DNA of 64,000 bases from the sequence record PZ445453.1; one strand, given 5' to 3'. Positions 1-64,000 of this stretch are shown one piece after another. The stretch comes from a phage. Positions within the stretch are counted from its first letter, which is position 1. Each line of letters opens with the position of its first letter. The notes under the pieces are model-generated. The model did no database searches. It worked only from the letters and a program-made list of their open reading frames with translations, and was not told the DNA's origin. Both the position numbers and the translations under genes were made by a program.

Positions 1-200
1 TCATTACTAAGCTAAATATAATCTATCTAACCTTTAAAACTATAACTATAATCTATCGAATTGTTGCACAAAGTAACTATTAAATTGTTAGTAACATTAC
101 TAAATAATTAATATCCTATCTATTTATGATCTAATCTTTACCTTCCTATCTATTACCTAAATAACCATTTCATACAGAAATCATTTCATACAATAACTAT
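1..200. repeat. AT-rich leader with short direct repeats (CTATCT x4-5; CATTTCATACA x2)
   Basis: Motifs read at ~24-36, 49-61, 113-126, 142-156 and 165-198; no ORF. Confidence 0.5.
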
Positions 201-259
201 AACAAGAAATATAATTAGCAAGCGTATCATTAGCAGCCTATGCCGGACACATAGGCGGC

Positions 260-400
260 TAATAATAACGCAACTACACACCCCACATAATAACCATCAC
301 CGATAGTTATTATTTGTGCTTATGTAGCTTGCAACAATTGCAAGCGCAACAATATACATGGTATATTGTATCCCTTACATTGTTGCGGTGCGTTATTATT
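260..400. repeat. inverted-repeat / palindrome cluster
   Basis: TAATAATAACGCAAC (260-274) vs GTTGCGGTGCGTTATTATT (382-400); internal palindromes TTGCAACAATTGCAA and CAATATAC-ATG-GTATATTG. Confidence 0.5.
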
Positions 401-704
401 AGCTAATATTTGGAACATTGGCTATAATATAAGCTACATATAATAAGCTATTCAATAATAAACATCGTGAACAATGACATTGATGATCATAATGCGCCAC
501 CTTCCAGGGGACGCTATGTGAACACAAAGAAATCTTTCTTGTCAAGAAAAATATCACCATTATTGCGCAAAATTATTTATATCTGAATAGATGGTTTTTC
601 ATACTATTGCCCCATATAACCTATCATTTGTTGAGCCTATTCTCTTAAAAGCGCAATAAATCAGAATTATCTTGATTTTTAGGTAGTTTTATAGTATAGA
701 AAAT

Positions 705-913
705 ATGCAAATGATAATCATTATCAGCTATCTTCCACGGGTGGCACTATTTCACGCCAGATCATTTCATTTGGCAAGGTGTAGATAGATGTTTAGACTT
801 GCCAAGCCATTGATTTACTTAGAATTTATCTGTTTTGTTGTGAGTAGTACCTTTCTTGCTCAGAAAATAATCAAAAGTCTTATAAGTCATTGAATGATAA
901 TGCAAATGATAAT
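705..913. repeat. 14-bp direct repeat ATGCAAATGATAAT (705-718 and 900-913)
   Basis: Exact repeat read in sequence; both copies next to ATGATAAT-like half repeats. Confidence 0.55.
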
Positions 914-1042
914 AATTCTCATTGATATTTGAGGGGGACGGTCGGCAGAAATCGGGGGGCGCTGAAAATCGCGTTAAGCACCTCTCGCAAGCGAGCAGTA
1001 TTTTGCGGCAAGTTATTGATATTATTGGCTTTACGCTTATGA

Positions 1043-1131
1043 AAAGGGGTGTGTCGAAATAAATCGGGTATACCGGAAAATTTTTGTGGTATAGATATTT
1101 ATTTGTCTATATTATGTACAAAGGGGTGTGT
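1043..1131. repeat. direct repeat AAAGGGGTGTGT (1043-1054 and 1120-1131)
   Basis: Exact 12-mer twice, each followed by (C/T)(G/A)AAA(A)TAA, just upstream of the first ORF. Confidence 0.5.
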
Positions 1132-1224
1132 TAAAAATAATAGGTATATATAGAATAATTGATAGGGAAATCCTATACTAATTCCTCCATTAATGATGTT
1201 TCTATGTTACTGTCCTTGTAATAG

Positions 1225-1647
1225 ATGAAAAGACGCTATATGATGTGTGGCATGAAACGTAAATTTATAAAGGAGTCTGATATGTGTGTTCCTCTTAGCA
1301 GTCCACTGCTGTTAGAATTTTACAAAGCATGGATGGAAGATCATTCCTCAATGCATCGTGAGAATGTTGGTTTGTGTAATTGCCTTATGGATTACCTGGC
1401 AACCACTATGTCAAAGAAAAAACCTACGGAAGAAGATATAGAATATTTCAAGATGGTTCGTAGCAAAACGCTGGAAGAGATGAAACTGCAATTCACGTGT
1501 GCTGGGCTATCCTCCTTCCTACCCTTTAATTATGATCTTCTGTGTTATGAAGATGAAGGTAAGACACATTCTTGCCATACCAACCCAAAGAGATTGCAGT
1601 GGGTGAAAGATAGAATCGAAGATGCAAATAATGCTTGCATTGAATAG
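1225..1647 (+). CDS. hypothetical protein, paralog family A member 1
   Basis: 140-aa ORF; shares LLxFY...GLCxCL...PFN...KRxxWVxDR pattern with 3575..3943 and 4567..5151. Confidence 0.55.
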   Translation: MKRRYMMCGMKRKFIKESDMCVPLSSPLLLEFYKAWMEDHSSMHRENVGLCNCLMDYLATTMSKKKPTEEDIEYFKMVRSKTLEEMKLQFTCAGLSSFLPFNYDLLCYEDEGKTHSCHTNPKRLQWVKDRIEDANNACIE

Positions 1648-1717
1648 AAATGTCTGTACACTGTGTTCCATAAGATATGCAATATCGCGCATAACAAACT
1701 ACTAATGAGAGGTGTAA

Positions 1718-2176
1718 ATGAAAACTGTATCTTTGTATCTTGCTAACACGGAGCGTGTACATAATCTTGTAAAAGAATGCGGTGTGAGTGTTCAATTTAA
1801 CATAGGAAAGCCTTCCGTGGTGACAGGCAGTGAGATGTGTGTTATTGATTTCCTCAATGAATATTTTCGTGGAAAACCTATTGCTCGTCACTTCATTCAA
1901 GAAATGCGAGATGTTCTACAGGATTATGAATTCTACCCAGAAATTTGTGAACGCTATGAAACGATTCTTAGTTCTGTAGAAGATCCAGATACTAGTGAAA
2001 CAGGTGCTTCCCACTTGCTGTGGATGTTGAATGAAATTCAGGATGGGTGTAATGGTATGTCTGAAACCAAACGCCATCGTTGGCTAGGCTATATTCAGGG
2101 TGTTATGGTTATGAAAAACCTTATTACAGTGAATGATGAACGTAACGCTACACGCCCCGTCTTTAATGGAGCATAA
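1718..2176 (+). CDS. hypothetical protein
   Basis: 152-aa ORF in co-directional packed block. Confidence 0.55.
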   Translation: MKTVSLYLANTERVHNLVKECGVSVQFNIGKPSVVTGSEMCVIDFLNEYFRGKPIARHFIQEMRDVLQDYEFYPEICERYETILSSVEDPDTSETGASHLLWMLNEIQDGCNGMSETKRHRWLGYIQGVMVMKNLITVNDERNATRPVFNGA

Positions 2177-2177
2177 C

Positions 2178-2393
2178 ATGAAAAGCATTAGGGTGTGTAT
2201 TGAAAATAATTGTGGCTATCTGGGGTTGACACACGTTGCTTTCCCTCTTATATTGGATGCCGATATAGCTTACAGCGGAGTTGCTTATGTGTCATTCAAG
2301 ACAATGAGCCAAGTACCTGGCTGGAATTGGGAAGTAGTTGATGTTGTTGAAGGAGAAGACTATGTTTTCCTTCCACACGAATATACTGTTTAA
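2178..2393 (+). CDS. hypothetical protein
   Basis: ORF trimmed to ATG at 2178 (GGAG 6 nt upstream, directly after upstream stop). Confidence 0.45.
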   Translation: MKSIRVCIENNCGYLGLTHVAFPLILDADIAYSGVAYVSFKTMSQVPGWNWEVVDVVEGEDYVFLPHEYTV

Positions 2394-2408
2394 AGAGAGG
2401 AAAAGAAG

Positions 2409-2591
2409 ATGGATAAACAAACTACCGTGTACTTAGTAACAAAGAATACCCTAGACTGGAACCAATGCAGCACTGTCCCTTACAAGATCTGTGCAACATT
2501 AGAACTAGCACAACGTGCAGAAGCAGAAGTGGATGCCATGCAAATGCAACACAGCTATGGTGAAATCATTCCTTTTACTATTGAACAATAA
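2409..2591 (+). CDS. hypothetical protein
   Basis: 60-aa ORF, RBS-like AGAGG upstream. Confidence 0.45.
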   Translation: MDKQTTVYLVTKNTLDWNQCSTVPYKICATLELAQRAEAEVDAMQMQHSYGEIIPFTIEQ

Positions 2592-2602
2592 GGATTTGTG
2601 TA

Positions 2603-3055
2603 ATGTTTGAAATTGGTAAAGTGTATCGTTTTAAGAACGCATCTTATATCCGTAAGTTTGCTAATGTGTCTGAGTGCAATAGCAGGATTGCTTCTTTCTT
2701 AGGTGATTCCTGTTTTCGTGTATTAGATGTGGATGACTGGTATGGTGTCACTTCTTTGCAATCCTTAGCAGGAGAGCAAGAAATTATCACTCAAAATGAA
2801 GGAGACTTTGTTCTGTGTTACACCTTGCTTGCAGAAGCTGAGTTTGAATACTTTGTAGAAGTATTAGAAGAAGCACCAAAAAGTAAGCATGAAGAGAAAT
2901 ACCTGCTTGTAGTGGATGGAGTTCCAATTGTGGAAACCATCTCCCGTGAGGAAGTTGAAAAAGAGGCAAAACGTTACAAGCTGGATCGTACACAGAGTGT
3001 AGTTGAAGTCTATTCTCTTGTTGGTGTTGCAGATGTTCATGTGAACATTGTATAA
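2603..3055 (+). CDS. hypothetical protein
   Basis: 150-aa ORF. Confidence 0.55.
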   Translation: MFEIGKVYRFKNASYIRKFANVSECNSRIASFLGDSCFRVLDVDDWYGVTSLQSLAGEQEIITQNEGDFVLCYTLLAEAEFEYFVEVLEEAPKSKHEEKYLLVVDGVPIVETISREEVEKEAKRYKLDRTQSVVEVYSLVGVADVHVNIV

Positions 3056-3269
3056 TATGTGTAATGATAGATACATTCTTCGTGTATCTGATAAGTCTCC
3101 TATGTTTGACTGGCGGGGCTGGTGGCTACTAGCTCCGATGCAAGGTCTGACAGACGTGGAAAAGGAGGCTTATGTGTATACAAAAGAAGAGATAGAAGAT
3201 AGCCTTTATTTGACAGATAACATTAAGAATGGTATCTTTGAGTGTAAATTGAAAGGAGAGGAAGAATGA
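3048..3269 (+). CDS. hypothetical protein
   Basis: 73-aa ORF, short overlap with upstream gene. Confidence 0.45.
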   Translation: MYNMCNDRYILRVSDKSPMFDWRGWWLLAPMQGLTDVEKEAYVYTKEEIEDSLYLTDNIKNGIFECKLKGEEE

Positions 3270-3565
3270 CTGTTACAGAAAAACTGCGTTGTATTGCAAA
3301 GCAAAGTGGAGAAGGTTTGTGGTTTCCTATTGATGAAGTTATTCAGGACTGTTACGATCAGGCTAAAACTGGCAAATACTCCAAAGCATTTAAACCATCT
3401 GTTTTCGGTTTGGATGACTATCCGACAAATGAACAAGCAAGGAAACGCCAAGTTGATTTGATTGATCTTGCTATGGAAGCACTACGGGAGCGTGGACTTA
3501 GTAAGGTGTATGCTTTAAACACCAAAGAGGGTTTTGTAGATTCAGTGATCGTAGACTGGCATTAA
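3266..3565 (+). CDS. hypothetical protein
   Basis: 99-aa ORF, ATGA-type overlap with upstream stop. Confidence 0.5.
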   Translation: MTVTEKLRCIAKQSGEGLWFPIDEVIQDCYDQAKTGKYSKAFKPSVFGLDDYPTNEQARKRQVDLIDLAMEALRERGLSKVYALNTKEGFVDSVIVDWH

Positions 3566-3574
3566 GGAGCAGCC

Positions 3575-3943
3575 ATGCAAGAGAATAATAAAGTGTGTAA
3601 CATGAAAAGCAGCCCCTATTTGCTACAATTTTATGAGTGGTGGTTGGAACAAGAAGATACAAACTTTAGCAAAAAGCACTATGGTCTTTGCACGTGTCTT
3701 GTAGACTTCTTATACAACATTGCTTGGATAAAAGATGTTGAAAATGTATCAAAACTCCAATCCTCTGTACGAGAGGAAATGAAGGAACAGTTTAAGAAAG
3801 CGGGTTTGAACCATTTACATCCATTTAATACAGATTTCTCACATTACTTTACAGAAACAGAGTTAGGCATTGCACACCTTAACAAAGAACGTGTACAATG
3901 GGTGATTGATCGTATTCGTGATATGGAGGAATACAATGGTTAA
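3575..3943 (+). CDS. hypothetical protein, paralog family A member 2
   Basis: 122-aa ORF; family A motifs (LLQFYEWW, GLCTCL, HPFN, ERVQWVIDRI). Confidence 0.55.
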   Translation: MQENNKVCNMKSSPYLLQFYEWWLEQEDTNFSKKHYGLCTCLVDFLYNIAWIKDVENVSKLQSSVREEMKEQFKKAGLNHLHPFNTDFSHYFTETELGIAHLNKERVQWVIDRIRDMEEYNG

Positions 3944-4154
3944 GTTTAAAATTTTCTGTGCAATTACTGTTTGTCTTATTCTTGCATACGTATTATTCTC
4001 TAATATCATCCGTTTAGGTGAGTATATGGCAAGAGAAGCTCGTGAAAGCGAAGCTAAAAAAGAACAGTGTATTGTGTTCAAGCATCAAAGAGATGCTGAA
4101 AAGTTTCTCGCACTTGATTGCAATCGTTATGTATCTTATCAAATGTATAAGTAA
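3936..4154 (+). CDS. small membrane protein, paralog family B
   Basis: Start moved to ATG 3936 after GGAGGA; N-terminal hydrophobic helix; C-terminal KHQRDAEKFLALDCNRYVSY resembles 8648..8872. Confidence 0.45.
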   Translation: MVKFKIFCAITVCLILAYVLFSNIIRLGEYMAREARESEAKKEQCIVFKHQRDAEKFLALDCNRYVSYQMYK

Positions 4155-4163
4155 GGAGGATTT

Positions 4164-4388
4164 ATGGTAAAACGTCTGGAATGGGATGCGTGTACTGCTC
4201 ACGCTTGTCACTGCGATATTGTGGAAGATCCTAATGGAGAAATGGTGTATTATGAGGATTACGAAGCATTGCATAATGCTGTGATCGCTTTACTGGATGA
4301 TATTAGCTCTCGCTATCCAGGACAACAATTTACGTGTCCACACATTCAACTGTTAGCTAAACTTACGGAGTATCCAAGTGTTCCATAA
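4164..4388 (+). CDS. hypothetical protein
   Basis: 74-aa ORF with GGAGGA RBS. Confidence 0.5.
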   Translation: MVKRLEWDACTAHACHCDIVEDPNGEMVYYEDYEALHNAVIALLDDISSRYPGQQFTCPHIQLLAKLTEYPSVP

Positions 4389-4389
4389 T

Positions 4390-4557
4390 ATGGGTGTCCC
4401 TGAACAACTCCTCTTTATTGTAGGACTAGTAGGCTTATTGGCGGCTGGCGCTAAAGCCGCTTCTCACACGCATCACATAATGTTAAGATTTCTATTCCTG
4501 CTCCCTTCTATCCTCGTGTTATTAGTCATACTGATCGATAATATTTTGCACAATTAA
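4390..4557 (+). CDS. small hydrophobic protein (sub-threshold ORF)
   Basis: 55-aa ORF not in supplied track; two hydrophobic stretches; fills intergenic gap. Confidence 0.3.
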   Translation: MGVPEQLLFIVGLVGLLAAGAKAASHTHHIMLRFLFLLPSILVLLVILIDNILHN

Positions 4558-4566
4558 GGAGAGGTT

Positions 4567-5151
4567 ATGAGTAAAATTATACCAAGCAGTTATGAATTAT
4601 TACAGTTTTATGTATATTATATAGACTGGGTTACTAGATCAAATGTTAAAGACAATGCGATGTTTAGTAAAAACATCTGTTTAACAGAAAGTATCTTCCG
4701 TTACTGGCACACAGGCAGAAAGTGTACACACAGTGAAGCTATGCGCATTGTAGGTGAATACCTAGAGCAATTGCAAAAAGCAGAACTTCCTGTCCTTCAC
4801 CCATTCAATGAATCTAAAGAAGAATTAGAACAAGAGTGTAGGGAAGGTAAATGCCATTTGAATGAAAAACGTATTGAATGGGTAAGGCAACGTTTAGCCG
4901 ATGCAGGAAAGTCTCCTAGTGACTCTGACTATACGTGGTACGATGTAGAGGGTTTAGTTCAAGGTTTTGAGGCTTGTGCTATAAATAATACCAACTTTGC
5001 CAAAGTTTTATGCGAGGTTTATGACCTGGCAGATAAAATCCGAAATCAAGGATGGAAACAAGAGCATAAAGAATCATATGAACGCCTTGACAAGATTTTC
5101 AAACAGATCTATTCTAACCACAAAGAGATGTTCCAAATGGAGGATGTGTAA
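4567..5151 (+). CDS. hypothetical protein, paralog family A member 3
   Basis: 194-aa ORF; family A motifs (LLQFY, ICLTE, HPFN, EKRIEWVRQRL). Confidence 0.55.
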   Translation: MSKIIPSSYELLQFYVYYIDWVTRSNVKDNAMFSKNICLTESIFRYWHTGRKCTHSEAMRIVGEYLEQLQKAELPVLHPFNESKEELEQECREGKCHLNEKRIEWVRQRLADAGKSPSDSDYTWYDVEGLVQGFEACAINNTNFAKVLCEVYDLADKIRNQGWKQEHKESYERLDKIFKQIYSNHKEMFQMEDV

Positions 5152-5837
5152 TGAAAGAGATTATGTTTGAAGGGCATCGTTACGAAGTTCCAGACAATGC
5201 AAATTTCATGGCTCGTGATATCACTGGGGATGTGTTCTGGTTTGAAGATGAACCTGTGTTTTCTTCGAACAAACACTGGTTTTCACAACAATCTTCTTCG
5301 GAAAATATGACTTTTGGCTACGTAGAGCCTAAAGTACGTTGCAAAGCAGCTTCTTCTTTGGTAAAAATTTCTCAAGATGATCAAGAAAATACTCAAGATG
5401 TTGTTAGTGCACTACTGAAGTACATTGCAGAACTTGAGAAGAAAGTTAAAGAAGCAGAAACTAAAGTGAAAGCACGATCAGCAATCATCGAAACTATGTC
5501 TGAACGTATTTTAGAACTGGAAGATTTGTGTGGAGAGGCTTATCAAGTGGTTGGTGCACTGGCTTGTGAAGCAGAAATGTTTGAAACTTCAGAACAAGTT
5601 TCACATATGTTAGATAATTTAAGTGAATGTAAAATGATTCATGATGATGTATTGCCATTTTGTTGCAATGTTAACAAAACAGAGCAAACAGAAGATTCAG
5701 AAACAGTTTATGTTCCGCTGATGTGTGTTCCAGATCATCTAAAAGGTGTATTCTCTTGTAAATGGTCACTGTTGAGCGTTACCAACTGTGGTGAAAACTA
5801 TTCTGCTAACATTGAATTGCTAAAACACGTTAAATAA
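5151..5837 (+). CDS. hypothetical protein
   Basis: 228-aa ORF; central predicted coiled coil. Confidence 0.55.
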   Translation: MKEIMFEGHRYEVPDNANFMARDITGDVFWFEDEPVFSSNKHWFSQQSSSENMTFGYVEPKVRCKAASSLVKISQDDQENTQDVVSALLKYIAELEKKVKEAETKVKARSAIIETMSERILELEDLCGEAYQVVGALACEAEMFETSEQVSHMLDNLSECKMIHDDVLPFCCNVNKTEQTEDSETVYVPLMCVPDHLKGVFSCKWSLLSVTNCGENYSANIELLKHVK

Positions 5838-5847
5838 GGAGAGTAAG

Positions 5848-6252
5848 ATGTGGTCTGTTAAAATCAAATATAATGCACAGTATTATGGTGGACAACCTTA
5901 TGAAGTTGTTATTTGTGACTGTATCTCTAAAGAAGTTGCACAGCTTTGTGGCGCTGGCGTTAGTGAAGCTATGAACAAAATGCATAACTCGACTGTGCGT
6001 TACCTGGATCAAGATATTCCAGAAGATGTAAATGACTATGCTTACGAAGTTATTTACAGTGAAGGTAAGAAGCTCTCTATTGAAGATGCACTTAAAGCAC
6101 TACCTGCTATGTGCAGCCCAACACCAGAAGCAGTTAAAGAGATTTTACCAGAATCCAACCCCGATGAATATGCCTCTATGGTTGCTTCAGATATGTGGAA
6201 TCTCTGTCGAGAAACTATGATTAAAAATCTTGTGGAAATGGCGCATGAGTAA
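5848..6252 (+). CDS. hypothetical protein
   Basis: 134-aa ORF. Confidence 0.55.
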   Translation: MWSVKIKYNAQYYGGQPYEVVICDCISKEVAQLCGAGVSEAMNKMHNSTVRYLDQDIPEDVNDYAYEVIYSEGKKLSIEDALKALPAMCSPTPEAVKEILPESNPDEYASMVASDMWNLCRETMIKNLVEMAHE

Positions 6253-6463
6253 AACACACTTTATACATCCGTTTGATCCAAAGAACAAGGCTGTTATACA
6301 CCGCCGTTGGACTGAAACGCGCATTACGAAATGTCCTGTGCCAGCAGCACAGGAATATAACAAAACATATAAAGCAGAATTTGTGGAGTACACCTTTATA
6401 AATAACAAAGGGAAGGAGGTTTATGTTCCAGAATACTGCCTTTGGATAAAATGGGAGGAATAA
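6245..6463 (+). CDS. hypothetical protein
   Basis: ORF trimmed to ATG 6245 overlapping upstream stop. Confidence 0.4.
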   Translation: MSKTHFIHPFDPKNKAVIHRRWTETRITKCPVPAAQEYNKTYKAEFVEYTFINNKGKEVYVPEYCLWIKWEE

Positions 6464-6630
6464 TGCAAACATTTTTTATCGACAAGTTCAATAAAAATAT
6501 GAACACGTGGATGGCAACATTCACTATGCAATTTGCGTCGTTTAAAGAAGCTCAAGAATGGTGCGATCAACACAAGGATTTTGATTTTTACTATCAAATC
6601 AATCTGAATCTCTCTCCAGAGGAGAAATAA
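6463..6630 (+). CDS. hypothetical protein
   Basis: ORF trimmed to ATG 6463 after GGGAGG. Confidence 0.4.
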   Translation: MQTFFIDKFNKNMNTWMATFTMQFASFKEAQEWCDQHKDFDFYYQINLNLSPEEK

Positions 6631-6631
6631 T

Positions 6632-6976
6632 ATGTTGGCTGATATTGAAATCCTTATGTACCGACAAGGTATGATCAAAATGTGGCTGGACTCTTTTAGC
6701 AACATATACAGCACAGTGCGATCAGCAGAGGAGCGTAAAACGCTTATTTTATCTGCTATTGTTGATAAACAACGTTTCTTCAAAGAAGTTTTGCAAACAG
6801 GCTTCTCCGATGCAGGAGTAGAGATTGCAACTCTTAGTCTTGGGGTGCTGTCTTACTTGGAGTCCGTTGTTTTATATGTCTTCTCTTTAGAAGAAGACTT
6901 GCAATTTGAAGCATTAAAACTTATCTTAGATGCTGCAATTGACATAGAACAAAATCGAATTGATTCTTTTGAATAA
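6632..6976 (+). CDS. hypothetical protein
   Basis: 114-aa ORF. Confidence 0.5.
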   Translation: MLADIEILMYRQGMIKMWLDSFSNIYSTVRSAEERKTLILSAIVDKQRFFKEVLQTGFSDAGVEIATLSLGVLSYLESVVLYVFSLEEDLQFEALKLILDAAIDIEQNRIDSFE

Positions 6977-6992
6977 AAATAAGGAGAAAACT

Positions 6993-7451
6993 ATGCAAGA
7001 GGTTAAACATTATCCACATGGTCGTAGTTTTGTAGCTGTATGGCATGTTCCTGCTCGTAATGAACTGTTTTGTGCATCTTTTCATTACAAAGATGGACAA
7101 TATTTCACCTATGACGAGACGATGGATGATTTTATCCCAGAGTGCGATCATGGGTATACACCAATGTTCTTTAAACGTATGAAAGCTCGTTTCTTCGTTA
7201 CAGATGTTGATGGTGAACCTACTTGGCACATCGAAGAAGATTGGCAAGATTCTGTGGATATTAAAGAAGCCCCAGAATGGGCTACACTACTGGTACACGT
7301 GAAAACCCCTACCCTTGACATTATGGCGTGGGTTAATCATGATGATACCCATTACCAATACATAAACAGTAGCACAGAGATTTCTGGTGAGATTATTGGT
7401 CGTTGGAAGCCTACGAATCAGGTTGCTATTGTCGGATATAAGGCAGTATAA
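6993..7451 (+). CDS. hypothetical protein
   Basis: Start at ATG 6993 after AAGGAG. Confidence 0.5.
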   Translation: MQEVKHYPHGRSFVAVWHVPARNELFCASFHYKDGQYFTYDETMDDFIPECDHGYTPMFFKRMKARFFVTDVDGEPTWHIEEDWQDSVDIKEAPEWATLLVHVKTPTLDIMAWVNHDDTHYQYINSSTEISGEIIGRWKPTNQVAIVGYKAV

Positions 7452-7452
7452 T

Positions 7453-7647
7453 ATGAAAAGTAGCGTAGATTGGGATGATTTATCCGCTTTTGAAAAATGG
7501 TTCTTAGGTAGTGGTTGTTATGCAGATGGGGATCTCGAAAGAGATCCTTCTGGAAACTACATTATGCCATTAACCCAAGGTTTTTATGAGTGCTGGTGCG
7601 CAGCACAAAACAACGTACTGAATAAGGAGACAACACAATGCAATTAA
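7453..7647 (+). CDS. hypothetical protein
   Basis: ORF trimmed to ATG 7453 directly after upstream stop. Confidence 0.4.
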   Translation: MKSSVDWDDLSAFEKWFLGSGCYADGDLERDPSGNYIMPLTQGFYECWCAAQNNVLNKETTQCN

Positions 7648-7877
7648 ACATCGGACAACCAATTTTTGATGCAGATACTGGTCAATATGCAGTGATTGTT
7701 GCTCGTATGAGCGGTGATGACTTTATTGTTTCAGAACTACTGGAATCAGATCCGCAACTGCGTGTGGTTTGTGACCTATATCTTCGAGACGAAAGTGATC
7801 GCATTGCACTGAAAGAAGATGGTATGCTTTACTACACCTGGACTAGAGATCCTGGTGTAAAGGAGGTAGAGGTATAA
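7638..7877 (+). CDS. hypothetical protein
   Basis: 79-aa ORF with AAGGAG RBS. Confidence 0.5.
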   Translation: MQLNIGQPIFDADTGQYAVIVARMSGDDFIVSELLESDPQLRVVCDLYLRDESDRIALKEDGMLYYTWTRDPGVKEVEV

Positions 7878-8176
7878 TGGTAAGGAATAGGGGTTTACAT
7901 AAAAGAAGACACCTTACTTACTGGCATCGCAAAGTACATGAACCTGTATCAAAGAAAGAATGGCAATACCTGCCTTATGGAAAGGAGCGAAGGAAGTATT
8001 TGTTAGCTCATTTAAGAGTACATGGTTCGCTTCCTGTTAACAGTAAGTGGCAATTGCAAACAGTTTATGACGAAGATATGAAATATCTGTTAAAGAGAGG
8101 CATTATTTGCCTTGTTAAGATAGGACGATGGAAATCTCGTCAATCTTATATCGTACTTAAACAGGAGAAACCATGA
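7877..8176 (+). CDS. hypothetical basic protein
   Basis: 99-aa ORF, Lys/Arg-rich. Confidence 0.5.
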   Translation: MVRNRGLHKRRHLTYWHRKVHEPVSKKEWQYLPYGKERRKYLLAHLRVHGSLPVNSKWQLQTVYDEDMKYLLKRGIICLVKIGRWKSRQSYIVLKQEKP

Positions 8177-8424
8177 ATATCAAAGATGTTGTAGCATATG
8201 TAGAAGATGAAGTTAAAAACCATACAAGTTTACTGAAAGTAATGGTTGTGGTTAAAAATGGCATTGGACAAGTAAACGTACAACATGTCTTATCTGATAC
8301 TGTATATAATGTGTTTGAATGTAAAGACACACCTCATGGAGTACGTGTGGTGTATATTGATAACAATTTCAAAGAATGTGTGAGACATACCTTAGAAAAT
8401 GAACTAAGGATCACAATCTTATGA
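8173..8424 (+). CDS. hypothetical protein
   Basis: 83-aa ORF, ATGA overlap. Confidence 0.5.
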   Translation: MNIKDVVAYVEDEVKNHTSLLKVMVVVKNGIGQVNVQHVLSDTVYNVFECKDTPHGVRVVYIDNNFKECVRHTLENELRITIL

Positions 8425-8594
8425 GTTATTATGTTGTACCCTATGCCAATAAGTGGAGAGTAAGAGAAACTTGTTTTCTATTCTCCTGGTGGGCTACGTT
8501 CGGAGATGGTTGTGGAAATGATACAGGGAAGCCTGTAGAGTATGACACAAAAGAAGAATGTGAACAGTGGATAAAATTAACACAAAGATGTTGA
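8421..8594 (+). CDS. small Cys-containing protein (sub-threshold ORF)
   Basis: 57-aa ORF not in supplied track; ATGA overlap with upstream gene. Confidence 0.3.
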   Translation: MSYYVVPYANKWRVRETCFLFSWWATFGDGCGNDTGKPVEYDTKEECEQWIKLTQRC

Positions 8595-8647
8595 CACGAT
8601 CTTAACTTCTTGTTAGTATCAATATGTACTAACGATAAGGAGGGTTT

Positions 8648-8872
8648 ATGAAGTCTGTAAACAAGTTGCAACAATTTTTGTTATCAACAGCAATCTTTTT
8701 GCTTTTGTTAATTGGTATTCTGTATGGTGCATCTAACTTATACAATCTACACAACAATGTAGAACATAATATAGAGAAGTGCACCATCCTAAAACACAAT
8801 AAACAAGCAGAAGATTTCTTAAAGAATAAGTGTTACAATTACATTGATTATGAGGAGACAAACAATGATTAA
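8648..8872 (+). CDS. small membrane protein, paralog family B
   Basis: N-terminal TM helix; KHNKQAEDFLKNKCYNYIDY resembles 3936..4154. Confidence 0.5.
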   Translation: MKSVNKLQQFLLSTAIFLLLLIGILYGASNLYNLHNNVEHNIEKCTILKHNKQAEDFLKNKCYNYIDYEETNND

Positions 8873-9107
8873 ACAATTAGGGATGCGAGTATACAGTGAG
8901 TGGACTCCAAGCAATGGCCCAGGAGTTGTTGCAGCTAAATGTATCAATGGTCGTATTGAGTACCTGGAAGGTTATGAAGATAATGAAGAGTTAGTAGATT
9001 ATGCTAAATCTTTTATTGAAGATGATACAGACTTTATTGTATTGTATGATACAGGAGAGTTAGAGTATGGATATGATGGAGATGGGGATATCTTTGAACT
9101 TCAATAA
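8865..9107 (+). CDS. hypothetical acidic protein
   Basis: ORF trimmed to ATG 8865 after GAGGAG. Confidence 0.45.
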   Translation: MIKQLGMRVYSEWTPSNGPGVVAAKCINGRIEYLEGYEDNEELVDYAKSFIEDDTDFIVLYDTGELEYGYDGDGDIFELQ

Positions 9108-9125
9108 GAGTAGTAAGTAAGATAT

Positions 9126-9174
9126 AAAGAGTATATAGTTAGTTATAGAGTTAGTAACATTACATATACTCTTT
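9126..9174. repeat. intergenic inverted repeat (AAAGAGTATAT ... ATATACTCTTT)
   Basis: 11-bp arms read at 9126-9136 and 9164-9174. Confidence 0.5.
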
Positions 9175-9314
9175 CCATGTATAACATGGAATATTCTCTA
9201 CCTCGCTATCGCTCGGTATATAAGATTAGGGTAGCATGTTTTTTACGAAAAGTAAAACTGTTTGTACCGATTGATAGCAGGTTTTTAATAGATTTTATCT
9301 ATGAGGAGTAGAAA

Positions 9315-9533
9315 GTGTACAAATTATATAAAGCAAAAGATAAGTTTACGGGTAATACATCTGGTTTCTATGTAACACCACGAGGTGTTGCTGTATTTGA
9401 TTGGATCTCTGGTACTCCAGATCGTGAAATGATCTCTCTTGTAAAACTGTCAGAACAAGAGTACACTTACGGTGACATTACAACATTCTATTCTCGTGCA
9501 GAGAATCCAAAACTGATTGCGGAGTGGGAATAA
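9315..9533 (+). CDS. hypothetical protein (GTG start)
   Basis: 72-aa ORF, GAGGAG RBS upstream of GTG. Confidence 0.45.
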   Translation: MYKLYKAKDKFTGNTSGFYVTPRGVAVFDWISGTPDREMISLVKLSEQEYTYGDITTFYSRAENPKLIAEWE

Positions 9534-9796
9534 TGGTTACACGATATGGTTTAGAGGTGTACAGCCAAGGTGCTGCTGGTCAATGTGATATTGTACCAGA
9601 TCCAGAGGGGGATTATGTTCTTCTTGCTGATTACAATAAGCTAGAAGAAAGACTTCTGGCTGTGTATGCTAAAGAGAACAAAACAATCTGTCCTTATTGC
9701 AGTGGAATGGGTTGGGTGGTTGCAGATGTTGGACAAATGTATGAATGTGTACCTTGTAAAACCACAGGATTTATTGAAAAGGATACTGACAAATGA
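9533..9796 (+). CDS. hypothetical protein with CxxC...CxxC
   Basis: CPYCSGMG...CVPCK zinc-ribbon-like spacing. Confidence 0.45.
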   Translation: MVTRYGLEVYSQGAAGQCDIVPDPEGDYVLLADYNKLEERLLAVYAKENKTICPYCSGMGWVVADVGQMYECVPCKTTGFIEKDTDK

Positions 9797-10041
9797 CTGT
9801 AGCAGATAAAATGAGAGAACTGGCAGAAAACGCAGAACTTAACAAAGCAAAGGAGAGTTTACAAAATATCTACGCGTATATTGAGAGAGCAGCTAAAGAT
9901 GGGGACAGAGAAGTTGCTATATACACGCTTTATCCAACTTTTGTAAAAGTTAGCTTGGATGCTGAAGGTTTTTCAACTTTTATTGATACAGAAACATCTC
10001 ATTACGATGAAAACTTTACTCGAATAGTTATTCGATGGTAA
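9793..10041 (+). CDS. hypothetical protein
   Basis: 82-aa ORF, ATGA overlap. Confidence 0.5.
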   Translation: MTVADKMRELAENAELNKAKESLQNIYAYIERAAKDGDREVAIYTLYPTFVKVSLDAEGFSTFIDTETSHYDENFTRIVIRW

Positions 10042-10146
10042 ATTTCTGACATTTATGCGCCCTGGCTACCTGGGCGTAATAAATTCAGTTTATATTTGAT
10101 CCGCGCCTTCGGCGCTTAGGCAAAGCCACGCCACATAGGAGAGTTT

Positions 10147-10557
10147 ATGTTCAAATGGTTAAAAGGGTTTCTAACATCTTTGGCAGAACCTAAGCAAGAT
10201 GTTATTAAAAGCTCTATCACAGGAAAACCGCTTGTTATCGTTACAGGCGGCTTTGGTCATGGGTTTTCCCTTAAACAAACAGATATAGGTTTACAGGGAT
10301 GTTTGATTAGTTTTAGAATCACTCAATTAGGAGACAACAGACAAACAATCTTAGATCTTTTCAATGGAGAGTTTGATGATTATTTATCTAAGAGTGATAA
10401 AGAACGTCTGATCGAGCATATAAAACACCGCTATGAACGTGGTGGTTACTATCTAGAGACAAAACGTAATTCACAAGGTAATCTTGACATAGTTAGCACA
10501 GCGTGGGATAATGAATTTAAAACTAAACTTGGTAAACTTCTGGAGGAGTTATGGTAA
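10147..10557 (+). CDS. hypothetical protein
   Basis: 136-aa ORF with GGAG RBS. Confidence 0.5.
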   Translation: MFKWLKGFLTSLAEPKQDVIKSSITGKPLVIVTGGFGHGFSLKQTDIGLQGCLISFRITQLGDNRQTILDLFNGEFDDYLSKSDKERLIEHIKHRYERGGYYLETKRNSQGNLDIVSTAWDNEFKTKLGKLLEELW

Positions 10558-10733
10558 ATATTAAAACAGGTGATATTGTACGTCTTGCCAGTGAAGAAAT
10601 GTTAATGACTGTAATGGTATCTACTTATGATACTTGCGAAGTGGTGTGGTTTGATGTTAATGAGCAACTACAGAAAGCTACATTTGATAAACGTATGCTT
10701 CGTAAAGTTGAAGAAGTGAAGGAGGAAGAATAA
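10551..10733 (+). CDS. hypothetical protein
   Basis: 60-aa ORF. Confidence 0.45.
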   Translation: MVNIKTGDIVRLASEEMLMTVMVSTYDTCEVVWFDVNEQLQKATFDKRMLRKVEEVKEEE

Positions 10734-10734
10734 T

Positions 10735-10947
10735 ATGACAATGTTGCTTCGTGTTTTTGTGTTTCTTATGTTCTGGATTATCGTTGGTAACGGTATCGTA
10801 TTTTTGATTTTTCCTGAAGTAATGACAGGTAATGAAAATAAAGCCGTGCCTTACATTATGCTTATTGGTTACGGTATTGGTACACTTGGACTACTGTTTG
10901 CTGATTGGTTGGTCAATACTTTGTTCTCTAAGTACAGGAACAACTAA
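10735..10947 (+). CDS. small two-TM membrane protein
   Basis: 70 aa with two hydrophobic helices. Confidence 0.5.
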   Translation: MTMLLRVFVFLMFWIIVGNGIVFLIFPEVMTGNENKAVPYIMLIGYGIGTLGLLFADWLVNTLFSKYRNN

Positions 10948-10948
10948 T

Positions 10949-11221
10949 ATGTCGGAAAAATTACCTAACGTCTTCTTTTGTTTTGTAGACTGTGTTACAC
11001 AAGAAATTATAGTTGACGAAGAAGGTATGTTTACCTATTTTGCATCTGAAGAAGAGGCAAAACTATCAGCTATGAAATGTATAAGCCAATTGTCAGTACC
11101 TGCTGTCAACAGGTTCGGTATTGCACAGGTGTATAAAACAGTAACAGAGTTTACACCAGAGCGAAAACTAACTTTTCTTAACGTTCACTTTGTTTGTAAG
11201 TTTAGTGAACTACGACATTAA
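10949..11221 (+). CDS. hypothetical protein
   Basis: ORF trimmed to ATG 10949. Confidence 0.4.
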   Translation: MSEKLPNVFFCFVDCVTQEIIVDEEGMFTYFASEEEAKLSAMKCISQLSVPAVNRFGIAQVYKTVTEFTPERKLTFLNVHFVCKFSELRH

Positions 11222-11234
11222 ATCAGGAGTAAAA

Positions 11235-11834
11235 ATGAAAGAATATTGGAGTGGTGAGAAGGGCTTGCTAAAGCCAGGAATGCTTTTGCGAGTAAAGAAC
11301 ATGTTGATCACACAAGATTACATAATGCCTAATCCTGGAACATTAGTAGAATTCCTTACTGCACGAGATCAACCTGGGGTTGGTGAAATGTGGATTGTAA
11401 CATGGATATCTCTCGATGGTAAATTGCGCGTTGCTCCTATTGACCCAAAACACTTGGAATCTCCTTACGCCAGCATTGATTCTCGGATCATAGATTTGGC
11501 TAGAGTTTATAAGGCTAGGACTGGTGTAGAATTAGATGTAGAAATTTTAAATCAATGTATTGACTTCTTACCTGAAAAAGTGCATAATGCACAACAAGAA
11601 GATAGCGGTTTAGAAGTTATTCTTCTGAATGATGGGATGTTCTCTGGTCTGGCATCTGTAGATTTTCCAATAACATTAAGATTGTTACCTGGGGAATACG
11701 TACTGGATGACACTACTATTGCTATATCCTCTAAAATTTTAGAACTCATTCCAGGTGCAAGGTGTGTTGGTGATACATCTTCCTTGCTGTTTACCCTGAA
11801 TGAAGAAGCCATTATAGTTAAAAAGGAGAAGTAA
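11235..11834 (+). CDS. hypothetical protein
   Basis: Start at ATG 11235 after CAGGAG. Confidence 0.5.
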   Translation: MKEYWSGEKGLLKPGMLLRVKNMLITQDYIMPNPGTLVEFLTARDQPGVGEMWIVTWISLDGKLRVAPIDPKHLESPYASIDSRIIDLARVYKARTGVELDVEILNQCIDFLPEKVHNAQQEDSGLEVILLNDGMFSGLASVDFPITLRLLPGEYVLDDTTIAISSKILELIPGARCVGDTSSLLFTLNEEAIIVKKEK

Positions 11835-11990
11835 ATGATGACGTTTATTGTTGGTGTTGTTGTTGGTTATTTTGGTCACAAGTACCAAGATGTTATCATC
11901 GCTAAAGTTGACGAAGTAATCGAAAAATTTAAACACTAATTTTCTAAAAGGCTGTACTATTGTGCAGCCTATCTTTCAAAGGAGAGTAAA

Positions 11991-12164
11991 ATGTTCAAAG
12001 ATACCAATTATAAATGTGTACATTGTGGTAAATCTTTTGGTGATCACCAAGCTAAAACATTCAATTGTCCACGAAAAGGGCGAGGTAGCTTTAAAGGTTT
12101 TAATCCATCCCACGTTTATTCTCCCAACTACGAGAAACCAGAAGAAGAAAAATTTGTAATCTGA
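11991..12164 (+). CDS. small C2C2 zinc-finger protein (sub-threshold ORF)
   Basis: 57-aa ORF not in supplied track; AAGGAGAG RBS; KCVHCGK...FNCPRKG. Confidence 0.35.
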   Translation: MFKDTNYKCVHCGKSFGDHQAKTFNCPRKGRGSFKGFNPSHVYSPNYEKPEEEKFVI

Positions 12165-12173
12165 GGAGGCAAT

Positions 12174-12461
12174 ATGGAACTAGTACAAGAAGTTTATGAA
12201 AAACTAAAAGAAGAGAATCTTGATTGGCCTGAACATGCTCTTATTGTCGTCAAAGATACTAATGGTGAAATAAAATTCTCAAGTGTAAGTGAAGATGATG
12301 TTGTTTTAAGTCCTACAGGATATTATATGAGAGGTGTTACGTGCCTATTCAACACCAAAGTGTATCCTGAAATTAAACTTAGTTACGGGGAACCTGATCA
12401 TCCAGAAATCGTTACACGTAATGAATATGAAAATTATTATTTTGCTCGTGAAAGCAAATAA
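12174..12461 (+). CDS. hypothetical protein
   Basis: 95-aa ORF with GAGGAGG RBS. Confidence 0.5.
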   Translation: MELVQEVYEKLKEENLDWPEHALIVVKDTNGEIKFSSVSEDDVVLSPTGYYMRGVTCLFNTKVYPEIKLSYGEPDHPEIVTRNEYENYYFARESK

Positions 12462-12469
12462 GGAAAACT

Positions 12470-12793
12470 ATGCAAAAAATAAACACTGGTTCTCGTCCTA
12501 AACAGAAGCAAACAAAAGCAAGGGTATCTTATGTTGATAACTCTTGTTATAATTTCAAAAATGTTAAAGAAGTTGTCATTGATGAAAAAGAAGGTTTGAT
12601 TCACATTTCATCTGAACGTTTGAAAGGTAGTGTTACTCTTCGTGAGAATGTATCTATACCTATGAAAGTTGTGGTTACACTTTGTGTTGATAAGCCAGAT
12701 GTTGTTAACTATTATGTGTTCCGTGATAGTTGTATTTCATCTCATAATAAGATTTTTAAATCTTCGCACGTTAAAACAAAACACATTGTATAA
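12470..12793 (+). CDS. hypothetical protein
   Basis: 107-aa ORF followed by terminator. Confidence 0.5.
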   Translation: MQKINTGSRPKQKQTKARVSYVDNSCYNFKNVKEVVIDEKEGLIHISSERLKGSVTLRENVSIPMKVVVTLCVDKPDVVNYYVFRDSCISSHNKIFKSSHVKTKHIV

Positions 12794-12798
12794 CACAT

Positions 12799-12822
12799 AA
12801 ACCCGCTTCGGCGGGTTTTCTT
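12799..12822 (+). terminator. intrinsic terminator
   Basis: CCCGC-TTCG-GCGGG hairpin then TTTTCTT. Confidence 0.7.
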
Positions 12823-12878
12823 GTATGTATGCTCTTCATCTGTTATAAACACTTTTAGCATAAACAATAGGAGGTATT

Positions 12879-13100
12879 ATGTCTGTAGTTGTAGAAGGTA
12901 GTATTGGTTTCTTAGTAGATAACCCTCACCCTTTCGTGGTTAAGGTTCATATTCAAGAAAAGGTAAGCAACAATACGTGGCTGTGCTTGTTAGATAGTAA
13001 GATACACTCTTATACAGAGGTTTATCTTCACACTTGGCAAATTGGTACGATAACAGCAGAGGATGAATTGATAATTGAACTATATGAACGAGATCTATAG
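12879..13100 (+). CDS. hypothetical protein
   Basis: 73-aa ORF with AGGAGG RBS. Confidence 0.45.
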   Translation: MSVVVEGSIGFLVDNPHPFVVKVHIQEKVSNNTWLCLLDSKIHSYTEVYLHTWQIGTITAEDELIIELYERDL

Positions 13101-13180
13101 ATGACTTTATTAGAGAGTATTGTAGTGTTAATCATCTTTATCATTGTTGTCATAGGATATTTTACAGAAGACTAAAATAA

Positions 13181-13213
13181 AGCCCCTAGAATCGCTTCTA
13201 GGGGCTTTTGTTT
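13181..13213. terminator. bidirectional intrinsic terminator at strand-switch
   Basis: 11-bp stem AGCCCCTAGAA/TTCTAGGGGCT flanked by A-run and T-run. Confidence 0.7.
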
Positions 13214-13275
13214 GCATAAGGTAGGGAAACGTATTACTAAAATAAAAAGTGCGTTAGAATGCGTTACAGGAGGTT

Positions 13276-13533
13276 TTAGGAATGCATAAAATCTTCTTCA
13301 GGACAGGTTGAGAGATAAGAAATGCACGTTGGGACAACAACAACATTATCTTTAAGGTTTGCAACCAAACCTTTTGTAATCCCAGCTACTGCCCCGTTAA
13401 TATCTGCTTGACGGATACCAAAACCTTGTTGTGCGGATAGATAACAAAATCCCTCACCTTTCTGTTGATTATTATTGAAGTAATAAACGTAGTGCATCAT
13501 AAAATGGTCTTTAACGATTTGTTCTGTGGTCAT
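13276..13533 (-). CDS. hypothetical protein
   Basis: 85-aa ORF. Confidence 0.5.
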   Translation of the reverse strand: MTTEQIVKDHFMMHYVYYFNNNQQKGEGFCYLSAQQGFGIRQADINGAVAGITKGLVANLKDNVVVVPTCISYLSTCPEEDFMHS

Positions 13534-13544
13534 AATATTCTCCT

Positions 13545-13570
13545 ATAAGAAAAGGGGCTTTCGCCCCCTT
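13545..13570 (-). terminator. intrinsic terminator
   Basis: GGGGC-TTTC-GCCCC hairpin; T-run on minus strand. Confidence 0.6.
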
Positions 13571-13577
13571 GGTTAAG

Positions 13578-14390
13578 TTATTTAGTCAAATGATCTTCTA
13601 TCATTTTTATGAAAGCAGGATTGCTAAAAGCATCTGCGGCCTTTTCTCGATAAACAAAGACTCCTCTATCTTCGTAAAGAAGAGTTTCTTCGTAATTAAT
13701 TCCTGGGTTAACAACGATCATTTTTGTACCCATATTAAGTGCAGGGAATAATTCCCAATTAAAATTGATAACTTGGTTTGAACATCCTACTACTACAACC
13801 AAATCTTGCATGGTTAAAGTATCAAACAAGTGAGCCATATCTGCATACAAAGGTGCAGCCTCACCAAAAAATACAACATTAGGCTTCACCCAGTTATAAT
13901 CATCTATGTTTATACTGCTGTAACCAATATCTACCAGTGTCTTGTAATCTCCAGGATGCATACGATAAACTATTTCAGGAAGATATCCGTGCACGTGAAT
14001 AACAGAATCCCTGTCTACACCTGCTCGCTCTAGTAGATCATCGACGTTTGTTGTCAAGTTTACTACTTGGTTAGGATATTCCTTAAACCACTTTGCTATT
14101 TGAATATGTGCAGCATTAGGTTGTACATCTTTAAGCTCAACACGTCTTTTGTTATAAAATTCGTGTGTTTTGGCATACAAATCCATACCGTTCTCGTCTA
14201 CACCACCAACCACGGGAAGATCTGGAGATGTTCTAACACGATAACCTGCTTGGAAAGCTCCAATATCGCAGACCTCTTGTAAATCATATTCCTCCCATAA
14301 GGCACGACCACTATCTGTGTCTGTTCGGAATGTTCGAATCCCACTGTCTGCACTTAAACCAGCGCCACTGACAAAAATTACTCTTCGCAT
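13578..14390 (-). CDS. Sir2-family (sirtuin-like) NAD+-dependent enzyme lacking Zn-ribbon
   Basis: GAGLSADSGIRTFR, TTNVDDL and VHG motifs; no CxxC...CxxC module. Confidence 0.8.
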   Translation of the reverse strand: MRRVIFVSGAGLSADSGIRTFRTDTDSGRALWEEYDLQEVCDIGAFQAGYRVRTSPDLPVVGGVDENGMDLYAKTHEFYNKRRVELKDVQPNAAHIQIAKWFKEYPNQVVNLTTNVDDLLERAGVDRDSVIHVHGYLPEIVYRMHPGDYKTLVDIGYSSINIDDYNWVKPNVVFFGEAAPLYADMAHLFDTLTMQDLVVVVGCSNQVINFNWELFPALNMGTKMIVVNPGINYEETLLYEDRGVFVYREKAADAFSNPAFIKMIEDHLTK

Positions 14391-14947
14391 TCAATATCCT
14401 CTTCGTAATCATCATCCCAAGAAGATGCATCGTAACGCTCTTCCTCTTCGAAATCCCAATTAATTTCTACTCCAAAATCTAAAAACAATTTAACAATGTT
14501 TTCTGTAGAATAGTATTTATCATAAGCGTTAGCTAGTTCCCAATACTTGTCACTCAATTTTTTATAAGTAGGATCATTATAGTCATAATCTACTTTATAA
14601 CCATAGTCATACATCTCTTGTTCAGCTTTAAGCATAGCTTCTGGTGTAAGAAGATTAGGGAACGGACGATTTCTTTCTTTTAACTTAGAAGCGATCCAGT
14701 TTGCAACATTCGCCACTTCACCATCTCGATTATCACCTAAACAACTTGCATAATCTCCATCTTCGTAAGTGCCTAAATCCCCACTCACTTCATGTACAAT
14801 AGATGAATACGATCCACACGTTTCACAATCTGAAAAAGTGTCTACTGTTGTAATATCAATAGATAAAACTGGTAAAGCCATAGCTTCTTTCACACAAGCC
14901 TCCTCATATAATAACATGTCATCAAAACCCATATATCCTCCAGACAA
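14378..14947 (-). CDS. highly acidic hypothetical protein co-transcribed with Sir2-like gene
   Basis: 189 aa, Asp/Glu/Tyr-rich C-terminus; 13-nt overlap with Sir2 start. Confidence 0.55.
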   Translation of the reverse strand: MSGGYMGFDDMLLYEEACVKEAMALPVLSIDITTVDTFSDCETCGSYSSIVHEVSGDLGTYEDGDYASCLGDNRDGEVANVANWIASKLKERNRPFPNLLTPEAMLKAEQEMYDYGYKVDYDYNDPTYKKLSDKYWELANAYDKYYSTENIVKLFLDFGVEINWDFEEEERYDASSWDDDYEEDIECEE

Positions 14948-14968
14948 ATAAAGCCCCTGTTTGGGGCT
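14944..14968 (-). terminator. intrinsic terminator / 5' leader hairpin
   Basis: AGCCCC-TGTTT-GGGGCT hairpin; T-run on minus strand. Confidence 0.55.
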
Positions 14969-14985
14969 TTGGTTAAGTTTTACGG

Positions 14986-15015
14986 ATTATACCAGACTTT
15001 TAAGGTACTTGTCAA
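14986..15015 (-). promoter_or_regulatory. sigma70-consensus promoter (TTGACA-N18-TATAAT) on minus strand
   Basis: Reverse complement reads cccTTGACAagtaccttaaaagtctggTATAATccg. Confidence 0.55.
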
Positions 15016-15262
15016 GGGCTTCTTGATCACCTTGACAAACATAGCAACGGAAGTCTTGAGCAGAAGGTTCTTTGTCCTCGTCCCAATAGACAGTACCTTT
15101 ATAGCGTGAGCCTGGGAACTCGAAGTATGCCACATGAGTAATATGGTGTGGGCCACCCCAAAACTCTGTAAAAGTAAATTGAGGATACGCTGCTTTAACT
15201 GTATTTTCAAACCAAGTTTTACGATCTAATGCTTCGTTTATAAAATAAGCATGGCGTTCCAT
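14987..15262 (-). CDS. hypothetical protein
   Basis: 91-aa ORF. Confidence 0.5.
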   Translation of the reverse strand: MERHAYFINEALDRKTWFENTVKAAYPQFTFTEFWGGPHHITHVAYFEFPGSRYKGTVYWDEDKEPSAQDFRCYVCQGDQEALDKYLKSLV

Positions 15263-15311
15263 TTCATCCCAATCTTTCCAAACGCATCTACAAAGTTAAA
15301 CTCTAAACCTT

Positions 15312-15836
15312 TCATACAACCTCCTCGTAATTGTTATTGTGTTTTACTGTCTCAACATACAATAAAGATTCCATCTGTAATACATTACCAGAAATAATAA
15401 ACCCATAAGCCATTTCAGATGTGTCTATATCATATGCCCCGTCTTCCGGTTTAGCAAAGTGTAAAATTATTTCATCTGGGTTTTCTTCATCCCATATTTT
15501 AGAAATTTTCCGAACCAGAATATTAGCTAAAATAGTTGACATTCGGGATAAAGCTGTATCCTCATATCTTTTAAAACCTAACCAATAGAGGTTAAGAATT
15601 TCTACTTCTTCTTGTGTTAAGTTTTTGTCTAAAGTAATCAGATCTGTAGGATACATCGTTTCTGTTGAACCTACTATTACAAAACCTGGAGTGTTATGAA
15701 AAACAATCTTAACTTTATCACGTATGAAGTTTAAACCTTGTGCCTCAACTATATATTGTATTGTAGGTACAATATCGTTTGTTACATCAATAAAGCTATC
15801 TTTAATGACACTTATATTATTTCTGGACAAGACCAT
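15312..15836 (-). CDS. hypothetical protein
   Basis: 174-aa ORF. Confidence 0.5.
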   Translation of the reverse strand: MVLSRNNISVIKDSFIDVTNDIVPTIQYIVEAQGLNFIRDKVKIVFHNTPGFVIVGSTETMYPTDLITLDKNLTQEEVEILNLYWLGFKRYEDTALSRMSTILANILVRKISKIWDEENPDEIILHFAKPEDGAYDIDTSEMAYGFIISGNVLQMESLLYVETVKHNNNYEEVV

Positions 15837-16395
15837 TCTCCTCTAAAATAGGTTTAATAAATTCGAAGATTTGTTTTTTACTTTTACCTCGAATATTAAA
15901 ACAAGGAACATTAAACTTTTTAGCCAACATCCAAGCTGTTCTTGTACCACCTAAAGGATCTCCATTTTTATCTGTATTTGCACAAGCTAAAAGAAAACAA
16001 GATGGTTTTGGATTCTCAAGATCTCTGCCAAGAACTTGGTGGATATTTCTTTGATGTAATTTTTTAGCACCTTGAGATAATCTGTCCCAAGCTGGATGCA
16101 ATTCTTTTGCATATTGCAAGGTTAGAGCATAGTTTACACTATCTGGTCTGTCAAGAACAATAACCTCTCCCTCTATCTCATTACCTTTAAACGAAGGCCA
16201 AGGAATGTATATTTCTTTCTTTGTATTGTTTCCACTATCATACACCCCGCATTCAAATGCGGAATCTGCACCTTCTGCTTTACCAGATCGTAAAATGAAC
16301 CATGTAGATAACCATTTTGCAACAGCTACCATAGTGTCCCATTCTTCGTCTGTAATATCTCTGCTACCAACACCTGTGTAGAATAAATCGCTCAT
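15817..16395 (-). CDS. SLOG/DprA-like Rossmann-fold protein
   Basis: YTGVGSRDIT ... SGKAEGADSAFECG pattern; start set to ATG 16395 with AAGGAG RBS, the 38-aa extension in the track rejected. Confidence 0.5.
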   Translation of the reverse strand: MSDLFYTGVGSRDITDEEWDTMVAVAKWLSTWFILRSGKAEGADSAFECGVYDSGNNTKKEIYIPWPSFKGNEIEGEVIVLDRPDSVNYALTLQYAKELHPAWDRLSQGAKKLHQRNIHQVLGRDLENPKPSCFLLACANTDKNGDPLGGTRTAWMLAKKFNVPCFNIRGKSKKQIFEFIKPILEENGLVQK

Positions 16396-16405
16396 GGTTT
16401 TCTCC

Positions 16406-16726
16406 TTAACAAGTAATATTGGGAATAATACTGGGAGTAACAATTGGAGTAATAGGGTACGTAAACCAAGGGCTTCCAATTTCCCAAGGACTATAAGGTG
16501 TACGAGGATCAAATGGAGGCGTTACTTGAGGCTTTTTCCACATCTCCGCTAGTTGTTTCTTCCATTTATCCCTTGCTGTATCGTTATCTTCATCCAACTG
16601 CTCGTCATTATCTTTTATTTCTGATTTTGGAAATAAAAGCTCTTTGACTAACTCAACGTCTTCCGTTTCAATAGTAGTTTCTTTCGTAATATTCCCTACC
16701 GTCTCTTTAATTGTGACTTTATACAT
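16406..16726 (-). CDS. hypothetical protein
   Basis: 106-aa ORF with GAGGAGG RBS. Confidence 0.45.
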   Translation of the reverse strand: MYKVTIKETVGNITKETTIETEDVELVKELLFPKSEIKDNDEQLDEDNDTARDKWKKQLAEMWKKPQVTPPFDPRTPYSPWEIGSPWFTYPITPIVTPSIIPNITC

Positions 16727-17472
16727 TAGTCCTCCTCTAAAGTAGAATAAAATTGTAACGTATTTGAATCATCAAAATATGCAAAGGTTAAATTACCATT
16801 GAAGCAAGATCCTGTATCCATATATACCCTATTACTGCTAATTACAGGTTTAGGAACATAAGAATGCCCGTGAAATACATAATCTACTCCTGAAACTCTA
16901 GGAAGAAGAATTCCTTCAAGTGCGCAATCTATCATATCACGATCCCACATTAAAGATTCTGTGAATCGAGATACTTGTTCTTTATTCATATTCGAACAAA
17001 ATGGCAAAACTTCCGTCACTGGCAGATGTTCCAAAACTGAAGGATATCCTCCGTGAATAAAGCCTAGTTTCATATTACGATAATTGACAACAAGTACAAC
17101 AGGTAAGTCTTCTAGCATCAAAGCAAGAGCAGTTGCACCTTCTTCTCCACACTCGTTTAAAACTGTATGGCCTCCGTTCTGAAACCAACATTCGTAATAT
17201 CGCCTATCACCTTCTAGCAACCCTTTAATCATCATATCTTCGTGGTTCCCACGGATACCATAACGATTTAGCTTTCTGGTGAATTCAACAACACAACGAA
17301 AATTCTGCTTGCCGCGATCTGTAAGATCTCCTAAAGATACAACAACATCTTGATCTCGGATACCTAAAGTATTAACACCTTTCTGGTACAAATCAAAGCA
17401 ACCATGTAAATCACCAATAATAAACAGGTCTTGATCATCTTTTACACTAATTTCTTGATATACTAGCATCAA
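16726..17472 (-). CDS. Ser/Thr protein phosphatase (calcineurin-like metallophosphoesterase)
   Basis: GDLHGCFD, GDLTDRG, GNHE motifs in order. Confidence 0.85.
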   Translation of the reverse strand: MMLVYQEISVKDDQDLFIIGDLHGCFDLYQKGVNTLGIRDQDVVVSLGDLTDRGKQNFRCVVEFTRKLNRYGIRGNHEDMMIKGLLEGDRRYYECWFQNGGHTVLNECGEEGATALALMLEDLPVVLVVNYRNMKLGFIHGGYPSVLEHLPVTEVLPFCSNMNKEQVSRFTESLMWDRDMIDCALEGILLPRVSGVDYVFHGHSYVPKPVISSNRVYMDTGSCFNGNLTFAYFDDSNTLQFYSTLEED

Positions 17473-17795
17473 CTCTCCTCAAAATCCATAAGTATAAAGA
17501 TATTAACTTTACCTTCTATATTATGTTCTACAACAAGATCTGCAAATTCTTTGTAGGCTTTTTCTTCTATTTGTTCAATGTGAGACGCTACATCTTTGTA
17601 TATAGCGTCACCATCTACTTTAACAAGGAGGAATAGAGATCTTACTTCAATCTCTTTATTTTTGCGGGGTAGAAAATCGACGGCTTCTTGTATACGCCAG
17701 CCGAGATACCCTGGAGTCCTTTGAATATCCTCCAAATGACTTTCTAAGATTTCCCTTCCTTTGTCTATTAAAGCCTGTTCTGTCGTTATTTTCAT
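17469..17795 (-). CDS. hypothetical protein
   Basis: 108-aa ORF, ATGA overlap. Confidence 0.5.
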   Translation of the reverse strand: MKITTEQALIDKGREILESHLEDIQRTPGYLGWRIQEAVDFLPRKNKEIEVRSLFLLVKVDGDAIYKDVASHIEQIEEKAYKEFADLVVEHNIEGKVNIFILMDFEES

Positions 17796-17805
17796 CCCCT
17801 TCTCC

Positions 17806-18378
17806 TTAATGTGTTAATGAAACTGCGTAACTAAACACAGGTTCAGATATTACATCGGCTACAGTAATAAAAACGTCCTCATCTTGCGTTGTTTCTACAC
17901 GACATACAGTTACACCATTTACTACAAATTCAACGCAATGAGGAATATCTTCACAAACGAATGTAGTGTAAGTAACACCCAAAGCATCATACAAAGATTT
18001 AACAGTGTTTGCAAGTGCCGCAGTTTCTTCTTTTTCTGAGACAATGAATGCTGTAACAACAAGATTGTTTGCATAGTTTAGACTGTCCTCTATAGCCAAT
18101 GATTTACAAGGTAGTAATGCAAAATATTTACCTGGTTTAATCAGACCTGCTTCCCATTGATTCAAAATTGCTTGGGATGGTTTAGTAATATAAAACAGAT
18201 TTTCGCTTGGATTATCAATATTACTTCTGGCGATACAACGTGAAGGATTATTAATATCAAACACATGATCAAAATCTACACAAACTGGTAAACTGAAAGG
18301 TGTGAATTTTTTATCTAATAATCCTACTGCTGACAATATGTTTGCTGTGCTTATCTTCCCGTTAAAAGCTAAACGCAT
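17806..18378 (-). CDS. hypothetical protein
   Basis: 190-aa ORF. Confidence 0.5.
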   Translation of the reverse strand: MRLAFNGKISTANILSAVGLLDKKFTPFSLPVCVDFDHVFDINNPSRCIARSNIDNPSENLFYITKPSQAILNQWEAGLIKPGKYFALLPCKSLAIEDSLNYANNLVVTAFIVSEKEETAALANTVKSLYDALGVTYTTFVCEDIPHCVEFVVNGVTVCRVETTQDEDVFITVADVISEPVFSYAVSLTH

Positions 18379-18389
18379 ATTTAACTCCT

Positions 18390-18593
18390 TTAACTAGCAA
18401 CCGTAACTTCCGAACTTTCTTCTTTCGTACTGTCTACGATATGCCTGGTGGCAATATACGAGACTTGCCAGTTACCATCTGGTGTAGTCTCAATAAGTAC
18501 CCTATCTACTTCGAGAAAATGCAAAAATTCAACCATCGCTCGCTTCGATAGGAATTGTTTTTTAACAGTCTCCTCAAAAGATTGAACTGCCAT
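18390..18593 (-). CDS. hypothetical protein
   Basis: 67-aa ORF. Confidence 0.45.
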   Translation of the reverse strand: MAVQSFEETVKKQFLSKRAMVEFLHFLEVDRVLIETTPDGNWQVSYIATRHIVDSTKEESSEVTVAS

Positions 18594-18602
18594 GTTTCCT
18601 CC

Positions 18603-19265
18603 TTATTTAATATTCAATTTTGCACAAAGACGTTGTACCGCTTTGGCATCGAACAAACTCCCACGAATAGTTCTCTTTCCTGATTCATTCAGATGCTTTG
18701 CAATCGTCATATATGGCGTTTTACAAGCCCTGTATGCAACTAAAGAATCTTTTAAAGAAAGCGCAAACTCTTTTGAGCGTTTTGCTTCTTCCGTTTTCGT
18801 ATAATCTGTTCTTTTGTATTTAGGGTTTGCTGCACCAAGAAGCGTTCCCTTCGCTTTTGCTACCTTAAGGCTCTTCTTAACACGATCAGATATTGCACGA
18901 GCCTCTTCTTCTGCCAGAACTGCTAAAATATTTATTATCATATTTTCAGCGGAGGGCATCGTTGCTATTCGTACATTAATCATCTCTAACAAGGTTGCAA
19001 CAGAAGCTGTGTTACGTCCAAGACGGTCAACCTTAGCAACAACAAGTGTAGCACCTGTTTCTTTGCAAAGATTAACAGCTTTTACAAGCTCTCTACGTTG
19101 CTTCCAATCGCCTTTACCAGAATAAAACTCTGCAAAGCTACCTACAATAGTATAATTTTCTTGTGAATCCAGGAAGCGTTGGATATCTGCTTCCTGTGAT
19201 TCTATACCATACTGGTTGCCTTGTTGTTTCTTCTTAGAAAGTCGATGATACAGTACAAACTTCAT
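18603..19265 (-). CDS. serine recombinase (resolvase/invertase family)
   Basis: N-terminal YHRLS...Q with Ser nucleophile, VDRLGRN motif, C-terminal HTH-like segment. Confidence 0.75.
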   Translation of the reverse strand: MKFVLYHRLSKKKQQGNQYGIESQEADIQRFLDSQENYTIVGSFAEFYSGKGDWKQRRELVKAVNLCKETGATLVVAKVDRLGRNTASVATLLEMINVRIATMPSAENMIINILAVLAEEEARAISDRVKKSLKVAKAKGTLLGAANPKYKRTDYTKTEEAKRSKEFALSLKDSLVAYRACKTPYMTIAKHLNESGKRTIRGSLFDAKAVQRLCAKLNIK

Positions 19266-19322
19266 AATACCCTCCTGTTCTGTTACAGGAAGTATGCACT
19301 ACCTTAACGTTAAAGTCAACAG

Positions 19323-19538
19323 TTAAGTAGTGGTAATATCATCTTCTTGAATATCAGGATCAACTTCTGCAAAGATAGCTTCTACAGGAATTTCTTCACC
19401 TGCTATTCTAGAAAGAAGCACTGAACCAATAGCTTTTGCGTGTTCTTCGGATTCCGCATAAACATTAGTCCCTGTGTCTTTTTTCTTAGTTTCGTTAAAA
19501 TATACCAGATAGTAATTGTATGCCATTATTCTTCCCAA
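19323..19538 (-). CDS. hypothetical protein
   Basis: 71-aa ORF. Confidence 0.45.
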   Translation of the reverse strand: MGRIMAYNYYLVYFNETKKKDTGTNVYAESEEHAKAIGSVLLSRIAGEEIPVEAIFAEVDPDIQEDDITTT

Positions 19539-19777
19539 TCGTTGTTACGAGCATTTTCAAGAACCTTGACAACTTCTGCATACTCTACAGCTAAACCAGC
19601 ACACACTTCAGCTTGTTTTGCAATTGCTTGTTTAAAGAACATAGCGATTGCAACACTCTGTGTTGTGTGAATGTTATCTGCTTTAGTTGATACGTGAAGA
19701 TCAAAATCTTCTTCATCAAAGGTGAGTTCCATAGTAACAATAAATTTCTCGGTCATAAAAATGCTCCTCTTAAACAA
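19526..19777 (-). CDS. hypothetical protein
   Basis: 83-aa ORF. Confidence 0.45.
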   Translation of the reverse strand: MFKRSIFMTEKFIVTMELTFDEEDFDLHVSTKADNIHTTQSVAIAMFFKQAIAKQAEVCAGLAVEYAEVVKVLENARNNDWEE

Positions 19778-20279
19778 AATAGAAAGGTTGAGTTAAACCC
19801 AGCCTGTTTTTTGGGTCGTAGACGTACCAAGCATATGCTGTCTTATCAGTACCACCTGCAACAAAAGATGGTCGTTCAGAAAGAACAATCAAATTTGTTG
19901 GTGGATTCTGTTTATGGAATTCCCTTCGTTTAATAGACTCTAGGAACCCAAGACGCAACAAGTATATGCAAACGTCTGCTTCTTTTAAGCTCTTTTGCAA
20001 GAACTCAAGTGCAAGTCTGAATGGTGGATTTGTGATTATAATATCCGGCTTAGTATGCCATTCGTGGTTAAAATAATCCTTCCCTTCTTCTAACTCACAA
20101 TATTCTGATCCTTCTGGAAAATGTTGATAAATTGCAGCAGCAGCGCCTTTACACGGTTCTGCAAAAATAAAACCTTCTTCTTTAAGGTTATTAAAATCTA
20201 TTACACTAAATAATGCATTTATACATTTTTGTGGAGTAGGATAGTAATCAGTTGGTGGACGATCATACTTATTTGCCAC
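19770..20279 (-). CDS. putative DNA N6-adenine methyltransferase (small)
   Basis: IITNPPF (motif IV N/DPPF/Y) and EPCKGAAA (SAM-binding-like). Confidence 0.55.
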   Translation of the reverse strand: MANKYDRPPTDYYPTPQKCINALFSVIDFNNLKEEGFIFAEPCKGAAAAIYQHFPEGSEYCELEEGKDYFNHEWHTKPDIIITNPPFRLALEFLQKSLKEADVCIYLLRLGFLESIKRREFHKQNPPTNLIVLSERPSFVAGGTDKTAYAWYVYDPKNRLGLTQPFYFV

Positions 20280-20697
20280 TACTTAAAATCTCCTCTTTTG
20301 TGATTTCAGGGTTTTCTTCAAAAACCATAATATCTCTTAAGAACGTTAATTCTTCCATAGATACTGGTATTGTATCTTCTTCTGTTTTTCGTTTACATAA
20401 ATCGTCAAGAAAGTTTTTAATGTTTTCTGACACATCGTAAAATTTCAACAGTTGATAATCACAGGAGGAGATCCTATCTAGTTCTAACATCCTTTCTAAG
20501 ATATTTTCTGTGTTGCCGTACAACACACGAACTTCTCCGAAAGGGTTGACTAAATATTGTGAATTTCTAAACCATCCCTTTTTAGATACAGTGTAACGCT
20601 GTTCTGCTAAACTTTCAATAAAATTTTTAGCTCTTTTACAGTTTTGTTCTAAAGAGTAGTAGGCTTTTTCTACAAATATTACAGGTACTGGTAACAT
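20269..20697 (-). CDS. hypothetical protein
   Basis: 142-aa ORF; GGAGGA RBS. Confidence 0.5.
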   Translation of the reverse strand: MLPVPVIFVEKAYYSLEQNCKRAKNFIESLAEQRYTVSKKGWFRNSQYLVNPFGEVRVLYGNTENILERMLELDRISSCDYQLLKFYDVSENIKNFLDDLCKRKTEEDTIPVSMEELTFLRDIMVFEENPEITKEEILSSGK

Positions 20698-20737
20698 ATC
20701 TCCTCCTAATAACCCCCTTAAGGGGGTTTATGATAGA

Positions 20738-21391
20738 TTAATTATCAGAGGATACTTTATCAAGTTTTTCAGAGACTGTCAATACTTTTTCTTGTGATTC
20801 TTTCATTTCTGCTAAAATACTTTCAGCTTCATCACTATCAGGATCACCAGTCAACAGCATACTAATTAGTTGCTCCTTGCTGAAGTTGAGAATATCTTCC
20901 GCTGTTAACTCCAGTTGTTCTTCGATCTCTTCGATAAAAGTTTCACCGCCTGAAAAAGCATCTCGTAGTTTTGCAACTTCCATCGCTTCTTCTGGGGTTG
21001 CCCCAGCATCTAAAGCTGCTAAAGCAAAATCTGCCCCACTACCAACTGCATAATAATCTTCAGTTAAAGGATATGCTCGCGTTGGATTATTACCCTCGTG
21101 CATATAAATTTTACCGTCAGGGTGAACAACCAATGCCACAAACTCTTCATCTTCTTTATCAGGATCTGACTGGATCACCAAACCTGGGATTGTCTCTTGT
21201 GCTGCCTGGCATTGTAAGTTTTGTTCAAACCAAGAAAAGAAAGTCAGGATAGAAGATAGACGTCCTGCACCACCAACGAGGTAGTCCCCAATTTTACGCA
21301 CTTTCTTGAAATTTAAAGTGTCTACACGACTACCTACTGTTACTTTACCATCAGACAGAATTTTGTTACGTGTTGCAATAATTGTTGTCAT
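20738..21391 (-). CDS. hslV: HslV-like Ntn-hydrolase peptidase with C-terminal acidic extension
   Basis: M-TTIIA N-terminus (Thr nucleophile), KVRKIGDYLVGGAG, AVGSGADFALAAL align to HslV TTIVS / KVRRL...AGFAGG / AIGSGG blocks. Confidence 0.65.
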   Translation of the reverse strand: MTTIIATRNKILSDGKVTVGSRVDTLNFKKVRKIGDYLVGGAGRLSSILTFFSWFEQNLQCQAAQETIPGLVIQSDPDKEDEEFVALVVHPDGKIYMHEGNNPTRAYPLTEDYYAVGSGADFALAALDAGATPEEAMEVAKLRDAFSGGETFIEEIEEQLELTAEDILNFSKEQLISMLLTGDPDSDEAESILAEMKESQEKVLTVSEKLDKVSSDN

Positions 21392-21882
21392 TATACTTCC
21401 TCCTGTAGTGTTTTAAGGACTGCTTTACCACCGCTTACATATTTACGGAGATAATCAATAGCTCTTAGTGTTTCTTTATCCACAAGAATTTTATTAGTTC
21501 TTGTTAGTGGATGATTTAGTAAATCACTGCAATTTCTTACTAACATAGATTTCTTGTGAAAGATGCTGCTAAGAAAAAGAAGTTTACAATCTTCTTCATC
21601 AATTAGGAGTAATTCTGAATTAGACCCAGCTACATTTATTATACACTCAAACAAGCCTTCTTGACTATCAGATAATTCCTGGTAATATTTAGTTAGCCAA
21701 TCCTCTCCTTTCAACCAACTAAAAAACATCTGAACTTTTTGCAAAGTTGTCATGTTCTCTAAACGAAGAGATATTTCTTTTTCAATCTTGTCAATATAAA
21801 TCTGTCTAAACTCATTCGGCTTAACTAAGCCAGCTTGATAGCATTCATCAATACCATTGCGATCAATCTCAATTAGCGTCAT
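21391..21882 (-). CDS. hypothetical protein
   Basis: 163-aa ORF, ATGA overlap with HslV-like gene. Confidence 0.5.
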   Translation of the reverse strand: MTLIEIDRNGIDECYQAGLVKPNEFRQIYIDKIEKEISLRLENMTTLQKVQMFFSWLKGEDWLTKYYQELSDSQEGLFECIINVAGSNSELLLIDEEDCKLLFLSSIFHKKSMLVRNCSDLLNHPLTRTNKILVDKETLRAIDYLRKYVSGGKAVLKTLQEEV

Positions 21883-21918
21883 TTAACCTCCATAACAGGC
21901 ATCCTTGCCTTGTAATTA

Positions 21919-22671
21919 TTAATATACTTCCGTGATGAACTGAGACAAACGGGAACGTTGGTTATCAGCAGTTGTCATTTCAACATAACCAATAAAATCT
22001 ACAATAGCTTCCCTTTCTCCTTCTTCGTTAATAGGAACAACACGATCTAACAAATCACCTAACCCATTAGCTCTTCGTTTAATTGCATATGTTTGATTAA
22101 CATCGCCCATAATGACAATACGTGTATTAAGACCTGCTCGCTCAAGGAGAAGTTTTACTGTATTTGGTGACATAAGTTGAACTTCATCAATAAGAATAAT
22201 GCTGTTATCCCACGTAGCACCTAGTGCATAGTTTGGAATATTAAGTTCAATTTTGCCACTTGCAATATCGTTTTCCAATTTATTTGCAGTCATAAACTGT
22301 TGGAAAATTCTTTTAGTTGATTCGTAGTGTGCTGCTAGTTTATCAGTCTTATCTCCAGATAAGAAACCAATCTGATCATCACCTACTTCTGTCGGGTTTT
22401 TAAGGAAAATCAACTTTCTGAAGTCACCAGCTTTAAGCATTTGCAATGCTTTCCATAGTGCTGTTGTTGTTTTTCCTGTTCCTGCTGGGGCATTAACAAT
22501 GGTTAAATCATTCCAAACCATGCTTCTTACAATAGCTTCTTGATTCCCAACAGGGGTAAATTCATCAAGACGGTAATCATCATTTCCTACTGCTTTAGCC
22601 GCATAACGACTGGCACGTTTGTCATCATTGGCTGCTGATTGACGACGAGCCTTTGCGGTTTTATTTCCCAT
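21919..22671 (-). CDS. phoH: PhoH-like ATPase
   Basis: Walker A NAPAGTGKTTTAL and PhoH-like context. Confidence 0.85.
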   Translation of the reverse strand: MGNKTAKARRQSAANDDKRASRYAAKAVGNDDYRLDEFTPVGNQEAIVRSMVWNDLTIVNAPAGTGKTTTALWKALQMLKAGDFRKLIFLKNPTEVGDDQIGFLSGDKTDKLAAHYESTKRIFQQFMTANKLENDIASGKIELNIPNYALGATWDNSIILIDEVQLMSPNTVKLLLERAGLNTRIVIMGDVNQTYAIKRRANGLGDLLDRVVPINEEGEREAIVDFIGYVEMTTADNQRSRLSQFITEVY

Positions 22672-22685
22672 GTTTGCACTCCTTA

Positions 22686-22708
22686 TAAAAGGGGCTTTCG
22701 CCCCTTTG
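22686..22708 (-). terminator. intrinsic terminator (bidirectional-looking)
   Basis: AGGGGC-TTTC-GCCCCT hairpin with T-runs on both sides. Confidence 0.6.
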
Positions 22709-22709
22709 T

Positions 22710-23210
22710 TTAGTTATAAGCGTCTAATGTTCCAGTTTTAAGTACCTGAATTACACGCTCTGCGCGATTAGGCGTTTGGCGATACCATTTACTTTTACGT
22801 AAATTTATAGAGGCTTGAGTATAATATGAATTACTCACTAAAGTCAAGCTATTTTTGAAAGATTCTGCACCTTTCAATCCCATTTGAAATACCATATTAA
22901 TAATAGCCATTTTACGATTAGGACTTACTTTATCGTAAATAGGAGATAATATGGTACTTGAATGGATTTGTTGTATCGCTTTCTTTACGTCACTCTCAAA
23001 GATTTTTCTAGCTTCCGCTTCAGTAATAACTCCATTGGTTTTTCTACCTACTAAGTTATCAAGAATGCGTATAGCTTCTGCTTTATCTTTGAGTTTTGTC
23101 AGAAGGTGTCCAATACCAACTGTCCAATACCCTTCGGTATCAGGATATACAGTTAGCTTTAGTCCTTCATCAAAACGTAACATATCAAACACATCAACTA
23201 CTTTAGCCAT
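22710..23210 (-). CDS. endolysin, T4 e-type lysozyme
   Basis: Near-collinear with T4 lysozyme: DEGLKLTVYPDTEGYWTVGIGHLLTK, INMVFQMG, SRWYRQTPNRAERV. Confidence 0.9.
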   Translation of the reverse strand: MAKVVDVFDMLRFDEGLKLTVYPDTEGYWTVGIGHLLTKLKDKAEAIRILDNLVGRKTNGVITEAEARKIFESDVKKAIQQIHSSTILSPIYDKVSPNRKMAIINMVFQMGLKGAESFKNSLTLVSNSYYTQASINLRKSKWYRQTPNRAERVIQVLKTGTLDAYN

Positions 23211-23222
23211 GTTTTCCTTATA

Positions 23223-23366
23223 TTAGTCGCCCTCCCCATGATCTAGCTCTTGAAACAGTAGGTGTTCAGGAGACATTTCACGTTTAGGCTTCGTCTTTTT
23301 AGTTTGGGACTTAAGCTCTGTTGCCAAAGCACGAGAAAAGATCTTACGTTTTTGTTTACCTTTCAT
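23223..23366 (-). CDS. small basic protein (sub-threshold ORF)
   Basis: 47-aa Lys-rich ORF not in supplied track. Confidence 0.3.
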   Translation of the reverse strand: MKGKQKRKIFSRALATELKSQTKKTKPKREMSPEHLLFQELDHGEGD

Positions 23367-23370
23367 ATTG

Positions 23371-23637
23371 TTACTCCGCAATCTGAGCCATGAATTCACG
23401 TAGTTCAGAAAAACCTCCTACGTGGGTTAGCTGTTCACCATCTTCCACAAAAATCTGAGGGAATGTGCGTGGTAGAACACCTGTTTTCTCTAAAACCAGA
23501 TTCTGAATCTGATCTAAAGAATAGTCTTCATCTAAGGTAAGGTATTTAAAATCCTGTTCACGCTGTTCTAGTAGAATCTTAGCGTTAGTGCAGAAAGGAC
23601 AATTTGGTTTACCGTAGATAATAAAATTCATTTTCAC
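23371..23637 (-). CDS. glutaredoxin/NrdH-like redoxin
   Basis: CPFC active site near N-terminus, ~88 aa. Confidence 0.75.
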   Translation of the reverse strand: MKMNFIIYGKPNCPFCTNAKILLEQREQDFKYLTLDEDYSLDQIQNLVLEKTGVLPRTFPQIFVEDGEQLTHVGGFSELREFMAQIAE

Positions 23638-24464
23638 TCCTTGTTTAAAAGTATAGTTAAAGTTCTTACAATACCGCTGTCAACACTTCGCGGATTTAAA
23701 GTAGGATCTGTTTTTAAATAAGATGTTGCTGGTCTGACTGCTTTGGAATTATAGGTTGAAGCAGACACAGGATTAACTGTAACAGATAAATCTATAACAA
23801 GAAATATCTTTCGTGCAAAATCATACCAAGAAATATAATCTGCACCTGCATAGTGTACAATTTTACTGTTTACACCATCTTTTACAAGTTTAAAAATTGT
23901 TTCTGCAAGATCAGGTGCATAAGTAGGACATGATAAATGATCACATACTACATTAAATTCTTTTTGACCACCGTTGTAGCGTTCCAACATAGTTTTCAAA
24001 AAGTTATGTCCAAATTCACTATAAACAGAAGCTGTTCTGATAATAAGTGCTGTAGGACAAACTGTTTGTACTAAAGTTTCACCTAATTGTTTACTGTAAC
24101 CGTAGATGTTCAAGGGGTTTGTTTTACTGTCTTCTGTGCCAGCAACATTCCCATCAAAAACATAGTCTGTTGAAATATGTACAAACTGTATCAGTAAATC
24201 ATTACATGCTTTGGCAATGTTTGTTGCACCGTATGCATTAACATTTATACAGGTGTTAACATCTTCTTCAGCTTTATCTACTGCCGTGTAAGCCGCACAA
24301 TTCACAACAACATCAGGCATATGCTGTACAAGACTATCCATAACATCTTTAAAGTTGGTAATGTCTACATCACTTGCTTCAATCAAAATAACATCTTCGG
24401 GCGCAACTTTTGCCAAAGACTGTCCTAATTGACCTTTTGAACCAAAGACTAAAAATTTTGTCAA
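23634..24464 (-). CDS. rmlD: dTDP-4-dehydrorhamnose reductase
   Basis: N-terminal FGSKGQLG Rossmann motif, YxxxK, ~276 aa, directly downstream of rmlC. Confidence 0.8.
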   Translation of the reverse strand: MTKFLVFGSKGQLGQSLAKVAPEDVILIEASDVDITNFKDVMDSLVQHMPDVVVNCAAYTAVDKAEEDVNTCINVNAYGATNIAKACNDLLIQFVHISTDYVFDGNVAGTEDSKTNPLNIYGYSKQLGETLVQTVCPTALIIRTASVYSEFGHNFLKTMLERYNGGQKEFNVVCDHLSCPTYAPDLAETIFKLVKDGVNSKIVHYAGADYISWYDFARKIFLVIDLSVTVNPVSASTYNSKAVRPATSYLKTDPTLNPRSVDSGIVRTLTILLNKE

Positions 24465-25015
24465 AATATGATCTCCTTTAGTGTTTTGGCTTCCTGATCT
24501 TTTTGTGACAAGATAGGTTTAAAATTAATATCATTAAAGATTAAATCAAAACCCCAATCTATATTGATATCTGGATCATTCCACGCAAGACTACACTCTG
24601 AAGTCGGATCGTAATATTCTGTACATTTGTATTCAAAATCAGCAATATCGCTAATCACAACAAAGCCATGAGCGAAACCAGGAGGAATCCAAAATTGTGT
24701 TTTATTCTTTTCAGATAAGAGAACACCTACCCATTCTCCAAATGTTGGACTACCAACCCTAATATCTACAGCAACATCATAAACTTCACCACGAACACAA
24801 CGTACTAACTTCCCTTGTGGGTTTTTCTTTTGAAAATGAAGCCCACGTAGAACTCCTCGGATAGAACGTGAATGGTTATCTTGGACAAAGTTTTGTTTAC
24901 CTATGTATTGATCATATAAAGCCTGATTAAAACTTTCTAAGAAAAAGCCACGTTCATCTCCATAAACGTCAGGTTGAATGATCAACAAGTCTTCGATTTT
25001 TGTTGCTTGAATCAT
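24461..25015 (-). CDS. rmlC: dTDP-4-dehydrorhamnose 3,5-epimerase
   Basis: RGLHFQ cupin motif, ~184 aa. Confidence 0.85.
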   Translation of the reverse strand: MIQATKIEDLLIIQPDVYGDERGFFLESFNQALYDQYIGKQNFVQDNHSRSIRGVLRGLHFQKKNPQGKLVRCVRGEVYDVAVDIRVGSPTFGEWVGVLLSEKNKTQFWIPPGFAHGFVVISDIADFEYKCTEYYDPTSECSLAWNDPDINIDWGFDLIFNDINFKPILSQKDQEAKTLKEIIF

Positions 25016-25026
25016 TTAATTCCCCT

Positions 25027-25896
25027 TTATTTTAATTTAAGTAAATACTTACCGTAGTCTGTTTTACTTAAAACCTCTCCAGAACTTTTTACAGAATCTA
25101 AAGTAATCCATTCATTTTTAAAAGCAATCTCTTCCAGGCATGCAACCTTCATACCTTGTTGCTTCTCTATTGCATGAACAAATTGAGATGCTTCCATAAG
25201 ACTTTCATGTGTTCCTGTATCCAACCAAGTGAAACCTCTTCCTAGTTTACAGACACGTAAAGTCTTTTCTTTCCGGTACATCTCATTTATATCTGTAATC
25301 TCTAACTCCCCTCTAGCAGAAGGTTTAACGCTTTTAGCTTTCTGTATAACAGAATTATCGTAAAAGTACAAGCCTGTAACTGCATAATTGCTTTTTGGTG
25401 TTTTTGGTTTTTCTTCAATACTCACCACTGTACCTTCAGAATCAAACTCAACAACACCAAATCTTTCAGGATCATTTACGTGATACCCAAAGATATTAGC
25501 TCCACCATTCTTTTCAATATGTTCTTTAGCAGAATCTAAAATGCTACCAAAACTCTGACCAAAGAATAAATTATCACCTAGCACAAGTGCTACAGAATCT
25601 TCACCAATAAAGTTCTCACCAATAATAAATGCTTCTGCTAAACCTTTTGGGCTATTCTGTACTGCATACTGTAGGGAAATACCAAAAGAAGAACCATCAC
25701 CTAGAAGATTTACAAAATTAATTTGATCTTCTGGTGTTGTAATTATTAGTATTTCCCTAATTCCAGAAAGCATTAGGACAGAGAGTGGATAATAAATCAT
25801 AGGCTTATCATAAATTGGTAATAGTTGTTTACTAATCCCTTTAGTAACTGGGTAAAGTCTTGTTCCACTACCACCTGCTAAGATAATACCTTTCAT
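25027..25896 (-). CDS. rmlA: glucose-1-phosphate thymidylyltransferase
   Basis: [19 protein letters not shown]-terminus, ~289 aa. Confidence 0.9.
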
Positions 25897-25904
25897 ACTC
25901 CTCC

Positions 25905-26894
25905 TTAAACTTTATTTTCCCACCACTCTTTGTTATCTACATACCAATCAATGGTTGAATAAAGTTTTTCTTCAAATGTGCCTTTAGCTTTCCACCCTAA
26001 TTCCTTTTCAATCTTATAAGGATTCACTTCGTATCTTAAATCATGTCCAGGTCTATCTGTAACCATCTCAATAAGGCTACAAGCATCTGTTTCAGATGGA
26101 TACACCGCATCCATATAATCACAAATCATATAGATTACATCAATATTAGTTCTAGGGTTTCTGCTCCCAATATTATATGTTTCTCCAGATTTGCCTTTAG
26201 TTACTACTAGGTGTAATGCTTCTGCGTGATCGTCAACGTATAACCAATCTCTTACTTGAAGACCATTGCCATAAACAGGGATTGGTTTATGCATCAAGAT
26301 ATTTGTTATCGTTTTAGGTATTAGTTTTTCTGGATGATGATATGCTCCAAAATTATTTGAACAATTTGTTATAACTGTCGGAATACCATAAGTACGATGC
26401 CACGCTCTTACCAAATGGTCGCTTGCAGCTTTAGATGCAGCATATGGACTACTTGGCTTATAAGGATTCTGTTCTGTAAACGGATAATCCCCTTCTTCCA
26501 TATCACCATACACTTCATCTGTTGAAATATGATGAAACATTTTAAGATTTGATTTATCTCCCATTAAACGAACAGCTTCTAGAAGATTAAATGTTCCAAC
26601 AATATTTGAATTTATAAAAACACTCGGTGATGCTATTGAATTATCTACGTGACTTTCTGCTGCAAGATGCATTATATAATCTGGATTAACATCTGCCACA
26701 ATCTTAGCAGTTAACTGAGCATTTGTCAAGTCAACACGACAAAACTTTACATTAGGTGTTTCTGATAAATTTCTAGGGTCTGAAGCGTAACCCCATTTAT
26801 CTATAACGTAAATATCATTCTTAGTGTTTTTAGCCAGGAAACGAACTACCGCACTTCCAATAAAGCCTAAACCACCTGTTACTAAGTATTTCAT
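25905..26894 (-). CDS. rmlB: dTDP-glucose 4,6-dehydratase
   Basis: [23 protein letters not shown] (YxxxK), RPGHDLRY. Confidence 0.9.
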
Positions 26895-27088
26895 TTAGTC
26901 TCCTTCCAATTATTCCCTTCAGTAAAAACAATACCTTCATAAAATAACCATCTGGAACCTTTTTTAACAGGAACAGGAAGCTCTTCTTCAGTAAAGTTAT
27001 AAACCTCTCTAGCATCTTCTAAAAGTGATGCAAATGTTTTTGGACTTACTGTTACGCGAGGAGCATTGATCAGTTGATCTAGCATCAT
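26891..27088 (-). CDS. hypothetical protein
   Basis: Start trimmed to ATG 27088 preceded by AGGAGG. Confidence 0.4.
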   Translation of the reverse strand: MMLDQLINAPRVTVSPKTFASLLEDAREVYNFTEEELPVPVKKGSRWLFYEGIVFTEGNNWKETK

Positions 27089-27101
27089 TCTACTATCCTC
27101 C

Positions 27102-27428
27102 TTACCAAACGTGTTGAGAAATAATAGTTTCCGTTTCAATGTTATATTTTTCAAGAAGTTGTGCATAGGCTTCTTTTGCATTCTTATTTAGTTGCTCAAG
27201 ATCTACAGCTATACTTCCTTCGCCACCTTCTAAATAAATCCCATATATGCAATAAGATGCATCAGCGTCATAGAAAGGTGAGATACGGCTTAAATCAAGA
27301 CCTTCTTGTAAGAACCAATTAAAATCTCCATCAAATTCTTCTTCAATTCTAGGATCTTCTCCTACAGCCTCTTCCCATTTATTAAAAGGTGCACCCTGTA
27401 ACATACGCCATGCAATATCAACTCCCAC
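27102..27428 (-). CDS. hypothetical acidic protein
   Basis: 108-aa ORF. Confidence 0.5.
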   Translation of the reverse strand: MGVDIAWRMLQGAPFNKWEEAVGEDPRIEEEFDGDFNWFLQEGLDLSRISPFYDADASYCIYGIYLEGGEGSIAVDLEQLNKNAKEAYAQLLEKYNIETETIISQHVW

Positions 27429-27564
27429 TATCTTCCTCCTCTTCTTTTTCTTCTGTATGAACGAAACCTAAGCCGTTACAATTCCAACAAGGAATAAATT
27501 GTTCCATACTAACAATAAAATTCCCAGTACCACCGCAGATAGGACAAATGCTTACATCATCCAT
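27418..27564 (-). CDS. small zinc-ribbon protein (sub-threshold ORF)
   Basis: 48-aa ORF not in supplied track; CPICGG...CWNCNG. Confidence 0.3.
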   Translation of the reverse strand: MDDVSICPICGGTGNFIVSMEQFIPCWNCNGLGFVHTEEKEEEEDSGS

Positions 27565-27566
27565 TA

Positions 27567-27773
27567 TTAAAGCTCCTCAATCTTTTCTAACATCTGTTTT
27601 AACTCATTCTCTGTTAACAGAATTTCTGTGATACCATCATAAGTTTCTACCATCAGAGTAAAACATTTCTCTCCATCTGAACACACAAAAGCACCACCTT
27701 CATCTTCTGTTAAGTCAGAATTAATATCTACATCAACAAAATCAATCATCTTTTTCTCCTTTGATAATTTCAA
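27567..27773 (-). CDS. hypothetical protein
   Basis: 68-aa ORF. Confidence 0.45.
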   Translation of the reverse strand: MKLSKEKKMIDFVDVDINSDLTEDEGGAFVCSDGEKCFTLMVETYDGITEILLTENELKQMLEKIEEL

Positions 27774-27960
27774 ACTTGGCTACACCATTAACTATAATAT
27801 GACCGCAAGACATAACTCCTAGCCAATGATCACCATTCTTTTTTAAACGTTTACCGTAAACATCACAGAAACCATTCTGTAATTCGGAAGCCTCATAAGA
27901 GGCTCCCTTTTCGAAAACGTCTTTGAAGTCAGAAATTAATCCAACACAAAGTAGTTTCAT
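27742..27960 (-). CDS. hypothetical protein
   Basis: 72-aa ORF. Confidence 0.45.
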   Translation of the reverse strand: MKLLCVGLISDFKDVFEKGASYEASELQNGFCDVYGKRLKKNGDHWLGVMSCGHIIVNGVAKFEIIKGEKDD

Positions 27961-29045
27961 TAAAAGTCTAACTCCTCGTCATCACTTACATCTTTATTTG
28001 CTGAATTCAGTTTGTAAGCTGTAATTTGGATCTCCTGTGCTGCTGCTTGGATTTGATCTGGATTTAACCAAACATCCATCCAAGGCAGTGGACTTTTCTT
28101 CGGTGCACGGAATTTGTGTTTCATTTTCAGTCTGCGATAGATAGGAGCAGCATTGAAGTAAACCCAAAGTTTGAACAACTCTGCGTTACCACCAACGATA
28201 ATCCTTCCTTCACTAAACAGATAGTCACACCAATCTTCCTCTTGTCCAACTACCGTGTCAAGAATTTCTGTCAGAACGTCGATATTATCTTCGTATACTT
28301 TTCTCCAGACAGGATCTTTCAGCAGTGCATCAATAATAGCATAATCCATTTTAACGTGCAATAGTTCATCCAACATAATTTTTTGAATGAGTTTAGCTGC
28401 ACCTACAAACAGTTGCTGCTCTGCTAAGGCAAATGTTGCAGCAAAAGAGGATATGAATTGAATGCCTTCCAGACCGATAAGTGCAATCATGCCTTTCAGG
28501 ATCAGTAGACGAAGGTTATCATCCTTCTCAATCAGACCTAGAGCATATTTATGTCCTGCCTCTGCCAGATCACTCATTATCTCTTCAACTATACCCATCC
28601 TCTGGAAGATTCTTTCGTTCTCCATAATCTGATCGATAACTTCATTTGGATTAGGGATACACTGACGAATAATTTCAGAATATGTCAAAGCGTGTAAAAC
28701 TTCCATTTCTGATTGCTTCATCATCATTGCACATGCTTCGTTGTTGCTTAAAAATGGTGCAAACAAAGTGATGATTGATTTAGCAAGTGAATCATTTTCC
28801 CATTGGAAAGATAGGTTTTTGATCATAACATCATAGTTGCTTTTAGAACAAGCTACGAAATCTTTTCGTGTCTGATCTAAGTTTACTTCGTTTTCATCCC
28901 AATCTTGCTGTTTTTGTAGTTTGTACAGACGATGCATTTCTGGGTATGTTACATTAATAGAATCAAAAATACCTAACTGTTCTCCCAAAAATACAGGGTA
29001 GAAACCTTCTTTGTAAGTGTCGTTGTATAAGTTAATTGCTGCCAT
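27960..29045 (-). CDS. nrdB: ribonucleotide reductase class Ia small subunit
   Basis: Ferritin-like di-iron R2 pattern, 361 aa, adjacent to nrdA. Confidence 0.88.
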   Translation of the reverse strand: MAAINLYNDTYKEGFYPVFLGEQLGIFDSINVTYPEMHRLYKLQKQQDWDENEVNLDQTRKDFVACSKSNYDVMIKNLSFQWENDSLAKSIITLFAPFLSNNEACAMMMKQSEMEVLHALTYSEIIRQCIPNPNEVIDQIMENERIFQRMGIVEEIMSDLAEAGHKYALGLIEKDDNLRLLILKGMIALIGLEGIQFISSFAATFALAEQQLFVGAAKLIQKIMLDELLHVKMDYAIIDALLKDPVWRKVYEDNIDVLTEILDTVVGQEEDWCDYLFSEGRIIVGGNAELFKLWVYFNAAPIYRRLKMKHKFRAPKKSPLPWMDVWLNPDQIQAAAQEIQITAYKLNSANKDVSDDEELDF

Positions 29046-29367
29046 TTAAATCCTCCACAATATCACACATTGCTTTTATTGTATCAATGTGTTCTCTCTC
29101 CATACCATCCTCTAGGTAAGCCTTCTCTAATGCGTCCCATACACTCTTTGTGAGTAGTATAGTAACCTCTCCCTCATACCTTGCTCTGGTTAAAGCATAC
29201 CAGGTAGCTATGGGATCATTGGAAGCCCATATTTCAACACTGGAAAATTGAAAACCTGCAATATAATGACAACACCAATCGAATGTAAAATCTTTACTAT
29301 CTACCAGTGTATAATTTCCCCAGCGTCTTTGTGGTGTTGCTCCAGGTAATACAACTAATGTAGGCAT
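29032..29367 (-). CDS. hypothetical protein
   Basis: Start set to ATG 29367 preceded by AAGGAGGA, downstream of nrdA terminator. Confidence 0.45.
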   Translation of the reverse strand: MPTLVVLPGATPQRRWGNYTLVDSKDFTFDWCCHYIAGFQFSSVEIWASNDPIATWYALTRARYEGEVTILLTKSVWDALEKAYLEDGMEREHIDTIKAMCDIVEDLNGSN

Positions 29368-29382
29368 ATTCCTCCTTAAGAA

Positions 29383-29401
29383 AGGGGGACAAAGCCCCCT
29401 A
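29383..29401 (-). terminator. intrinsic terminator after nrdA
   Basis: GGGGG-ACAAAG-CCCCC hairpin; T-run on minus strand. Confidence 0.6.
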
Positions 29402-29407
29402 GTTTCA

Positions 29408-31669
29408 TTACATCTTACAAGCCTCACAACCGGATTCTTCATCCTCTTGAGCGAGGGAGGTTGCCGATTTTGTTCTGCTATTTAGATAATACAAAGATTT
29501 ACCACCAAGTTTTGCAAACTGAAGGATATATTGCATTTCTGATTTAATGGATAAACGACCACCTTCCATCTTAGAATAGTCAATCCACTTATCACATGAT
29601 GCACCTTGATCTAAGAATTTAGTCAATAGTCCATATGCTTCAGCCATATCTTTATCTGGCGTATCCCAAGCCGATTGGTAAATATCTTTTAGTTTATCGT
29701 AATCTGGCACAATAAACAGGACATTACCTTTTTGGCTTTGTTTATAAACTATAGTATCACGTACAGGATACACAGAGTTAGTCGTATTACTTACAAGACT
29801 ACTGGACTCATTTGGAGCAATAGCTGCTAATACGCTATTTCGGATACCACCTTGTGCAATGATATCTTGTCGTAAACCTTCCCAATCCATTTTAAGTTTA
29901 AAATTGCCAATATCGTCTACAGCTTTAGCGTAGGTATCAATAGGCAACCATCCTTCAGGCCATTTGGTTTTATGCATCCATTCTGCATTACCTTTCTCTT
30001 TTGCCAAACGAAGAGAAGCTCTTGCTAACCAATAATAATGTCTTTCTGCTAATTCGTGAATTAGTTTTTTGCCGTAAGGATCTGAATAAGTAACAAAATT
30101 ACTTGCCAGATAATGTGCAAGGTTTGTAATACCTACACCGATAGACCTACGTGCTTTAGCAGTGATTTCGTTATGTTTAAACGGATACTGCATTGTTTCA
30201 ATAACATTATCAATAGTTAGAACGGTATAATATGCAACATCTTCATATTCTTCTGGTGTAACACGACCAGCTACAATAGAAGACAGGAAGCATAATGCCA
30301 ATTCTTGATCTTCTGTATTCTCACCTGTGAAAAGATCAGTCATATTGTGAAATGCTTTCGTAGGTAAGAAAATTTCTTGGCACAAGTTTGACTGGTAAAT
30401 AACATCCTTAAACGGAGTATGCTTATTAGCATTATCCGCAAAGAACATATAAATACGTCCTGTCTCTGCTCTTTGTGTAATAATTTCTGCCAGAAGATCT
30501 CGTGCTTTTACAAACTTCTTCTTAATTCGTTTGCGACTAACTTTTTCATATACTTCTTCAAACTCTTCCTCGCTTTTATAAAGCGCCTCATAGAGTTCTG
30601 GTGCTTCGTCATAACTGACTAGCATCCAATCTTTACCTTTTGCTGCACGACGCAGGAAAGCATTGTTTACTACGATAGAGTAATCAAGTTTATCTACTCG
30701 TTTTTCACTAACAGTAGTTGGGTTTTTCAAACGTACCAGATCTTCAAAATCAGGTTCTAATATTGTAAACGTTACTGTTGCACTTCCACCACGACTTGCT
30801 TGTTTTGATGCTCCAACACTTGTCTCCATCCATTTCAGGTATGGTAAAAGACCACCGTGAACGATACGGTTATTCTTAACACCTTGTCCTGTAGCACGGG
30901 TTTGGAGGTTAACACCAATACCTGCATTATTCAATGTATATTCATGAGCAAGATAGTTAGCAATTGCTAAAGATTCTGCTGTATCATCTGCTCTAAACAG
31001 ACAACAAGAAGCACTACCTTTAATCTTAGTACGCAAAGTTGTTAAATAAGGCGATGGTAAATTAATCTTGAGATCACTTACGTAGGTATATAGACGTTTA
31101 ATGTCTTCTACTCTGCGATCTTTTGGTTGAATTTCCATTACCTTCATTGCTACACCAATGAATAAAAACTGTGGTGATTCAAAAACAACATCATTGATCG
31201 CATCTTTCACAAGATACTTATCAACCATCTGGCGCAGTACGGAATAACCATAAGTTAGGTTTTTATCGTGATTGACAATTTTACCAATCTCAATAATTTC
31301 TTCTTCTGTATAATCCATTTTTCCCCAATAGCCTTTACTTACAGACATATTGTAGAAATCCAGGAGGGAGGGGATATTATGATATCCCCCATGAGCCTGT
31401 TTATAAATCATACCAAGAAGTAACCGACCTGCCATATCACTATATGCCTGATCTTTCTTATCAATACATGCTGCTATCATAGCTTTATGTAAATCACGAG
31501 TAGGCACACCGTCGTAACAACGTTTAACAGCTTCGAGTTCAATTTCAGACCAATTTAATTTACCAGCAGCAAACTCTGACCATTTACGAAGTTTTTCTGG
31601 ATTAAATTCTTCTTTCTTGCCGTTTGTTTTTGTTACATAACGGATAGATTTGCTTAGATACTGAGTCAC
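29408..31669 (-). CDS. nrdA: ribonucleotide reductase class Ia large subunit
   Basis: 753 aa, N-terminal ATP-cone-like region, C-terminal CEACKM redox cysteines. Confidence 0.9.
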   Translation of the reverse strand: MTQYLSKSIRYVTKTNGKKEEFNPEKLRKWSEFAAGKLNWSEIELEAVKRCYDGVPTRDLHKAMIAACIDKKDQAYSDMAGRLLLGMIYKQAHGGYHNIPSLLDFYNMSVSKGYWGKMDYTEEEIIEIGKIVNHDKNLTYGYSVLRQMVDKYLVKDAINDVVFESPQFLFIGVAMKVMEIQPKDRRVEDIKRLYTYVSDLKINLPSPYLTTLRTKIKGSASCCLFRADDTAESLAIANYLAHEYTLNNAGIGVNLQTRATGQGVKNNRIVHGGLLPYLKWMETSVGASKQASRGGSATVTFTILEPDFEDLVRLKNPTTVSEKRVDKLDYSIVVNNAFLRRAAKGKDWMLVSYDEAPELYEALYKSEEEFEEVYEKVSRKRIKKKFVKARDLLAEIITQRAETGRIYMFFADNANKHTPFKDVIYQSNLCQEIFLPTKAFHNMTDLFTGENTEDQELALCFLSSIVAGRVTPEEYEDVAYYTVLTIDNVIETMQYPFKHNEITAKARRSIGVGITNLAHYLASNFVTYSDPYGKKLIHELAERHYYWLARASLRLAKEKGNAEWMHKTKWPEGWLPIDTYAKAVDDIGNFKLKMDWEGLRQDIIAQGGIRNSVLAAIAPNESSSLVSNTTNSVYPVRDTIVYKQSQKGNVLFIVPDYDKLKDIYQSAWDTPDKDMAEAYGLLTKFLDQGASCDKWIDYSKMEGGRLSIKSEMQYILQFAKLGGKSLYYLNSRTKSATSLAQEDEESGCEACKM

Positions 31670-31680
31670 TTCCTCTCCTA

Positions 31681-31941
31681 TTAATTGTGCATGTTTAGAA
31701 CATCTACATCATAACCGCCACGCATCTCATTATATAAGCCATTTGCGTATAGAAAACCTTCAAAATGATCTATACCTTCAAAACCTTTTGCCTTTGCTTT
31801 GCGGTCTGCTTCTTGTCTTTTTGGGGATAATCTTTTAGATGTATCAAGGATAACTGTTACATTGCAACCTAATGTTTCATCAAAATAGACTTCAATTTCA
31901 CAGCCTTCATATTTATTACTTTCTGTCATTTGGCCTCTCAA
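31681..31941 (-). CDS. hypothetical protein
   Basis: 86-aa ORF. Confidence 0.5.
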   Translation of the reverse strand: MRGQMTESNKYEGCEIEVYFDETLGCNVTVILDTSKRLSPKRQEADRKAKAKGFEGIDHFEGFLYANGLYNEMRGGYDVDVLNMHN

Positions 31942-32352
31942 TTAGAATTCAGAATCATCATCTCGTGATGGATCATGTTCATTTCCGAAGTCTTCCATTT
32001 TGATATGAGAGCTACCCCAACCTGTAAAATCTTCTTCTCCAAAGTGCAAAATATCTACACCTTGATAGATTCGTTTATATTTATAGTCCTGTCGAACTGG
32101 GAAAGTATACAATGTAGTATTTGCAAACACCACACGTCGATTGTTGTTACTACGAATATTAACACCACGTTCTACTGTATAATGTCCATCGGTAGACATA
32201 CCAAGCATTACTAATGCTGCTCGCAATGTAGTGTTATGATATTCGTGAGGAATTTTTCCTCCGTGTTTTTTAGCCATTTCTTTCCAGATCGGTGTAGCCT
32301 TAATGGTAGACATACTTACGGTCGCCCAAATGGTTGTATTAATTAGTGACAT
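31942..32352 (-). CDS. hypothetical protein
   Basis: 136-aa ORF. Confidence 0.5.
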   Translation of the reverse strand: MSLINTTIWATVSMSTIKATPIWKEMAKKHGGKIPHEYHNTTLRAALVMLGMSTDGHYTVERGVNIRSNNNRRVVFANTTLYTFPVRQDYKYKRIYQGVDILHFGEEDFTGWGSSHIKMEDFGNEHDPSRDDDSEF

Positions 32353-32449
32353 AAATTCTCCTTCTCTCTTTTAAGGAGAGCATAGCTCTCCTAACGTTAG
32401 CCTATACTACACGAATCTCAATTAAAAGTCAACTATAATTTTAAGTTGA

Positions 32450-33421
32450 TCACCATTTTGTATGGTTAGTCAAAAGTTGACGATGTTGAATCCAACCACA
32501 GAAGTTTCCACTCCACAAACGATGTTTACGATCCATATGTGTAATACCTTCTTCCCAAGAGGAAGGGAACGGAGGAATATTAATACCACCTTTCTGTTGT
32601 TTTAATCCTGACAAATCCATTTCTTTCATTGGCGTTGCCTGGTGTTCAAACGGAGATGCATGTACCTTTTGTCCAGACAGCAAACGAGAATAGATATCCA
32701 ATGCTTTATCTTTAGTATCATTCAACTTACGATAACTTACCTGAGCGCAACAAGAAGCTGAAATAGCTTTTGCTTCATCTTCTGTCAACATTTTCTCGTT
32801 GGAGAAGGTTTCACCCAAGAAATAACGGATCATACCAGTTTCTGGATCTCGATCACGATTAACGTAAGGTGTATGCCACTCCCCTGGGAAAAGAAGATAT
32901 GGTTCAGAAGATTCATACAGTTTTTTAATTTCTTTAGCAAGAGCCTCAATAGTAGGATCTGCATCAGCATCTACACGCAACCACAAGAAGTTTTCTAATT
33001 CTGTAGTGGTTACTACAGTCTTCATACGCTGGAATGGTTCTAGTAGTCGGTTTGCAACCTGTTTATGATAACCAGCAAGGGCAAACTCTTCTGCAAAACG
33101 TGCAGCACTTAGCGCAGCCAAGTCCCACCATTCTTTTGCAGTGTAACCTGCATCAATCAGGGCATCGTGATCTGTGCCTTTATCTTGCATACCTGGTTGG
33201 TTAGCACCAAAACGATAAGGACGTGCTGGAGATTGCCGTACCATTTCAATTAGAGTTTTAACAGGGATAGCTCGACTTGATGCAGCATTACGAGAAAACA
33301 AACGATGCGTCATCAATTCAGAGTGAATGATTCGAGGATATTCAAGTTCAAAGGTAACAATATCCTTACCTTCAGATGTTTGAGAGTGTGCAATAATTTT
33401 TGCTGAAATAGAATCTGTCAT
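32450..33421 (-). CDS. thyX: flavin-dependent thymidylate synthase (ThyX-like)
   Basis: MTHRLFSRNAASSRA resembles ThyX RHR...S.R signature. Confidence 0.65.
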   Translation of the reverse strand: MTDSISAKIIAHSQTSEGKDIVTFELEYPRIIHSELMTHRLFSRNAASSRAIPVKTLIEMVRQSPARPYRFGANQPGMQDKGTDHDALIDAGYTAKEWWDLAALSAARFAEEFALAGYHKQVANRLLEPFQRMKTVVTTTELENFLWLRVDADADPTIEALAKEIKKLYESSEPYLLFPGEWHTPYVNRDRDPETGMIRYFLGETFSNEKMLTEDEAKAISASCCAQVSYRKLNDTKDKALDIYSRLLSGQKVHASPFEHQATPMKEMDLSGLKQQKGGINIPPFPSSWEEGITHMDRKHRLWSGNFCGWIQHRQLLTNHTKW

Positions 33422-33430
33422 TATTTCTCC

Positions 33431-34021
33431 TTAAGGTAGTAAAATACTTTCAATTTCTTCCCACTGATTATCTAAACCAGTGATAATTACATTAGGAAGT
33501 TTCTTTAACTCTTCCAAGTATGGATCTTCATAAATAGTGTTGAAATATATTTTCAACGTTTCATCTGGAAACAGGACAAGATTTTCAGCCCTATCATCAA
33601 TAGTTACGTCGCAAGGCAATAAGTATTTTTCTTTTGTTGCGAAAAAACCATTACCAGATGTTCTACTAAAATCCACTTTATCTAAAGACCGTGTTACGTG
33701 TCTATATTTAGAACTAAGGTGTCCACCCTTAGTGTGGCTTGCTATAGATATATTAGCTCCATTTGCAATTATACGATGAACAACATCTGTACTATTAGGT
33801 ACTACTCCCATAGTATCATATAGATGTTGGTTATCCCAAAAAGAGTAAGGATCTACACCAAATTGCTTTTTAAAATCAGGGAAATATTTCGTAATATCAT
33901 AATGCACAGTTTTATGTGTATTATCAAATTTGATATTAGATCTACTTACCGCATTTAACCAATTTAACCACTCTATATCCGCAGGAGCTATTACTAAATC
34001 CCAATCACATACTAGACGCAT
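33431..34021 (-). CDS. HAD-family nucleotidase-like protein
   Basis: Start set to ATG 34021 (AGGAG RBS) giving N-terminal MRLVCDWDLV = HAD motif I (DxDx[TV]). Confidence 0.45.
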   Translation of the reverse strand: MRLVCDWDLVIAPADIEWLNWLNAVSRSNIKFDNTHKTVHYDITKYFPDFKKQFGVDPYSFWDNQHLYDTMGVVPNSTDVVHRIIANGANISIASHTKGGHLSSKYRHVTRSLDKVDFSRTSGNGFFATKEKYLLPCDVTIDDRAENLVLFPDETLKIYFNTIYEDPYLEELKKLPNVIITGLDNQWEEIESILLP

Positions 34022-34568
34022 TATTTCTCCTGTTATAACATTTTCTACACATTGTTTCGTAAATGTCTTCTCCCCCAATAACAATCTGTTCTTTAGAGTC
34101 GATAAGTCTAGCATTGAAAATAGCTTTTCTTCCACATTTACAAATGCTTTTCAATTCTGTAATTGAATCTGCTATGGCTAATAACCGTTCAGAACCTTCA
34201 AACAATTCTGTAGCAAAATCTGTTTTAAGTCCATAGCAGAATACAGGAATATCGTAATTATCTACCACATCTCCAAGAATGTCAACCATATCTTTAGTTA
34301 GGAATTGTGATTCATCTACAAATACTGCATCTACTGGATTTTCTTTAAGCTGTGTATAAATTTCCAGCATATCTTCTTTTGTTTTAACTGGTTTTGCTTC
34401 CTCTTTAATACCTAGCCTAGAAGCAATAGCACAACCAGATCTGGTATCTAAAGCTGAAGTTAAAAGAAGAACTTTCATATTTCTTTCTTTATAGTTCCAA
34501 GCTGTTTGTAGAAGATGTGTGCTTTTACCACTGTTCATCGGACTATATCGGAAATAAAGTTTAGCCAT
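34005..34568 (-). CDS. tdk: thymidine kinase
   Basis: MAKLYFRYSPMNSGKSTHLLQ P-loop, VDESQFL, C-terminal CxxC...CRKCY; collinear with E. coli Tdk. Confidence 0.9.
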   Translation of the reverse strand: MAKLYFRYSPMNSGKSTHLLQTAWNYKERNMKVLLLTSALDTRSGCAIASRLGIKEEAKPVKTKEDMLEIYTQLKENPVDAVFVDESQFLTKDMVDILGDVVDNYDIPVFCYGLKTDFATELFEGSERLLAIADSITELKSICKCGRKAIFNARLIDSKEQIVIGGEDIYETMCRKCYNRRNNASSM

Positions 34569-34613
34569 ATTTTCTCCTCTAACGCTCCCGTTTGTGGGAG
34601 CGATAATACTTTA

Positions 34614-35189
34614 TTATTTCTCTTCGTCAAGAAGAATTTTTACTATTTGTTTTCTTCGCTTACTTACTGTACTTTCTGGTGAAATTCCGCGCTTCGTTAG
34701 CCAATTTTTATCCTTTTTAGACTGGCATAAAGCTATCGCTTCCTTCTCCGCTTTTGCTTCCCTGAATGTCATATCGTGCTTGTCAGCATAAGCCAGGATA
34801 GCGTTACACTGCTTACAAACTACACGCAGGTCGTCTTCTGTTACATACAATAGGCGTAAAACAAAACTTGGGATATCTTCATAACAGGTTAATGTACCTG
34901 CTGCATTGATATGGTCTACTTGAAAGTCTTTCATACCTCCTGTGTGTCCACACAATTCACACTTACAATTCCAAACCTGTTTCGGTTTGCCTGTTTTCTT
35001 ATCTAAAACTACATTGCCATCTTTGTCCAACCTATCGGCTTTAAATCGTACAGATTGGATCTTTTTTATCTTATTTGGGTGTCTCACCCATGCTTTCCTT
35101 AAGCAACCCCTTAAATATGTATAAAAGGCTGCTTGAGTTTTCCAAGGTGTTCCATCTCCCCAAATAACTTTAGGTTCTTTATTTTCCAA
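34614..35189 (-). CDS. HNH endonuclease (free-standing)
   Basis: CKCELCGHT...QVDHINA...CKQCN. Confidence 0.55.
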   Translation of the reverse strand: MENKEPKVIWGDGTPWKTQAAFYTYLRGCLRKAWVRHPNKIKKIQSVRFKADRLDKDGNVVLDKKTGKPKQVWNCKCELCGHTGGMKDFQVDHINAAGTLTCYEDIPSFVLRLLYVTEDDLRVVCKQCNAILAYADKHDMTFREAKAEKEAIALCQSKKDKNWLTKRGISPESTVSKRRKQIVKILLDEEK

Positions 35190-35373
35190 TAGTGCTCACC
35201 TTTTTAGCTACATAATCTCCAGGTGGGATGTTATATTTAAAGAAAAGCATACGGTCTAAACCAGCCTTACACATGTTTTCTGGGATTGTGATTGTATATA
35301 GGAGTTTATCTCCACGCTTATTGTATATTTTATATACTTCACCCTCTCCGTATTGTTTACCGTGAGAAGCCAT
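35179..35373 (-). CDS. hypothetical protein
   Basis: 64-aa ORF. Confidence 0.45.
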   Translation of the reverse strand: MASHGKQYGEGEVYKIYNKRGDKLLYTITIPENMCKAGLDRMLFFKYNIPPGDYVAKKVSTIGK

Positions 35374-35758
35374 CTACACTCTCCTTCAATTGTTCAATAG
35401 CATCTGCTGCTTCAATGTACTTACCTTTATACATTGCTTTTAAAGCCTTACGAACAAGATCATCGTCTGTGTATAAATCAATTAGCTGATTAGCTAACTC
35501 AATTTTTACAGGGTTTTTTAGATTAGGGTAGGCTTCATACAACATATTGTAATACTTATCACTCAATTCTTTTTCAATATGAATAACGTGAATCGCTTTG
35601 TTTAGGTTGATCACACGATCACCTTTGTTTCGACAAGCATACTTAGCTAACTTAGTGAAACAAGGAGTTGCACCAATTAGATATGCAAGTTCCAAAGGTT
35701 GCATACGCATACGTTTGTAGTGATCACCATCAATTTGAATATCCAGTGCTGTAGTCAT
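35357..35758 (-). CDS. hypothetical protein
   Basis: 133-aa ORF with GGAGGA RBS. Confidence 0.5.
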   Translation of the reverse strand: MTTALDIQIDGDHYKRMRMQPLELAYLIGATPCFTKLAKYACRNKGDRVINLNKAIHVIHIEKELSDKYYNMLYEAYPNLKNPVKIELANQLIDLYTDDDLVRKALKAMYKGKYIEAADAIEQLKESVDGFSR

Positions 35759-35773
35759 AAATCCTCCAAAAAT

Positions 35774-35796
35774 AAAGGGGCTTTCGCCCCTTTTTA
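35774..35796. terminator. bidirectional intrinsic terminator
   Basis: GGGGC-TTTC-GCCCC hairpin flanked by A-run and T-run. Confidence 0.65.
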
Positions 35797-36759
35797 TTAA
35801 ATTCCAATAACAGTGTTTACACGCTTCTCTTTGCTACGCAAATTAACACGTCCACGAGACAGGCTATTACATGATGTGCATCTTAGCACTTGGAATGTAC
35901 TAACCGCTGTTGTGTAAACCTTACCAGGAACAACTTCAAGGTGCTCTTTACCGCAACGAGGACAACGAAGTTTTTCATCGTCATAGAATGCAGATACGTT
36001 AGGATGCTGTGGAATCCACGCACGAAGTTTGATGTAAAGATCTCTAAGAGAAACAACATCACCATCGTTGTATGTTTGCATACGGAAGAAGGCGTGTCTG
36101 TCTCCTTCACAACATGCTTTCCACAAAGGAAAACCTTCATTGTCAAGTTTAAAGTTTTCTGTATCAAAATACAAACACATTTCTTTAAGCGCATTAGAAG
36201 GTAGTGCAAACTGCTTCTTAGCTGCCTTGAGTGTATCAATTACAACATAGTGTGATGGTGGCTCCATACCGTGAAAAGCAAAACGTTGGTTAATATAAGC
36301 CTTATCAAACTTAATACCGTTGTGTGCGATCACAATATCTGCATCGTCAAGCAAGTGCCACAGATCTTGACATAATTCCCAATCATCTGTATGATCTATG
36401 TCAAACAGAGGGTAATTGCTAAGGTTCTTACCTTCTACTTCTCCTGTTTCTAAATCAGCAGATGAATAGGAGAGCAAGTAACCTCGACGAATAACTTGTT
36501 CAGGTGCAATAAAGGCTTTGAAACGTGAGAAGCTATACACAATCTCCGGTGCTGTCTCTACGTCAATAATTTTAATTACTGGCCCACCTTTATCTTGCGG
36601 AGCACCGCGATGTGGTGAATTTACACGAGCTAAGTAATCATTTACTGTGCTCTTCTTACTAGAACTTCCCAACACCTCTTGTGCAATCTTACGCGAAGAA
36701 TAACCTTGTGCTTTCATAGATACAATCAAGGCTTTCTGTTCGTCTGTTAATTTACTCAA
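35797..36759 (-). CDS. DEDD-family 3'-5' exonuclease with N-terminal HTH and C-terminal Zn-ribbon
   Basis: IIDVETAP (Exo I), IAHNGIKFD (Exo II), CPRCGK...CTSCN. Confidence 0.55.
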   Translation of the reverse strand: MSKLTDEQKALIVSMKAQGYSSRKIAQEVLGSSSKKSTVNDYLARVNSPHRGAPQDKGGPVIKIIDVETAPEIVYSFSRFKAFIAPEQVIRRGYLLSYSSADLETGEVEGKNLSNYPLFDIDHTDDWELCQDLWHLLDDADIVIAHNGIKFDKAYINQRFAFHGMEPPSHYVVIDTLKAAKKQFALPSNALKEMCLYFDTENFKLDNEGFPLWKACCEGDRHAFFRMQTYNDGDVVSLRDLYIKLRAWIPQHPNVSAFYDDEKLRCPRCGKEHLEVVPGKVYTTAVSTFQVLRCTSCNSLSRGRVNLRSKEKRVNTVIGI

Positions 36760-36880
36760 TGTTCCTCCTGCTCTGAAATATATGCTTGTAGCATACTTTC
36801 AAAAGTTGTTTCATCATTCGCCCAACGTTTCATATATACCAACTGAAAAATTGTCTCTATCCATTCGTCAGTTGTCATCT

Positions 36881-37873
36881 CTACTTCTTCACCATCCCAA
36901 GAAGTAAATTTAACGCCATCTGGGAACCATCATAATACTGATCTTTAACTGTCTGAAAAAGTTCAGCCTGTGTTTTACATTTGGAAATAAGATTAAAGCA
37001 AGTAATATCTCCAAACTTAACATCGAAATCTTGGTAAGGTCGAATACTATCTGTCTTATCGCCCATTAGCATTTGATAAGCTAACCAGTAACTACCCCAG
37101 CCCTTAATTTCTTTTTTCTTACCTTTTTCTACGATCCAGATATCGCCGATAGATTCATCAATCAGAATAATACAAGGATTTTTATAAACACCATCCTCTT
37201 TATAAAAGTTAAAGAGTAAACTCGGTGTGTGCAAGCTATCTTTGTCGATAGATGCTACAATATGAGAAAACTTACCAGTTTCCTTGTAGGCTTTATACCC
37301 TGCATATCCATAGATTTCTAAAGCATCATCTGCCTCAATACCAGTAACAACGTCACCGTTATGTTTTTCAACTAGATAATCTTTAGTATCTGATAAATGG
37401 ATTGGTCTTAAATCTGATCGTTCTGATTTATATTCTTTTGGCATTTTGAAAGAATGCCGGAAGGTTTTTCCTACCCCGATGACACCGCAATACTTTTGAA
37501 GTTTTAGGTGATCCATCATCTGGGTTATTTTTGTCTTTGCAGCTTGAAACGTAAAAGAAATATTGTCTGGGACTATTTGAACGTCTTTTATTTCAAAATC
37601 TTCTCTAGAGAACAACTTCTTACCAGCAGCTTCGCGTTGCGCGTTAAGTGCTCCTAGCCATCCTCCAATATTTTTTGAAGATTTACCCCAAAAATCTGTT
37701 CTTGTTTCAAACTCTTTTACATTACCGGAAGCCTTGTGTACAGCGTGGATTTTTCTTTGTTCTAAAGCTGAAGACGCTTGGAACGCCACTTGATCGTAGT
37801 CTATTGCAAGAATTGTGTTCTCGTCAACATATTTGTGCAGGTCTTCCGGTTGGATTAAAATGTAGCCGCTAAT
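36881..37873 (-). CDS. T4-type RNase H / 5'-3' flap endonuclease, non-canonical start
   Basis: GIEADDALEI, SIDKD, GDKTDSIRP align to T4 RNase H; conserved N-terminal block ILAIDYDQVAFQ lies upstream of the GTG used by the ORF track, so CDS extended to an in-frame ATT. Confidence 0.65.
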   Translation of the reverse strand: MSGYILIQPEDLHKYVDENTILAIDYDQVAFQASSALEQRKIHAVHKASGNVKEFETRTDFWGKSSKNIGGWLGALNAQREAAGKKLFSREDFEIKDVQIVPDNISFTFQAAKTKITQMMDHLKLQKYCGVIGVGKTFRHSFKMPKEYKSERSDLRPIHLSDTKDYLVEKHNGDVVTGIEADDALEIYGYAGYKAYKETGKFSHIVASIDKDSLHTPSLLFNFYKEDGVYKNPCIILIDESIGDIWIVEKGKKKEIKGWGSYWLAYQMLMGDKTDSIRPYQDFDVKFGDITCFNLISKCKTQAELFQTVKDQYYDGSQMALNLLLGMVKK

Positions 37874-37881
37874 ATTACCTC

Positions 37882-38094
37882 CTATTCATCATCTGAACTC
37901 TCTGTTGAGAATGTTCGTGTGTAGGGACACTGACGACTTGCAGAAACCTCTATAACCTTGTCGTACATACCGTTAGAGTAAAAACAGTATTTTGTACTTC
38001 CAGAAACTTGTTCTCCAGAATTAATTAAAGTTATTTGACCAGCATAAGAATAAGAACTGATTACTAAAAGTAAACCGACAAGAAGTTTTTTCAT
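37882..38094 (-). CDS. small secreted/lipoprotein-like protein
   Basis: MKKLLVGLLLVISSYSYAG signal-peptide-like N-terminus. Confidence 0.5.
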   Translation of the reverse strand: MKKLLVGLLLVISSYSYAGQITLINSGEQVSGSTKYCFYSNGMYDKVIEVSASRQCPYTRTFSTESSDDE

Positions 38095-38168
38095 GGTGTG
38101 TCTCCTTAAAAGCCCACCTAACTAAGTAGGTAGGCATATTAACACATATTAAATTAGTAAGTCAAGTA

Positions 38169-39074
38169 TTATTTTTGAATAGTTGACTTGATAAGGTCTT
38201 GCATAATACCACGGATTTCATTAAAGCACAGAAGGACAGATGCTTCAAAAGATCCTTCTTCATCGTTAAAGTATTTAGGGAATTTAATACCACTCAACTT
38301 AAATTCTTTATCGACAATAAAGTTAACGAAACCGTCATATTCCAGGCCAATGGCAACAACGTGCTTACCATCTTCCATAAGTTCTACTGCACGAGATTCA
38401 TAAAGGGACTCTTTACTCCATACAACCACACCTTCCGAATCTTCAAGTTTAATATAATTACCCAGGGTCAGTCGTTCAGCCTCATGTTCTTCTAAGATGG
38501 TATCAAAACCTTTAATAATGGCTTCTTCGTGTACACTAAACGGCAGAACTGGGAAAGTACCCAACACCTCACGAAGAAATACAGCAATATCTTCACTAAT
38601 TTTCTTAGAACCATTAAGAACATAGGTAATACTGTTTTCAGTGTCTACAACAACATAGTTATAGAAATCATCTGCTTCTGTTTCTGGGAGCAGAGAAAAC
38701 ACGATATCAGCCTCAATTGCTTTTTTACTTTCTTTGTCCAAGAAGAATTCTTTAGTAGGATTTGCAGCAATAAACTCTTGTTCCATCTCCTGGAGTTTTT
38801 CATTAAGAATGCGTTTAACTTTCTTCTTGTTAACTTTCTTAACAGACTGCCCTACTTTAATAACCTCTAAACCAGAGAACACTTTTACATAGGAACCATC
38901 ATCTTCAAAACGAACAAGACCAATGGTATGTGCTTGTTGCCCCTGTGCCACAACAAAATCCAGCGGTTTGTCTGTTACTGTGTTCAGTGCTGAAATAGAC
39001 AGACCATCACCAGAAATCAGGGTTACGCAAGATTTGAAATTTTTAGCAAACATAGTTTTCTCCTCAAATAACAA
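38169..39074 (-). CDS. hypothetical protein (possibly RdgC-like)
   Basis: 301-aa ORF; only weak size/composition resemblance. Confidence 0.5.
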   Translation of the reverse strand: MLFEEKTMFAKNFKSCVTLISGDGLSISALNTVTDKPLDFVVAQGQQAHTIGLVRFEDDGSYVKVFSGLEVIKVGQSVKKVNKKKVKRILNEKLQEMEQEFIAANPTKEFFLDKESKKAIEADIVFSLLPETEADDFYNYVVVDTENSITYVLNGSKKISEDIAVFLREVLGTFPVLPFSVHEEAIIKGFDTILEEHEAERLTLGNYIKLEDSEGVVVWSKESLYESRAVELMEDGKHVVAIGLEYDGFVNFIVDKEFKLSGIKFPKYFNDEEGSFEASVLLCFNEIRGIMQDLIKSTIQK

Positions 39075-39342
39075 CTACAAAATATTTTACACCATCATAT
39101 TCGACAATATGATCAGGATATTTAAATCCTTTATAAGATTTACCAAACAGACTAACAGCCTCATTAGCTTTGTTTTGCGGATTACTCAACCACTGTTCTT
39201 CTGTGTAAAACTTAAATTCTGTTCTCTTACCTTCTTTTTCTAAACCAACAATTTCCTGTGTGATATCTTCAATACCTGCATTCTTCAAGGATTTGATCAC
39301 CTGACGCAAACCATGTTTAAAGATATCTTCTGCTGTTAACAT
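39064..39342 (-). CDS. hypothetical protein
   Basis: 92-aa ORF. Confidence 0.5.
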   Translation of the reverse strand: MLTAEDIFKHGLRQVIKSLKNAGIEDITQEIVGLEKEGKRTEFKFYTEEQWLSNPQNKANEAVSLFGKSYKGFKYPDHIVEYDGVKYFVVVI

Positions 39343-39378
39343 AATACCTCCAATAAGCCCCAGAAGGGGCTTTATTTC

Positions 39379-40101
39379 TTAAGCAATGATTGCTGCGATA
39401 TTAGGTTTAACAAAGGTAGATGGTTTCATAATTTTACCTTTGTCATCAAAGAATACGTATACCTTTTGAACTTCGTTATATACAGCGTGTACCCCAGTAT
39501 AAGAACCTTCTGCACGATCTTTGCTTCGCATCTCGATAGCATCACATTCTTTTTCGAGAGCTTCAATAATATCCTTAGTTTCCCAAATAGCCAGGAGTTG
39601 CTTCTTGGTAGGATACTTGGACTCATTGCTATTCAACACTTCACGCATAACCTTCTTCTCGTTATAAACAGAACGTACCAAAGTATCTCGTGCCATACGT
39701 GTAAGTGTAAGAGACATTAGGGCAAATTGCAAGTCATTTTCTACCATTTTATCAAATTCAATGATAACATCGTAGATGTTTTCTGCCAGAACATCTCCTG
39801 TCGGCATTTCCAGAGCTTTATCAACACCTTCTTTACCAAAGAACATAAACGCCAGGTAGGATGCTACCACAAAAATATCTGCTGCTGCATCAAGTAATTC
39901 AACGTGATCATTTTCCTGTGCTGCTGCTTGGAACTCTTTAAGTTCTTCTCGTACAAAAGAAAGTTGAGCTTCAAACATCTCTTGAGTAAATTCTGGAGTT
40001 ACTCCACCACGTGCCTTAGCATTCCAAGCAACAATTTGATCGGCAGCTTTGATAAAGAAGCTATTGTCCACTTTTACTTGTTTGAAAAAATTCTCGATCA
40101 T
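39379..40101 (-). CDS. MazG-like nucleotide pyrophosphohydrolase
   Basis: REELKEF ... DHVELLDAAADIFVVASYLA matches ExxE...ExxD all-alpha NTP-PPase signature. Confidence 0.5.
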   Translation of the reverse strand: MIENFFKQVKVDNSFFIKAADQIVAWNAKARGGVTPEFTQEMFEAQLSFVREELKEFQAAAQENDHVELLDAAADIFVVASYLAFMFFGKEGVDKALEMPTGDVLAENIYDVIIEFDKMVENDLQFALMSLTLTRMARDTLVRSVYNEKKVMREVLNSNESKYPTKKQLLAIWETKDIIEALEKECDAIEMRSKDRAEGSYTGVHAVYNEVQKVYVFFDDKGKIMKPSTFVKPNIAAIIA

Positions 40102-40110
40102 TGTTTCTCC

Positions 40111-40290
40111 TTATTTAAAATATTGTTCTAACAAAACACTAATGCGAACTACCGATTCGCCCATATATGCCCCAGCACAGAGGAAAACAACAAATCTACA
40201 AAAATTGCAGTACCATTTGTCCACTGGAAACGAGGCTAACATTATAATTGCAATAGCAATTAACATCATAAGAACTGTTGCTAATACCAT
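40111..40290 (-). CDS. small membrane protein (sub-threshold ORF)
   Basis: 59-aa ORF not in supplied track; GAGGTAGGT RBS; hydrophobic N-terminus. Confidence 0.35.
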   Translation of the reverse strand: MVLATVLMMLIAIAIIMLASFPVDKWYCNFCRFVVFLCAGAYMGESVVRISVLLEQYFK

Positions 40291-40299
40291 ACCTACCTC

Positions 40300-41415
40300 T
40301 TACTCTGCTGGTTCCCAAGTACCTGGAATCATCTTACGTACACGTACCCCAACAGGTTTGGTAGGAATACCTTCGTCTGAAAATTCTTCGTACTCTATTT
40401 CAACAAATTGACCAATAAGTGTCAAAGCATTTTCTTCTTTACGATAGTTAATGGTTTCATCTGAATCCTTACGCATCAGGAATTCGACTACTTTACCATT
40501 TTCCATCTCGCCTGTCAATACCCCGTCACCATTTTTATCACGTTTTGCACTGACTACCTTAACTTCAAGAGTCTGCCGTGGTTTACGTTTAATAACATCA
40601 TAAGAACGTTTATCAAACTCGTAAACACCTTGTGCGTTACGATACACCACACCTTCCGCTTTTTCACGTAGAGCCTTTGCATAGAATTCATCAAACTGCT
40701 CTTGGTTTTCAATGTATTCTGTATGTACTACACAAATAAGTTCATCTAAACCTTTATCTTCAACAACTTCTTTTAGAGCAGCTAAAACTTGAACCCTCTT
40801 CTCAAATGGTACAGATGGCACAGGAACATCATATACATAGTATTTAAGAAGCGGAGTGTTAGCATTATGCTTTTTCCACGCACTATTAATTTGTTGAAGG
40901 CTAAGGACACCCAAGCCAGCAAAAACTTCACCGTCAAGAGGATGACCAACTACTTCTTTAATGAAGGTTGGAATTTCTTTCCAGTGAGGTGGAAGTTTAT
41001 ATACCTCCCCAGCTTTAGATAAACATTCACCTTGCATGTTAATCATTGAACGTAGACCATTCAATTTATATTGTGCATAACCTGGGAACAAAACACGATC
41101 AGCATAATCTTTATAATCCTGACATTTCATGGGTGTGGAAGGAACATGGTTTTCAGCTTCCTCTTTTGTTTTATAATACCCATTCTTAAGTTGCTTTGTC
41201 CATTTGGCAAGAGCTTCTATTTCAGCTTGTTCTTCTGCTGTTGTTTCATTTGAGCGACCAATATTTTTAGGTTCTGCTGTATAAGATTTGCTAGTAATCT
41301 TTCCACCTAATTGACCATGAGCAACAGTTACAACACTACCTTCGGTATAGACTGACCACTGTTTAATTTTACCTGTAGAAGTTTTACCATATAATGTAGG
41401 ATTAGTTTGTTTCAT
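40300..41415 (-). CDS. ATP-dependent DNA ligase
   Basis: Motif I KLNGLR, III DGEVF, IV EGVVYR, V VIKRK; start trimmed to ATG 41415 with GGAGG RBS. Confidence 0.85.
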   Translation of the reverse strand: MKQTNPTLYGKTSTGKIKQWSVYTEGSVVTVAHGQLGGKITSKSYTAEPKNIGRSNETTAEEQAEIEALAKWTKQLKNGYYKTKEEAENHVPSTPMKCQDYKDYADRVLFPGYAQYKLNGLRSMINMQGECLSKAGEVYKLPPHWKEIPTFIKEVVGHPLDGEVFAGLGVLSLQQINSAWKKHNANTPLLKYYVYDVPVPSVPFEKRVQVLAALKEVVEDKGLDELICVVHTEYIENQEQFDEFYAKALREKAEGVVYRNAQGVYEFDKRSYDVIKRKPRQTLEVKVVSAKRDKNGDGVLTGEMENGKVVEFLMRKDSDETINYRKEENALTLIGQFVEIEYEEFSDEGIPTKPVGVRVRKMIPGTWEPAE

Positions 41416-41605
41416 CTTTAACCTCCAGTTGCGAAAGAACCCATTTAGCCATTTCAATTTCACCGTGTAGTCTGCCTAGTTCATAGGCATCATCAATATT
41501 ACCACCAGTGTAATCATCCACCATAAAGTAAGGATCTTCGCTACTGTTAGGTGCGTTTGCAATTCTCGTTAGTTCTTCAATAAATGTCATAGTTACCCTT
41601 ACCAA
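41402..41605 (-). CDS. hypothetical protein
   Basis: 67-aa ORF. Confidence 0.45.
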   Translation of the reverse strand: MVRVTMTFIEELTRIANAPNSSEDPYFMVDDYTGGNIDDAYELGRLHGEIEMAKWVLSQLEVKDETN

Positions 41606-41823
41606 TTATACACAAGAGTTTGAATCTCTTCCATCAAGTCTTCAAGATCTGTATCAACGTATTCAGAAGATGTTGCCATAAAGTATGTAATCATTGTGAA
41701 CCCTTCCGAAGAAAGGGCATCAAGGATATCATTAAACATATCTTCCATTTCAGTATTCTCACCAAATGAGAATAACATTTGTTGATCTTCGCTTACACCT
41801 TTAACATAGATAGCTGTACTCAT
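41599..41823 (-). CDS. hypothetical acidic protein
   Basis: 74-aa ORF, very acidic. Confidence 0.45.
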   Translation of the reverse strand: MSTAIYVKGVSEDQQMLFSFGENTEMEDMFNDILDALSSEGFTMITYFMATSSEYVDTDLEDLMEEIQTLVYNW

Positions 41824-41826
41824 ATA

Positions 41827-42147
41827 TTAATCCTTAAGACGTTCATTTAAATCTGCAATAACATCACCTAAATCTTCACATTCCAGTGTTAATTCTGAAA
41901 CTTGTCCACTCAAATAACAAACTTCTTCATTTAGATCTGAAATAATGTTTTCTAATGAATCTACTTGGTCATCATATGAACGTTTTGTTTCTTCAAGTTC
42001 TTCCGTAAGATCATTAATCAAATGGAGCAAAGATAAGATATAACCGTCTCCTGTCTCGTTCCTCCACTCACTTCCGTAGCGATAAATAATAATTTCACCA
42101 TTATCGACTACTGTAAAATACTTACCTTCACCAGAATAAATTTCCAT
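41827..42147 (-). CDS. hypothetical coiled-coil protein
   Basis: 106-aa ORF. Confidence 0.5.
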   Translation of the reverse strand: MEIYSGEGKYFTVVDNGEIIIYRYGSEWRNETGDGYILSLLHLINDLTEELEETKRSYDDQVDSLENIISDLNEEVCYLSGQVSELTLECEDLGDVIADLNERLKD

Positions 42148-42156
42148 ACACTCTCC

Positions 42157-42561
42157 TTATTGTAGCTTAAGTGAACTGCGAAGACGTTTCTCTTGCTGAT
42201 CACGAATATGTTGTGGAACCTCATGAATTGAGTCGTTACCGTGCCTATTTTCAACAACTAAAGAGATAACTTGATAACCAAACTCTTCAGCAAGAGTAAA
42301 ATAAGGTTTAAGTTCTTTCTCTGTGGTTGAAGTGTTAGAGACAATAATCTTTTTAATATTAGATGCCATAGCATCACGAACAATACTCTGACACCATGCG
42401 TGTGCTTTACCTACATTCTCTGGCTTCCAATCGTAAACACCACTTTCTGTGTAATGATATTGATCTGCCTCACAGATAGGCCAATAACCTTCAGAAATAA
42501 TTTCTGCTACTGTAGATTTACCTGCACCTGAAACACCACGTAAAATGATAAGTTGTTTCAT
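42157..42561 (-). CDS. P-loop kinase (polynucleotide-kinase-like)
   Basis: ILRGVSGAGKST Walker A at N-terminus, 134 aa. Confidence 0.6.
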   Translation of the reverse strand: MKQLIILRGVSGAGKSTVAEIISEGYWPICEADQYHYTESGVYDWKPENVGKAHAWCQSIVRDAMASNIKKIIVSNTSTTEKELKPYFTLAEEFGYQVISLVVENRHGNDSIHEVPQHIRDQQEKRLRSSLKLQ

Positions 42562-43494
42562 TTAACCCCCAAAGAAGTTTTCTATTTCTTTACGTCGCTC
42601 TTGTGGATCTAGAGCAGCCCATTGAACCTTCGTAAAATTATTTCGAAGCCATTCTAGCAAAGTATAATATTCTTCGTCAACAATTTGTTTAGCATTTTTT
42701 GGGTTGTCCCAAATCATATCCCACTTCTTATTGCCACCACGCATAAGGAACTTCTTAGCAAGATAGTATGGTGACTTAATCTTTAAGAGTAAGTTAAACG
42801 GATAGTTTGTTTCACGAACAACAAAGCCTTCGTGTCTACAATGTTTAGACATTTCAACAACATCTGAAAATTTAATCATCGGATAAACTTCAGGACGTTT
42901 AAACTTTGCAACAGATGCAATCCCATCAAGAACACCTTCAGGTAACATGAAACTTGTCCCATCAAGATTTTGAATTCTTGCTCCAATTAAGTATGCGCCT
43001 GGTTCTTCTTCGACAATATGTGGATCAGAAGGATCACAGATTTCAAAAAGGAAAGTTGCTTTTGCACTTTCTGTCCACTTAATGAAATACTCTATGTCGT
43101 CACACTCGGAAACAATACGGTTCTTTGCCATAATTGCAAAATCTGATTCTAGGCTCCCTGTTGTTGATACAACAAGTTTCCCTTTGTACACACCTACAGA
43201 TGCCATAAAACCGTTTACTTTACGGACAGCATCTACAAGTTCATCTGCTGGAAGATCTGTACCATTCTCAAAACGATTAAAGATTTTAGTAAAAGGCCAA
43301 ATAACAACATTGTCTTCTGAGTCAACAACCAACCCACGACAATCTAGAAGTCGTTTGTCAACGTTCCACAAATTATCCCAGAATACATTGTTTTTGTATT
43401 TAAGTACAGCAAGACCAGCATACTCTCCAGATTTAACTTCTTTTTTATGCACTAAACCTTTTGCAATCAGGTCATCACAATTGAACTTAGCCAC
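42562..43494 (-). CDS. RNA-ligase-like nucleotidyltransferase
   Basis: Motif I RKVNGFM, III FLFEICDP, IV HEGFVVRE, V LLLKIKSP. Confidence 0.6.
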   Translation of the reverse strand: MAKFNCDDLIAKGLVHKKEVKSGEYAGLAVLKYKNNVFWDNLWNVDKRLLDCRGLVVDSEDNVVIWPFTKIFNRFENGTDLPADELVDAVRKVNGFMASVGVYKGKLVVSTTGSLESDFAIMAKNRIVSECDDIEYFIKWTESAKATFLFEICDPSDPHIVEEEPGAYLIGARIQNLDGTSFMLPEGVLDGIASVAKFKRPEVYPMIKFSDVVEMSKHCRHEGFVVRETNYPFNLLLKIKSPYYLAKKFLMRGGNKKWDMIWDNPKNAKQIVDEEYYTLLEWLRNNFTKVQWAALDPQERRKEIENFFGG

Positions 43495-43495
43495 C

Positions 43496-44047
43496 TTAAT
43501 CTCCTTTGATTATCTTATGATGGTCTACAACAACAATATCACGTTTATCCATAATAGAGATGATTTCGTCAAAATGCAAGATTTTTCCGTGTGCATCCCA
43601 ACCAACATCCAACATTTTCCCATACAAATGATCAGGGAATGATCCGTGAGAGTGTCCGTGTAGCATGATTGATCCATGCCCTTGTTTATTCCAGGCAGCC
43701 ATAGGGTAATGGCTTAAGACGAAAAACAGCTTCTGATATTTCACTTCGTCATAATAAACCACTTCTCCATACTCTGCAAGCACTTTTCGGTGTTTGCTGT
43801 AATCATGGTTCCCAACACAATAAGTAATATCCCCTTGGAGGCGGGAAGCAATCTTACGGGTATCTTCTTCAGTCCCGAAACAGAAGTCCCCAAGATGGTA
43901 CATCTTTACTCCTGGTGTTGTGGCACATTTGTTCCATGCTTCGATCAGTGCTTCTGTCATATGCTCCATATCTTCCCACGGTCGATATTCAGGAGCAAAC
44001 TCTCGAATACGTTTGTGCATAAAATGCAAATCACTTGTAATAAACAT
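43496..44047 (-). CDS. calcineurin-like metallophosphoesterase
   Basis: SDLHF, LGDFCFG, GNHD, HGHSH motifs. Confidence 0.7.
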   Translation of the reverse strand: MFITSDLHFMHKRIREFAPEYRPWEDMEHMTEALIEAWNKCATTPGVKMYHLGDFCFGTEEDTRKIASRLQGDITYCVGNHDYSKHRKVLAEYGEVVYYDEVKYQKLFFVLSHYPMAAWNKQGHGSIMLHGHSHGSFPDHLYGKMLDVGWDAHGKILHFDEIISIMDKRDIVVVDHHKIIKGD

Positions 44048-44409
44048 TAGTATAATCCCTCGCTGAATAGTTCACTATCGTGACCATTTCTTTCATAGTT
44101 AATTTGTTTGGCGTTATCTGCAATGATATAAGCATCTTTGCGACTCCACCAATTATAATACTGATCAATAAACCCTTGATTATCAGGTAAGCAAAACAGT
44201 TTATCGATCAATCCTGCATCTTTTAAAACATTAAGTTGTGCAGATAGTACAGGATTTGCATGCCTAACACAAGGAATAATTAACTCTTCGCCATTGTTGA
44301 GAATATACTTATTCGCAGCGCAGACTATAACACGTTGAGCATAGTGATCCTCACCAATCCAGGTAAGAGGTTGGTAACAAATATCATGTTGATTAGTAGC
44401 GCACATCAA
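44047..44409 (-). CDS. hypothetical protein
   Basis: 120-aa ORF, ATGA overlap. Confidence 0.5.
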   Translation of the reverse strand: MMCATNQHDICYQPLTWIGEDHYAQRVIVCAANKYILNNGEELIIPCVRHANPVLSAQLNVLKDAGLIDKLFCLPDNQGFIDQYYNWWSRKDAYIIADNAKQINYERNGHDSELFSEGLY

Positions 44410-44564
44410 TTTTCTCCATACTCTTTTAATTTATCAGCGAAAAAACTGTAATCAGGAAGTAAAAGATCATTACTCGTATCGCTCCAGTTTTCTTCCTCTC
44501 TATAGATAAAATGCCCTTCATCCTCTTCTTGCTCTGACCAAACTGAATAATGCATAATACCTAC

Positions 44565-44939
44565 TTAATAGTTAACACGTTTAATTTCAACACCATAGGA
44601 TGAAATAAAATTTTCCTTAGCTAACATATATTTACCAGCAGCAGAAGGGTTTGATGTATGGACATAGATAGTTTTAAGAGCATCCCATTCACCCGCATAC
44701 AACATACATTCTACGTCTAAGAATGCATGATATCCTTCCTGATCTTCTCCAAGATCATTATCGAAGTGTATCTCTGAGATATTATTGAAATTATCTTCAT
44801 CTGAAACAAAAGATAACCAATCCTCAAAAGATTTTAACCAAATAGCATCCTCATAACCATAATCTTTAGGATCTCTTAAATCGTCTAACCAAAGAATTTT
44901 AGCCACTATCAACCCCCTTCCTGTTTCTCTTCTTTCCAA
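44565..44939 (-). CDS. hypothetical protein
   Basis: 124-aa ORF. Confidence 0.5.
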   Translation of the reverse strand: MERRETGRGLIVAKILWLDDLRDPKDYGYEDAIWLKSFEDWLSFVSDEDNFNNISEIHFDNDLGEDQEGYHAFLDVECMLYAGEWDALKTIYVHTSNPSAAGKYMLAKENFISSYGVEIKRVNY

Positions 44940-45100
44940 GTTTTACCATTATCTACCAACTTCTTAGAAACAGCAAATCTTTCTCCATTGATATAAAACA
45001 AATAAAGAATAAAGGATTTTCCTATAGTTACAGTATCTGCTACTTCTACACGCTTTACACCTTGCATGTATTTGGCTTTACCTGAATAAATAAGGAACAT
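44909..45100 (-). CDS. hypothetical protein
   Basis: 63-aa ORF, ATGA overlap with upstream gene. Confidence 0.4.
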   Translation of the reverse strand: MFLIYSGKAKYMQGVKRVEVADTVTIGKSFILYLFYINGERFAVSKKLVDNGKTWKEEKQEGG

Positions 45101-45378
45101 TACTTATTCCTTTTGTTGTTGATCACATCTAAAGCTGTGTAAGGTTTGTTTGTACCACTGTATTCAAGAATAATTGGTACATATTCATAGACCAACTCAA
45201 AAGTACCATACACAGAATCTGCAACTGAAATAAGCATTTCAGTGCCTTCATCGTTCTTGATTAATGAAAATCTTGCGCCTGGTTTATTGAGCACTTCATA
45301 TTTCTTACCTGCTGTCAGCAAACCTGAATACCATTCATTTTGCACAACAGACAAACACTTCAGATAAGTTTTTCTCAT
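45100..45378 (-). CDS. hypothetical protein
   Basis: 92-aa ORF. Confidence 0.5.
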   Translation of the reverse strand: MRKTYLKCLSVVQNEWYSGLLTAGKKYEVLNKPGARFSLIKNDEGTEMLISVADSVYGTFELVYEYVPIILEYSGTNKPYTALDVINNKRNK

Positions 45379-45716
45379 TTCTTTTTGCTCCTTCTTTTAG
45401 GCTTCTCGTATAAACCTAACACAGCAGACTCTTTTGCACAAATAGGAACTGACTTCATTCCTCGTTTTTTAGCTTCTGGTAGATTCAAAACCCACCAGCC
45501 AAACCAATACAATTCATCTTCTGTGAAAGGATCTGCCATAGGATCTGCATCACGTTCTTCAAATTTAGCAAGAGCTTCTTCTATCTTTTCTATTGGAGTA
45601 TCAAAGACAAAAGCCTCTGTGTCAAATTTTTGTTTCTTAGGAGCGGCTTTTGCCGCCCCATCTTTAGATGCGCGCTTTGTTACGGATCGCTTCTTCGGTG
45701 TTTTCGCCATCAACAA
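45375..45716 (-). CDS. hypothetical basic protein
   Basis: 113-aa ORF with Lys-rich termini. Confidence 0.5.
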   Translation of the reverse strand: MLMAKTPKKRSVTKRASKDGAAKAAPKKQKFDTEAFVFDTPIEKIEEALAKFEERDADPMADPFTEDELYWFGWWVLNLPEAKKRGMKSVPICAKESAVLGLYEKPKRRSKKK

Positions 45717-45903
45717 CCTCCATGCGGTGTAAGAAATCTTGCTGGAATCGCCAATACTGTTGACCAGTCCTTACATCTTCGTAGATCACAACAGGATCAA
45801 ATACTTTAGATACACCTGCTGGTTTAGGAAAGCCAACTACACGATATAAACCGCCTTTGCTAATACAAGAATATGTTACATCAGTTAAAATTTCTTTTTT
45901 CAT
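45664..45903 (-). CDS. hypothetical protein
   Basis: 79-aa ORF. Confidence 0.4.
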   Translation of the reverse strand: MKKEILTDVTYSCISKGGLYRVVGFPKPAGVSKVFDPVVIYEDVRTGQQYWRFQQDFLHRMEVVDGENTEEAIRNKARI

Positions 45904-46097
45904 TTCTTAATAAACTCCAATACAGGTACGTGATCAGCAGTTAAAGTTACACAATTGTAACTCACCTTTTCAACTTCAGAGAATGCTTCAACCCACAGCA
46001 AGAAATTCTCTTTAGCTTCTTCATAATTCAATGTTGACTTAACAACATGGAACTCACCAAGGATGACTCTATAGATTGTTTGCATAGTTTGATTCAT
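45900..46097 (-). CDS. hypothetical protein
   Basis: 65-aa ORF. Confidence 0.45.
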   Translation of the reverse strand: MNQTMQTIYRVILGEFHVVKSTLNYEEAKENFLLWVEAFSEVEKVSYNCVTLTADHVPVLEFIKK

Positions 46098-46163
46098 TTA
46101 TTTTTCCTTTGTTTAAAATGTGTTAAACAATCGCAAATGCTTGTGACGCACTTTGTGATTCCA

Positions 46164-46532
46164 CTAATTAATGTCAGCACTATGATTGTTGAGAGTATAG
46201 GATACTCCATCGCCCAAGTCAACATGAATCTCAACTCCTAACTGTCTTTCTAATGGTAAACGTTTTGAGAATTGATAATTACAAAGTTTACAGTCTAAGT
46301 CAAGCAACTCATGTTTGCTTAAACCTGCAACGATAACTTTGCTTCCCACTGTCCACTCAATACCTTCAAAGTTATCTCTTCTTTTCAAAATGTCAAGTAA
46401 GAAGATGATTTGTTGCCATTCCATAGACAAGTCTTCTTCATAGAACGCAGAACAAAAAGTTTTATCATCGTAGAAAGCATACATTATGCCTCCATCTATT
46501 GTTTCACTTCTAACGTAACGTGTGACCCTCAT
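46164..46532 (-). CDS. hypothetical protein (first gene of minus block)
   Basis: 122-aa ORF. Confidence 0.5.
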   Translation of the reverse strand: MRVTRYVRSETIDGGIMYAFYDDKTFCSAFYEEDLSMEWQQIIFLLDILKRRDNFEGIEWTVGSKVIVAGLSKHELLDLDCKLCNYQFSKRLPLERQLGVEIHVDLGDGVSYTLNNHSADIN

Positions 46533-46873
46533 TATTCCCTCCTGTATGGCTCTGTAACGAGCTAATCGCCTTTAAGATATGCAATCACCTTACCTCACAG
46601 TAAAACTCGTTACAATCGTTTTTAGGAGGTTTAGGTTGTACTTAAAAATAATCCAAAAAGGTGTTGACAAACGCAAAAAAGTATGCTACCCTAACCCCCG
46701 AAAAACGCCGAGCGCAGCGAGGGGGTGTTATCTAATCTTGTGATACATGATCTAACAGACAACTGAGTAGTCTACATATAGCACTATGTTATGTCTCTAA
46801 TACTAACATACATACTCTATACTAACAATAGATTCTTTATTAATTTTATTATTAATTAAATAATAAATATTTA

Positions 46874-46902
46874 TTGACTTTAGATCTATCTGTAGGTAGA
46901 GT
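46874..46902 (+). promoter_or_regulatory. sigma70-like promoter TTGACT-N17-TAGAGT
   Basis: Read upstream of prs. Confidence 0.5.
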
Positions 46903-46941
46903 AGAGAACATAAAGTCCTAACTCAACTAAGGAGATAAAGA

Positions 46942-47835
46942 ATGAAAGTTAGTATTCTACATGGTGTTGACTGTTATGTTACTGATGTAGACGTTAAAGT
47001 GTTTACATTCTCTGGTGGAGAACAACATGTTCAATTAGATACGAACCTGTCAGGTTTCAATCATGCTACAGACAGAATCTTACTCACTTTAGAAGTAAGA
47101 TCTGCTAAAGACTTGATGACTTTGGTTATGACTAAGAATGCATTGGACAATATGCTGTATCATAAACCATATTGTGTTGATTTACTCATGTTGTATGTAC
47201 CGTATGCACGACAAGACAGAGTGTGTGAGCCTGGGGAAGCATTCGGAGTTAAAGCATTTGCTTCTATAATTAATTCATTAAATTTCTCACGTGTTATCGT
47301 TGCTGATCCACATAGTGATGTTACTCCAGCAGTGTTTGACAGACTTTGTGTAATACCTCAAGAAGAGATTGCTTACGAAACTTTAAAATGGAAGTTACGT
47401 ATGGAGAATTTTGCTCTTGTTAGCCCTGATGGTGGTGCTCTTAAGAAAATATTTAAATTATCTAAGAAAATGGCTTTAGATGTGTTCTGTGCAGAGAAGG
47501 TTAGAGATACCGCAACAGGTGCTATTGTTCGTACAGACATTTCTGTACAGGATTTCAATAAGCGTAACCTGATGATCGTAGATGATATCTGTGATGGTGG
47601 TAGAACTTTTATTGAGTTGGCTAAAGTGCTACGTGCTCGTAACGCAGGTAAGATTGAGTTGTATGTTACACACGGTATCTTTTCTAAAGGTCTTAAAGAG
47701 TTAAGTGAGCACTTTGACTGCATTCATTCTCTTAATGTGTGGGAAGATAACATCCAAGAAGATTCCGGTGTTCTTGTTAAGAATCAGTCAGATTTGCAGC
47801 AACAAATTGTATCTCCATACGTGTGGAATTTTTAA
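46942..47835 (+). CDS. prs: ribose-phosphate pyrophosphokinase (PRPP synthetase)
   Basis: MIVDDICDGGRTF PRPP-binding loop, ~297 aa. Confidence 0.8.
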   Translation: MKVSILHGVDCYVTDVDVKVFTFSGGEQHVQLDTNLSGFNHATDRILLTLEVRSAKDLMTLVMTKNALDNMLYHKPYCVDLLMLYVPYARQDRVCEPGEAFGVKAFASIINSLNFSRVIVADPHSDVTPAVFDRLCVIPQEEIAYETLKWKLRMENFALVSPDGGALKKIFKLSKKMALDVFCAEKVRDTATGAIVRTDISVQDFNKRNLMIVDDICDGGRTFIELAKVLRARNAGKIELYVTHGIFSKGLKELSEHFDCIHSLNVWEDNIQEDSGVLVKNQSDLQQQIVSPYVWNF

Positions 47836-47845
47836 ATAATAAGTG

Positions 47846-47874
47846 TTGACAATAGGGAGTATGCTTAGTAAGAT
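47846..47874 (+). promoter_or_regulatory. sigma70-like promoter TTGACA-N17-TAAGAT
   Basis: Read upstream of Nampt gene. Confidence 0.55.
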
Positions 47875-47906
47875 ACTCCCACACTAACAAACAAGGAGAC
47901 ATAACT

Positions 47907-49640
47907 ATGAATATTTTTGCACCTTTTGCTACTGATTGGTATAAACCTGGTCACAAGCAGATGTACAACCAAAATACAAAACTCATTTTCTCTAATTTAA
48001 CTCCTCGTAATGATAAAAACTTTGCACACTATGCAGATCGTGAAGCACGTGGTGTCATTGTTTTAGGTATTCGTCGAGCAGTAACCGATGCTCTTGTAAC
48101 TATGTGGGACGGCTTCTTTAAAATGTCTCGTAGTGCAGCAGTAAATAAATTTTATCGTATGTCTAAGAATGCATTAGGTGCTTCTGCTCCTTCTGCTGAG
48201 TGTTGGGGTGAATTGCACGATTTAGGTTATCTTCCGCTGGAAGTTCGATCTCTGCCGGAAGGTGTTTTGTGTCCTATTGGTGTTCCTGTGTTTACTGTGC
48301 ATAATACTTTAGAAAAATTCTTTTGGTTAACTAACTATGTGGAAACACTGTTGTCAGATGAAACTTGGAAGACAATGACTAATGCCACAGCAGCTTTTCA
48401 GTATAAGCGTATCGCTATGGCATATGCGATGGCAACGTGTGATAATATTGATCACGTTAACTTCCAGTGTCATGATTTTAGCCTACGTGGTTTAAGCAAT
48501 ATCGAAGATGGTTATAAGAGTGGTATCGCTCATTTGGCATCTTTCACAGGAACAGATAATATTCTGGCTATTGAAACTGTGCATGATTATTATGGTATTG
48601 ATTATGATCAGTTTGTTGCAGGTTCTATTCCGGCAACAGAACATTCAGTAGCAACAACTAACATTGGAGCTATTGTTGAAGATCTGAAGAAACATTTCCC
48701 ACATCTTAAAGATGATGTAGATGGGCTTCGTTATGTAGCAGAAAAAGAGTTTCTTCGTCGTTATATCGAAGAAATTGTTCCAGAAGGTTTTTGTTCATAT
48801 GTAGCAGACTCTTATGACTATTGGGCTGTATTGACTCGCATTCTGGTAGAATTGAAAGATTCCATTATGTCACGAAATGGTCGTCTTGTTATTCGTCCAG
48901 ATTCAGGAGATCCGGTTAAAGTTGTTGCAGGATACAATGTTGAATCTTTTGATAACTATGAAGACCTCTTAAATAATGGTATTGCGACAGCCACTGAAGT
49001 AGTTCATTTGGCTGATGTTAATAAGTATTACAATGTTCTTCAGGATTGCAGCGTTGCTGATTGTATTGACGAAACTTATGAGATTCCTTATTGTGAAGCA
49101 GTAGGTTCTATTCAAATCCTTTGGGAAGTGTTTGGTGGTACTATCAACCGAAAAGGCTACAAGGTTCTTGATCAGCATATCGGTATGATTTATGGCGATT
49201 CTATTACTGTTGAACGAGAACACGAAATCTTACGCCGACTGAAGAAGAAAGGTTTTGCAGCTTCCAATATTGTATTTGGTGTTGGTAGTTATACTTATCA
49301 GTTCAATACACGAGATACTTTTGGTTTTGCTGTTAAAGCAACAGGTAGTATTATCGGTGAACACGAGATTTTGGTAAGTAAAGAGCCTAAAACTGATCCT
49401 GGTAAACGCTCTGCAAAAGGTTTTATTAAGGTTGTTAAGGATGCCAATGGTAATCTCTCTCTTGTAGATAATCTTTCTTTTAAAGATATCCAGGATGAAG
49501 ACAATGAATTACAAGTTATCTTCAAGGATGGTAAGGTTATTATACCACAAGTAGAAGGACGTGATGAAACATTCACTGATATCCGCAACCGTGTTGACGT
49601 AGAGGTTCTTCGTACTATGGGAACCATCCAGGTTGACTAA
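47907..49640 (+). CDS. nadV: nicotinamide phosphoribosyltransferase (Nampt)
   Basis: N-terminal TDWYKPGHKQMY resembles Nampt DSYKVTHYKQYP; SFTGTDN block. Confidence 0.88.
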   Translation: MNIFAPFATDWYKPGHKQMYNQNTKLIFSNLTPRNDKNFAHYADREARGVIVLGIRRAVTDALVTMWDGFFKMSRSAAVNKFYRMSKNALGASAPSAECWGELHDLGYLPLEVRSLPEGVLCPIGVPVFTVHNTLEKFFWLTNYVETLLSDETWKTMTNATAAFQYKRIAMAYAMATCDNIDHVNFQCHDFSLRGLSNIEDGYKSGIAHLASFTGTDNILAIETVHDYYGIDYDQFVAGSIPATEHSVATTNIGAIVEDLKKHFPHLKDDVDGLRYVAEKEFLRRYIEEIVPEGFCSYVADSYDYWAVLTRILVELKDSIMSRNGRLVIRPDSGDPVKVVAGYNVESFDNYEDLLNNGIATATEVVHLADVNKYYNVLQDCSVADCIDETYEIPYCEAVGSIQILWEVFGGTINRKGYKVLDQHIGMIYGDSITVEREHEILRRLKKKGFAASNIVFGVGSYTYQFNTRDTFGFAVKATGSIIGEHEILVSKEPKTDPGKRSAKGFIKVVKDANGNLSLVDNLSFKDIQDEDNELQVIFKDGKVIIPQVEGRDETFTDIRNRVDVEVLRTMGTIQVD

Positions 49641-49711
49641 ATAAAAACTTCGTGATAAGATTAAGGTAAGGAGAGCCTGCAACTGCCCTGGATGGGCTTC
49701 ACGAAGGATTT

Positions 49712-49933
49712 ATGAAACAACATAATTTTTATTTTCGTTGCCGAGCCTGTAACAGACACTTGACTAATCATTCCCGTAGAGACAGGAATGGTAATATTCA
49801 AGAGTCGGATCTATGCTCGATTTGTACAAGTTTGGCATTCGACGACAGTCCCGAAAGGGTTTATCAACATCAAAGTGTAACTGATCTTCTTCTAAATTAC
49901 ACAGCACCAGAGGAGGAATTAGATTTCACATAA
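49712..49933 (+). CDS. small zinc-ribbon protein
   Basis: CRACNRH...CSIC. Confidence 0.5.
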   Translation: MKQHNFYFRCRACNRHLTNHSRRDRNGNIQESDLCSICTSLAFDDSPERVYQHQSVTDLLLNYTAPEEELDFT

Positions 49934-50053
49934 TTAAGGAAACAGTATGTCTACAGAAATTATTTTTGGCTTATCTGTTTTTATTGCTCTTGTATCTTTT
50001 GTATGCGGTTATACATTAGGTTACAGATCAAGAAAAAATATTGTAAAAACTAG

Positions 50054-50083
50054 TTGACAACATAGCTAGTTATTTGCTAAGAT
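50054..50083 (+). promoter_or_regulatory. sigma70-like promoter TTGACA-N18-TAAGAT
   Basis: Read upstream of 50114 ORF. Confidence 0.5.
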
Positions 50084-50113
50084 AAGCCCAAGTTAAACAA
50101 AAAGGAGAAAACT

Positions 50114-50380
50114 ATGACAGAACGTACTTATGGTAAAGAATTGATTGAGAAGCACGTATTGATTGATAATAAAGGTGGAGCAATCTTTATTTTTGAACCT
50201 GAATCAGTTCTTACTGAAAACGAAAATGGTAGCGTTAGCCTTAAAACAGAAAGTTTGGTAATTGACTTCCTTGCTCTTCTGGATGAAATGGGGCTTCCTC
50301 ACGAAGAAGAAGCAGCTATTGCTTTGATTACAGTTCTTCTGGAGAAACGCGAAGCTGGTGAAATGACCCAGTATGCTTAA
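50114..50380 (+). CDS. hypothetical protein
   Basis: 88-aa ORF with AAGGAG RBS. Confidence 0.5.
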   Translation: MTERTYGKELIEKHVLIDNKGGAIFIFEPESVLTENENGSVSLKTESLVIDFLALLDEMGLPHEEEAAIALITVLLEKREAGEMTQYA

Positions 50381-50387
50381 TATTCAA

Positions 50388-50463
50388 GGTTCCATAGCTC
50401 ACTGACGAGAGCGCACACCTCATAAGTGTCGAGGGCAGGGATTGTAACCCTGGGGAACCACCA
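50388..50463 (+). tRNA. tRNA-Met/Ile2-type (anticodon CAT), non-canonical T-loop
   Basis: Acceptor GGTTCCA/GGGAACC, D-stem GCTC/GAGC, anticodon loop CTCATAA, T-stem CAGGG/CCCTG with loop ATTGTAA, encoded CCA. Confidence 0.5.
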
Positions 50464-50494
50464 TTTAAAAGGAGGTGCTATGCATCTCCTATAT

Positions 50495-50580
50495 GCAAGT
50501 GTGGTGGAATTGGTGATACACATTGTGCTTAAAACGCAACGCTTAAATGATTGAGGGTTCGAATCCCTCCACTTGCACCA
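50495..50580 (+). tRNA. tRNA-Leu (anticodon TAA), type II
   Basis: Perfect 7-bp acceptor, anticodon stem TTGTG/CGCAA loop CTTAAAA, 13-nt variable arm, T-arm GAGGG-TTCGAAT-CCCTC, CCA. Confidence 0.75.
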
Positions 50581-50621
50581 ATCTAGGCTTCAATTTAAAT
50601 AATATTTTTAGTAAAAATATC

Positions 50622-50650
50622 TTGACATCTACTTAGTTTTTTGTTATAGT
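50622..50650 (+). promoter_or_regulatory. sigma70-like promoter TTGACA-N17-TATAGT
   Basis: Read upstream of tRNA-like gene at 50662. Confidence 0.55.
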
Positions 50651-50661
50651 TATTGTGAAAA

Positions 50662-50743
50662 CGGGGTGTATCTCACCTGACTTCTAATCAGGCGTTAACC
50701 GAGTAATTGGAGTATGCAGGTTCGAATCCTGTCACCCCGACCA
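50662..50743 (+). tRNA. tRNA-like gene with Arg(TCT) anticodon arm, atypical
   Basis: Acceptor CGGGGTG/CACCCCG, T-arm GCAGG-TTCGAAT-CCTGT and CCA are canonical, but only 7 nt separate acceptor from anticodon stem and a 23-nt variable region follows. Confidence 0.4.
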
Positions 50744-50761
50744 AAAAGTTTTAAAAACTAC

Positions 50762-50791
50762 TTGACAAGCAAGATAGTTTTATGTTAGAGT
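50762..50791 (+). promoter_or_regulatory. promoter TTGACA-N18-(TG)-TAGAGT
   Basis: cTTGACAagcaagatagttttaTGtTAGAGT. Confidence 0.45.
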
Positions 50792-50806
50792 TAAAATATG
50801 ATAACG

Positions 50807-50896
50807 GGAAGGTAGGGCGCAGCGGTGCGCAACCAGGTTTGAACCCTGGCCCATTGTAGCGATACGGTGATGGTTCGACTCCATTATCTTCCTCCA
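50807..50896 (+). tRNA. tRNA-Ser (anticodon TGA), type II
   Basis: Acceptor GGAAGGT/ATCTTCC, anticodon stem CCAGG/CCTGG loop TTTGAAC, long variable arm, T-loop TTCGACT, CCA. Confidence 0.7.
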
Positions 50897-50941
50897 AATT
50901 CAATTAGTAACAGATTCAGGTTGTTTTGAATAATTAAAAAC

Positions 50942-51027
50942 GGTAGATTGGTGAAATGGTAGCCACAACAGTTTGCTAAACTGTCGTCGGAAACGGCGTG
51001 TAGGTTCAAGTCCTACATCTACCGCCA
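50942..51027 (+). tRNA. tRNA-Ser (anticodon GCT), type II
   Basis: Acceptor GGTAGAT/ATCTACC, anticodon stem ACAGT/ACTGT loop TTGCTAA, variable hairpin, T-arm GTAGG-TTCAAGT-CCTAC, CCA. Confidence 0.75.
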
Positions 51028-51166
51028 AGTTATCTTTAATGTAGCTTGTACTCTTACTTTAGCAGAGTAAATCTTCGGCAAGTGGCAGTAACCACTTTAC
51101 CGATATCCCATAGTCAAGTGCCGCAAACACTGGCTATTTTAAAGATAATTTATACGAGGAGGATGT

Positions 51167-51547
51167 ATGCCAAGTAATGATTATATGCGGGAATACATGA
51201 AAACTCGGTGGCAGAAGCGAAGAGCTTCCGCAATCCTCCAGCTTGGAGGTAAATGTGTTAATTGTGGGTCTGTAGATGACTTGGAATTTGATCATAAAGA
51301 TTCAAGCGAGAAGAAGTTTTATATTAGTCGAATGAGTTCATGTTCGGAGGCTAAATGGCAAGAAGAACTTGCCAAATGTCAACTTTTGTGTCATGCTTGT
51401 CACATGAAGAAGACAAGAATTTCCCAAGACATGGGAAACAGAATTAGAACCACGGTGTGTGTTTGCGGAGCAGTATTCCATAGTACAAAGGCTTATGCTG
51501 GACATACACGGTGGTGTAAAGAGTATGCATCGTTAGCCAAGCGGTAA
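51167..51547 (+). CDS. HNH homing-type endonuclease inside tRNA cluster
   Basis: CVNCGS...EFDHKD...LLCHACH; last 21 nt overlap the start of tRNA-Lys. Confidence 0.7.
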   Translation: MPSNDYMREYMKTRWQKRRASAILQLGGKCVNCGSVDDLEFDHKDSSEKKFYISRMSSCSEAKWQEELAKCQLLCHACHMKKTRISQDMGNRIRTTVCVCGAVFHSTKAYAGHTRWCKEYASLAKR

Positions 51548-51601
51548 GGCACTTGACTTTTAATCAAGGGAGCGAAGGTTCGAATCCTTCACGATGTACC
51601 A
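51527..51601 (+). tRNA. tRNA-Lys (anticodon TTT)
   Basis: Acceptor GCATCGT/ACGATGT, anticodon stem CTTGA/TCAAG loop CTTTTAA, T-arm GAAGG-TTCGAAT-CCTTC, CCA. Confidence 0.75.
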
Positions 51602-51606
51602 AACAC

Positions 51607-51693
51607 GTAGGTATCGCATAGCGGCAATTGCTGGAGACTGTAAATCTCTTGCCCTTCGGGGCTTCGTTGGTTCGAGTCCAACTACCTGCACCA
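51607..51693 (+). tRNA. tRNA-Tyr (anticodon GTA), type II
   Basis: Acceptor GTAGGTA/TACCTGC, anticodon stem GGAGA/TCTCT loop CTGTAAA, long variable arm, T-loop TTCGAGT, CCA. Confidence 0.7.
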
Positions 51694-51700
51694 AATTAAA

Positions 51701-51785
51701 GATGGATTGGCCTAGTGGTTGGGCGACGGACTGTTAATCCGTGAACGAAAGTTCTAGCAAGGTTCAAATCCTTGATCCATCGCCA
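51701..51785 (+). tRNA. tRNA-Asn (anticodon GTT) with unusually long variable arm
   Basis: Perfect acceptor GATGGAT/ATCCATC, anticodon stem ACGGA/TCCGT loop CTGTTAA, ~15-nt variable hairpin GAAC-GAAA-GTTC, T-arm CAAGG-TTCAAAT-CCTTG, CCA. Confidence 0.6.
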
Positions 51786-51864
51786 AATAGTGCTTGTAGA
51801 GTTAATAGAAACCTCTAGAATTTTCTAGAATTGTAGGTATCAAATCCTACCAAGCAAATATTTT

Positions 51865-51939
51865 GCTCCTATCGTATAACGGCTATTACGGTTGCCTTGT
51901 AAGCAACTTATCAGGGTTCGAGTCCTTGTGGGAGCACCA
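51865..51939 (+). tRNA. tRNA-Thr (anticodon TGT)
   Basis: Acceptor GCTCCTA/TGGGAGC, anticodon stem GTTGC/GCAAC loop CTTGTAA, T-loop TTCGAGT, CCA. Confidence 0.75.
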
Positions 51940-51962
51940 ATTTTAACTCTAAAGGAGTATAT

Positions 51963-52286
51963 GTGACAGAAAAAGAGTTAGAGAAATATTTTAATATCAA
52001 TGTTTTCGATGGTTTTGATGACATTGAAGATGTTGAAAGATATTATGAAGTAGAGTTAGATAAGGATAACATTGTAATTCTTTCTGCCACTTATGATTGT
52101 GCATATTATGAAGGTGAATCTCACGTTTATTTTTATGATATGAAAACATCTTTGTTTTATGAAGTACACGCATATCATTGTTCTTGTTATGGCTTAGAAG
52201 GTCAGTGGGAACCTGAAGAAATAGGTGATTTGGACTTCACTGTTGCATATCTAAACAGACGTGGTGCATCTACTATTTTAAAATAA
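51963..52286 (+). CDS. hypothetical protein inside tRNA cluster
   Basis: 107-aa ORF with AAGGAG RBS. Confidence 0.5.
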   Translation: MTEKELEKYFNINVFDGFDDIEDVERYYEVELDKDNIVILSATYDCAYYEGESHVYFYDMKTSLFYEVHAYHCSCYGLEGQWEPEEIGDLDFTVAYLNRRGASTILK

Positions 52287-52300
52287 ATATCAAAAGCCTC

Positions 52301-52330
52301 TTGACAAAGGGGCTAATAATATGTTAGAGT
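52301..52330 (+). promoter_or_regulatory. promoter TTGACA-N18-(TG)-TAGAGT
   Basis: cTTGACAaaggggctaataataTGtTAGAGT upstream of tRNA-Gly. Confidence 0.45.
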
Positions 52331-52341
52331 AATATTGTTAA

Positions 52342-52416
52342 GCGGGTATAGTGTTAATGGTAGCATATGAGGTTTCCACCCTCCAGGTGCAGGTTCAAGT
52401 CCTGTTACTCGCTCCA
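52342..52416 (+). tRNA. tRNA-Gly (anticodon TCC)
   Basis: Acceptor GCGGGTA/TACTCGC, anticodon loop TTTCCAC, T-arm GCAGG-TTCAAGT-CCTGT, CCA. Confidence 0.65.
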
Positions 52417-52515
52417 AGATTATTTAAATGGAATCGCTAGAGAAAATTTCTCTTTTCGCTCATGGTTTTCTCCTTCAAACTCTAGCGGTTCTTTTTAAGT
52501 GATTTTTAGTTTTAT

Positions 52516-52590
52516 TGGAGATTAGCCTAGTGGGAAGGCAACGGCCTTTGAAGTCGTGATGACTAGGTTCGATTCCTAGATCTCCAGCCA
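52516..52590 (+). tRNA. tRNA-Gln (anticodon TTG)
   Basis: U1-A72 acceptor TGGAGAT/ATCTCCA, anticodon stem ACGGC/GTCGT loop CTTTGAA, T-arm CTAGG-TTCGATT-CCTAG, CCA. Confidence 0.75.
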
Positions 52591-52597
52591 AGATTTA

Positions 52598-52673
52598 CAG
52601 TGCGTAGCGCAGTTGGTAGCGTGGGAGCTTTGGACGCTTCAGGTCGCAGGTTCGAGTCCTGCCGCACTGACCA
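52598..52673 (+). tRNA. tRNA-Pro (anticodon TGG)
   Basis: Acceptor CAGTGCG/CGCACTG, D-arm GCGC-AGTTGGTA-GCGT, anticodon loop TTTGGAC, T-arm GCAGG-TTCGAGT-CCTGC, CCA. Confidence 0.78.
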
Positions 52674-52678
52674 AATTT

Positions 52679-52753
52679 GCAGAGATAGCTGAGACGGATT
52701 AGTGCTACCCTGAAAAGGTAGAAAGGATGGATCGTTACCATCTCTCTGCACCA
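52679..52753 (+). tRNA. tRNA-Phe (anticodon GAA), atypical T-loop
   Basis: Acceptor GCAGAGA/TCTCTGC, anticodon stem CTACC/GGTAG loop CTGAAAA, T-arm GATGG-ATCGTTA-CCATC, CCA. Confidence 0.65.
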
Positions 52754-52830
52754 AATAACACCATCCAAGGAGTAGACTTGGTTAACTGTCAATAGCACAT
52801 TGAGGCTTCTTACAGTGGTGTACTTATTAT

Positions 52831-52915
52831 GGCTAAGTGGTGGAATGGTATACACGATACGCTTAGAACGTATTGCCCCAAGGGATTGTGAGTTCGAGTC
52901 TCACCTTAGCTACCA
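52831..52915 (+). tRNA. tRNA-Leu (anticodon TAG), type II
   Basis: Acceptor GGCTAAG/CTTAGCT, anticodon stem ATACG/CGTAT loop CTTAGAA, 14-nt variable arm, T-arm GTGAG-TTCGAGT-CTCAC, CCA. Confidence 0.75.
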
Positions 52916-53003
52916 TATCTAAGAGATATCATAGGGTTTGCAACGGATATCTACCGTCCTGTTAAGGATACCACGCCAAGACGGGTTATAAAGGGTTAGC
53001 CAT

Positions 53004-53079
53004 TGATAGTGTGAAGCTGGCGTTTCGAGTGCTTTCATAAGGCATTGCGAGAAGAGTTCGATTCTCTTACTATCAACCA
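53004..53079 (+). tRNA. tRNA with CAT anticodon (Met or Ile2-lysidine type)
   Basis: Acceptor TGATAGT/ACTATCA, anticodon loop TTCATAA, T-arm AAGAG-TTCGATT-CTCTT, CCA. Confidence 0.55.
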
Positions 53080-53094
53080 AATTACTACAGATTG

Positions 53095-53173
53095 CGCGGG
53101 ATAGAGGAGTCTGGTCGTCCTCGCCAGTTTCATATGCTGGAGATCGTAGGTTCAAATCCTACTCCCGCCTCCA
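53095..53173 (+). tRNA. tRNA with CAT anticodon and unpaired 1:72
   Basis: Acceptor CGCGGGA/TCCCGCC with C1xC72 mismatch, D-stem GAGG/CCTC, anticodon stem CCAGT/GCTGG loop TTCATAT, T-arm GTAGG-TTCAAAT-CCTAC, CCA. Confidence 0.55.
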
Positions 53174-53231
53174 ATAAATACCTCCCTTCTGGTGTAATGA
53201 TTAAGTTACATTGACACTTCAAGGAACTCAT

Positions 53232-53314
53232 AGCCGGGTAGATTTAAAAGAGTATGGTACTCAATATGGCTCCAAACCATAGATCAAGGGGTTCGATTCC
53301 TCACCTTGCTGCCA
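53232..53314 (+). tRNA. tRNA-Trp (anticodon CCA); 5' boundary uncertain
   Basis: Perfect anticodon arm TATGG-CTCCAAA-CCATA (53265-53281), T-loop TTCGATT, 3' acceptor CCTTGCT + G + CCA; best 5' partner AGCCGGG at 53232 implies ~7 extra nt in D region. Confidence 0.45.
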
Positions 53315-53319
53315 ATTAT

Positions 53320-53395
53320 TGTGGTATCGTACAGATGGTTAGTACACTCGACCGATAATCGAGAAACAACGGTTCGACTCCGTTTACCACGACCA
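53320..53395 (+). tRNA. tRNA-Ile (anticodon GAT)
   Basis: Acceptor TGTGGTA/TACCACG, D-arm GTAC-AGATGGTTA-GTAC, anticodon stem CTCGA/TCGAG loop CCGATAA, T-arm AACGG-TTCGACT-CCGTT, CCA. Confidence 0.7.
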
Positions 53396-53506
53396 AACTC
53401 CGTGCCAGCGGTGTCTTCGAAGAACAAGCCTAGTTCCTTCTGAGATGGAGGGGTGCGACTCCTTAACGCACATACTACTACTACTAAATACTTATCAGGA
53501 GATATT

Positions 53507-53776
53507 ATGTATACTTTAAAAGTAATTCGCAAGTTTCCTCAAGAAGAGGAAGTAAGAATTTATAACACTGTACCATTCGTAGTAAATGAAGAAGAATTCT
53601 TTTATTGCTTAGAAGATGAAGTGATTATTCAATATCATTGGGAAGGTTATGACAGACCAGATGGTGTTGTAGCTTCTGTGATTGCTGGTGAAAGAGTGTT
53701 ATTCATTCACAAAACTGAATCAGCATATTTAATGAATGATAAAGGACAAACTGTTAAAGTAATTAACAGACCATAA
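53507..53776 (+). CDS. hypothetical protein
   Basis: Start set to ATG 53507 after CAGGAG; followed by terminator. Confidence 0.5.
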   Translation: MYTLKVIRKFPQEEEVRIYNTVPFVVNEEEFFYCLEDEVIIQYHWEGYDRPDGVVASVIAGERVLFIHKTESAYLMNDKGQTVKVINRP

Positions 53777-53788
53777 AGAATTTTATAA

Positions 53789-53812
53789 AAGCCTCCTTTT
53801 TGGAGGTTTTTT
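53789..53812 (+). terminator. intrinsic terminator
   Basis: CCTCC-TTTTT-GGAGG hairpin then T-run. Confidence 0.65.
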
Positions 53813-53882
53813 ATTATCTATAAAATAAAGATCTTTACAAAACGTATAAAATATGTTATCCTTAAGTAAGGAGGTGCATATT

Positions 53883-54173
53883 ATGCCTAAATTGAAAAGA
53901 GGTCGAGGTAGACCTACAGCCGAAATGCAACAGATTTATGCTATGGATGCTGCACAGGCGCAAGTAAAAGAAATTTTTGCTGGTCGTTATTTAGATGCTA
54001 TGCGTTACATTGCAGATCTTGTTGTAGATGAAAAGGCTTCTGCTAATATTAAGTTGACTGCTTCTAAGATCATCAAAGAACAAGTAGAAGAATGGCTGGA
54101 AGAACATTATGAATCTATGGAAGAAGAAGATATTCTTCCAGAAAATTCTCCCCCTCAAAAAATCGTTATCTAA
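53883..54173 (+). CDS. DNA-binding protein with AT-hook (candidate small terminase)
   Basis: Start at ATG 53883 after AAGGAGG; N-terminal MPKLKRGRGRPT; upstream of large terminase. Confidence 0.4.
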   Translation: MPKLKRGRGRPTAEMQQIYAMDAAQAQVKEIFAGRYLDAMRYIADLVVDEKASANIKLTASKIIKEQVEEWLEEHYESMEEEDILPENSPPQKIVI

Positions 54174-54218
54174 TTCTCCTCTCTTGGGAACTTTGTTCCC
54201 CCTCTCCTTGTTAATTAA

Positions 54219-54250
54219 CACCCCTTTCCGAAAGGTTAGGGGGTTTTTTA
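54219..54250 (+). terminator. intrinsic terminator
   Basis: CCCCTTTCC-GAAA-GGTTAGGGGG hairpin then TTTTTTATTT. Confidence 0.6.
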
Positions 54251-54519
54251 TTTATACCTATTGCTTTTATATATGTTTTTATGATATGATTAATACAGGA
54301 GGACTATAAAATGAGAAACTATGTAGCTAAACACGATTTCAATAGGGCTTCTTATCACAGAGATAAGAAGAACGGTTATTCGCGTAAATGGGATCTGGAG
54401 GAAGAGTTAGATTATGATTACAGAAGAACAATGGAAGGAGATTTTGGAGAATGCACAACCGATGGTAGTGAAGAAGATAGTTAATAATTCACCAAGTCTC
54501 CCTAAAGTAAAATTTAAAG

Positions 54520-54951
54520 ATGATGATACTGACTATGTTAATAAACCTACTGAAGAATAAATGGGTTAGGTATCTTGTTCTTATTATAGCACTGTTTAGT
54601 GGTTTGTATATTGGTTTAAACAAATTACACGACGATGTGTATACACAAGGCTACAACGCAGGTGTTGCTAAACAAGAACAAATATTACAGCAAAACCAAA
54701 TTAAAGCAAAACAGCAATTCGATATCTTACAAGCAAAAGCAGATTCAGAAAGATCTAAGTTGAATGAAAAAATTCATTCATTAACGAAAGAAAGAAATGA
54801 TCTTCTTACACAACTGGATAAGAAGAGTAATAACATAACACAAGAGAGAATAGATTATGCGAAAACATCTTCTGGCGCTATGTCTTGTTTTAGCCCTAAT
54901 GATGACGGGTTGCGCATCATCAACAACAGCTTCCCAGCCTCTGCTGATTGA
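54520..54951 (+). CDS. Rz-like inner-membrane spanin (i-spanin)
   Basis: N-terminal TM helix followed by long coiled coil, 143 aa. Confidence 0.55.
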   Translation: MMILTMLINLLKNKWVRYLVLIIALFSGLYIGLNKLHDDVYTQGYNAGVAKQEQILQQNQIKAKQQFDILQAKADSERSKLNEKIHSLTKERNDLLTQLDKKSNNITQERIDYAKTSSGAMSCFSPNDDGLRIINNSFPASAD

Positions 54952-55186
54952 GCAGTGTAAAGCCATAGCAACACAACAAATTAAAGCCCCTGATTCTGTC
55001 AGTATGGAGAAACCATCTACCCCTGTTTTATATACTCCTAATCAAATAAAGAAAGGAGTTACAAGATCAGAGGTAGTTGATAATCAAACTTTAAACAACG
55101 CTTTGTGGGAAAAAGATAGGATAAAACTTATCAGTTTGCAAAATTATATTAAAACATTACAAAGTGAAGGAATAATTTCTAATTAG
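54857..55186 (+). CDS. Rz1-like outer-membrane lipoprotein spanin (o-spanin)
   Basis: MRKHLLALCLVLALMMTGC lipobox; starts in alternate frame inside the 3' end of the Rz-like gene. Confidence 0.55.
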   Translation: MRKHLLALCLVLALMMTGCASSTTASQPLLIEQCKAIATQQIKAPDSVSMEKPSTPVLYTPNQIKKGVTRSEVVDNQTLNNALWEKDRIKLISLQNYIKTLQSEGIISN

Positions 55187-55194
55187 GAGGAGAT

Positions 55195-64000: not shown

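What the first reader, a model, noticed from the sequence alone, without database searches (positions are those of the whole stretch)
46942..49640. Nampt plus PRPP synthetase: phage NAD+ salvage pair
Adjacent genes encode a Prs (DICDGGRTF loop) and a Nampt (DWYKPGHKQMY). Together they make NMN from nicotinamide, ribose-5-phosphate and ATP. Such pairs are known in large virulent phages and are linked to resisting NAD+-depleting immunity. No NMN adenylyltransferase is recognisable here, so the last step would need a host enzyme or a gene outside the window.
Basis: established knowledge. Interest (0 to 1): 0.5.

Follow-up and report, generated by a model that had tools for sequence, protein, structure and literature searches.

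The report
Phage NAD+ rebuilding operon (NARP1)
These two adjacent phage genes are the already-published NARP1 counter-defence pair (Adps + Namat), which most likely rebuilds NAD+ directly from the ADP-ribose and nicotinamide left by bacterial NAD+-destroying immunity; they are not a PRPP synthetase plus Nampt making NMN, so no NMN adenylyltransferase is needed.

Summary
Two same-strand ORFs sit at 46942-47835 (297 aa, PRPP-synthetase-like) and 47907-49640 (577 aa, Nampt-like), with the quoted motifs.

The window is Escherichia phage JohannJBalmer (BASEL Bas62, phi92-like). Both proteins are already listed as NARP1 components in the supplementary tables of Osterman et al. [quoted passage not shown]

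In NARP1, Adps pyrophosphorylates ADP-ribose to ADPR-PP, and Namat joins ADPR-PP to nicotinamide to give NAD+ directly.

My tests place the window proteins on the NARP1 side:
- Adps-clade versus cellular Prs split, 500/500 bootstraps.
- Adps profile 289 bits versus Prs profile 83 bits.
- All Adps catalytic and acceptor residues kept, including K186.
- Namat carries the adenine-clamp signature GSYTYQFNTRD.
- In 160 IMG/VR loci that signature paired with an Adps neighbour 75/75 times, and the GG[GA]LL form with an Nmnat neighbour 75/75 times.
- No NMNAT found anywhere in the genome.

No enzyme of this phi92-type sub-lineage (36-40% identical to tested ones) has been assayed directly.

Verdict: real, ordinary, already known.

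The parts
46874..46902 (+). Weak sigma-70-like promoter candidate (TTGACT-N17-TAGAGT, 9/12) in the 409-nt divergent intergenic region upstream of adps
   Evidence: Consensus scan; sequence. Consensus match only, not evidence of function.
46929..46934 (+). Shine-Dalgarno AAGGAG, 7 nt before the adps ATG
   Evidence: Read directly from the sequence.
46942..47835 (+). adps (bas62_0248): ADP-ribose pyrophosphate (ADPR-PP) synthetase, a PRPS-fold enzyme, 297 aa
   Evidence: ORF; identical to QXV81594.1. Listed as MZ501084_00232 with 'Namat within 10 genes: Yes' in Osterman Table S1. Falls in the Adps clade, 500/500 bootstraps against cellular Prs. Adps HMM 289 bits versus Prs HMM 83 bits. NF002320 scores 97.6 bits (cutoff 297), like verified Adps at 74-101 and unlike E. 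coli Prs at 533. AF2 pLDDT 92.2.
47497..47499 (+). Adps catalytic lysine K186 (= ICP1 K185 = SPbetaL1 K162)
   Evidence: Alignment, which reproduces the published SPbetaL1 K162 position. K185A and K162A abolish activity (PMC13586617; bioRxiv 10.1101/2024.02.11.579819). Invariant in 40 homologs.
47581..47610 (+).
   Evidence: Maps to ICP1 D212, D213, C215-S220 and F221. The loop sequence is identical to Bas63 Adps. E. coli Prs has M-I-D-T-G-G-T-L here.
47846..47874 (+). Promoter-like TTGACA-N17-TAAGAT in the 71-nt adps-namat spacer, overlapped by an 8-bp perfect hairpin (47855-47862 / 47873-47880)
   Evidence: 10/12 match. The motif TTGAC[AT]-N17/18-TAAGAT occurs 4 times in the window against 0.11 expected, three of them here and before the next two ORFs. 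Hairpin MFE -15.3 kcal/mol, z = -2.68. Function untested.
47893..47898 (+). Shine-Dalgarno AAGGAG, 8 nt before the namat ATG
   Evidence: Read from the spacer sequence.
47907..49640 (+). namat (bas62_0249): nicotinamide ADP-ribose transferase, a Nampt-fold enzyme, 577 aa
   Evidence: ORF; identical to QXV81595.1. Listed as MZ501084_00233 'Adps-associated' in Osterman Table S2. Best PDB sequence and fold match is the SPbetaL1 Namat crystal structure 9w5x/9w5w (E 6e-118; TM 0.94 on target). Groups with Adps-linked and not Nmnat-linked homologs, 300/300 bootstraps. AF2 pLDDT 91.3.
48000..48023 (+). Namat selectivity-clamp loop (SCL), T32-P-R-N-D-K37-N-F39
   Evidence: Namat-type 'TPRxx[K/R]' form, found in 55/71 Adps-linked IMG/VR loci versus 'ESRGG' in Nmnat-linked ones. 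K37 and F39 are nearly invariant in the sub-lineage. The 4th residue is Asn rather than the stacking residue described for Bas63.
48642..48644 (+). Namat H246, the conserved histidine of the ATEHS motif
   Evidence: Invariant in all alignments. Its identification with the catalytic, phosphorylatable histidine of Nampt (mentioned for Namat/Nampt in PMC12774641) rests on my own knowledge of human Nampt H247. The paper's position was not read and no human sequence was aligned.
48663..48752 (+). Insertion 1 relative to SPbetaL1 Namat (residues 253-282); extends a helical hairpin
   Evidence: Alignment. AF2 helices 246-263 and 271-290. Partly conserved in the sub-lineage (R275 and E279 invariant).
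48894..48902 (+). Namat R330-P-D332 (ribose-binding; = SPbetaL1 R306/D308)
   Evidence: R306G and R306A abolish activity.
48933..49103 (+). Insertion 2 relative to SPbetaL1 Namat (residues 343-399); a small, well-ordered alpha/beta subdomain with variable sequence
   Evidence: Alignment. AF2 strands and helices with block pLDDT 89-96. Bas63 has a longer version. Adps-linked Namats range from 486 to 631 aa while Nmnat-linked Nampts are about 465 aa.
49284..49316 (+). Namat selectivity-clamp helix (SCH) signature G460-S-Y462-T-Y-Q-F466-N-T-R-D470
   Evidence: Matches the published Namat-only consensus GS-X-phi-X-phi-X-phi-TRD with aromatics at positions 3 and 7 (PMC12774641). NARP2-type proteins read GGGLLQ..RD. 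H. ducreyi NadV reads GAQTYQRNTRD and Xcc Nampt GGALLQKVDRD.

Best explanation
This is the NARP1 (NAD+ reconstitution pathway 1) counter-defence operon of phage JohannJBalmer (Bas62). When a bacterial defence system (SIR2-HerA/Nezha, type I Thoeris, DSR1/2, SEFIR, Kongming, SPARSA and the like) cleaves NAD+ into ADP-ribose and nicotinamide, the first enzyme, Adps (46942-47835), uses ATP to transfer a pyrophosphate onto the 1'' position of the distal ribose of ADPR, giving ADPR-PP + AMP. The second enzyme, Namat (47907-49640), displaces that pyrophosphate with nicotinamide and regenerates NAD+ in one step. The pathway recycles the defence system's own products, costs one ATP per NAD+, and needs neither PRPP, NMN nor any NMN adenylyltransferase. 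Shown for homologs: the chemistry and the anti-defence phenotype. Shown here: that the window proteins belong to those two enzyme clades and keep their catalytic and specificity residues. Inferred: that this particular phi92-type pair has the same activities.
For: (1) Identity and prior listing. The region is 100% identical to MZ501084.1 bas62_0248/0249. Both proteins appear in Osterman et al. Tables S1 and S2 as Namat-associated Adps and 'Adps-associated' Namat. The paper states that the operon recurs in four BASEL phages; Bas60 and Bas61 carry copies about 97% identical in DNA.
(2) Published mechanism for homologs: Bas63 genetics and metabolomics, SPbetaL1 enzymology, ICP1 Adps structures and kinetics, SPbetaL1 Namat crystal structures and mutants, a mycobacteriophage NARP1 reconstituted in vitro, and a bacterial Paenibacillus NARP1.
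(3) Adps versus Prs. In the NJ tree the window protein sits inside the Namat-linked clade next to ICP1, and the Prs versus Adps-clade split is found in 500/500 bootstraps. A leave-one-out Adps HMM gives 289 bits, an HMM of the four experimentally supported Adps gives 202 bits, and a Prs HMM gives 83 bits. The NCBIfam Prs model NF002320 gives 97.6 bits against a cutoff of 297, the same as verified Adps (74-101), while E. coli Prs scores 533.
(4) Adps residues F23, R90, H124, D163, K186, D214, D215, D218 and F223 correspond to ICP1 F18, R87, H121, D161, K185, D212, D213, D216 and F221. The PP loop CDGGRT is identical to that of Bas63.
(5) Namat has an intact catalytic core (D10, Y12, F191, R194, D217, H246, R330, D332, G430-D431) plus the clamp signature GSYTYQFNTRD. 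The closest genuine Nampt (HdNadV) and Xcc Nampt lack that signature.
(6) Independent association test on 160 IMG/VR loci: 75/75 with the GS-aromatic-x-aromatic motif have an Adps neighbour and no Nmnat, and 75/75 with GG[GA]LL have an Nmnat neighbour and no Adps. The 8 loci with neither partner are cut close to a contig end. The usual layout is Adps directly upstream on the same strand with a median gap of 92 nt; the window gap is 71 nt.
(7) No NMNAT was found anywhere in the genome.
(8) Structure: the top PDB fold hit of the Namat model is the Namat crystal structure (TM 0.94).
Against: No enzyme of this phi92-type sub-lineage has been assayed; I found no paper that tests Bas60-62 or phi92 NARP1. 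Identity to tested proteins is modest: Adps 36% to Bas63, about 40% to ICP1 and 35% to SPbetaL1; Namat 39% to Bas63 and 37-38% structure-based identity to SPbetaL1. Two ICP1 adenine or lid contacts are not conserved (F92 -> C95, F223 -> E225), though Bas63 lacks them too. The clamp-loop 4th residue is Asn, not the stacking residue described for Bas63; F39 may substitute, but that is inferred. The Adps model keeps a C-terminal helix (282-294), whereas loss of the C-terminal module was proposed as a family signature. Namat enzymes retain PRPP -> NMN side activity in vitro, so some NMN production cannot be excluded. The two sets in the IMG/VR test are not phylogenetically independent samples, so its p-value overstates the evidence.
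Confidence: 0.9

Rival explanations
1. ORF1 is a true PRPP synthetase and ORF2 a true Nampt. Together they make NMN from ribose-5-phosphate, ATP and nicotinamide, and a host NMN adenylyltransferase (NadR) or deamidase route (PncC) finishes NAD+.
For: Pfam, NCBIfam and PHROG names say Prs and Nampt. TIGR01251 is just above its cutoff (118 versus 113). Namat homologs can make NMN from PRPP in vitro at about half the rate of human Nampt when ADPR-PP is absent. E. coli does encode NadR and NadD.
Against: [quoted passage not shown] The window ORF1 falls outside cellular Prs (500/500 bootstraps; Prs HMM 83 bits versus Adps HMM 289 bits; NF002320 97.6 bits against a cutoff of 297). ORF2 has the adenine-clamp signature that is absent from every Nmnat-linked Nampt examined (0/75) and from solved genuine Nampts. 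Phage Nampts that do work through NMN have an Nmnat close by (75 of 79 GG[GA]LL loci have one within the 8-kb flanks, and the other four are cut within about 2 kb of the gene on the upstream side), and Bas62 has none.
Confidence: 0.05
2. A general nucleotide-metabolism booster: a phage PRPP synthetase that raises PRPP for purine, pyrimidine or NAD synthesis during replication, with the Nampt-like enzyme only loosely coupled and no role in counter-defence.
For: The genome encodes many nucleotide-metabolism genes (ribonucleotide reductases, thymidylate synthase, thymidine kinase). The fold is PRPS-like.
Against: The pairing with Namat is near-obligate: 97% of Adps-clade genes in the paper, and in my sample 75 of 79 Namat-type loci have an Adps neighbour while the other four are cut at or near a contig end on the upstream side. 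Deleting the homologous operon gives a phenotype specifically on NAD+-depleting defence hosts. The regulatory allosteric sites of Prs are degenerate in Adps.
Confidence: 0.03
3. A NARP1 variant with altered or extended substrate range. The phi92-type enzymes, with two Namat insertions and a divergent clamp loop, act on a modified ADPR species, or work together with the unlinked Macro-domain Adpp homolog (bas62_0068) as a split NARP1-AP that also counters RES-type (ADPR-1''-phosphate-producing) defences.
For: bas62_0068 is 41% identical (E 3e-36) to the characterised Adpp of Vibrio phage Gary over its full length, and it is the only such hit in the genome. Insertion 2 folds as an ordered subdomain inserted 10 residues after the RPD ribose-binding motif. 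The clamp-loop 4th residue differs from Bas63.
Against: Namat length variation (486-631 aa) is widespread in the Adps-linked clade, and Bas63, a proven standard NARP1, has even larger insertions. All core and clamp-helix residues are standard. The macrodomain gene is about 80 kb away beside a ComF-like PRTase and a HAD hydrolase, and it could serve RNA-repair by-product processing instead.
Confidence: 0.2

Closest known systems
NARP1 (Adps + Namat) of Escherichia phage JohannRWettstein (Bas63, genes 79-80) and Bacillus phage SPbetaL1 (genes 190-191); Osterman et al., bioRxiv 10.1101/2024.02.11.579819 (published in Nature in 2024, by my own knowledge)
   Same: Same two-gene architecture (Adps directly upstream of Namat, same strand). 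Same enzyme clades. Same catalytic residues (Adps K186 = K162; Namat R330 = R306). Same PP loop as Bas63 (CDGGRT). Same clamp-helix signature. The window's proteins are themselves listed in that paper's tables.
   Different: Only 36-39% identical to the Bas63 proteins. To SPbetaL1: Adps 35%, Namat 37-38% structure-based identity. Never assayed itself. The Namat insertions differ in length from Bas63 and are absent from SPbetaL1. The clamp loop reads NDK-N-F versus SDK-W-F (Bas63) and TSR-V (SPbetaL1).
Vibrio phage ICP1 Adps (UniProt F1D1Q1), structures in apo, ADPR/ATP and ADPR-PP/AMP states (PMC13586617)
   Same: About 40% identity, the nearest experimentally characterised Adps in my tree. 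F18, R87, H121, D161, K185, D212, D213, D216 and F221 are all conserved. PRPS-like fold.
   Different: ICP1 F92 and F223 are C95 and E225 here. The PP loop is CDGGRT instead of CDGAAS. The window protein is 17 residues longer, with a predicted C-terminal helix.
NARP2 (Nampt + bifunctional Nmnat/Nudix) of Vibrio phage KVP40 and relatives such as Xanthomonas phage LucasX
   Same: Also a phage NAD+ restoration pathway using a Nampt-fold enzyme and nicotinamide. Same catalytic core residues.
   Different: NARP2 uses PRPP, makes NMN and needs an Nmnat. Its Nampt has GG[GA]LLQ in place of GS-Y-T-Y-Q-F, a short ESRGG loop and a length of about 465 aa. It has no Adps partner.
NARP1-AP (Adps + Macro-domain Adpp + Namat) of Vibrio phage Gary (bioRxiv 10.64898/2026.01.28.702374)
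   Same: Same Adps and Namat core. Bas62 encodes a 41%-identical Adpp homolog.
   Different: In Gary the phosphatase lies between adps and namat. Here the operon has only a 71-nt spacer, and the Adpp-like gene (bas62_0068) is about 80 kb away, outside the window, with an extra N-terminal region of about 90 aa.
Cellular ribose-phosphate pyrophosphokinase (Prs/PRPS1) and nicotinamide phosphoribosyltransferase (Nampt/NadV)
   Same: Same folds and same transfer chemistry (pyrophosphoryl transfer to C1 of a ribose, then displacement by nicotinamide).
   Different: The acceptor is ADPR instead of ribose-5-phosphate, and the donor substrate of the second step is ADPR-PP instead of PRPP. The window proteins fail genuine-Prs profile thresholds and carry the adenine clamp that Nampt lacks.

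Membership tests
Adps (ADPR-PP synthetase, NARP1 step 1) | Falls in the phage Adps clade, separate from cellular Prs | tested here: met
   NJ tree of 18 Namat-linked sequences plus 6 cellular Prs: the split is found in 500/500 bootstraps and the window sits next to ICP1/RYC. Adps HMM built without the window gives 289 bits versus 83 bits for a Prs HMM. NF002320 gives 97.6 bits (cutoff 297), like verified Adps (74-101), while E. coli Prs scores 533.
Adps (ADPR-PP synthetase, NARP1 step 1) | A Namat gene in the immediate vicinity (97% of the clade) | tested here: met
   namat starts 71 nt downstream on the same strand. 67 of 76 IMG/VR loci with an Adps neighbour have the same layout.
Adps (ADPR-PP synthetase, NARP1 step 1) | Catalytic beta-hairpin lysine (ICP1 K185 / SPbetaL1 K162) and acceptor-site residues R87, H121, D161, D212, D213, D216 | tested here: met
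   K186, R90, H124, D163, D214, D215 and D218. All are invariant among 40 homologs.
Adps (ADPR-PP synthetase, NARP1 step 1) | Remodelled PP loop and donor site conserved among Adps homologs; aromatic contacts to the ADPR adenine (F18, F92) and an ATP lid (F221, F223) | tested here: inconclusive
   The PP loop CDGGRT is identical to Bas63 Adps and differs from Prs (DTGGT). F23 and F223 are conserved, but ICP1 F92 -> C95 and F223 -> E225. Bas63 has M and E at those positions.
Adps (ADPR-PP synthetase, NARP1 step 1) | Loss of the C-terminal alpha11-alpha12 filament module of Prs | tested here: inconclusive
   The protein is 297 aa against 315-337 aa for Prs, and in the alignment the C-terminal segment shows little similarity to the Prs C-terminal helix (filament-interface residues not checked individually). 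AF2 nevertheless predicts a C-terminal helix at 282-294 that ICP1 (280 aa) largely lacks.
Adps (ADPR-PP synthetase, NARP1 step 1) | Enzymatic activity: ADPR + ATP -> ADPR-PP + AMP, with no PRPP made from R5P | not testable with these tools
   Shown for SPbetaL1, ICP1 and DyoEdafos enzymes, not for Bas62.
Namat (nicotinamide ADPR transferase, NARP1 step 2) | Nampt-like catalytic core (SPbetaL1 D13, Y15, F189, R192, D215, catalytic His, R306, D308, G360-D361) | tested here: met
   D10, Y12, F191, R194, D217, H246, R330, D332 and G430-D431.
Namat (nicotinamide ADPR transferase, NARP1 step 2) | [quoted passage not shown] | tested here: met
   G460-SYTYQFNTR-D470, with Y462 and F466. The signature is absent from NARP2-type Nampts, HdNadV and Xcc Nampt. 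GS-aromatic-x-aromatic co-occurs with Adps in 75/75 loci and with Nmnat in 0/75.
Namat (nicotinamide ADPR transferase, NARP1 step 2) | Selectivity-clamp loop: 3rd residue R, K or Y; if K or Y, the 4th residue stacks on adenine | tested here: inconclusive
   The 3rd residue is K37 (met). The 4th is N38, an unlikely stacker. The 5th, F39, is nearly invariant in the sub-lineage and may take that role, which is an inference. This needs a dimer model with NAD+ or a structure.
Namat (nicotinamide ADPR transferase, NARP1 step 2) | Groups with Adps-associated rather than Nmnat-associated homologs | tested here: met
   300/300 bootstraps for the split, with the window on the Adps-linked side. Labelled 'Adps-associated' in the published Table S2. 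The top PDB hit is the Namat crystal structure.
Namat (nicotinamide ADPR transferase, NARP1 step 2) | Preference for ADPR-PP over PRPP, making NAD+ directly | not testable with these tools
   Shown for SPbetaL1 and DyoEdafos Namat, not for Bas62.
NARP2 (Nampt + Nmnat) | An NMN adenylyltransferase encoded in the same phage | tested here: not met
   tblastn of NadM/Nudix, NadD and NadR against the whole 144,831-bp genome gives best E-values of 0.3, 0.34 and 7.8. None is annotated.
NARP2 (Nampt + Nmnat) | Nampt of the PRPP-preferring clade (GG[GA]LLQ helix, short ESRGG loop) | tested here: not met
   The window has GSYTYQF and TPRNDKNF.
NARP1-AP (with Adpp phosphatase) | A Macro-domain ADPR-1''-P phosphatase gene within the NARP1 operon | tested here: not met
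   Only a 71-nt spacer separates adps and namat, and the flanking ORFs have no Macro domain. An Adpp homolog exists elsewhere in the genome (bas62_0068).
Canonical ribose-phosphate pyrophosphokinase (Prs) | Reaches the curated Prs equivalog or subfamily thresholds | tested here: not met
   NF002320 97.6/297, NF002095 97.2/296, and all other Prs equivalogs at or below 72 bits against cutoffs of 438-536. Only the broad TIGR01251 is marginally passed, 118/113.

The most novel reading that the evidence does not exclude
Bas62 (and probably the other phi92-like Justusliebigvirus phages) runs a 'split' NARP1-AP. The core Adps-Namat operon in this window would be complemented in trans by the unlinked Macro-domain Adpp homolog bas62_0068. 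That would extend NAD+ reconstitution to RES-type defences that leave ADPR-1''-phosphate, so operon-based surveys (15% of NARP1 phages) would undercount the extended pathway. Separately, the ordered subdomain of about 57 aa inserted just after the Namat RPD motif might add a function (regulation, partner binding or altered donor range) not present in the crystallised SPbetaL1 enzyme.
Probability: 0.2. Interest if true: 0.35.

Novelty: already known. Interest (0 to 1): 0.15.

Why it matters
NARP1 explains how roughly 4% of sequenced phages defeat the many bacterial defences that work by destroying NAD+. It involves two reactions (ADPR pyrophosphorylation and nicotinamide-ADPR-PP ligation) that were unknown before 2024. 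For this window the value is corrective. Public annotation, PHROGs, NCBIfam and Pfam all still call the genes 'ribose-phosphate pyrophosphokinase' and 'nicotinamide phosphoribosyltransferase', which leads readers, including the first-stage reader, to the wrong pathway and to a search for a non-existent missing NMNAT. The simple sequence rule replicated here could be used to re-annotate such pairs automatically: GS-aromatic-x-aromatic versus GG[GA]LL in the clamp helix, 75/75 versus 75/75 with the matching partner gene.

Tried and rejected
(1) I first assumed the window was Bas63, the phage used in the NARP1 paper. The locus tags showed it is Bas62 (JohannJBalmer); Bas63 is JohannRWettstein, a Felixounavirus with only 36-39% identical proteins.

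(2) I tried to locate the KVP40 Nampt and Nmnat with the published cloning primers and in KVP40 35-75 kb. The genes were synthesised (not amplified from phage DNA) and the primer sequences are absent from the stretch examined. The stretch also holds no Nampt homolog. I used nt-1, Cronuts and LucasX as NARP2-type references instead.

(3) My first motif classifier (strict aromatic at positions 3 and 7, narrow regex) left 26 loci unclassified and mislabelled GGALLQ. I replaced it with a broader rule. Position 7 is aromatic in 61/79 Adps-linked loci and C, M, H, G or L in the rest, so the published 'aromatic at 7' rule is not universal.

(4) The first bootstrap used a distance formula that saturated (NaN warning) and gave 487/500. 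Repeating it with a safe cap gave 500/500.

(5) I considered the metallophosphoesterase ORF at 43496-44047 as the 'phage phosphatase' of extended NARP1 and rejected it: the published Adpp is a Macro-domain protein.

(6) I considered NARP3 (PnuC + NadR-like) as a classification and rejected it, since it involves different proteins and tblastn with E. coli NadR finds nothing in the genome.

(7) I checked whether the Bas62 mention in the DarTG1 paper explained the macrodomain. It refers to a different NADAR protein.

(8) The Rfam scan of the window found only the tRNA array.

(9) NF006629 does not discriminate Namat from Nampt: all references pass it.

Full report
OBSERVATION. One is 46942-47835 (297 aa) and the other 47907-49640 (577 aa), separated by 71 nt. 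The quoted peptides are present: DICDGGRTF at residues 215-223 of ORF1 and DWYKPGHKQMY at residues 10-20 of ORF2. Profile scans assign ORF1 to the ribose-phosphate pyrophosphokinase superfamily (TIGR01251 118 bits; Pfam Pribosyltran and Pribosyl_synth; phrog_619 306 bits). They assign ORF2 to the Nampt/NAPRTase family (PF04095 131 bits; NF006629 462 bits; phrog_448 627 bits).

PROVENANCE. The region is 100% identical to Escherichia phage JohannJBalmer (MZ501084.1), a phi92-like Justusliebigvirus from the BASEL collection. The genes are bas62_0248 ('putative phosphoribosylpyrophosphate synthetase') and bas62_0249 ('nicotinamide phosphoribosyltransferase'). The window equals record positions 90312-144831 followed by 1-9481. 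It differs by a single 1-nt deletion far from these genes. Fifty-five other phage records carry the pair at 95% or more DNA identity, including phi92 and the BASEL phages EmilieFrey and PaulScherrer.

WHAT IS ALREADY KNOWN. Osterman et al. (bioRxiv 10.1101/2024.02.11.579819) started from this kind of Prs + Nampt pair, which 'recurred in four phages' of the BASEL set. They then showed three things:
- A new metabolite, ADPR-pyrophosphate, appears in infected cells.
- The purified SPbetaL1 'Prs' gave product from ADPR + ATP but none in the Prs-type control (so the authors concluded it is not a Prs), and the 'Nampt' converts ADPR-PP + nicotinamide directly into NAD+, preferring ADPR-PP over PRPP.

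They named the enzymes Adps and Namat and the pathway NARP1.

The window's two proteins are listed in that paper's supplementary tables. MZ501084_00232 is marked 'Namat within 10 genes: Yes', and MZ501084_00233 is labelled 'Adps-associated'. Later work supplied:
- Namat crystal structures and an adenine 'selectivity clamp' (PMC12774641).
- Adps structures from phage ICP1 (PMC13586617).
- A Macro-domain phosphatase extension, NARP1-AP.
- A RyR-domain glycosidase that feeds NARP1.
- An unrelated NARP3.

I found no paper that tests Bas60-62 or phi92 enzymes directly.

WHY MEMBERSHIP NEEDED TESTING. I first mistook the window for Bas63; it is Bas62. Its proteins are only 36% (Adps) and 39% (Namat) identical to those of Bas63. 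The Adps is about 40% identical to ICP1 Adps and 35% to SPbetaL1 Adps. SPbetaL1 Namat is itself 36% identical to human Nampt. Percent identity therefore cannot decide between Namat and Nampt, and I tested the published discriminators.

ADPS VERSUS PRS.
- Tree: I built an NJ tree of 18 Namat-linked sequences (including the four with experimental support) and six cellular Prs. The window protein sits inside the Namat-linked clade next to ICP1/RYC. The Prs versus Adps-clade split was recovered in 500/500 bootstraps; a first run with a saturating distance gave 487/500.
- Profiles built without the window sequence score it at 289 bits (all Adps), 202 bits (the four experimentally supported Adps only) and 83 bits (Prs).
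- On NCBIfam's Prs model NF002320 (cutoff 297) the window scores 97.6. That matches ICP1, SPbetaL1 and Bas63 Adps (80, 74 and 101), whereas E. coli Prs scores 533.
- Residue mapping onto ICP1 gives F23, R90, H124, D163, K186, D214, D215, D218 and F223 for F18, R87, H121, D161, K185, D212, D213, D216 and F221. The alignment reproduces the published SPbetaL1 K162. The PP loop CDGGRT is identical to that of Bas63.
- Two ICP1 contacts (F92, F223) are C95 and E225 here, and are M and E in Bas63.
- The AF2 model (pLDDT 92.2) has the PRPS fold (TM about 0.75). It keeps a C-terminal helix at 282-294, so the proposed 'loss of alpha11-alpha12' signature is only partly met.

NAMAT VERSUS NAMPT.
- The catalytic core is intact: D10, Y12, F191, R194, D217, H246, R330, D332 and G430-D431.
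- At the clamp helix the window reads G460-S-Y-T-Y-Q-F-N-T-R-D470, a full match to the Namat-only consensus GS-X-phi-X-phi-X-phi-TRD with aromatics at positions 3 and 7.
- The three Nmnat-type phage Nampts I fetched read GGGLLQ..RD.
- The closest genuine Nampt with a structure, H. ducreyi NadV, reads GAQTYQRNTRD, and Xcc Nampt reads GGALLQKVDRD.
- The AF2 model (pLDDT 91.3, pTM 0.90) matches the Namat crystal structures best (9w5x/9w5w, TM 0.94 on the target), ahead of HdNadV and human NAMPT.
- In an NJ tree of 36 sequences the Adps-linked group (with the window) separates from the Nmnat-linked group in 300/300 bootstraps.
- The clamp loop is of the Namat form TPRxxK (K37), but its 4th residue is Asn. 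The nearly invariant F39 is the likely stacker in this sub-lineage, which is an inference.

INDEPENDENT ASSOCIATION TEST. I retrieved 160 IMG/VR loci in two scans, one led by the window protein and one by Nmnat-linked Nampts. I classified each by clamp-helix motif and by partner gene within 8-kb flanks.
- GS-aromatic-x-aromatic: 75 loci with an Adps neighbour, 0 with an Nmnat.
- GG[GA]LL: 75 loci with an Nmnat neighbour, 0 with an Adps.
- The eight loci with neither partner are all cut close to a contig end (upstream flank at most about 2 kb).
- Two loci had no recognisable motif.

Adps lies directly upstream on the same strand in 67/76 cases (median gap 92 nt), as in the window. The two sets are not phylogenetically independent samples, so the Fisher p-value (2e-44) overstates the evidence. 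The partition is nevertheless complete.

NO NMNAT, AND NONE NEEDED. tblastn with a phage NadM/Nudix Nmnat, E. coli NadD and E. coli NadR against all 144,831 bp gives nothing better than E = 0.3. The annotation lists none. ORF1 has no fused NMNAT or Nudix domain. Under NARP1 this absence is expected.

ANATOMY AND EXPRESSION (INFERRED).
- The pair opens a rightward transcription block after a 409-nt divergent intergenic region.
- Both genes have AAGGAG ribosome-binding sites.
- A weak promoter-like site precedes adps (46874-46902).
- A better one (TTGACA-N17-TAAGAT, 47846-47874) lies in the adps-namat spacer. That motif occurs four times in the window against 0.11 expected, three of them before namat and the next two small ORFs.
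- The spacer also forms an 8-bp perfect hairpin (-15.3 kcal/mol, z = -2.7).
- No intrinsic terminator separates the genes.

WHAT IS PARTICULAR TO THIS COPY. Relative to the crystallised SPbetaL1 Namat (491 aa), the window protein has two insertions. Residues 253-282 lengthen a helical hairpin. Residues 343-399 form a small, confidently predicted alpha/beta subdomain inserted 10 residues after the RPD ribose-binding motif. Such insertions are common in the Adps-linked clade (lengths 486-631 aa; Bas63 593 aa), and Nmnat-linked Nampts cluster at about 465 aa. They are therefore a clade feature of unknown role and give no reason to doubt membership.

VERDICT. The feature is real and the gene-family calls are right. 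This is NARP1, already described, and this very phage is catalogued in the original paper. Confidence that the pair performs ADPR -> ADPR-PP -> NAD+ is about 0.9. The residual doubt is that no phi92-type enzyme has been assayed. Interest is low. The main practical point is that current database names for these genes are misleading.

Noticed in passing
Outside the window: MZ501084.1 56867-57601, minus strand (L011:6867-7601), bas62_0068; neighbours bas62_0069 and bas62_0070: A 244-aa protein whose C-terminal Macro domain is 41% identical (E 3e-36) over the full length of the characterised ADPR-1''-phosphate phosphatase Adpp of Vibrio phage Gary (the NARP1-AP accessory enzyme). Here it is unlinked, about 80 kb from the NARP1 operon, has an extra N-terminal region of about 90 aa, and sits beside a ComF-like PRTase_3 and a HAD hydrolase. 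It may be a 'split' NARP1-AP, or it may process an RNA-repair by-product.
   Followed up: partly
window about 13578-14390, minus strand (bas62_0183): A phage-encoded SIR2-family protein (PF02146, 79.8 bits), potentially NAD+-consuming, in the same genome as an NAD+-rebuilding operon. Its role is unknown.
   Followed up: partly
window 36931 (record 127242), inside bas62_0226 'putative 5'-exonuclease': The only difference between the window and GenBank MZ501084.1 is a 1-nt deletion (CCATTCAT -> CCATCAT). It truncates the minus-strand ORF from 344 aa (record) to 302 aa (window 36881-37789) and leaves a 40-aa remnant ORF.
   Followed up: yes
window 54519/54520: The window runs across the end of the linear GenBank record: positions 1-54519 correspond to record 90312-144831 and positions 54520-64000 to record 1-9481. 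It therefore represents a circularly permuted or joined form of the genome.
   Followed up: yes
window 47846-47874, 49633-49661, 50054-50083 (+) and 26701-26729 (-): A recurring promoter-like motif, TTGAC[AT]-N17/18-TAAGAT: 4 matches against 0.11 expected. Three precede namat and the next two small ORFs, which suggests a phage promoter class with a non-consensus -10.
   Followed up: partly
window 47855-47880 (+): A perfect 8-bp inverted repeat, GGGAGTAT/ATACTCCC, in the adps-namat spacer, overlapping the promoter-like -10 element. As RNA the MFE is -15.3 kcal/mol, z = -2.68. There is no T-run, so it is not a typical terminator.
   Followed up: partly
window about 41000-44939, minus strand (bas62_0236 to bas62_0241): An RNA-repair-like cluster just upstream of NARP1: polynucleotide kinase, RNA ligase, a calcineurin-like phosphoesterase (43496-44047) and a cREC_REC 'cyclic-phosphate processing receiver' domain protein (44565-44939, PF20274, 53.9 bits). 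It lies next to a 14-15 gene tRNA array at 50.5-53.4 kb.
   Followed up: partly
window 51167-51547 (+) and the tRNA at 51527-51598: A putative HNH-type homing endonuclease ORF (bas62_0256) whose 3' end overlaps the start of the tRNA-Lys gene within the tRNA array.
   Followed up: no
P0096 (metagenomic homolog, 867 aa): A Namat homolog interrupted by an insert of about 275 aa placed exactly inside the catalytic motif: RLVIRPD | CYDGETKLL...VMVCGN | SGDPVH. The Cys start and the Asn-Ser end are intein-like. It is not an Adps-Namat fusion.
   Followed up: partly
L004 (Vibrio phage ICP1 isolate 2017_Dha_AC) about 4269-5729: In this isolate the Namat reading frame has an in-frame stop near 4347-4349, and the gene is annotated from an internal GTG (439 aa). 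Other ICP1 isolates have a full-length gene. This may be a pseudogenised or split Namat.
   Followed up: no
Osterman Table S1 entry FJ373894_00125 (Shigella phage Ag3); phrog_12872: An ORF that begins as Adps and continues as Namat, an apparent Adps-Namat fusion or deletion-derived chimera. This explains why both window proteins hit phrog_12872.
   Followed up: no
P0181, P0182, P0214, P0238, P0240 (homologs of the window Adps): Adps-like proteins 43-46% identical to the window's are encoded on large bacterial contigs or chromosomes (Geminocystis, Cyanobacterium, Thorsellia, Endozoicomonas), consistent with the recently reported bacterial NARP1 modules. Their genomic context was not examined.
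   Followed up: no
Outside the window: bas62_0106 (MZ501084.1 78042-78593): A YbiA-like/NADAR N-glycosidase. A DarTG1 counter-defence paper notes a distinct NADAR protein in Bas60-62. Together with the macrodomain, the sirtuin and NARP1, this phage carries several ADP-ribose/NAD-related genes.
   Followed up: no
IMG/VR loci L015-L094 (Adps-linked Namats): Position 7 of the published clamp-helix signature is aromatic in only 61/79 Adps-linked loci. The rest have C (8), M (4), H (3), G (2) or L (1). 'Aromatic at position 7' is therefore not universal, whereas Ser2 + aromatic3 + aromatic5 was universal in this sample.
   Followed up: partly

What the first reader, a model, noticed from the sequence alone, without database searches (positions are those of the whole stretch)
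50388..53395. Large tRNA cluster with several structurally atypical members
About 18 tRNA genes lie in 3 kb. Most fold canonically with encoded CCA. Exceptions: 50662-50743 has a perfect Arg(TCT) anticodon arm but almost no D-arm and a 23-nt variable region; 53232-53314 has a perfect Trp(CCA) anticodon arm but the 5' acceptor partner is displaced by ~7 nt; tRNA-Asn has a ~15-nt variable hairpin; tRNA-Phe and the first CAT tRNA have non-TTC T-loops. Three CAT tRNAs are present, one (53095-53173) with an unpaired C1xC72 that resembles an initiator. A degenerate tRNA-like segment at 51790-51860 has a T-arm-like hairpin GTAGG-TATCAAAT-CCTAC but no usable anticodon arm.
Basis: seen in the sequence. 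Interest (0 to 1): 0.55.

Follow-up and report, generated by a model that had tools for sequence, protein, structure and literature searches.

The report
Phage tRNA cluster with rewired tRNAs
This is the tRNA gene cluster of a known E. coli phage, and two of its "defective-looking" genes (Arg and Trp) belong to conserved, phage-only tRNA families whose core is wired differently from the universal cloverleaf, which has apparently not been described before.

Summary
Window 50388-53395 holds 18 tRNA-like genes on the + strand, all with an encoded N73-CCA, plus one anticodon-less relic. The DNA is 100% identical to Escherichia phage JohannJBalmer (Bas62, Justusliebigvirus), whose record annotates only 14 of them.

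The two oddest members are not decaying genes.

- **Arg(UCU), 50662-50743.** It belongs to a family of at least 61 distinct sequences from very different phages (Felix O1, PBECO4, T4-like, T5-like, many IMG/VR contigs). The family is absent from 5,426 E. coli genomes. Covariation shows that nucleotides 11-13 pair with three nucleotides downstream of the anticodon arm, so that arm is nested inside the "D helix". An invariant UAAnUGGAGUAU linker follows. The anticodon is always Arg (UCU, once CCU).
- **Trp(CCA), 53232-53314.** It belongs to a second family with an 8-bp acceptor stem, a 4-bp T stem and an analogous long-range 3-bp helix. One member carries a Lys(CUU) anticodon.

The most likely reading is that both are working decoders of AGA and UGG. 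Why the core is rewired is unknown; evasion of tRNA-cleaving defences is a guess. I found no prior description.

The parts
50388..50463 (+). tRNA(CAT) no. 1. Cloverleaf with an A7xG66 and a C27xC43 mismatch, D loop ACTGACGA (no GG) and T loop ATTGTAA. Either Met or Ile2; undecided.
   Evidence: ARAGORN; no Rfam tRNA hit even at E<=10; annotated tRNA-Met or 'hypothetical tRNA' in some relatives, and essentially confined to Justusliebigvirus.
50495..50580 (+). tRNA-Leu(TAA), canonical class II.
50622..50650 (+). Sigma-70-type promoter TTGACA-17-TATAGT with TGn extension. The -10 hexamer ends 11 nt before the Arg tRNA 5' end.
   Evidence: Best consensus match in the region, 11 of 12. It is a consensus match only; no expression data.
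50662..50743 (+). Type A rewired tRNA-Arg(UCU), 82 nt: acceptor 7 bp; U8 A9 U10; helix X 5' strand CUC; A; anticodon arm CCUGA-CUUCUAA-UCAGG; bulge CGUUAAC; C; helix X 3' strand GAG; UAAUUGGAGUAU; T arm GCAGG-UUCGAAU-CCUGU; A73; CCA.
   Evidence: Rfam tRNA 40 bits; own model R1 101.5 bits against at most 26.9 for the other tRNAs; family covariation; not called by ARAGORN; not annotated in the record.
50672..50674 (+). Helix X, 5' strand (CTC, positions 11-13 of the Arg tRNA).
   Evidence: Pairs with 50701-50703. Pair 12-41 is UA37/AU11/GC9 and pair 13-40 is CG46/GC6/UA5, with no unpaired case in 57 sequences.
50701..50703 (+). Helix X, 3' strand (GAG, positions 40-42), located downstream of the anticodon arm.
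   Evidence: The alternative hairpin 38-41/46-49 was rejected.
50762..50791 (+). Promoter-like site TTGACA-18-TAGAGT upstream of tRNA-Ser(TGA).
   Evidence: 10 of 12, TG present.
50807..50896 (+). tRNA-Ser(TGA). It folds as 8-bp acceptor / 4-bp T stem with a 5-bp D stem, a 4-nt D loop and a long variable arm (tRNA-Sec/allo-tRNA-like).
   Evidence: ARAGORN; MFE fold; best Rfam hit is tRNA-Sec at 35.3 bits, below threshold; homologues in other enterobacterial phages fit 8/4 or 7/5 equally well.
50942..51027 (+). tRNA-Ser(GCT).
51167..51547 (+). Small ORF annotated as a putative HNH homing endonuclease. It overlaps the first 21 nt of tRNA-Lys.
   Evidence: No Pfam hit at E<=0.01. Absent at this position in phage Paula; a different HNH gene lies between Gln and Pro in PATM.
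51527..51601 (+). tRNA-Lys(TTT).
   Evidence: 72.8 bits.
51607..51693 (+). tRNA-Tyr(GTA), class II.
51701..51785 (+). tRNA-Asn(GTT) with a 15-nt variable region containing the hairpin GAAC-GAAA-GTTC.
   Evidence: Long-variable-arm Asn tRNAs recur in other phage contigs.
51786..51864 (+). tRNA-shaped spacer, probably a relic: 6-bp acceptor-like stem (51791-51796 with 51851-51856), 3-bp D-like stem, a 6-bp hairpin with a tetraloop instead of an anticodon arm, a T-like arm with an 8-nt loop, and no CCA.
   Evidence: MFE fold, z = -2.7. Found only in Justusliebigvirus at >=95% identity, so covariation cannot be tested.
51865..51939 (+). tRNA-Thr(TGT).
51963..52286 (+). 107-aa ORF of unknown function inside the cluster.
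   Evidence: No Pfam hit.
52301..52330 (+). Promoter-like site TTGACA-18-TAGAGT upstream of tRNA-Gly.
52342..52416 (+). tRNA-Gly(TCC).
52516..52590 (+). tRNA-Gln(TTG).
52598..52673 (+). tRNA-Pro(TGG).
52679..52753 (+). tRNA-Phe(GAA) with T loop ATCGTTA (A54/U58 instead of T54/A58).
   Evidence: The same T loop occurs in tRNAs of unrelated phage contigs.
52831..52915 (+). tRNA-Leu(TAG).
53004..53079 (+). tRNA(CAT) no. 2, with U1-A72, a 6-nt D loop and a 6-bp anticodon stem. Either Met or Ile2; undecided.
   Evidence: ARAGORN; no Rfam hit; not annotated in this record, tRNA-Met in relatives.
53095..53173 (+). Initiator-like tRNA(CAT): C1xC72 mismatch and A11:U24, but without the three G:C pairs at the bottom of the anticodon stem.
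   Evidence: Annotated tRNA-fMet.
53232..53314 (+). Type B rewired tRNA-Trp(CCA), 83 nt: acceptor 8 bp (AGCCGGGU/ACCUUGCU, with C4xU mismatch); A9; helix X' 5' strand GAU; UUAAAA; hairpin GAGUA-UGG-UACUC; AA; anticodon arm UAUGG-CUCCAAA-CCAUA; G; helix X' 3' strand AUC; AA; T arm GGGG-UUCGAUU-CCUC (4 bp); G73; CCA.
   Evidence: ARAGORN low-threshold mode only, and in a different register; Rfam 22.9 bits; own model R2 107.4 bits on the identical sequence in L001, against at most 30.5 for the other tRNAs of that locus; covariation.
53241..53243 (+). Helix X', 5' strand (GAT).
   Evidence: Pairs with 53283-53285. Pair 10-55 is GC6/UA4/AU3 and pair 11-54 is GC6/CG4/AU3, with no unpaired case.
53283..53285 (+). 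Helix X', 3' strand (ATC), in the 'variable region'.
53320..53395 (+). tRNA-Ile(GAT).

Best explanation
The region is the tRNA gene cluster of a phi92-like E. coli phage. It lies on the + strand and carries several near-consensus sigma-70-type promoter matches. Together with host tRNAs, its 18 CCA-encoding tRNAs would serve mainly A/U-ending codons that the AT-rich phage uses heavily.

Two members are not cloverleaf tRNAs, yet are most likely functional decoders.

Type A is Arg-UCU at 50662-50743. It keeps a normal acceptor stem, T arm and anticodon arm but has no D hairpin. Nucleotides 11-13 pair with three nucleotides downstream of the anticodon arm, so the anticodon arm is nested in that helix. 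An invariant 12-nt linker, UAAnUGGAGUAU, then leads to the T arm. I infer that the GG of this linker plays the part of G18/G19 at the elbow, and that the following A plays the part of A20, the main ArgRS determinant.

Type B is Trp-CCA at 53232-53314. It has an 8-bp acceptor stem and a 4-bp T stem. A 3-bp helix between nucleotides 10-12 and the variable region encloses a UGG-loop hairpin and the anticodon arm.

What is shown: both folds are conserved, and both are phage-specific. What is inferred: charging by host ArgRS and TrpRS, and use on the ribosome. Why the core is rewired is unknown. One speculation is that it lets the tRNA escape tRNA-cleaving immune nucleases.
For: Identity and context:
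- The 3.2 kb is 100% identical to Bas62, and 14 of the 18 genes are annotated there.

Type A, breadth and structure:
- It has full-length homologues in Felix O1, PBECO4, a T4-like Pectobacterium phage, Klebsiella phages of 110-119 kb and a Vibrio phage.
- Three pattern scans of IMG/VR gave 61 distinct sequences, 57 of them exactly 82 nt.
- Pairing is 99.5% in the acceptor stem, 94.7% in the anticodon stem and 98.9% in the T stem.
- In helix X, pair 12-41 is UA37/AU11/GC9 and pair 13-40 is CG46/GC6/UA5, with no unpaired case. The covariation score is 0.79, against 0.19 for shuffles and 0.10-0.15 for slid controls.
- An unbiased all-against-all mutual-information scan puts these two pairs among the top 12, and all the others in that top 12 are ordinary stem pairs.

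Type A, evidence for a decoding role:
- A scan that did not specify the anticodon found only UCU, plus one CCU, with U33 and A37 invariant.
- The discriminator is G or A in 54 of 57 sequences, CCA is encoded in 40 of 57, and C35, U36 and a GGA motif are invariant. These match the published Arg identity set of A20, C35, U/G36 and A/G73 (PMC9976931).
- 50 of 61 loci have another tRNA gene within 3 kb. Clusters of 15-28 tRNAs carry Arg ACG/TCG/CCG genes, but a canonical UCU gene appears in only two loci.
- AGA is 24% of Arg codons, 10.4 per 1000, in 56 window ORFs.
- The element has its own 11-of-12 promoter match.

Type A, phage specificity:
- It gives no match in 5,426 E. coli genomes.
- Among 185,579 species genomes it occurs on only six contigs, all from metagenome-assembled genomes.

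Type B:
- It was found in the subfamilies Stephanstirmvirinae and Ounavirinae and in metagenomic contigs.
- The 8th acceptor pair is UA5/GC4/AU2/CG2. X' pairs are GC/UA/AU and GC/CG/AU. Neither has an unpaired case.
- A1-U72 and G73 fit the E. coli Trp identity set.
Against: - There are no expression, end-mapping, aminoacylation or structure-probing data for either RNA.
- RNAalifold on its own does not predict helix X. The single-sequence fold of the Trp element is no more stable than shuffled sequence, z = +0.35.
- The invariance of the 12-nt linker is partly ascertainment, because two of the three scans required part of it. However, hits from the scan that did not require it still carry UAAnUGGA.
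- The type B alignment is small (13 sequences from about 7 lineages) and was fitted to the model. In Felix O1-type members the third X' pair is a U-U mismatch.
- 17 of 57 type A genes lack CCA. Several of those lie inside 12-15-bp leader-trailer helices, which is unusual for bacterial tRNA precursors.
- The equivalences G18/G19/A20 are reasoning from sequence, not tested.
Confidence: 0.68

Rival explanations
1. The atypical loci are decaying tRNA pseudogenes with no function, left behind by turnover in a recombination-prone cluster.
For: Standard finders fail on them. ARAGORN misses the Arg element and misses 58 of 61 family members. Rfam scores the Trp element below threshold. The cluster does contain a real relic at 51786-51864, and mobile HNH genes that differ between close relatives.
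Against: Both elements are conserved full-length in unrelated phage lineages, with compensatory changes in every helix and invariant anticodon loops. Fifty-seven of the 61 type A sequences have exactly the same length of 82 nt. The Arg element has the best promoter match in the region. Pseudogenes would not keep base pairing through dozens of double substitutions.
Confidence: 0.04
2. The rewired RNAs are tRNA mimics that are not used for decoding. They might act as decoys or inhibitors of host tRNA-targeting nucleases or of tRNA-modifying or tRNA-sensing proteins, or as substrates of another tRNA-dependent reaction.
For: The core is non-canonical, whereas the ribosome, ArgRS and modification enzymes normally contact the D arm. 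Many anti-phage systems cleave tRNAs, and the authors of the AriB study raise the possibility that overexpressed phage tRNAs inhibit that nuclease (PMC12409363). Some type A genes lack CCA and sit in long leader-trailer helices.
Against: The anticodon is fixed to Arg AGR types, with a normal 7-nt loop, U33 and A37. Type A fills the otherwise empty UCU slot in large phage tRNA sets. The acceptor and T domains that EF-Tu and RNase P read are canonical, and CCA is encoded in most members. The phage uses AGA heavily. A decoy role and a decoding role are not mutually exclusive.
Confidence: 0.2
3. There is no long-range helix. The Arg element is simply a D-armless tRNA with a long variable arm that forms its own hairpin (CCGA-GUAA-UUGG), as the minimum-free-energy fold suggests.
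For: The MFE fold of the window sequence predicts exactly that hairpin. RNAalifold does not predict helix X.
Against: On 57 sequences the hairpin is only 71% paired, shows a double-sided change in a single sequence at one of its four pairs, and is broken in 35 of 57 at its closing pair. Helix X pairs 12-41 and 13-40 are never broken and carry 20 and 11 double changes.
Confidence: 0.04

Closest known systems
Phage tRNA gene clusters (T4, T5, phi92 and similar) that supplement host tRNAs
   Same: The tRNA genes are tightly packed on one strand and interspersed with small ORFs and homing endonucleases. The anticodons mostly match A/U-ending codons that the phage uses heavily. The cluster itself is annotated in GenBank for this phage and its relatives.
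   Different: Four of the 18 genes are missing from the record. Two of those four have folds that the finders are not built for.
D-arm-lacking mitochondrial tRNAs, such as metazoan mt-tRNA-Ser(AGY) and Ascaris mt-tRNA-Ser(UCU) (reviews PMC7609411, PMC4013460)
   Same: There is no D hairpin between the acceptor and anticodon stems, only a short connector. By coincidence the anticodon is also UCU, reading AGR codons.
   Different: Type A is encoded by phages of bacteria and would work with a bacterial ribosome. It keeps a canonical T arm and T loop. It has a covariation-supported 3-4-bp helix that encloses the anticodon arm, and a conserved 12-nt GG-containing linker. None of these is a feature of the mitochondrial molecules as the reviews describe them.
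(8/4) tRNAs: tRNA-Sec-like and allo-tRNAs (Mukai et al. 2017, PMC5389517)
   Same: They have an 8-bp acceptor stem plus a 4-bp T stem. That paper reports (8/4) tRNA-Ser and tRNA-His in phages. The Ser(UGA) gene at 50807-50896 fits this type, and type B shares the 8/4 branch.
   Different: Type B has no long variable arm. It has a 10-nt stretch between the acceptor stem and the D-like hairpin, and an extra helix between nucleotides 10-12 and the variable region. Its anticodons are Trp and Lys. Searching that paper for 'tRNATrp' and 'tRNAArg' found no occurrence.
tRNA-Pyl-type compact core (review PMC7609411)
   Same: Some other phage Trp tRNAs seen here (L192, L197, L200) have a small D hairpin with a 3-4-nt loop, a 7-bp anticodon stem and a 3-nt variable loop. 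They share the UGG triloop hairpin with type B.
   Different: The window's Trp tRNA has a 5-bp anticodon stem, the long 5' linker and helix X'. It is not of the compact type.

Membership tests
Canonical cloverleaf tRNA (Rfam RF00005): Arg element 50662-50743 | Score at or above the curated gathering threshold (29 bits) | tested here: met
   40 bits.
Canonical cloverleaf tRNA (Rfam RF00005): Arg element 50662-50743 | 7-bp acceptor stem, 5-bp anticodon stem with 7-nt loop (U33, purine 37), 5-bp T stem with a GTTCRA-type loop, N73-CCA | tested here: met
Canonical cloverleaf tRNA (Rfam RF00005): Arg element 50662-50743 | D arm: a hairpin (stem 10-13/22-25 closing the D loop) lying between nucleotide 9 and the anticodon stem | tested here: not met
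   Only UCUCA lies between U8-A9 and the anticodon stem. The partner of nucleotides 11-13 lies after the anticodon arm.
Canonical cloverleaf tRNA (Rfam RF00005): Trp element 53232-53314 | Score at or above the gathering threshold | tested here: not met
   22.9 bits against 29.
Canonical cloverleaf tRNA (Rfam RF00005): Trp element 53232-53314 | 7/5 acceptor/T branch and a 2-nt connector to the D arm | tested here: not met
   The 8th acceptor pair covaries (UA/GC/AU/CG, none unpaired), the T stem is 4 bp, and 10 nt separate the acceptor stem from the D-like hairpin.
D-arm-lacking mitochondrial tRNA | No D hairpin; short connector instead | tested here: met
   Arg element.
D-arm-lacking mitochondrial tRNA | Encoded in a metazoan mitochondrial genome and used by its specialised translation system | tested here: not met
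   Encoded by lytic phages of enterobacteria and many uncultured phages.
D-arm-lacking mitochondrial tRNA | Shortened or degenerate T arm (a 10-nt T arm in the Ascaris tRNA-Ser(UCU) example of PMC7609411) and loss of the conserved D-loop/T-loop elbow nucleotides (the latter from my own knowledge) | tested here: not met
   The T loop UUCGA is invariant and a UGGA motif is conserved. Whether they actually interact is not testable here.
(8/4) tRNA / allo-tRNA (Mukai 2017) | 8-bp acceptor stem plus 4-bp T stem | tested here: met
   Trp element. For Ser(UGA) the sequences are compatible with 8/4 but covariation does not separate it from 7/5.
(8/4) tRNA / allo-tRNA (Mukai 2017) | Long variable arm and an extended D stem with a 4-nt loop (tRNA-Sec/Ser-like) | tested here: not met
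   Not met for the Trp element, whose variable region is 6 nt, three of which form helix X'. Met for Ser(UGA) at 50807-50896.
Bacterial initiator tRNA: 53095-53173 | Mismatch at pair 1-72 | tested here: met
   C1xC72. That these three features define bacterial initiators is from my own knowledge.
Bacterial initiator tRNA: 53095-53173 | A11:U24 in the D stem | tested here: met
   D stem GAGG/CCTC, read.
Bacterial initiator tRNA: 53095-53173 | Three consecutive G:C pairs at the bottom of the anticodon stem (29-31/39-41) | tested here: not met
   The stem is CCAGU/GCUGG, giving A29-U41, G30-C40 and U31-G39.
tRNA-Ile2 (CAU modified to lysidine): 50388-50463 or 53004-53079 | C34 converted to lysidine by TilS and charging by IleRS | not testable with these tools
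   ATA is 9.9 per 1000 codons, so a decoder would be useful. No isotype-specific model was available, and sequence alone did not decide between the two genes.

The most novel reading that the evidence does not exclude
Phages of E. coli and many other bacteria use, on ordinary bacterial ribosomes, elongator tRNAs whose core is not a cloverleaf. In these the anticodon arm is nested inside the D helix (type A: Arg-UCU/CCU; type B: Trp-CCA and Lys-CUU). On this reading the rewiring evolved because it makes them poor substrates for tRNA-cleaving immune nucleases, or for a phage's own host-tRNA-degrading activity, while they are still accepted by the synthetase, EF-Tu and the ribosome.
Probability: 0.2. 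Interest if true: 0.9.

Novelty: new variant of a known kind. Interest (0 to 1): 0.74.

Why it matters
[quoted passage not shown] The 2020 review of non-canonical tRNAs never mentions phages or viruses.

If type A and type B are charged and used, they would be natural tRNAs with a differently connected core working in E. coli translation. That would bear on three questions: what the ribosome, ArgRS and TrpRS really need from the D region; how to design orthogonal tRNAs; and how phages cope with tRNA-cleaving defences.

There is also a practical point. ARAGORN misses these genes, and the GenBank records examined here leave the Arg gene unannotated or label it tRNA-Undet or tRNA-OTHER. This holds even in classic phages such as Felix O1, so phage tRNA repertoires and codon-compensation analyses undercount Arg(UCU) and Trp.

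Tried and rejected
- **Alternative fold for the Arg element.** I tested a variable-arm hairpin at 38-41/46-49 on the family alignment and rejected it.
- **RNAalifold on the family.** It gave only the three ordinary helices. Helix X rests on pair counts and mutual information, not on energy.
- **Relic at 51786-51864.** A distant BLAST found only near-identical Justusliebigvirus copies, so no covariation test is possible. I treat it as a relic.
- **First CAT tRNA.** Homologues outside the genus are few and weak. I could not decide which CAT gene is Met and which is Ile2.
- **ORFs in and around the cluster.** Pfam gave nothing at E<=0.01 except a sub-threshold zinc-finger hit on the ORF at 49712-49933.
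- **First IMG/VR pattern.** With 15 specified bases it returned mostly chance matches in coding DNA. I filtered these by T arm and acceptor pairing.
- **Literature.** Eight full-text searches and targeted reading of seven papers found no description of a D-arm-rewired phage tRNA-Arg or tRNA-Trp. The library lacks most subscription journals, so this is absence of evidence only.
- **Explanations ruled out by the sequence.** An att-site tRNA fragment is excluded because the 5' acceptor strand is present and covaries. A permuted or intron-containing gene is excluded because the termini are normal and no excision yields a cloverleaf.

Full report
**What the region is.** ARAGORN finds 16 tRNA genes, all on the + strand between 50388 and 53395, and none elsewhere in the 64 kb. 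Rfam at gathering thresholds finds 14, including one ARAGORN misses, 50662-50740 at 40 bits. Rfam does not find the CAT tRNAs at 50388 and 53004, or Ser(UGA) at 50807 as a tRNA. The best Rfam hit for Ser(UGA) is tRNA-Sec at 35 bits, below threshold. A Trp(CCA) candidate appears only at lowered thresholds: ARAGORN -ps and Rfam at 22.9 bits. My own loose scan for acceptor stem + T arm + NCCA returns exactly these 18 loci as the only NCCA-ending candidates in the window.

The 3.2 kb is 100% identical to Escherichia phage JohannJBalmer (Bas62, MZ501084.1; Justusliebigvirus, phi92-like). About 55 related records cover most of it. That record annotates 14 tRNAs. It omits the CAT genes at 50388 and 53004, the Arg element and the Trp element.

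**The Arg(UCU) element is a member of a widespread family.** A BLAST of 50640-50760 gave full-length matches of 80-87% identity in unrelated phages: Felix O1 and other Felixounavirus, the jumbo phage PBECO4, a T4-like Pectobacterium phage, Klebsiella phages of 110-119 kb and a Vibrio phage. Almost all of these matches are unannotated.

Between these phages the acceptor and anticodon stems are completely different yet complementary. The connector UAUCUCA and the 23-nt "variable" region are nearly identical. Three pattern scans of IMG/VR were run: one anchored 5' of the anticodon, one on the variable region leaving both candidate strands free, and one that did not specify the anticodon. After filtering they gave 61 distinct sequences, 57 of them exactly 82 nt.

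**The fold (type A).** On the ungapped 57-sequence alignment, pairing is 99.5% in the acceptor stem, 94.7% in the anticodon stem and 98.9% in the T stem. Positions 11-13 pair with 40-42:
- Pair 11-42 is invariant C-G.
- Pair 12-41 is UA37/AU11/GC9.
- Pair 13-40 is CG46/GC6/UA5.
- None of these has an unpaired case.
- Pair 14-39 forms in 14 of 57 sequences.

The covariation score is 0.79, against 0.19 for shuffles and 0.10-0.15 for slid controls. An all-against-all mutual-information scan, made without reference to any structure, ranks 12-41 and 13-40 among the top 12 pairs. The other ten are the ordinary stem pairs.

The hairpin that the single-sequence MFE fold puts in the variable region fails on the alignment. 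It is 71% paired and broken in 35 of 57 sequences at its closing pair. RNAalifold alone does not propose helix X, so the helix rests on covariation, not on energy.

The resulting architecture is:
- acceptor stem, 7 bp
- U8 A9 U10 (invariant)
- helix X 5' strand
- anticodon arm
- bulge of 7 nt, CRUYAAN
- helix X 3' strand
- UAAnUGGAGUAU
- T arm
- acceptor 3' strand, then N73-CCA.

The anticodon arm is therefore nested in what, by position and sequence (CUC/GAG), looks like the D stem. A D-loop-like GG-containing stretch follows that helix instead of being closed by it. Reading GGA as G18-G19-A20 is my inference.

**Evidence that type A decodes AGR codons.**
- The scan that did not specify the anticodon found UCU in all sequences but one, which has CCU. 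Loops are CUUCUAA in 48 of 57, with variation only at positions 32 and 38.
- C35 and U36 are invariant. The discriminator is G or A in 54 of 57, and CCA is encoded in 40 of 57. The published arginine identity set is A20, C35, U/G36 and A/G73 (PMC9976931).
- 50 of 61 loci have another tRNA gene within 3 kb.
- Clusters with 15-28 tRNAs carry Arg ACG/TCG/CCG genes. A canonical Arg(UCU) gene appears in only two loci, and in one of them the family member is the CCU variant.
- In the T4-like phage the element sits between tRNA-Met and tRNA-Ser in the tRNA cluster.
- In 56 ORFs of the window AGA is 24% of Arg codons, 10.4 per 1000. From memory, E. coli uses about 2 per 1000. The other phage tRNAs likewise match A-ending codons that the phage uses heavily.
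- The gene has the best sigma-70 consensus match in the region, TTGACA-17-TGnTATAGT. Its -10 hexamer ends 11 nt before the tRNA 5' end.

**Specificity and annotation status of type A.** My covariance model R1 scores the window element at 101.5 bits and ordinary tRNAs at 26.9 bits or less. The motif is absent from 5,426 complete E. coli genomes. Among one genome each of 185,579 species it occurs on only six contigs, all from metagenome-assembled genomes. ARAGORN misses 58 of 61 members. One relative's record labels the element tRNA-Undet and another tRNA-OTHER.

**The Trp(CCA) element (type B).** Full-length homologues exist in other phages of the subfamily Stephanstirmvirinae (Klebsiella KP13-26, Citrobacter Tr1) and in the subfamily Ounavirinae. 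On seven sequences, 96% of the cells in my proposed structure are paired.

A model built from them (R2) found further members:
- a BIS47-like Klebsiella phage contig
- Felix O1 itself (L002 2084-2166)
- L186 952-1034, which has the same architecture with a Lys(CUU) anticodon.

On the 13-sequence alignment, which is fitted to the model and so leans towards it, the counts are:
- The 8th acceptor pair is UA5/GC4/AU2/CG2, with none unpaired.
- The 4-bp T stem is 100% paired.
- The helix between nucleotides 10-12 and the variable region is GC6/UA4/AU3, GC6/CG4/AU3 and UA7/GC1, with two mismatches and three gaps at the third pair.

The layout is:
- acceptor stem, 8 bp
- A9
- X' 5' strand
- six nt
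- hairpin with a UGG-type loop
- two nt
- anticodon arm
- one nt
- X' 3' strand
- two nt
- T stem, 4 bp.

A1-U72 and G73 fit the E. coli Trp identity set. This family is smaller and its evidence thinner than for type A, but it shares the same principle: the partner of nucleotides 10-12 lies after the anticodon arm.

**The other atypical members.**
- **Ser(UGA).** It folds as 8/4 with a 5-bp D stem, a 4-nt loop and a long variable arm. It has homologues of that shape in other enterobacterial phages. (8/4) tRNA-Ser in phages is already described (PMC5389517).
- **tRNA-Asn.** Its long variable hairpin, and the AUCGUUA T loop of tRNA-Phe, recur in unrelated phage contigs.
- **53095-53173.** It has two initiator marks (C1xC72, A11:U24) but lacks the three G:C pairs of the anticodon stem.
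- **The other two CAT genes.** I could not decide which is Met and which is Ile2. ATA is frequent at 9.9 per 1000.
- **51786-51864.** It is tRNA-shaped but has no anticodon loop and no CCA, and occurs only within the genus. It is best read as a relic.

**Comparison with what is known.** D-armless tRNAs are known from metazoan mitochondria, and 8/4 tRNAs from bacteria and phages. I found no description of a tRNA in which the anticodon arm is enclosed by the D helix, nor of non-cloverleaf Arg or Trp tRNAs in phages. This rests on eight full-text searches and targeted reading of seven papers. A 2024 paper states that all known bacterial tRNAs are canonical. The searchable library lacks most subscription journals, so prior description cannot be excluded.

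**Why rewire?** This is unknown. Many defence systems cleave tRNAs, and phage tRNAs can escape through sequence changes. AriB is proposed to contact the D loop as well as the anticodon stem. Structural escape is therefore a reasonable but untested idea. A decoy role is a live alternative, and it is compatible with decoding.

**Verdict.** The cluster is ordinary and already annotated. Two unannotated members belong to conserved, phage-specific, non-cloverleaf tRNA families that seem to be undescribed. Their function as decoders is likely but not shown.

Noticed in passing
window 51527-51939: The block Lys(UUU)-Tyr(GUA)-Asn(GUU)-[relic]-Thr(UGU) contains exactly the tRNAs reported as targets of PARIS/AriB (Lys UUU, Thr UGU, Asn GUU; PMC12409363). 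It also contains tRNA-Tyr, the reported target of Retron-Eco7/Septu. This suggests the block may serve as an anti-defence set.
   Followed up: partly
window 51167-51547; L207 and L208: The HNH-type homing endonuclease ORF overlaps the 5' end of tRNA-Lys. It is absent at this site in phage Paula. PATM has a different HNH gene between tRNA-Gln and tRNA-Pro. The endonucleases therefore move within the cluster.
   Followed up: partly
L186 952-1034 (IMG/VR contig 3300033075_001163): A tRNA with the type B architecture (8/4, helix ACG/CGU, UGG-loop hairpin) carries a Lys(CUU) anticodon. The fold is therefore not tied to Trp.
   Followed up: partly
L013, L065, L086, L126, L139, L178 (type A loci): In a subset of type A genes CCA is not encoded, and the acceptor stem continues into a 12-15-bp helix formed by leader and trailer. 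This implies a different processing route.
   Followed up: no
L192 3178-3255, L197 3708-3779, L200 (IMG/VR): Other phage Trp(CCA) tRNAs have a compact tRNA-Pyl-like core: a D hairpin of 4 bp with a UGG/UUGG loop directly after the acceptor stem, a 7-bp anticodon stem and a 3-nt variable loop.
   Followed up: no
L067, L166, L167, L172, L183, L195, L198 (IMG/VR); window 51701-51785: tRNA-Asn(GUU) genes of 83-91 nt with long variable arms recur in unrelated phage contigs. One contig (L180) has an 86-nt Trp tRNA with a long variable arm. The unusual T loop AUCGUUA of the window's tRNA-Phe also occurs in Asn tRNAs of L065 and L172.
   Followed up: no
window 52431-52496: Between tRNA-Gly and tRNA-Gln, GAATCGCTAGAG (52431-52442) can pair with CTCTAGCGGTTC (52480-52491), followed by TTTTT. 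This could be a long-range terminator-like or processing structure.
   Followed up: no
window 47907-49640 and 55195-57279: The cluster is flanked upstream by a nicotinamide phosphoribosyltransferase gene. Downstream lies a 694-aa ORF that reads like a terminase large subunit. Window coordinates beyond about 54519 would run past the end of the linear GenBank record, so the window comes from a differently permuted copy of the genome.
   Followed up: no
L002 2084-2166 and 1502-1583 (Felix O1, AF320576.1): The classic phage Felix O1 carries both a type A Arg(UCU) gene and a type B-like Trp(CCA) gene. Neither is annotated. The type A gene is overlapped by the annotated 'unknown' ORF100; no annotated feature covers the type B gene.
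   Followed up: partly

What the first reader, a model, noticed from the sequence alone, without database searches (positions are those of the whole stretch)
51167..51601. HNH endonuclease inserted in the tRNA cluster, overlapping tRNA-Lys
A 126-aa HNH ORF (DHKD...CHACH) sits between tRNA-Ser(GCT) and tRNA-Lys. Its last 21 nt, including the stop codon, are also the first 21 nt of tRNA-Lys. This looks like a mobile homing-type endonuclease whose 3' end is constrained by the tRNA.
Basis: seen in the sequence. Interest (0 to 1): 0.5.

Follow-up and report, generated by a model that had tools for sequence, protein, structure and literature searches.

The report
Mobile HNH nuclease gene abutting tRNA-Lys
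A small selfish nuclease gene has inserted itself into this phage's tRNA gene array directly in front of tRNA-Lys and borrows its stop codon from the tRNA, an ordinary kind of element, although its wider protein family turns out to sit next to tRNA-Lys genes in many unrelated phages.

Summary
ORF 51167-51547 (126 aa) ends at a TAA in the D-loop of tRNA-Lys(UUU), which spans 51527-51601, giving a 21-nt overlap. The window is Escherichia phage JohannJBalmer (phi92-like), where GenBank already calls this gene a "putative homing endonuclease".

The mobile-element reading is supported:
- Only 5 of about 178 related records carry the 373-nt insertion.
- The insertion is precise.
- The cassette is 0-1 substitutions apart in four genomes whose flanks belong to different haplotypes.
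- The ORF is under purifying selection (pN/pS about 0.08).

The cassette also carries a divergent 5' half of tRNA-Lys. That variant tRNA also exists without the ORF, so it may or may not be the immunity polymorphism.

The tRNA-encoded tail (ASLAKR) is not conserved in homologs. The tRNA dictates it and the protein tolerates it.

The geometry is not new. T5 F-TflI and F-TflII also read 14 and 23 nt into downstream tRNAs, and T4 SegB is the functional paradigm.

One result goes beyond the finding. In 80 metagenomic viral loci, relatives usually sit inside tRNA arrays, read into the next tRNA in 31 of 41 cases, and that tRNA is tRNA-Lys in 23 of 39 cases (p about 1e-11).

Verdict: a new member of a known kind, of moderate interest.

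The parts
50762..50791 (+). Promoter-like site (TTGACA-18-TAGAGT with an extended TG) upstream of tRNA-Ser(tga). It is the nearest candidate promoter for a Ser-Ser-spacer-HNH-Lys-Tyr-Asn-Thr precursor transcript.
   Evidence: Apart from a weak 9-of-12 match at 50907-50934, just upstream of tRNA-Ser(gct), there is no promoter-like site on this strand between here and the ORF, and no terminator-like site on this strand. Co-transcription is inferred, not shown.
50942..51027 (+). tRNA-Ser(gct), the upstream neighbour. In KKP_3264 and PD114 the HNH cassette follows it directly.
51028..51154 (+). Conserved structured spacer. It is present in relatives that lack the HNH gene and is not part of the insertion. 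It is deleted in the KKP_3264/PD114 allele.
   Evidence: The consensus fold has a 17-bp closing helix and three hairpins, with 2 covarying pairs. No Rfam family matches it.
51155..51527 (+). The 373-nt insertion that is absent from HNH-less alleles. The junctions are ambiguous by 1-2 nt. The ends carry an imperfect repeat, TATAC (left) and TATGC (right).
   Evidence: Alignments. The Ser-to-Lys distance is 499 nt here and 126 nt in Eryne.
51156..51162 (+). Ribosome-binding site GAGGAGG, 4 nt before the ATG.
   Evidence: read directly from the sequence. It lies inside the inserted segment.
51167..51547 (+). HNH endonuclease ORF of 126 aa (bas62_0256, annotated 'putative homing endonuclease'). 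The HNH core covers roughly residues 27-86 (C30, C33, D42-H43, C75, C78, H79). A C-terminal CxC...H...C zinc knuckle covers roughly residues 96-118. The tail EY-ASLAKR is not conserved.
51527..51547 (+). The 21-nt overlap. The last 6 sense codons (ASLAKR) and the TAA stop equal tRNA-Lys positions 1-21 (acceptor stem, D-stem, D-loop).
51527..51601 (+). tRNA-Lys(UUU), 'variant' allele. G1 forms a G-U wobble with position 72. The D-arm, anticodon stem and variable loop (51537-51572) differ from the common allele of relatives. The acceptor stem and T-arm are the same.

Best explanation

Shown here:
- A 373-nt insertion carries its own ribosome-binding site and an ORF with no stop codon of its own. 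Translation runs 21 nt into the tRNA gene and ends at a UAA in the D-loop.
- The insertion is sporadic among relatives.
- It is near-identical on different genomic backbones.
- It is under purifying selection.
- It is always linked to an alternative 5' half of tRNA-Lys.

Inferred, not shown:
- The gene is transcribed as part of the polycistronic tRNA precursor.
- The protein (HNH core plus C-terminal zinc knuckle) nicks or cuts the DNA of an HNH-less co-infecting relative in or next to its tRNA-Lys gene.
- Recombinational repair from the HNH-carrying genome copies the ORF together with the adjacent tRNA-Lys 5' half (co-conversion).
- The tRNA-encoded tail is a tolerated by-product of squeezing the gene into an inter-tRNA gap.

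Speculative: RNase P cleavage at tRNA-Lys position 1 would remove the stop codon from the message. Only unprocessed precursors could then give released full-length protein, which would keep expression low.
For: Identity and anatomy:
- The window is 100% identical to phage JohannJBalmer. The gene is annotated 'putative homing endonuclease'.
- The ORF, the tRNA and the 21-nt overlap are confirmed.

HNH nature:
- PHROG 4234 matches at E = 4.6e-25.
- C30, C33, D42, H43, C75 and H79 are invariant across 50 homologs.

Mobility:
- 5 of about 178 related records carry the ORF, and the indel is precise.
- Over the 447-nt cassette there are 0 substitutions in KKP_3264 and KKE7M, 1 in EC_OE_11 and 12 in PD114.
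- The flanks fall into two downstream haplogroups (about 91% identity) and two upstream architectures, and HNH-carrying genomes occur in both.
- JohannJBalmer's spacer is identical to that of 92CQ, which has the common tRNA-Lys. So the ORF and the variant tRNA half moved as one segment of 418-670 nt.

Selection: pN/pS is about 0.08.

Precedents:
- T4 SegB homes within a tRNA cluster and recognises a tRNA-gene motif (PMC2330249).
- T5 hegC and hegD read 14 and 23 nt into downstream tRNAs.

Family habit:
- About 58 of 80 IMG/VR relative loci have co-oriented tRNA genes within 1.5 kb, and 41 have one starting no more than 50 nt beyond the ORF end.
- 31 of 41 ORFs read into the next tRNA.
- 23 of 39 non-redundant downstream neighbours are tRNA-Lys.
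Against: - No cleavage or inheritance data exist for this protein.
- The canonical central Asn of the HNH motif is not evident.
- The variant tRNA-Lys also occurs without the ORF in arall, alia, EmilieFrey, PaulScherrer and AV123. It may therefore pre-date the insertion and not serve as an immunity polymorphism.
- These phages are generally mosaic, so ordinary recombination could have distributed the cassette without endonuclease-driven homing.
- The RNase P / non-stop idea rests on inference alone.
Confidence: 0.8

Rival explanations
1. The gene is a resident, no-longer-mobile nuclease gene, or a decaying homing-endonuclease remnant. Ordinary homologous recombination between mosaic phi92-like genomes passes it around, and the endonuclease plays no part in its own spread.
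For: Flanking segments are themselves mosaic, with two Asn-Thr spacer haplotypes and presence or absence of a gp111-like ORF. Only one copy lineage exists in about 178 records. No exact junction match was found in IMG/VR.
Against: Purifying selection (pN/pS about 0.08) and intact invariant catalytic and zinc residues argue against decay. The cassette shows zero divergence across backbones that differ by about 9% nearby, which indicates recent transfer of a short segment centred on the gene. That is the typical signature of homing.
Confidence: 0.12
2. The HNH protein serves the phage itself. It could be a packaging-associated HNH working with terminase, as in HK97 gp74 or GVE2, or a nuclease degrading host DNA. 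Its position in the tRNA array would then be incidental.
Against: More than 95% of close relatives lack it and are viable phages. It is not next to packaging genes. Relatives across many phage lineages sit in tRNA arrays, not packaging modules.
Confidence: 0.04
3. The family acts on tRNA-Lys at the RNA level or on its expression, for example a processing or anti-defence role tied to tRNA-Lys. That, and not DNA homing, would explain why it sits beside tRNA-Lys genes.
For: tRNA-Lys adjacency is strongly enriched (23 of 39, p about 1.6e-11). tRNA-Lys is a known battleground: PARIS cleaves it and T5 tRNA-Lys rescues infection (PMC11464382).
Against: HNH/His-Me finger enzymes of this compact type are DNases. 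Sporadic presence, a precise indel and cassette identity fit a selfish element. Some close relatives sit beside other tRNAs, such as Tyr|Asn and Asn|Glu.
Confidence: 0.04

Closest known systems
T4 SegB, a free-standing homing endonuclease in the T4 tRNA gene cluster (PMC2330249)
   Same: It is a free-standing endonuclease gene embedded in a phage tRNA array and absent from close relatives. SegB recognises a tRNA-gene motif (the T-psi-C stem-loop) and drags neighbouring tRNA markers along by co-conversion. This is the functional model proposed here.
   Different: SegB is a GIY-YIG enzyme, not HNH. Its homing is demonstrated experimentally, whereas here it is inferred. SegB's target motif is common to many tRNAs, whereas this family is associated specifically with tRNA-Lys.
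Phage T5 HNH endonucleases F-TflI (hegC) and F-TflII (hegD) in the T5 tRNA region
   Same: They are HNH genes inside a tRNA array and co-oriented with the tRNAs. Their ORF 3' ends read 14 nt and 23 nt into the next tRNA gene, which is the same geometry as the 21-nt overlap here.
   Different: They are about 193-aa NUMOD4+HNH proteins. Only the LE[VF]DHKD catalytic motif aligns, so they belong to a different family within the superfamily. Their neighbours are tRNA-Ser and tRNA-Gln, not tRNA-Lys.
HNH genes in mycobacteriophage tRNA arrays (Cluster M/C; PMC5966550, PMC6409571 citing Pope et al. 2014)
   Same: They are true homologs. PegLeg, Dandelion, Rizal and Catera proteins hit at 45-47% identity. 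The Dandelion gene overlaps tRNA-Thr. The literature already links them to tRNA repertoire diversity.
   Different: Those papers note adjacency in general terms. I found no description of a tRNA-Lys preference or of stop-codon borrowing in the papers searched.
T4 MobE and I-HmuI (HNH homing endonucleases, free-standing and intron-encoded)
   Same: They use HNH catalysis. They act on the HEG-less allele, I-HmuI by nicking, and flanking markers are co-converted. MobE is free-standing between conserved genes (PMC2790892).
   Different: This ORF is not in an intron, because tRNA-Lys is uninterrupted. It is much smaller, at 126 aa, and carries a CxC...H...C zinc knuckle in place of NUMOD or helix-turn-helix DNA-binding modules.

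Membership tests
HNH / His-Me finger nuclease superfamily | A beta-beta-alpha-metal core with the catalytic His of a 'DH' motif and a downstream metal-ligand His | tested here: met
HNH / His-Me finger nuclease superfamily | Two CxxC pairs ligating structural zinc | tested here: met
   C30 and C33 are invariant. C75 is invariant. C78 is conserved in at least 90% of sequences and is replaced by His in some.
HNH / His-Me finger nuclease superfamily | Score above the Pfam PF01844 gathering threshold | tested here: not met
   13.2 bits against a cut-off of 21.4, E = 0.1. NCBIfam gives no hit and a PDB sequence profile search gives none. Membership rests on PHROG 4234 (E = 4.6e-25), the motifs and the fold.
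Free-standing homing endonuclease gene (HEG) | Sporadic presence among close relatives with a precise insertion/deletion | tested here: met
   5 of about 178 records carry it. The 373-nt indel has clean junctions.
Free-standing homing endonuclease gene (HEG) | Cassette less diverged than its flanks and found on different backbones (horizontal spread with short co-conversion tracts) | tested here: met
   0-1 substitutions in 447 nt across four genomes, against about 91% identity in the downstream flank and different upstream architectures. The transferred segment is bounded to 418-670 nt.
Free-standing homing endonuclease gene (HEG) | Target-site polymorphism protecting the HEG-carrying genome | tested here: inconclusive
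   All 5 HNH-carrying genomes have the variant tRNA-Lys 5' half. So do 5 HNH-less genomes. The cleavage site is unknown.
Free-standing homing endonuclease gene (HEG) | Site-specific cleavage or nicking of the HEG-less allele, and endonuclease-dependent biased inheritance in co-infection | not testable with these tools
   This needs purified protein and phage crosses.
SegB-type (GIY-YIG) tRNA-cluster HEG | GIY-YIG catalytic domain | tested here: not met
   Only HNH families hit. The fold matches are to HNH nucleases.
T5 F-TflI/II-type HNH endonucleases | Sequence homology beyond the catalytic motif (NUMOD4+HNH architecture) | tested here: not met
   BLASTP aligns only 8-19 residues around LE[VF]DHKD, with E = 0.009-0.047.
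Intron-encoded HNH endonuclease (I-HmuI-like) | ORF lies within a self-splicing intron that interrupts the host gene | tested here: not met
   tRNA-Lys is contiguous and full length (Rfam model positions 1-71, 72.8 bits). No intron family hits in 50300-53500. The ORF lies upstream of the tRNA, not inside it.

The most novel reading that the evidence does not exclude
The PHROG-4234-like compact HNH proteins may form an ancient, widespread lineage of homing endonucleases specialised on phage tRNA-Lys genes.

- They insert flush against tRNA-Lys. When upstream of it, they usually have no stop codon of their own.
- They carry alternative tRNA-Lys segments along with them.
- They would thereby shuffle tRNA-Lys alleles between phages, including the anticodon-stem variation that decides sensitivity to tRNA-Lys-cleaving defences such as PARIS and PrrC.

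In this phage, the cassette-linked allele has an E. coli-like anticodon stem (UUGA/UCAA). The common allele has a very different one.
Probability: 0.35. Interest if true: 0.6.

Novelty: new member of a known kind. Interest (0 to 1): 0.4.

Why it matters
For this locus alone it matters little. It is one more selfish HNH gene in a phage tRNA array, already labelled as such in GenBank.

The wider pattern is more useful. A single compact HNH family sits beside tRNA-Lys genes in phages with GC content from 33% to 66%, and it routinely terminates translation inside the next tRNA. Phage tRNA-Lys is now known to be an anti-defence determinant: T5 tRNA-Lys neutralises PARIS (PMC11464382). A tRNA-cluster homing endonuclease, SegB, has been reported to amplify anti-defence tRNA genes (PMC13096335). 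A tRNA-Lys-linked homing endonuclease would therefore be a plausible vehicle for spreading tRNA-Lys alleles.

The BASEL collection offers a ready test system. JohannJBalmer carries the HNH gene, and EmilieFrey and PaulScherrer are HNH-less with the same tRNA allele.

The stop-in-tRNA arrangement also gives a natural case in which to ask how translation and RNase P processing compete on one transcript.

Tried and rejected
- Pfam, NCBIfam and PDB sequence searches gave no significant family assignment. The classification relies on PHROGs, motifs and the fold.
- An exact-match scan of IMG/VR for the HNH/tRNA-Lys junction found nothing, so no further alleles came from that source.
- I looked for leftover tRNA fragments flanking the gene in 89 relative loci, to locate an insertion point inside the tRNA. 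Only L099 and L068 have an upstream D-arm fragment, so this is not a general feature. The window has none.
- I asked whether the variant tRNA-Lys half came in with the gene from an outside donor. The tRNA-Lys genes next to the closest homologs (58-66% identity) are no more similar to the variant than to the common allele. The origin is unresolved.
- I asked whether stop-codon position shows a preferred frame. The overlaps fall roughly evenly into the three frames (12:11:8), with the 10-nt mode explained by the conserved U8-A9/G-G10 'TAG/TAA'. The ORFs simply run to the first in-frame stop.
- Intron-encoded endonuclease was rejected because the tRNA is uninterrupted and there is no intron hit.
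- Packaging-associated HNH was rejected on distribution and context.
- Rfam found no known family in the conserved spacer.

Full report
**Observation**

The window's 50300-53500 stretch is 100% identical to Escherichia phage JohannJBalmer (Bas62, MZ501084.1; Justusliebigvirus, phi92-like). An ATG ORF runs 51167-51547 on the + strand and encodes 126 aa. A GAGGAGG ribosome-binding site precedes it at 51156-51162. ARAGORN places tRNA-Ser(gct) at 50942-51027 and tRNA-Lys(ttt) at 51527-51601. Rfam's tRNA model matches 51527-51598 end to end at 72.8 bits. The last 21 nt of the ORF (GCA TCG TTA GCC AAG CGG TAA) are therefore tRNA-Lys positions 1-21, and the stop codon lies in the D-loop. GenBank annotates the ORF (bas62_0256) as 'putative homing endonuclease', overlapping tRNA-Lys in the same way.

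**Is it a real HNH gene?**

- Pfam's HNH model is below threshold at 13.2 against 21.4 bits. NCBIfam and a PDB sequence-profile search give nothing.
- PHROG 4234 'HNH endonuclease' matches residues 3-111 at E = 4.6e-25. 346 database proteins match at E <= 1e-5.
- Across 50 homologs the invariant positions are G27, G28, C30, C33, L39, D42, H43, E67, Q72-L73-L74-C75, H79 and K82. C78, C98 and C100 are conserved in at least 90%. This amounts to two zinc-ligand pairs, the catalytic DH and the distal His.
- An AlphaFold model built on that alignment is confident (pLDDT 88).
- Between the JohannJBalmer and PD114 alleles there are 9 synonymous and 3 non-synonymous changes, giving pN/pS of about 0.08. 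The protein is under purifying selection.
- There is one copy in the window and one in the genome record.

**Presence and absence**

A blastn search with the Ser-Lys interval found 178 related records. Only five contain the ORF: JohannJBalmer, KKE7M, EC_OE_11, Serratia phage KKP_3264 and PD114. A tblastn search confirmed this. Base-level alignments show four allele types.

| Type | Arrangement | Genomes |
|---|---|---|
| A | Ser, 126-134-nt spacer, common tRNA-Lys | Most relatives, e.g. phi92, Eryne, PHB05, 92CQ |
| B | Ser, spacer, HNH, variant tRNA-Lys | JohannJBalmer, KKE7M, EC_OE_11 |
| C | Ser, HNH, variant tRNA-Lys, with the spacer deleted | KKP_3264, PD114 |
| D | Ser, spacer, variant tRNA-Lys, no HNH | arall, alia, EmilieFrey, PaulScherrer, AV123 |

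The insertion is 373 nt. Its ends carry an imperfect repeat: ...TTTATAC|GAGGAGG on the left and ...GAGTATGC|ATCGT on the right.

The two tRNA-Lys alleles differ at position 1 (G in HNH-carrying genomes, A elsewhere). They also differ at 20 alignment columns between 51537 and 51572, covering the D-arm, anticodon stem and variable loop. The acceptor stem and T-arm are identical. Both alleles fold with acceptor, anticodon and T arms, and ARAGORN calls the window's variant allele tRNA-Lys(ttt).

**Signature of horizontal spread**

Over the 447-nt cassette (ribosome-binding site to the end of tRNA-Lys), KKP_3264 and KKE7M have 0 substitutions relative to JohannJBalmer. EC_OE_11 has 1 and PD114 has 12.

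The 620 nt downstream fall into two haplogroups of about 91% identity, mainly through a divergent Asn-Thr spacer at 51786-51862. JohannJBalmer is in one group and the other four HNH-carrying genomes are in the other. The 600 nt upstream come in two architectures, and HNH-carrying genomes occur in both.

JohannJBalmer's spacer is identical to that of 92CQ, and its downstream flank is 99.5% identical to 92CQ. Yet 92CQ carries the common tRNA-Lys. In the JohannJBalmer lineage the ORF and the variant tRNA 5' half therefore arrived together. The segment is at least 418 nt (51155-51572) and at most about 670 nt (51116-51785). This is what homing with short co-conversion tracts predicts, although general mosaic recombination cannot be excluded.

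**The tail and the overlap**

The closest homologs (50-66% identity) end right after the conserved ...GHxRWCK motif. The window's EY-ASLAKR extension is not conserved. The tRNA dictates those codons and the protein merely tolerates them. Fused to the common tRNA allele, the ORF would stop even earlier, at TAG in tRNA positions 13-15.

Promoter-like sites precede tRNA genes at 50622, 50762 and 52301. None lies between tRNA-Ser(gct) and the ORF, and there is no terminator-like site on this strand. The gene is therefore probably translated from the tRNA precursor. RNase P cleavage at 51527 would then detach the stop codon. This is an inference with testable consequences, namely tmRNA tagging and low expression.

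**Family-wide pattern (beyond the finding)**

Distant homologs in annotated phages sit in tRNA arrays on the same strand:
- Pectobacterium PcCB7V: between tRNA-Asn and tRNA-Glu.
- Stenotrophomonas Mendera: after tRNA-Lys, overlapping tRNA-Arg by 39 nt.
- Gordonia GodonK: overlapping tRNA-Val by 10 nt.
- Mycobacterium Dandelion: overlapping tRNA-Thr.
- Streptomyces Braelyn: two HNH genes around tRNA-Lys.

In 80 IMG/VR loci encoding relatives, about 58 have co-oriented tRNAs within 1.5 kb. Of the 41 loci with a tRNA starting no more than 50 nt past the ORF end, 31 ORFs read into it. The modal overlap is 10 nt, which places the stop at tRNA positions 8-10. In 23 of 39 non-redundant loci that tRNA is tRNA-Lys, against a 13% background frequency (binomial p = 1.6e-11). 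A further five or so loci have tRNA-Lys immediately upstream.

The closest homologs behave the same way:
- P0003 overlaps tRNA-Lys(ttt) by 10 nt.
- P0002 and P0006 lie 14-20 nt after tRNA-Lys(ttt).
- P0004 sits between Tyr and Asn in a syntenic array.

The tRNA-Lys-adjacent members are spread over many deep clades (median 41% core identity) and over phage GC contents from 33% to 66%. One clade has no tRNA context and another follows tRNA-Asn.

**What is already known**

- T4 SegB (GIY-YIG) lies in the T4 tRNA cluster, recognises the T-psi-C motif of tRNA genes and homes together with neighbouring tRNA markers (PMC2330249).
- HNH genes in mycobacteriophage and mycobacterial tRNA arrays have been noted and linked to tRNA repertoire diversity (PMC5966550, PMC6409571).
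- HNH genes also accompany bacterial tRNA arrays (PMC8421152).
- In T5, hegC (F-TflI) overlaps tRNA-Ser2 by 14 nt and hegD (F-TflII) overlaps tRNA-Gln2 by 23 nt. The geometry is the same as here. Those proteins share only the LE[VF]DHKD motif with this one.
- A different HNH gene occupies the Gln-Pro gap of the same array in phage ALITA. The array is therefore a hotspot for such genes.
- I found no paper describing a tRNA-Lys preference or the stop-in-tRNA habit for this family. The library searched is incomplete.

**Context that may matter**

[quoted passage not shown] T5's tRNA-Lys escapes through anticodon-stem changes (PMC11464382). The two Justusliebigvirus alleles differ completely in the anticodon stem. 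The cassette-linked allele (CUUGA/UCAAG) resembles E. coli's (GUUGA/UCAAU), and the common allele (AGGGG/CUCCA) does not. Whether this affects defence sensitivity is untested.

**Verdict**

- The element is a new member of a known kind: an HNH homing endonuclease gene in a phage tRNA array.
- The specific mechanism (target site, nick versus double-strand break, immunity) is inferred, not shown.
- The family-level link to tRNA-Lys and the routine use of tRNA-internal stop codons are the parts worth following up.

Noticed in passing
window 51028-51154: The spacer between tRNA-Ser(gct) and the insertion is conserved in about 170 phage records. Its consensus fold has a 17-bp closing helix (GUUAUCUUUAAUGUAGCU with GGCUAUUUUAAAGAUAAU) enclosing three hairpins, two pairs of which covary. 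No Rfam family matches it. It is deleted almost exactly in KKP_3264 and PD114. It may be a processing element or a stable small RNA, comparable to the 'stable RNAs' annotated in the T5 tRNA region.
   Followed up: partly
window 51527-51601, compared with L002, L003, L015-L017: tRNA-Lys(UUU) is dimorphic in Justusliebigvirus: 20 differing columns in the D-arm, anticodon stem and variable loop. The variant allele's anticodon stem resembles E. coli tRNA-Lys and the common allele's does not. This may be relevant to tRNA-Lys-cleaving defences (PARIS, PrrC).
   Followed up: partly
window 50662-50740 (+): Rfam calls an extra tRNA here (40 bits, gathering score 29) that ARAGORN does not report and GenBank does not annotate. 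A near-consensus promoter-like site lies just upstream at 50622-50650 (TTGACA-17-TATAGT with TG).
   Followed up: no
window 50388-50463 and 53004-53079: ARAGORN finds two tRNA-Met(cat) genes that are not annotated in the GenBank record of JohannJBalmer, which lists 14 tRNAs in this stretch against ARAGORN's 16.
   Followed up: no
window 51786-51862: The spacer between tRNA-Asn and tRNA-Thr exists as two strongly divergent haplotypes among close relatives. This accounts for most of the 9% flank divergence and marks another recombination module in the array.
   Followed up: partly
window 50897-50941: Here tRNA-Ser(tga) and tRNA-Ser(gct) are 45 nt apart. Many relatives (phi92, KKP_3264, PD114, arall, EmilieFrey) have a 153-nt ORF (Phi92_gp111) at this site. 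This is a second indel polymorphism in the array.
   Followed up: no
window 52591-52597; L103 2403-2762: Phage ALITA carries a different HNH gene (119 aa, 33% identity over 66 aa) between tRNA-Gln and tRNA-Pro, ending 1 nt before tRNA-Pro. VEcB, ZYD and PATM also have an HNH gene annotated within this tRNA region, whose position I did not check. In this window the Gln-Pro site is an empty 7-nt gap.
   Followed up: partly
L099 1471-1488; L068 501-519: In two metagenomic relatives, a fragment matching positions 8-25 (the D-arm) of the downstream tRNA lies just upstream of the HNH ORF. It looks as if the cassette had inserted into, or duplicated, the 5' part of a tRNA gene.
   Followed up: partly
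window 51963-52286 (+): A conserved 107-aa ORF (Phi92_gp112 homolog) is embedded in the tRNA array between tRNA-Thr and tRNA-Gly. Its function is unknown.
   Followed up: no
L008 (phage 92CQ) 615-700 and 920-1005: The 92CQ record contains two copies of tRNA-Ser(gct) 219 nt apart, in a genome otherwise collinear with EC_OE_11 up to that point. This may be a duplication or an assembly artefact.
   Followed up: no
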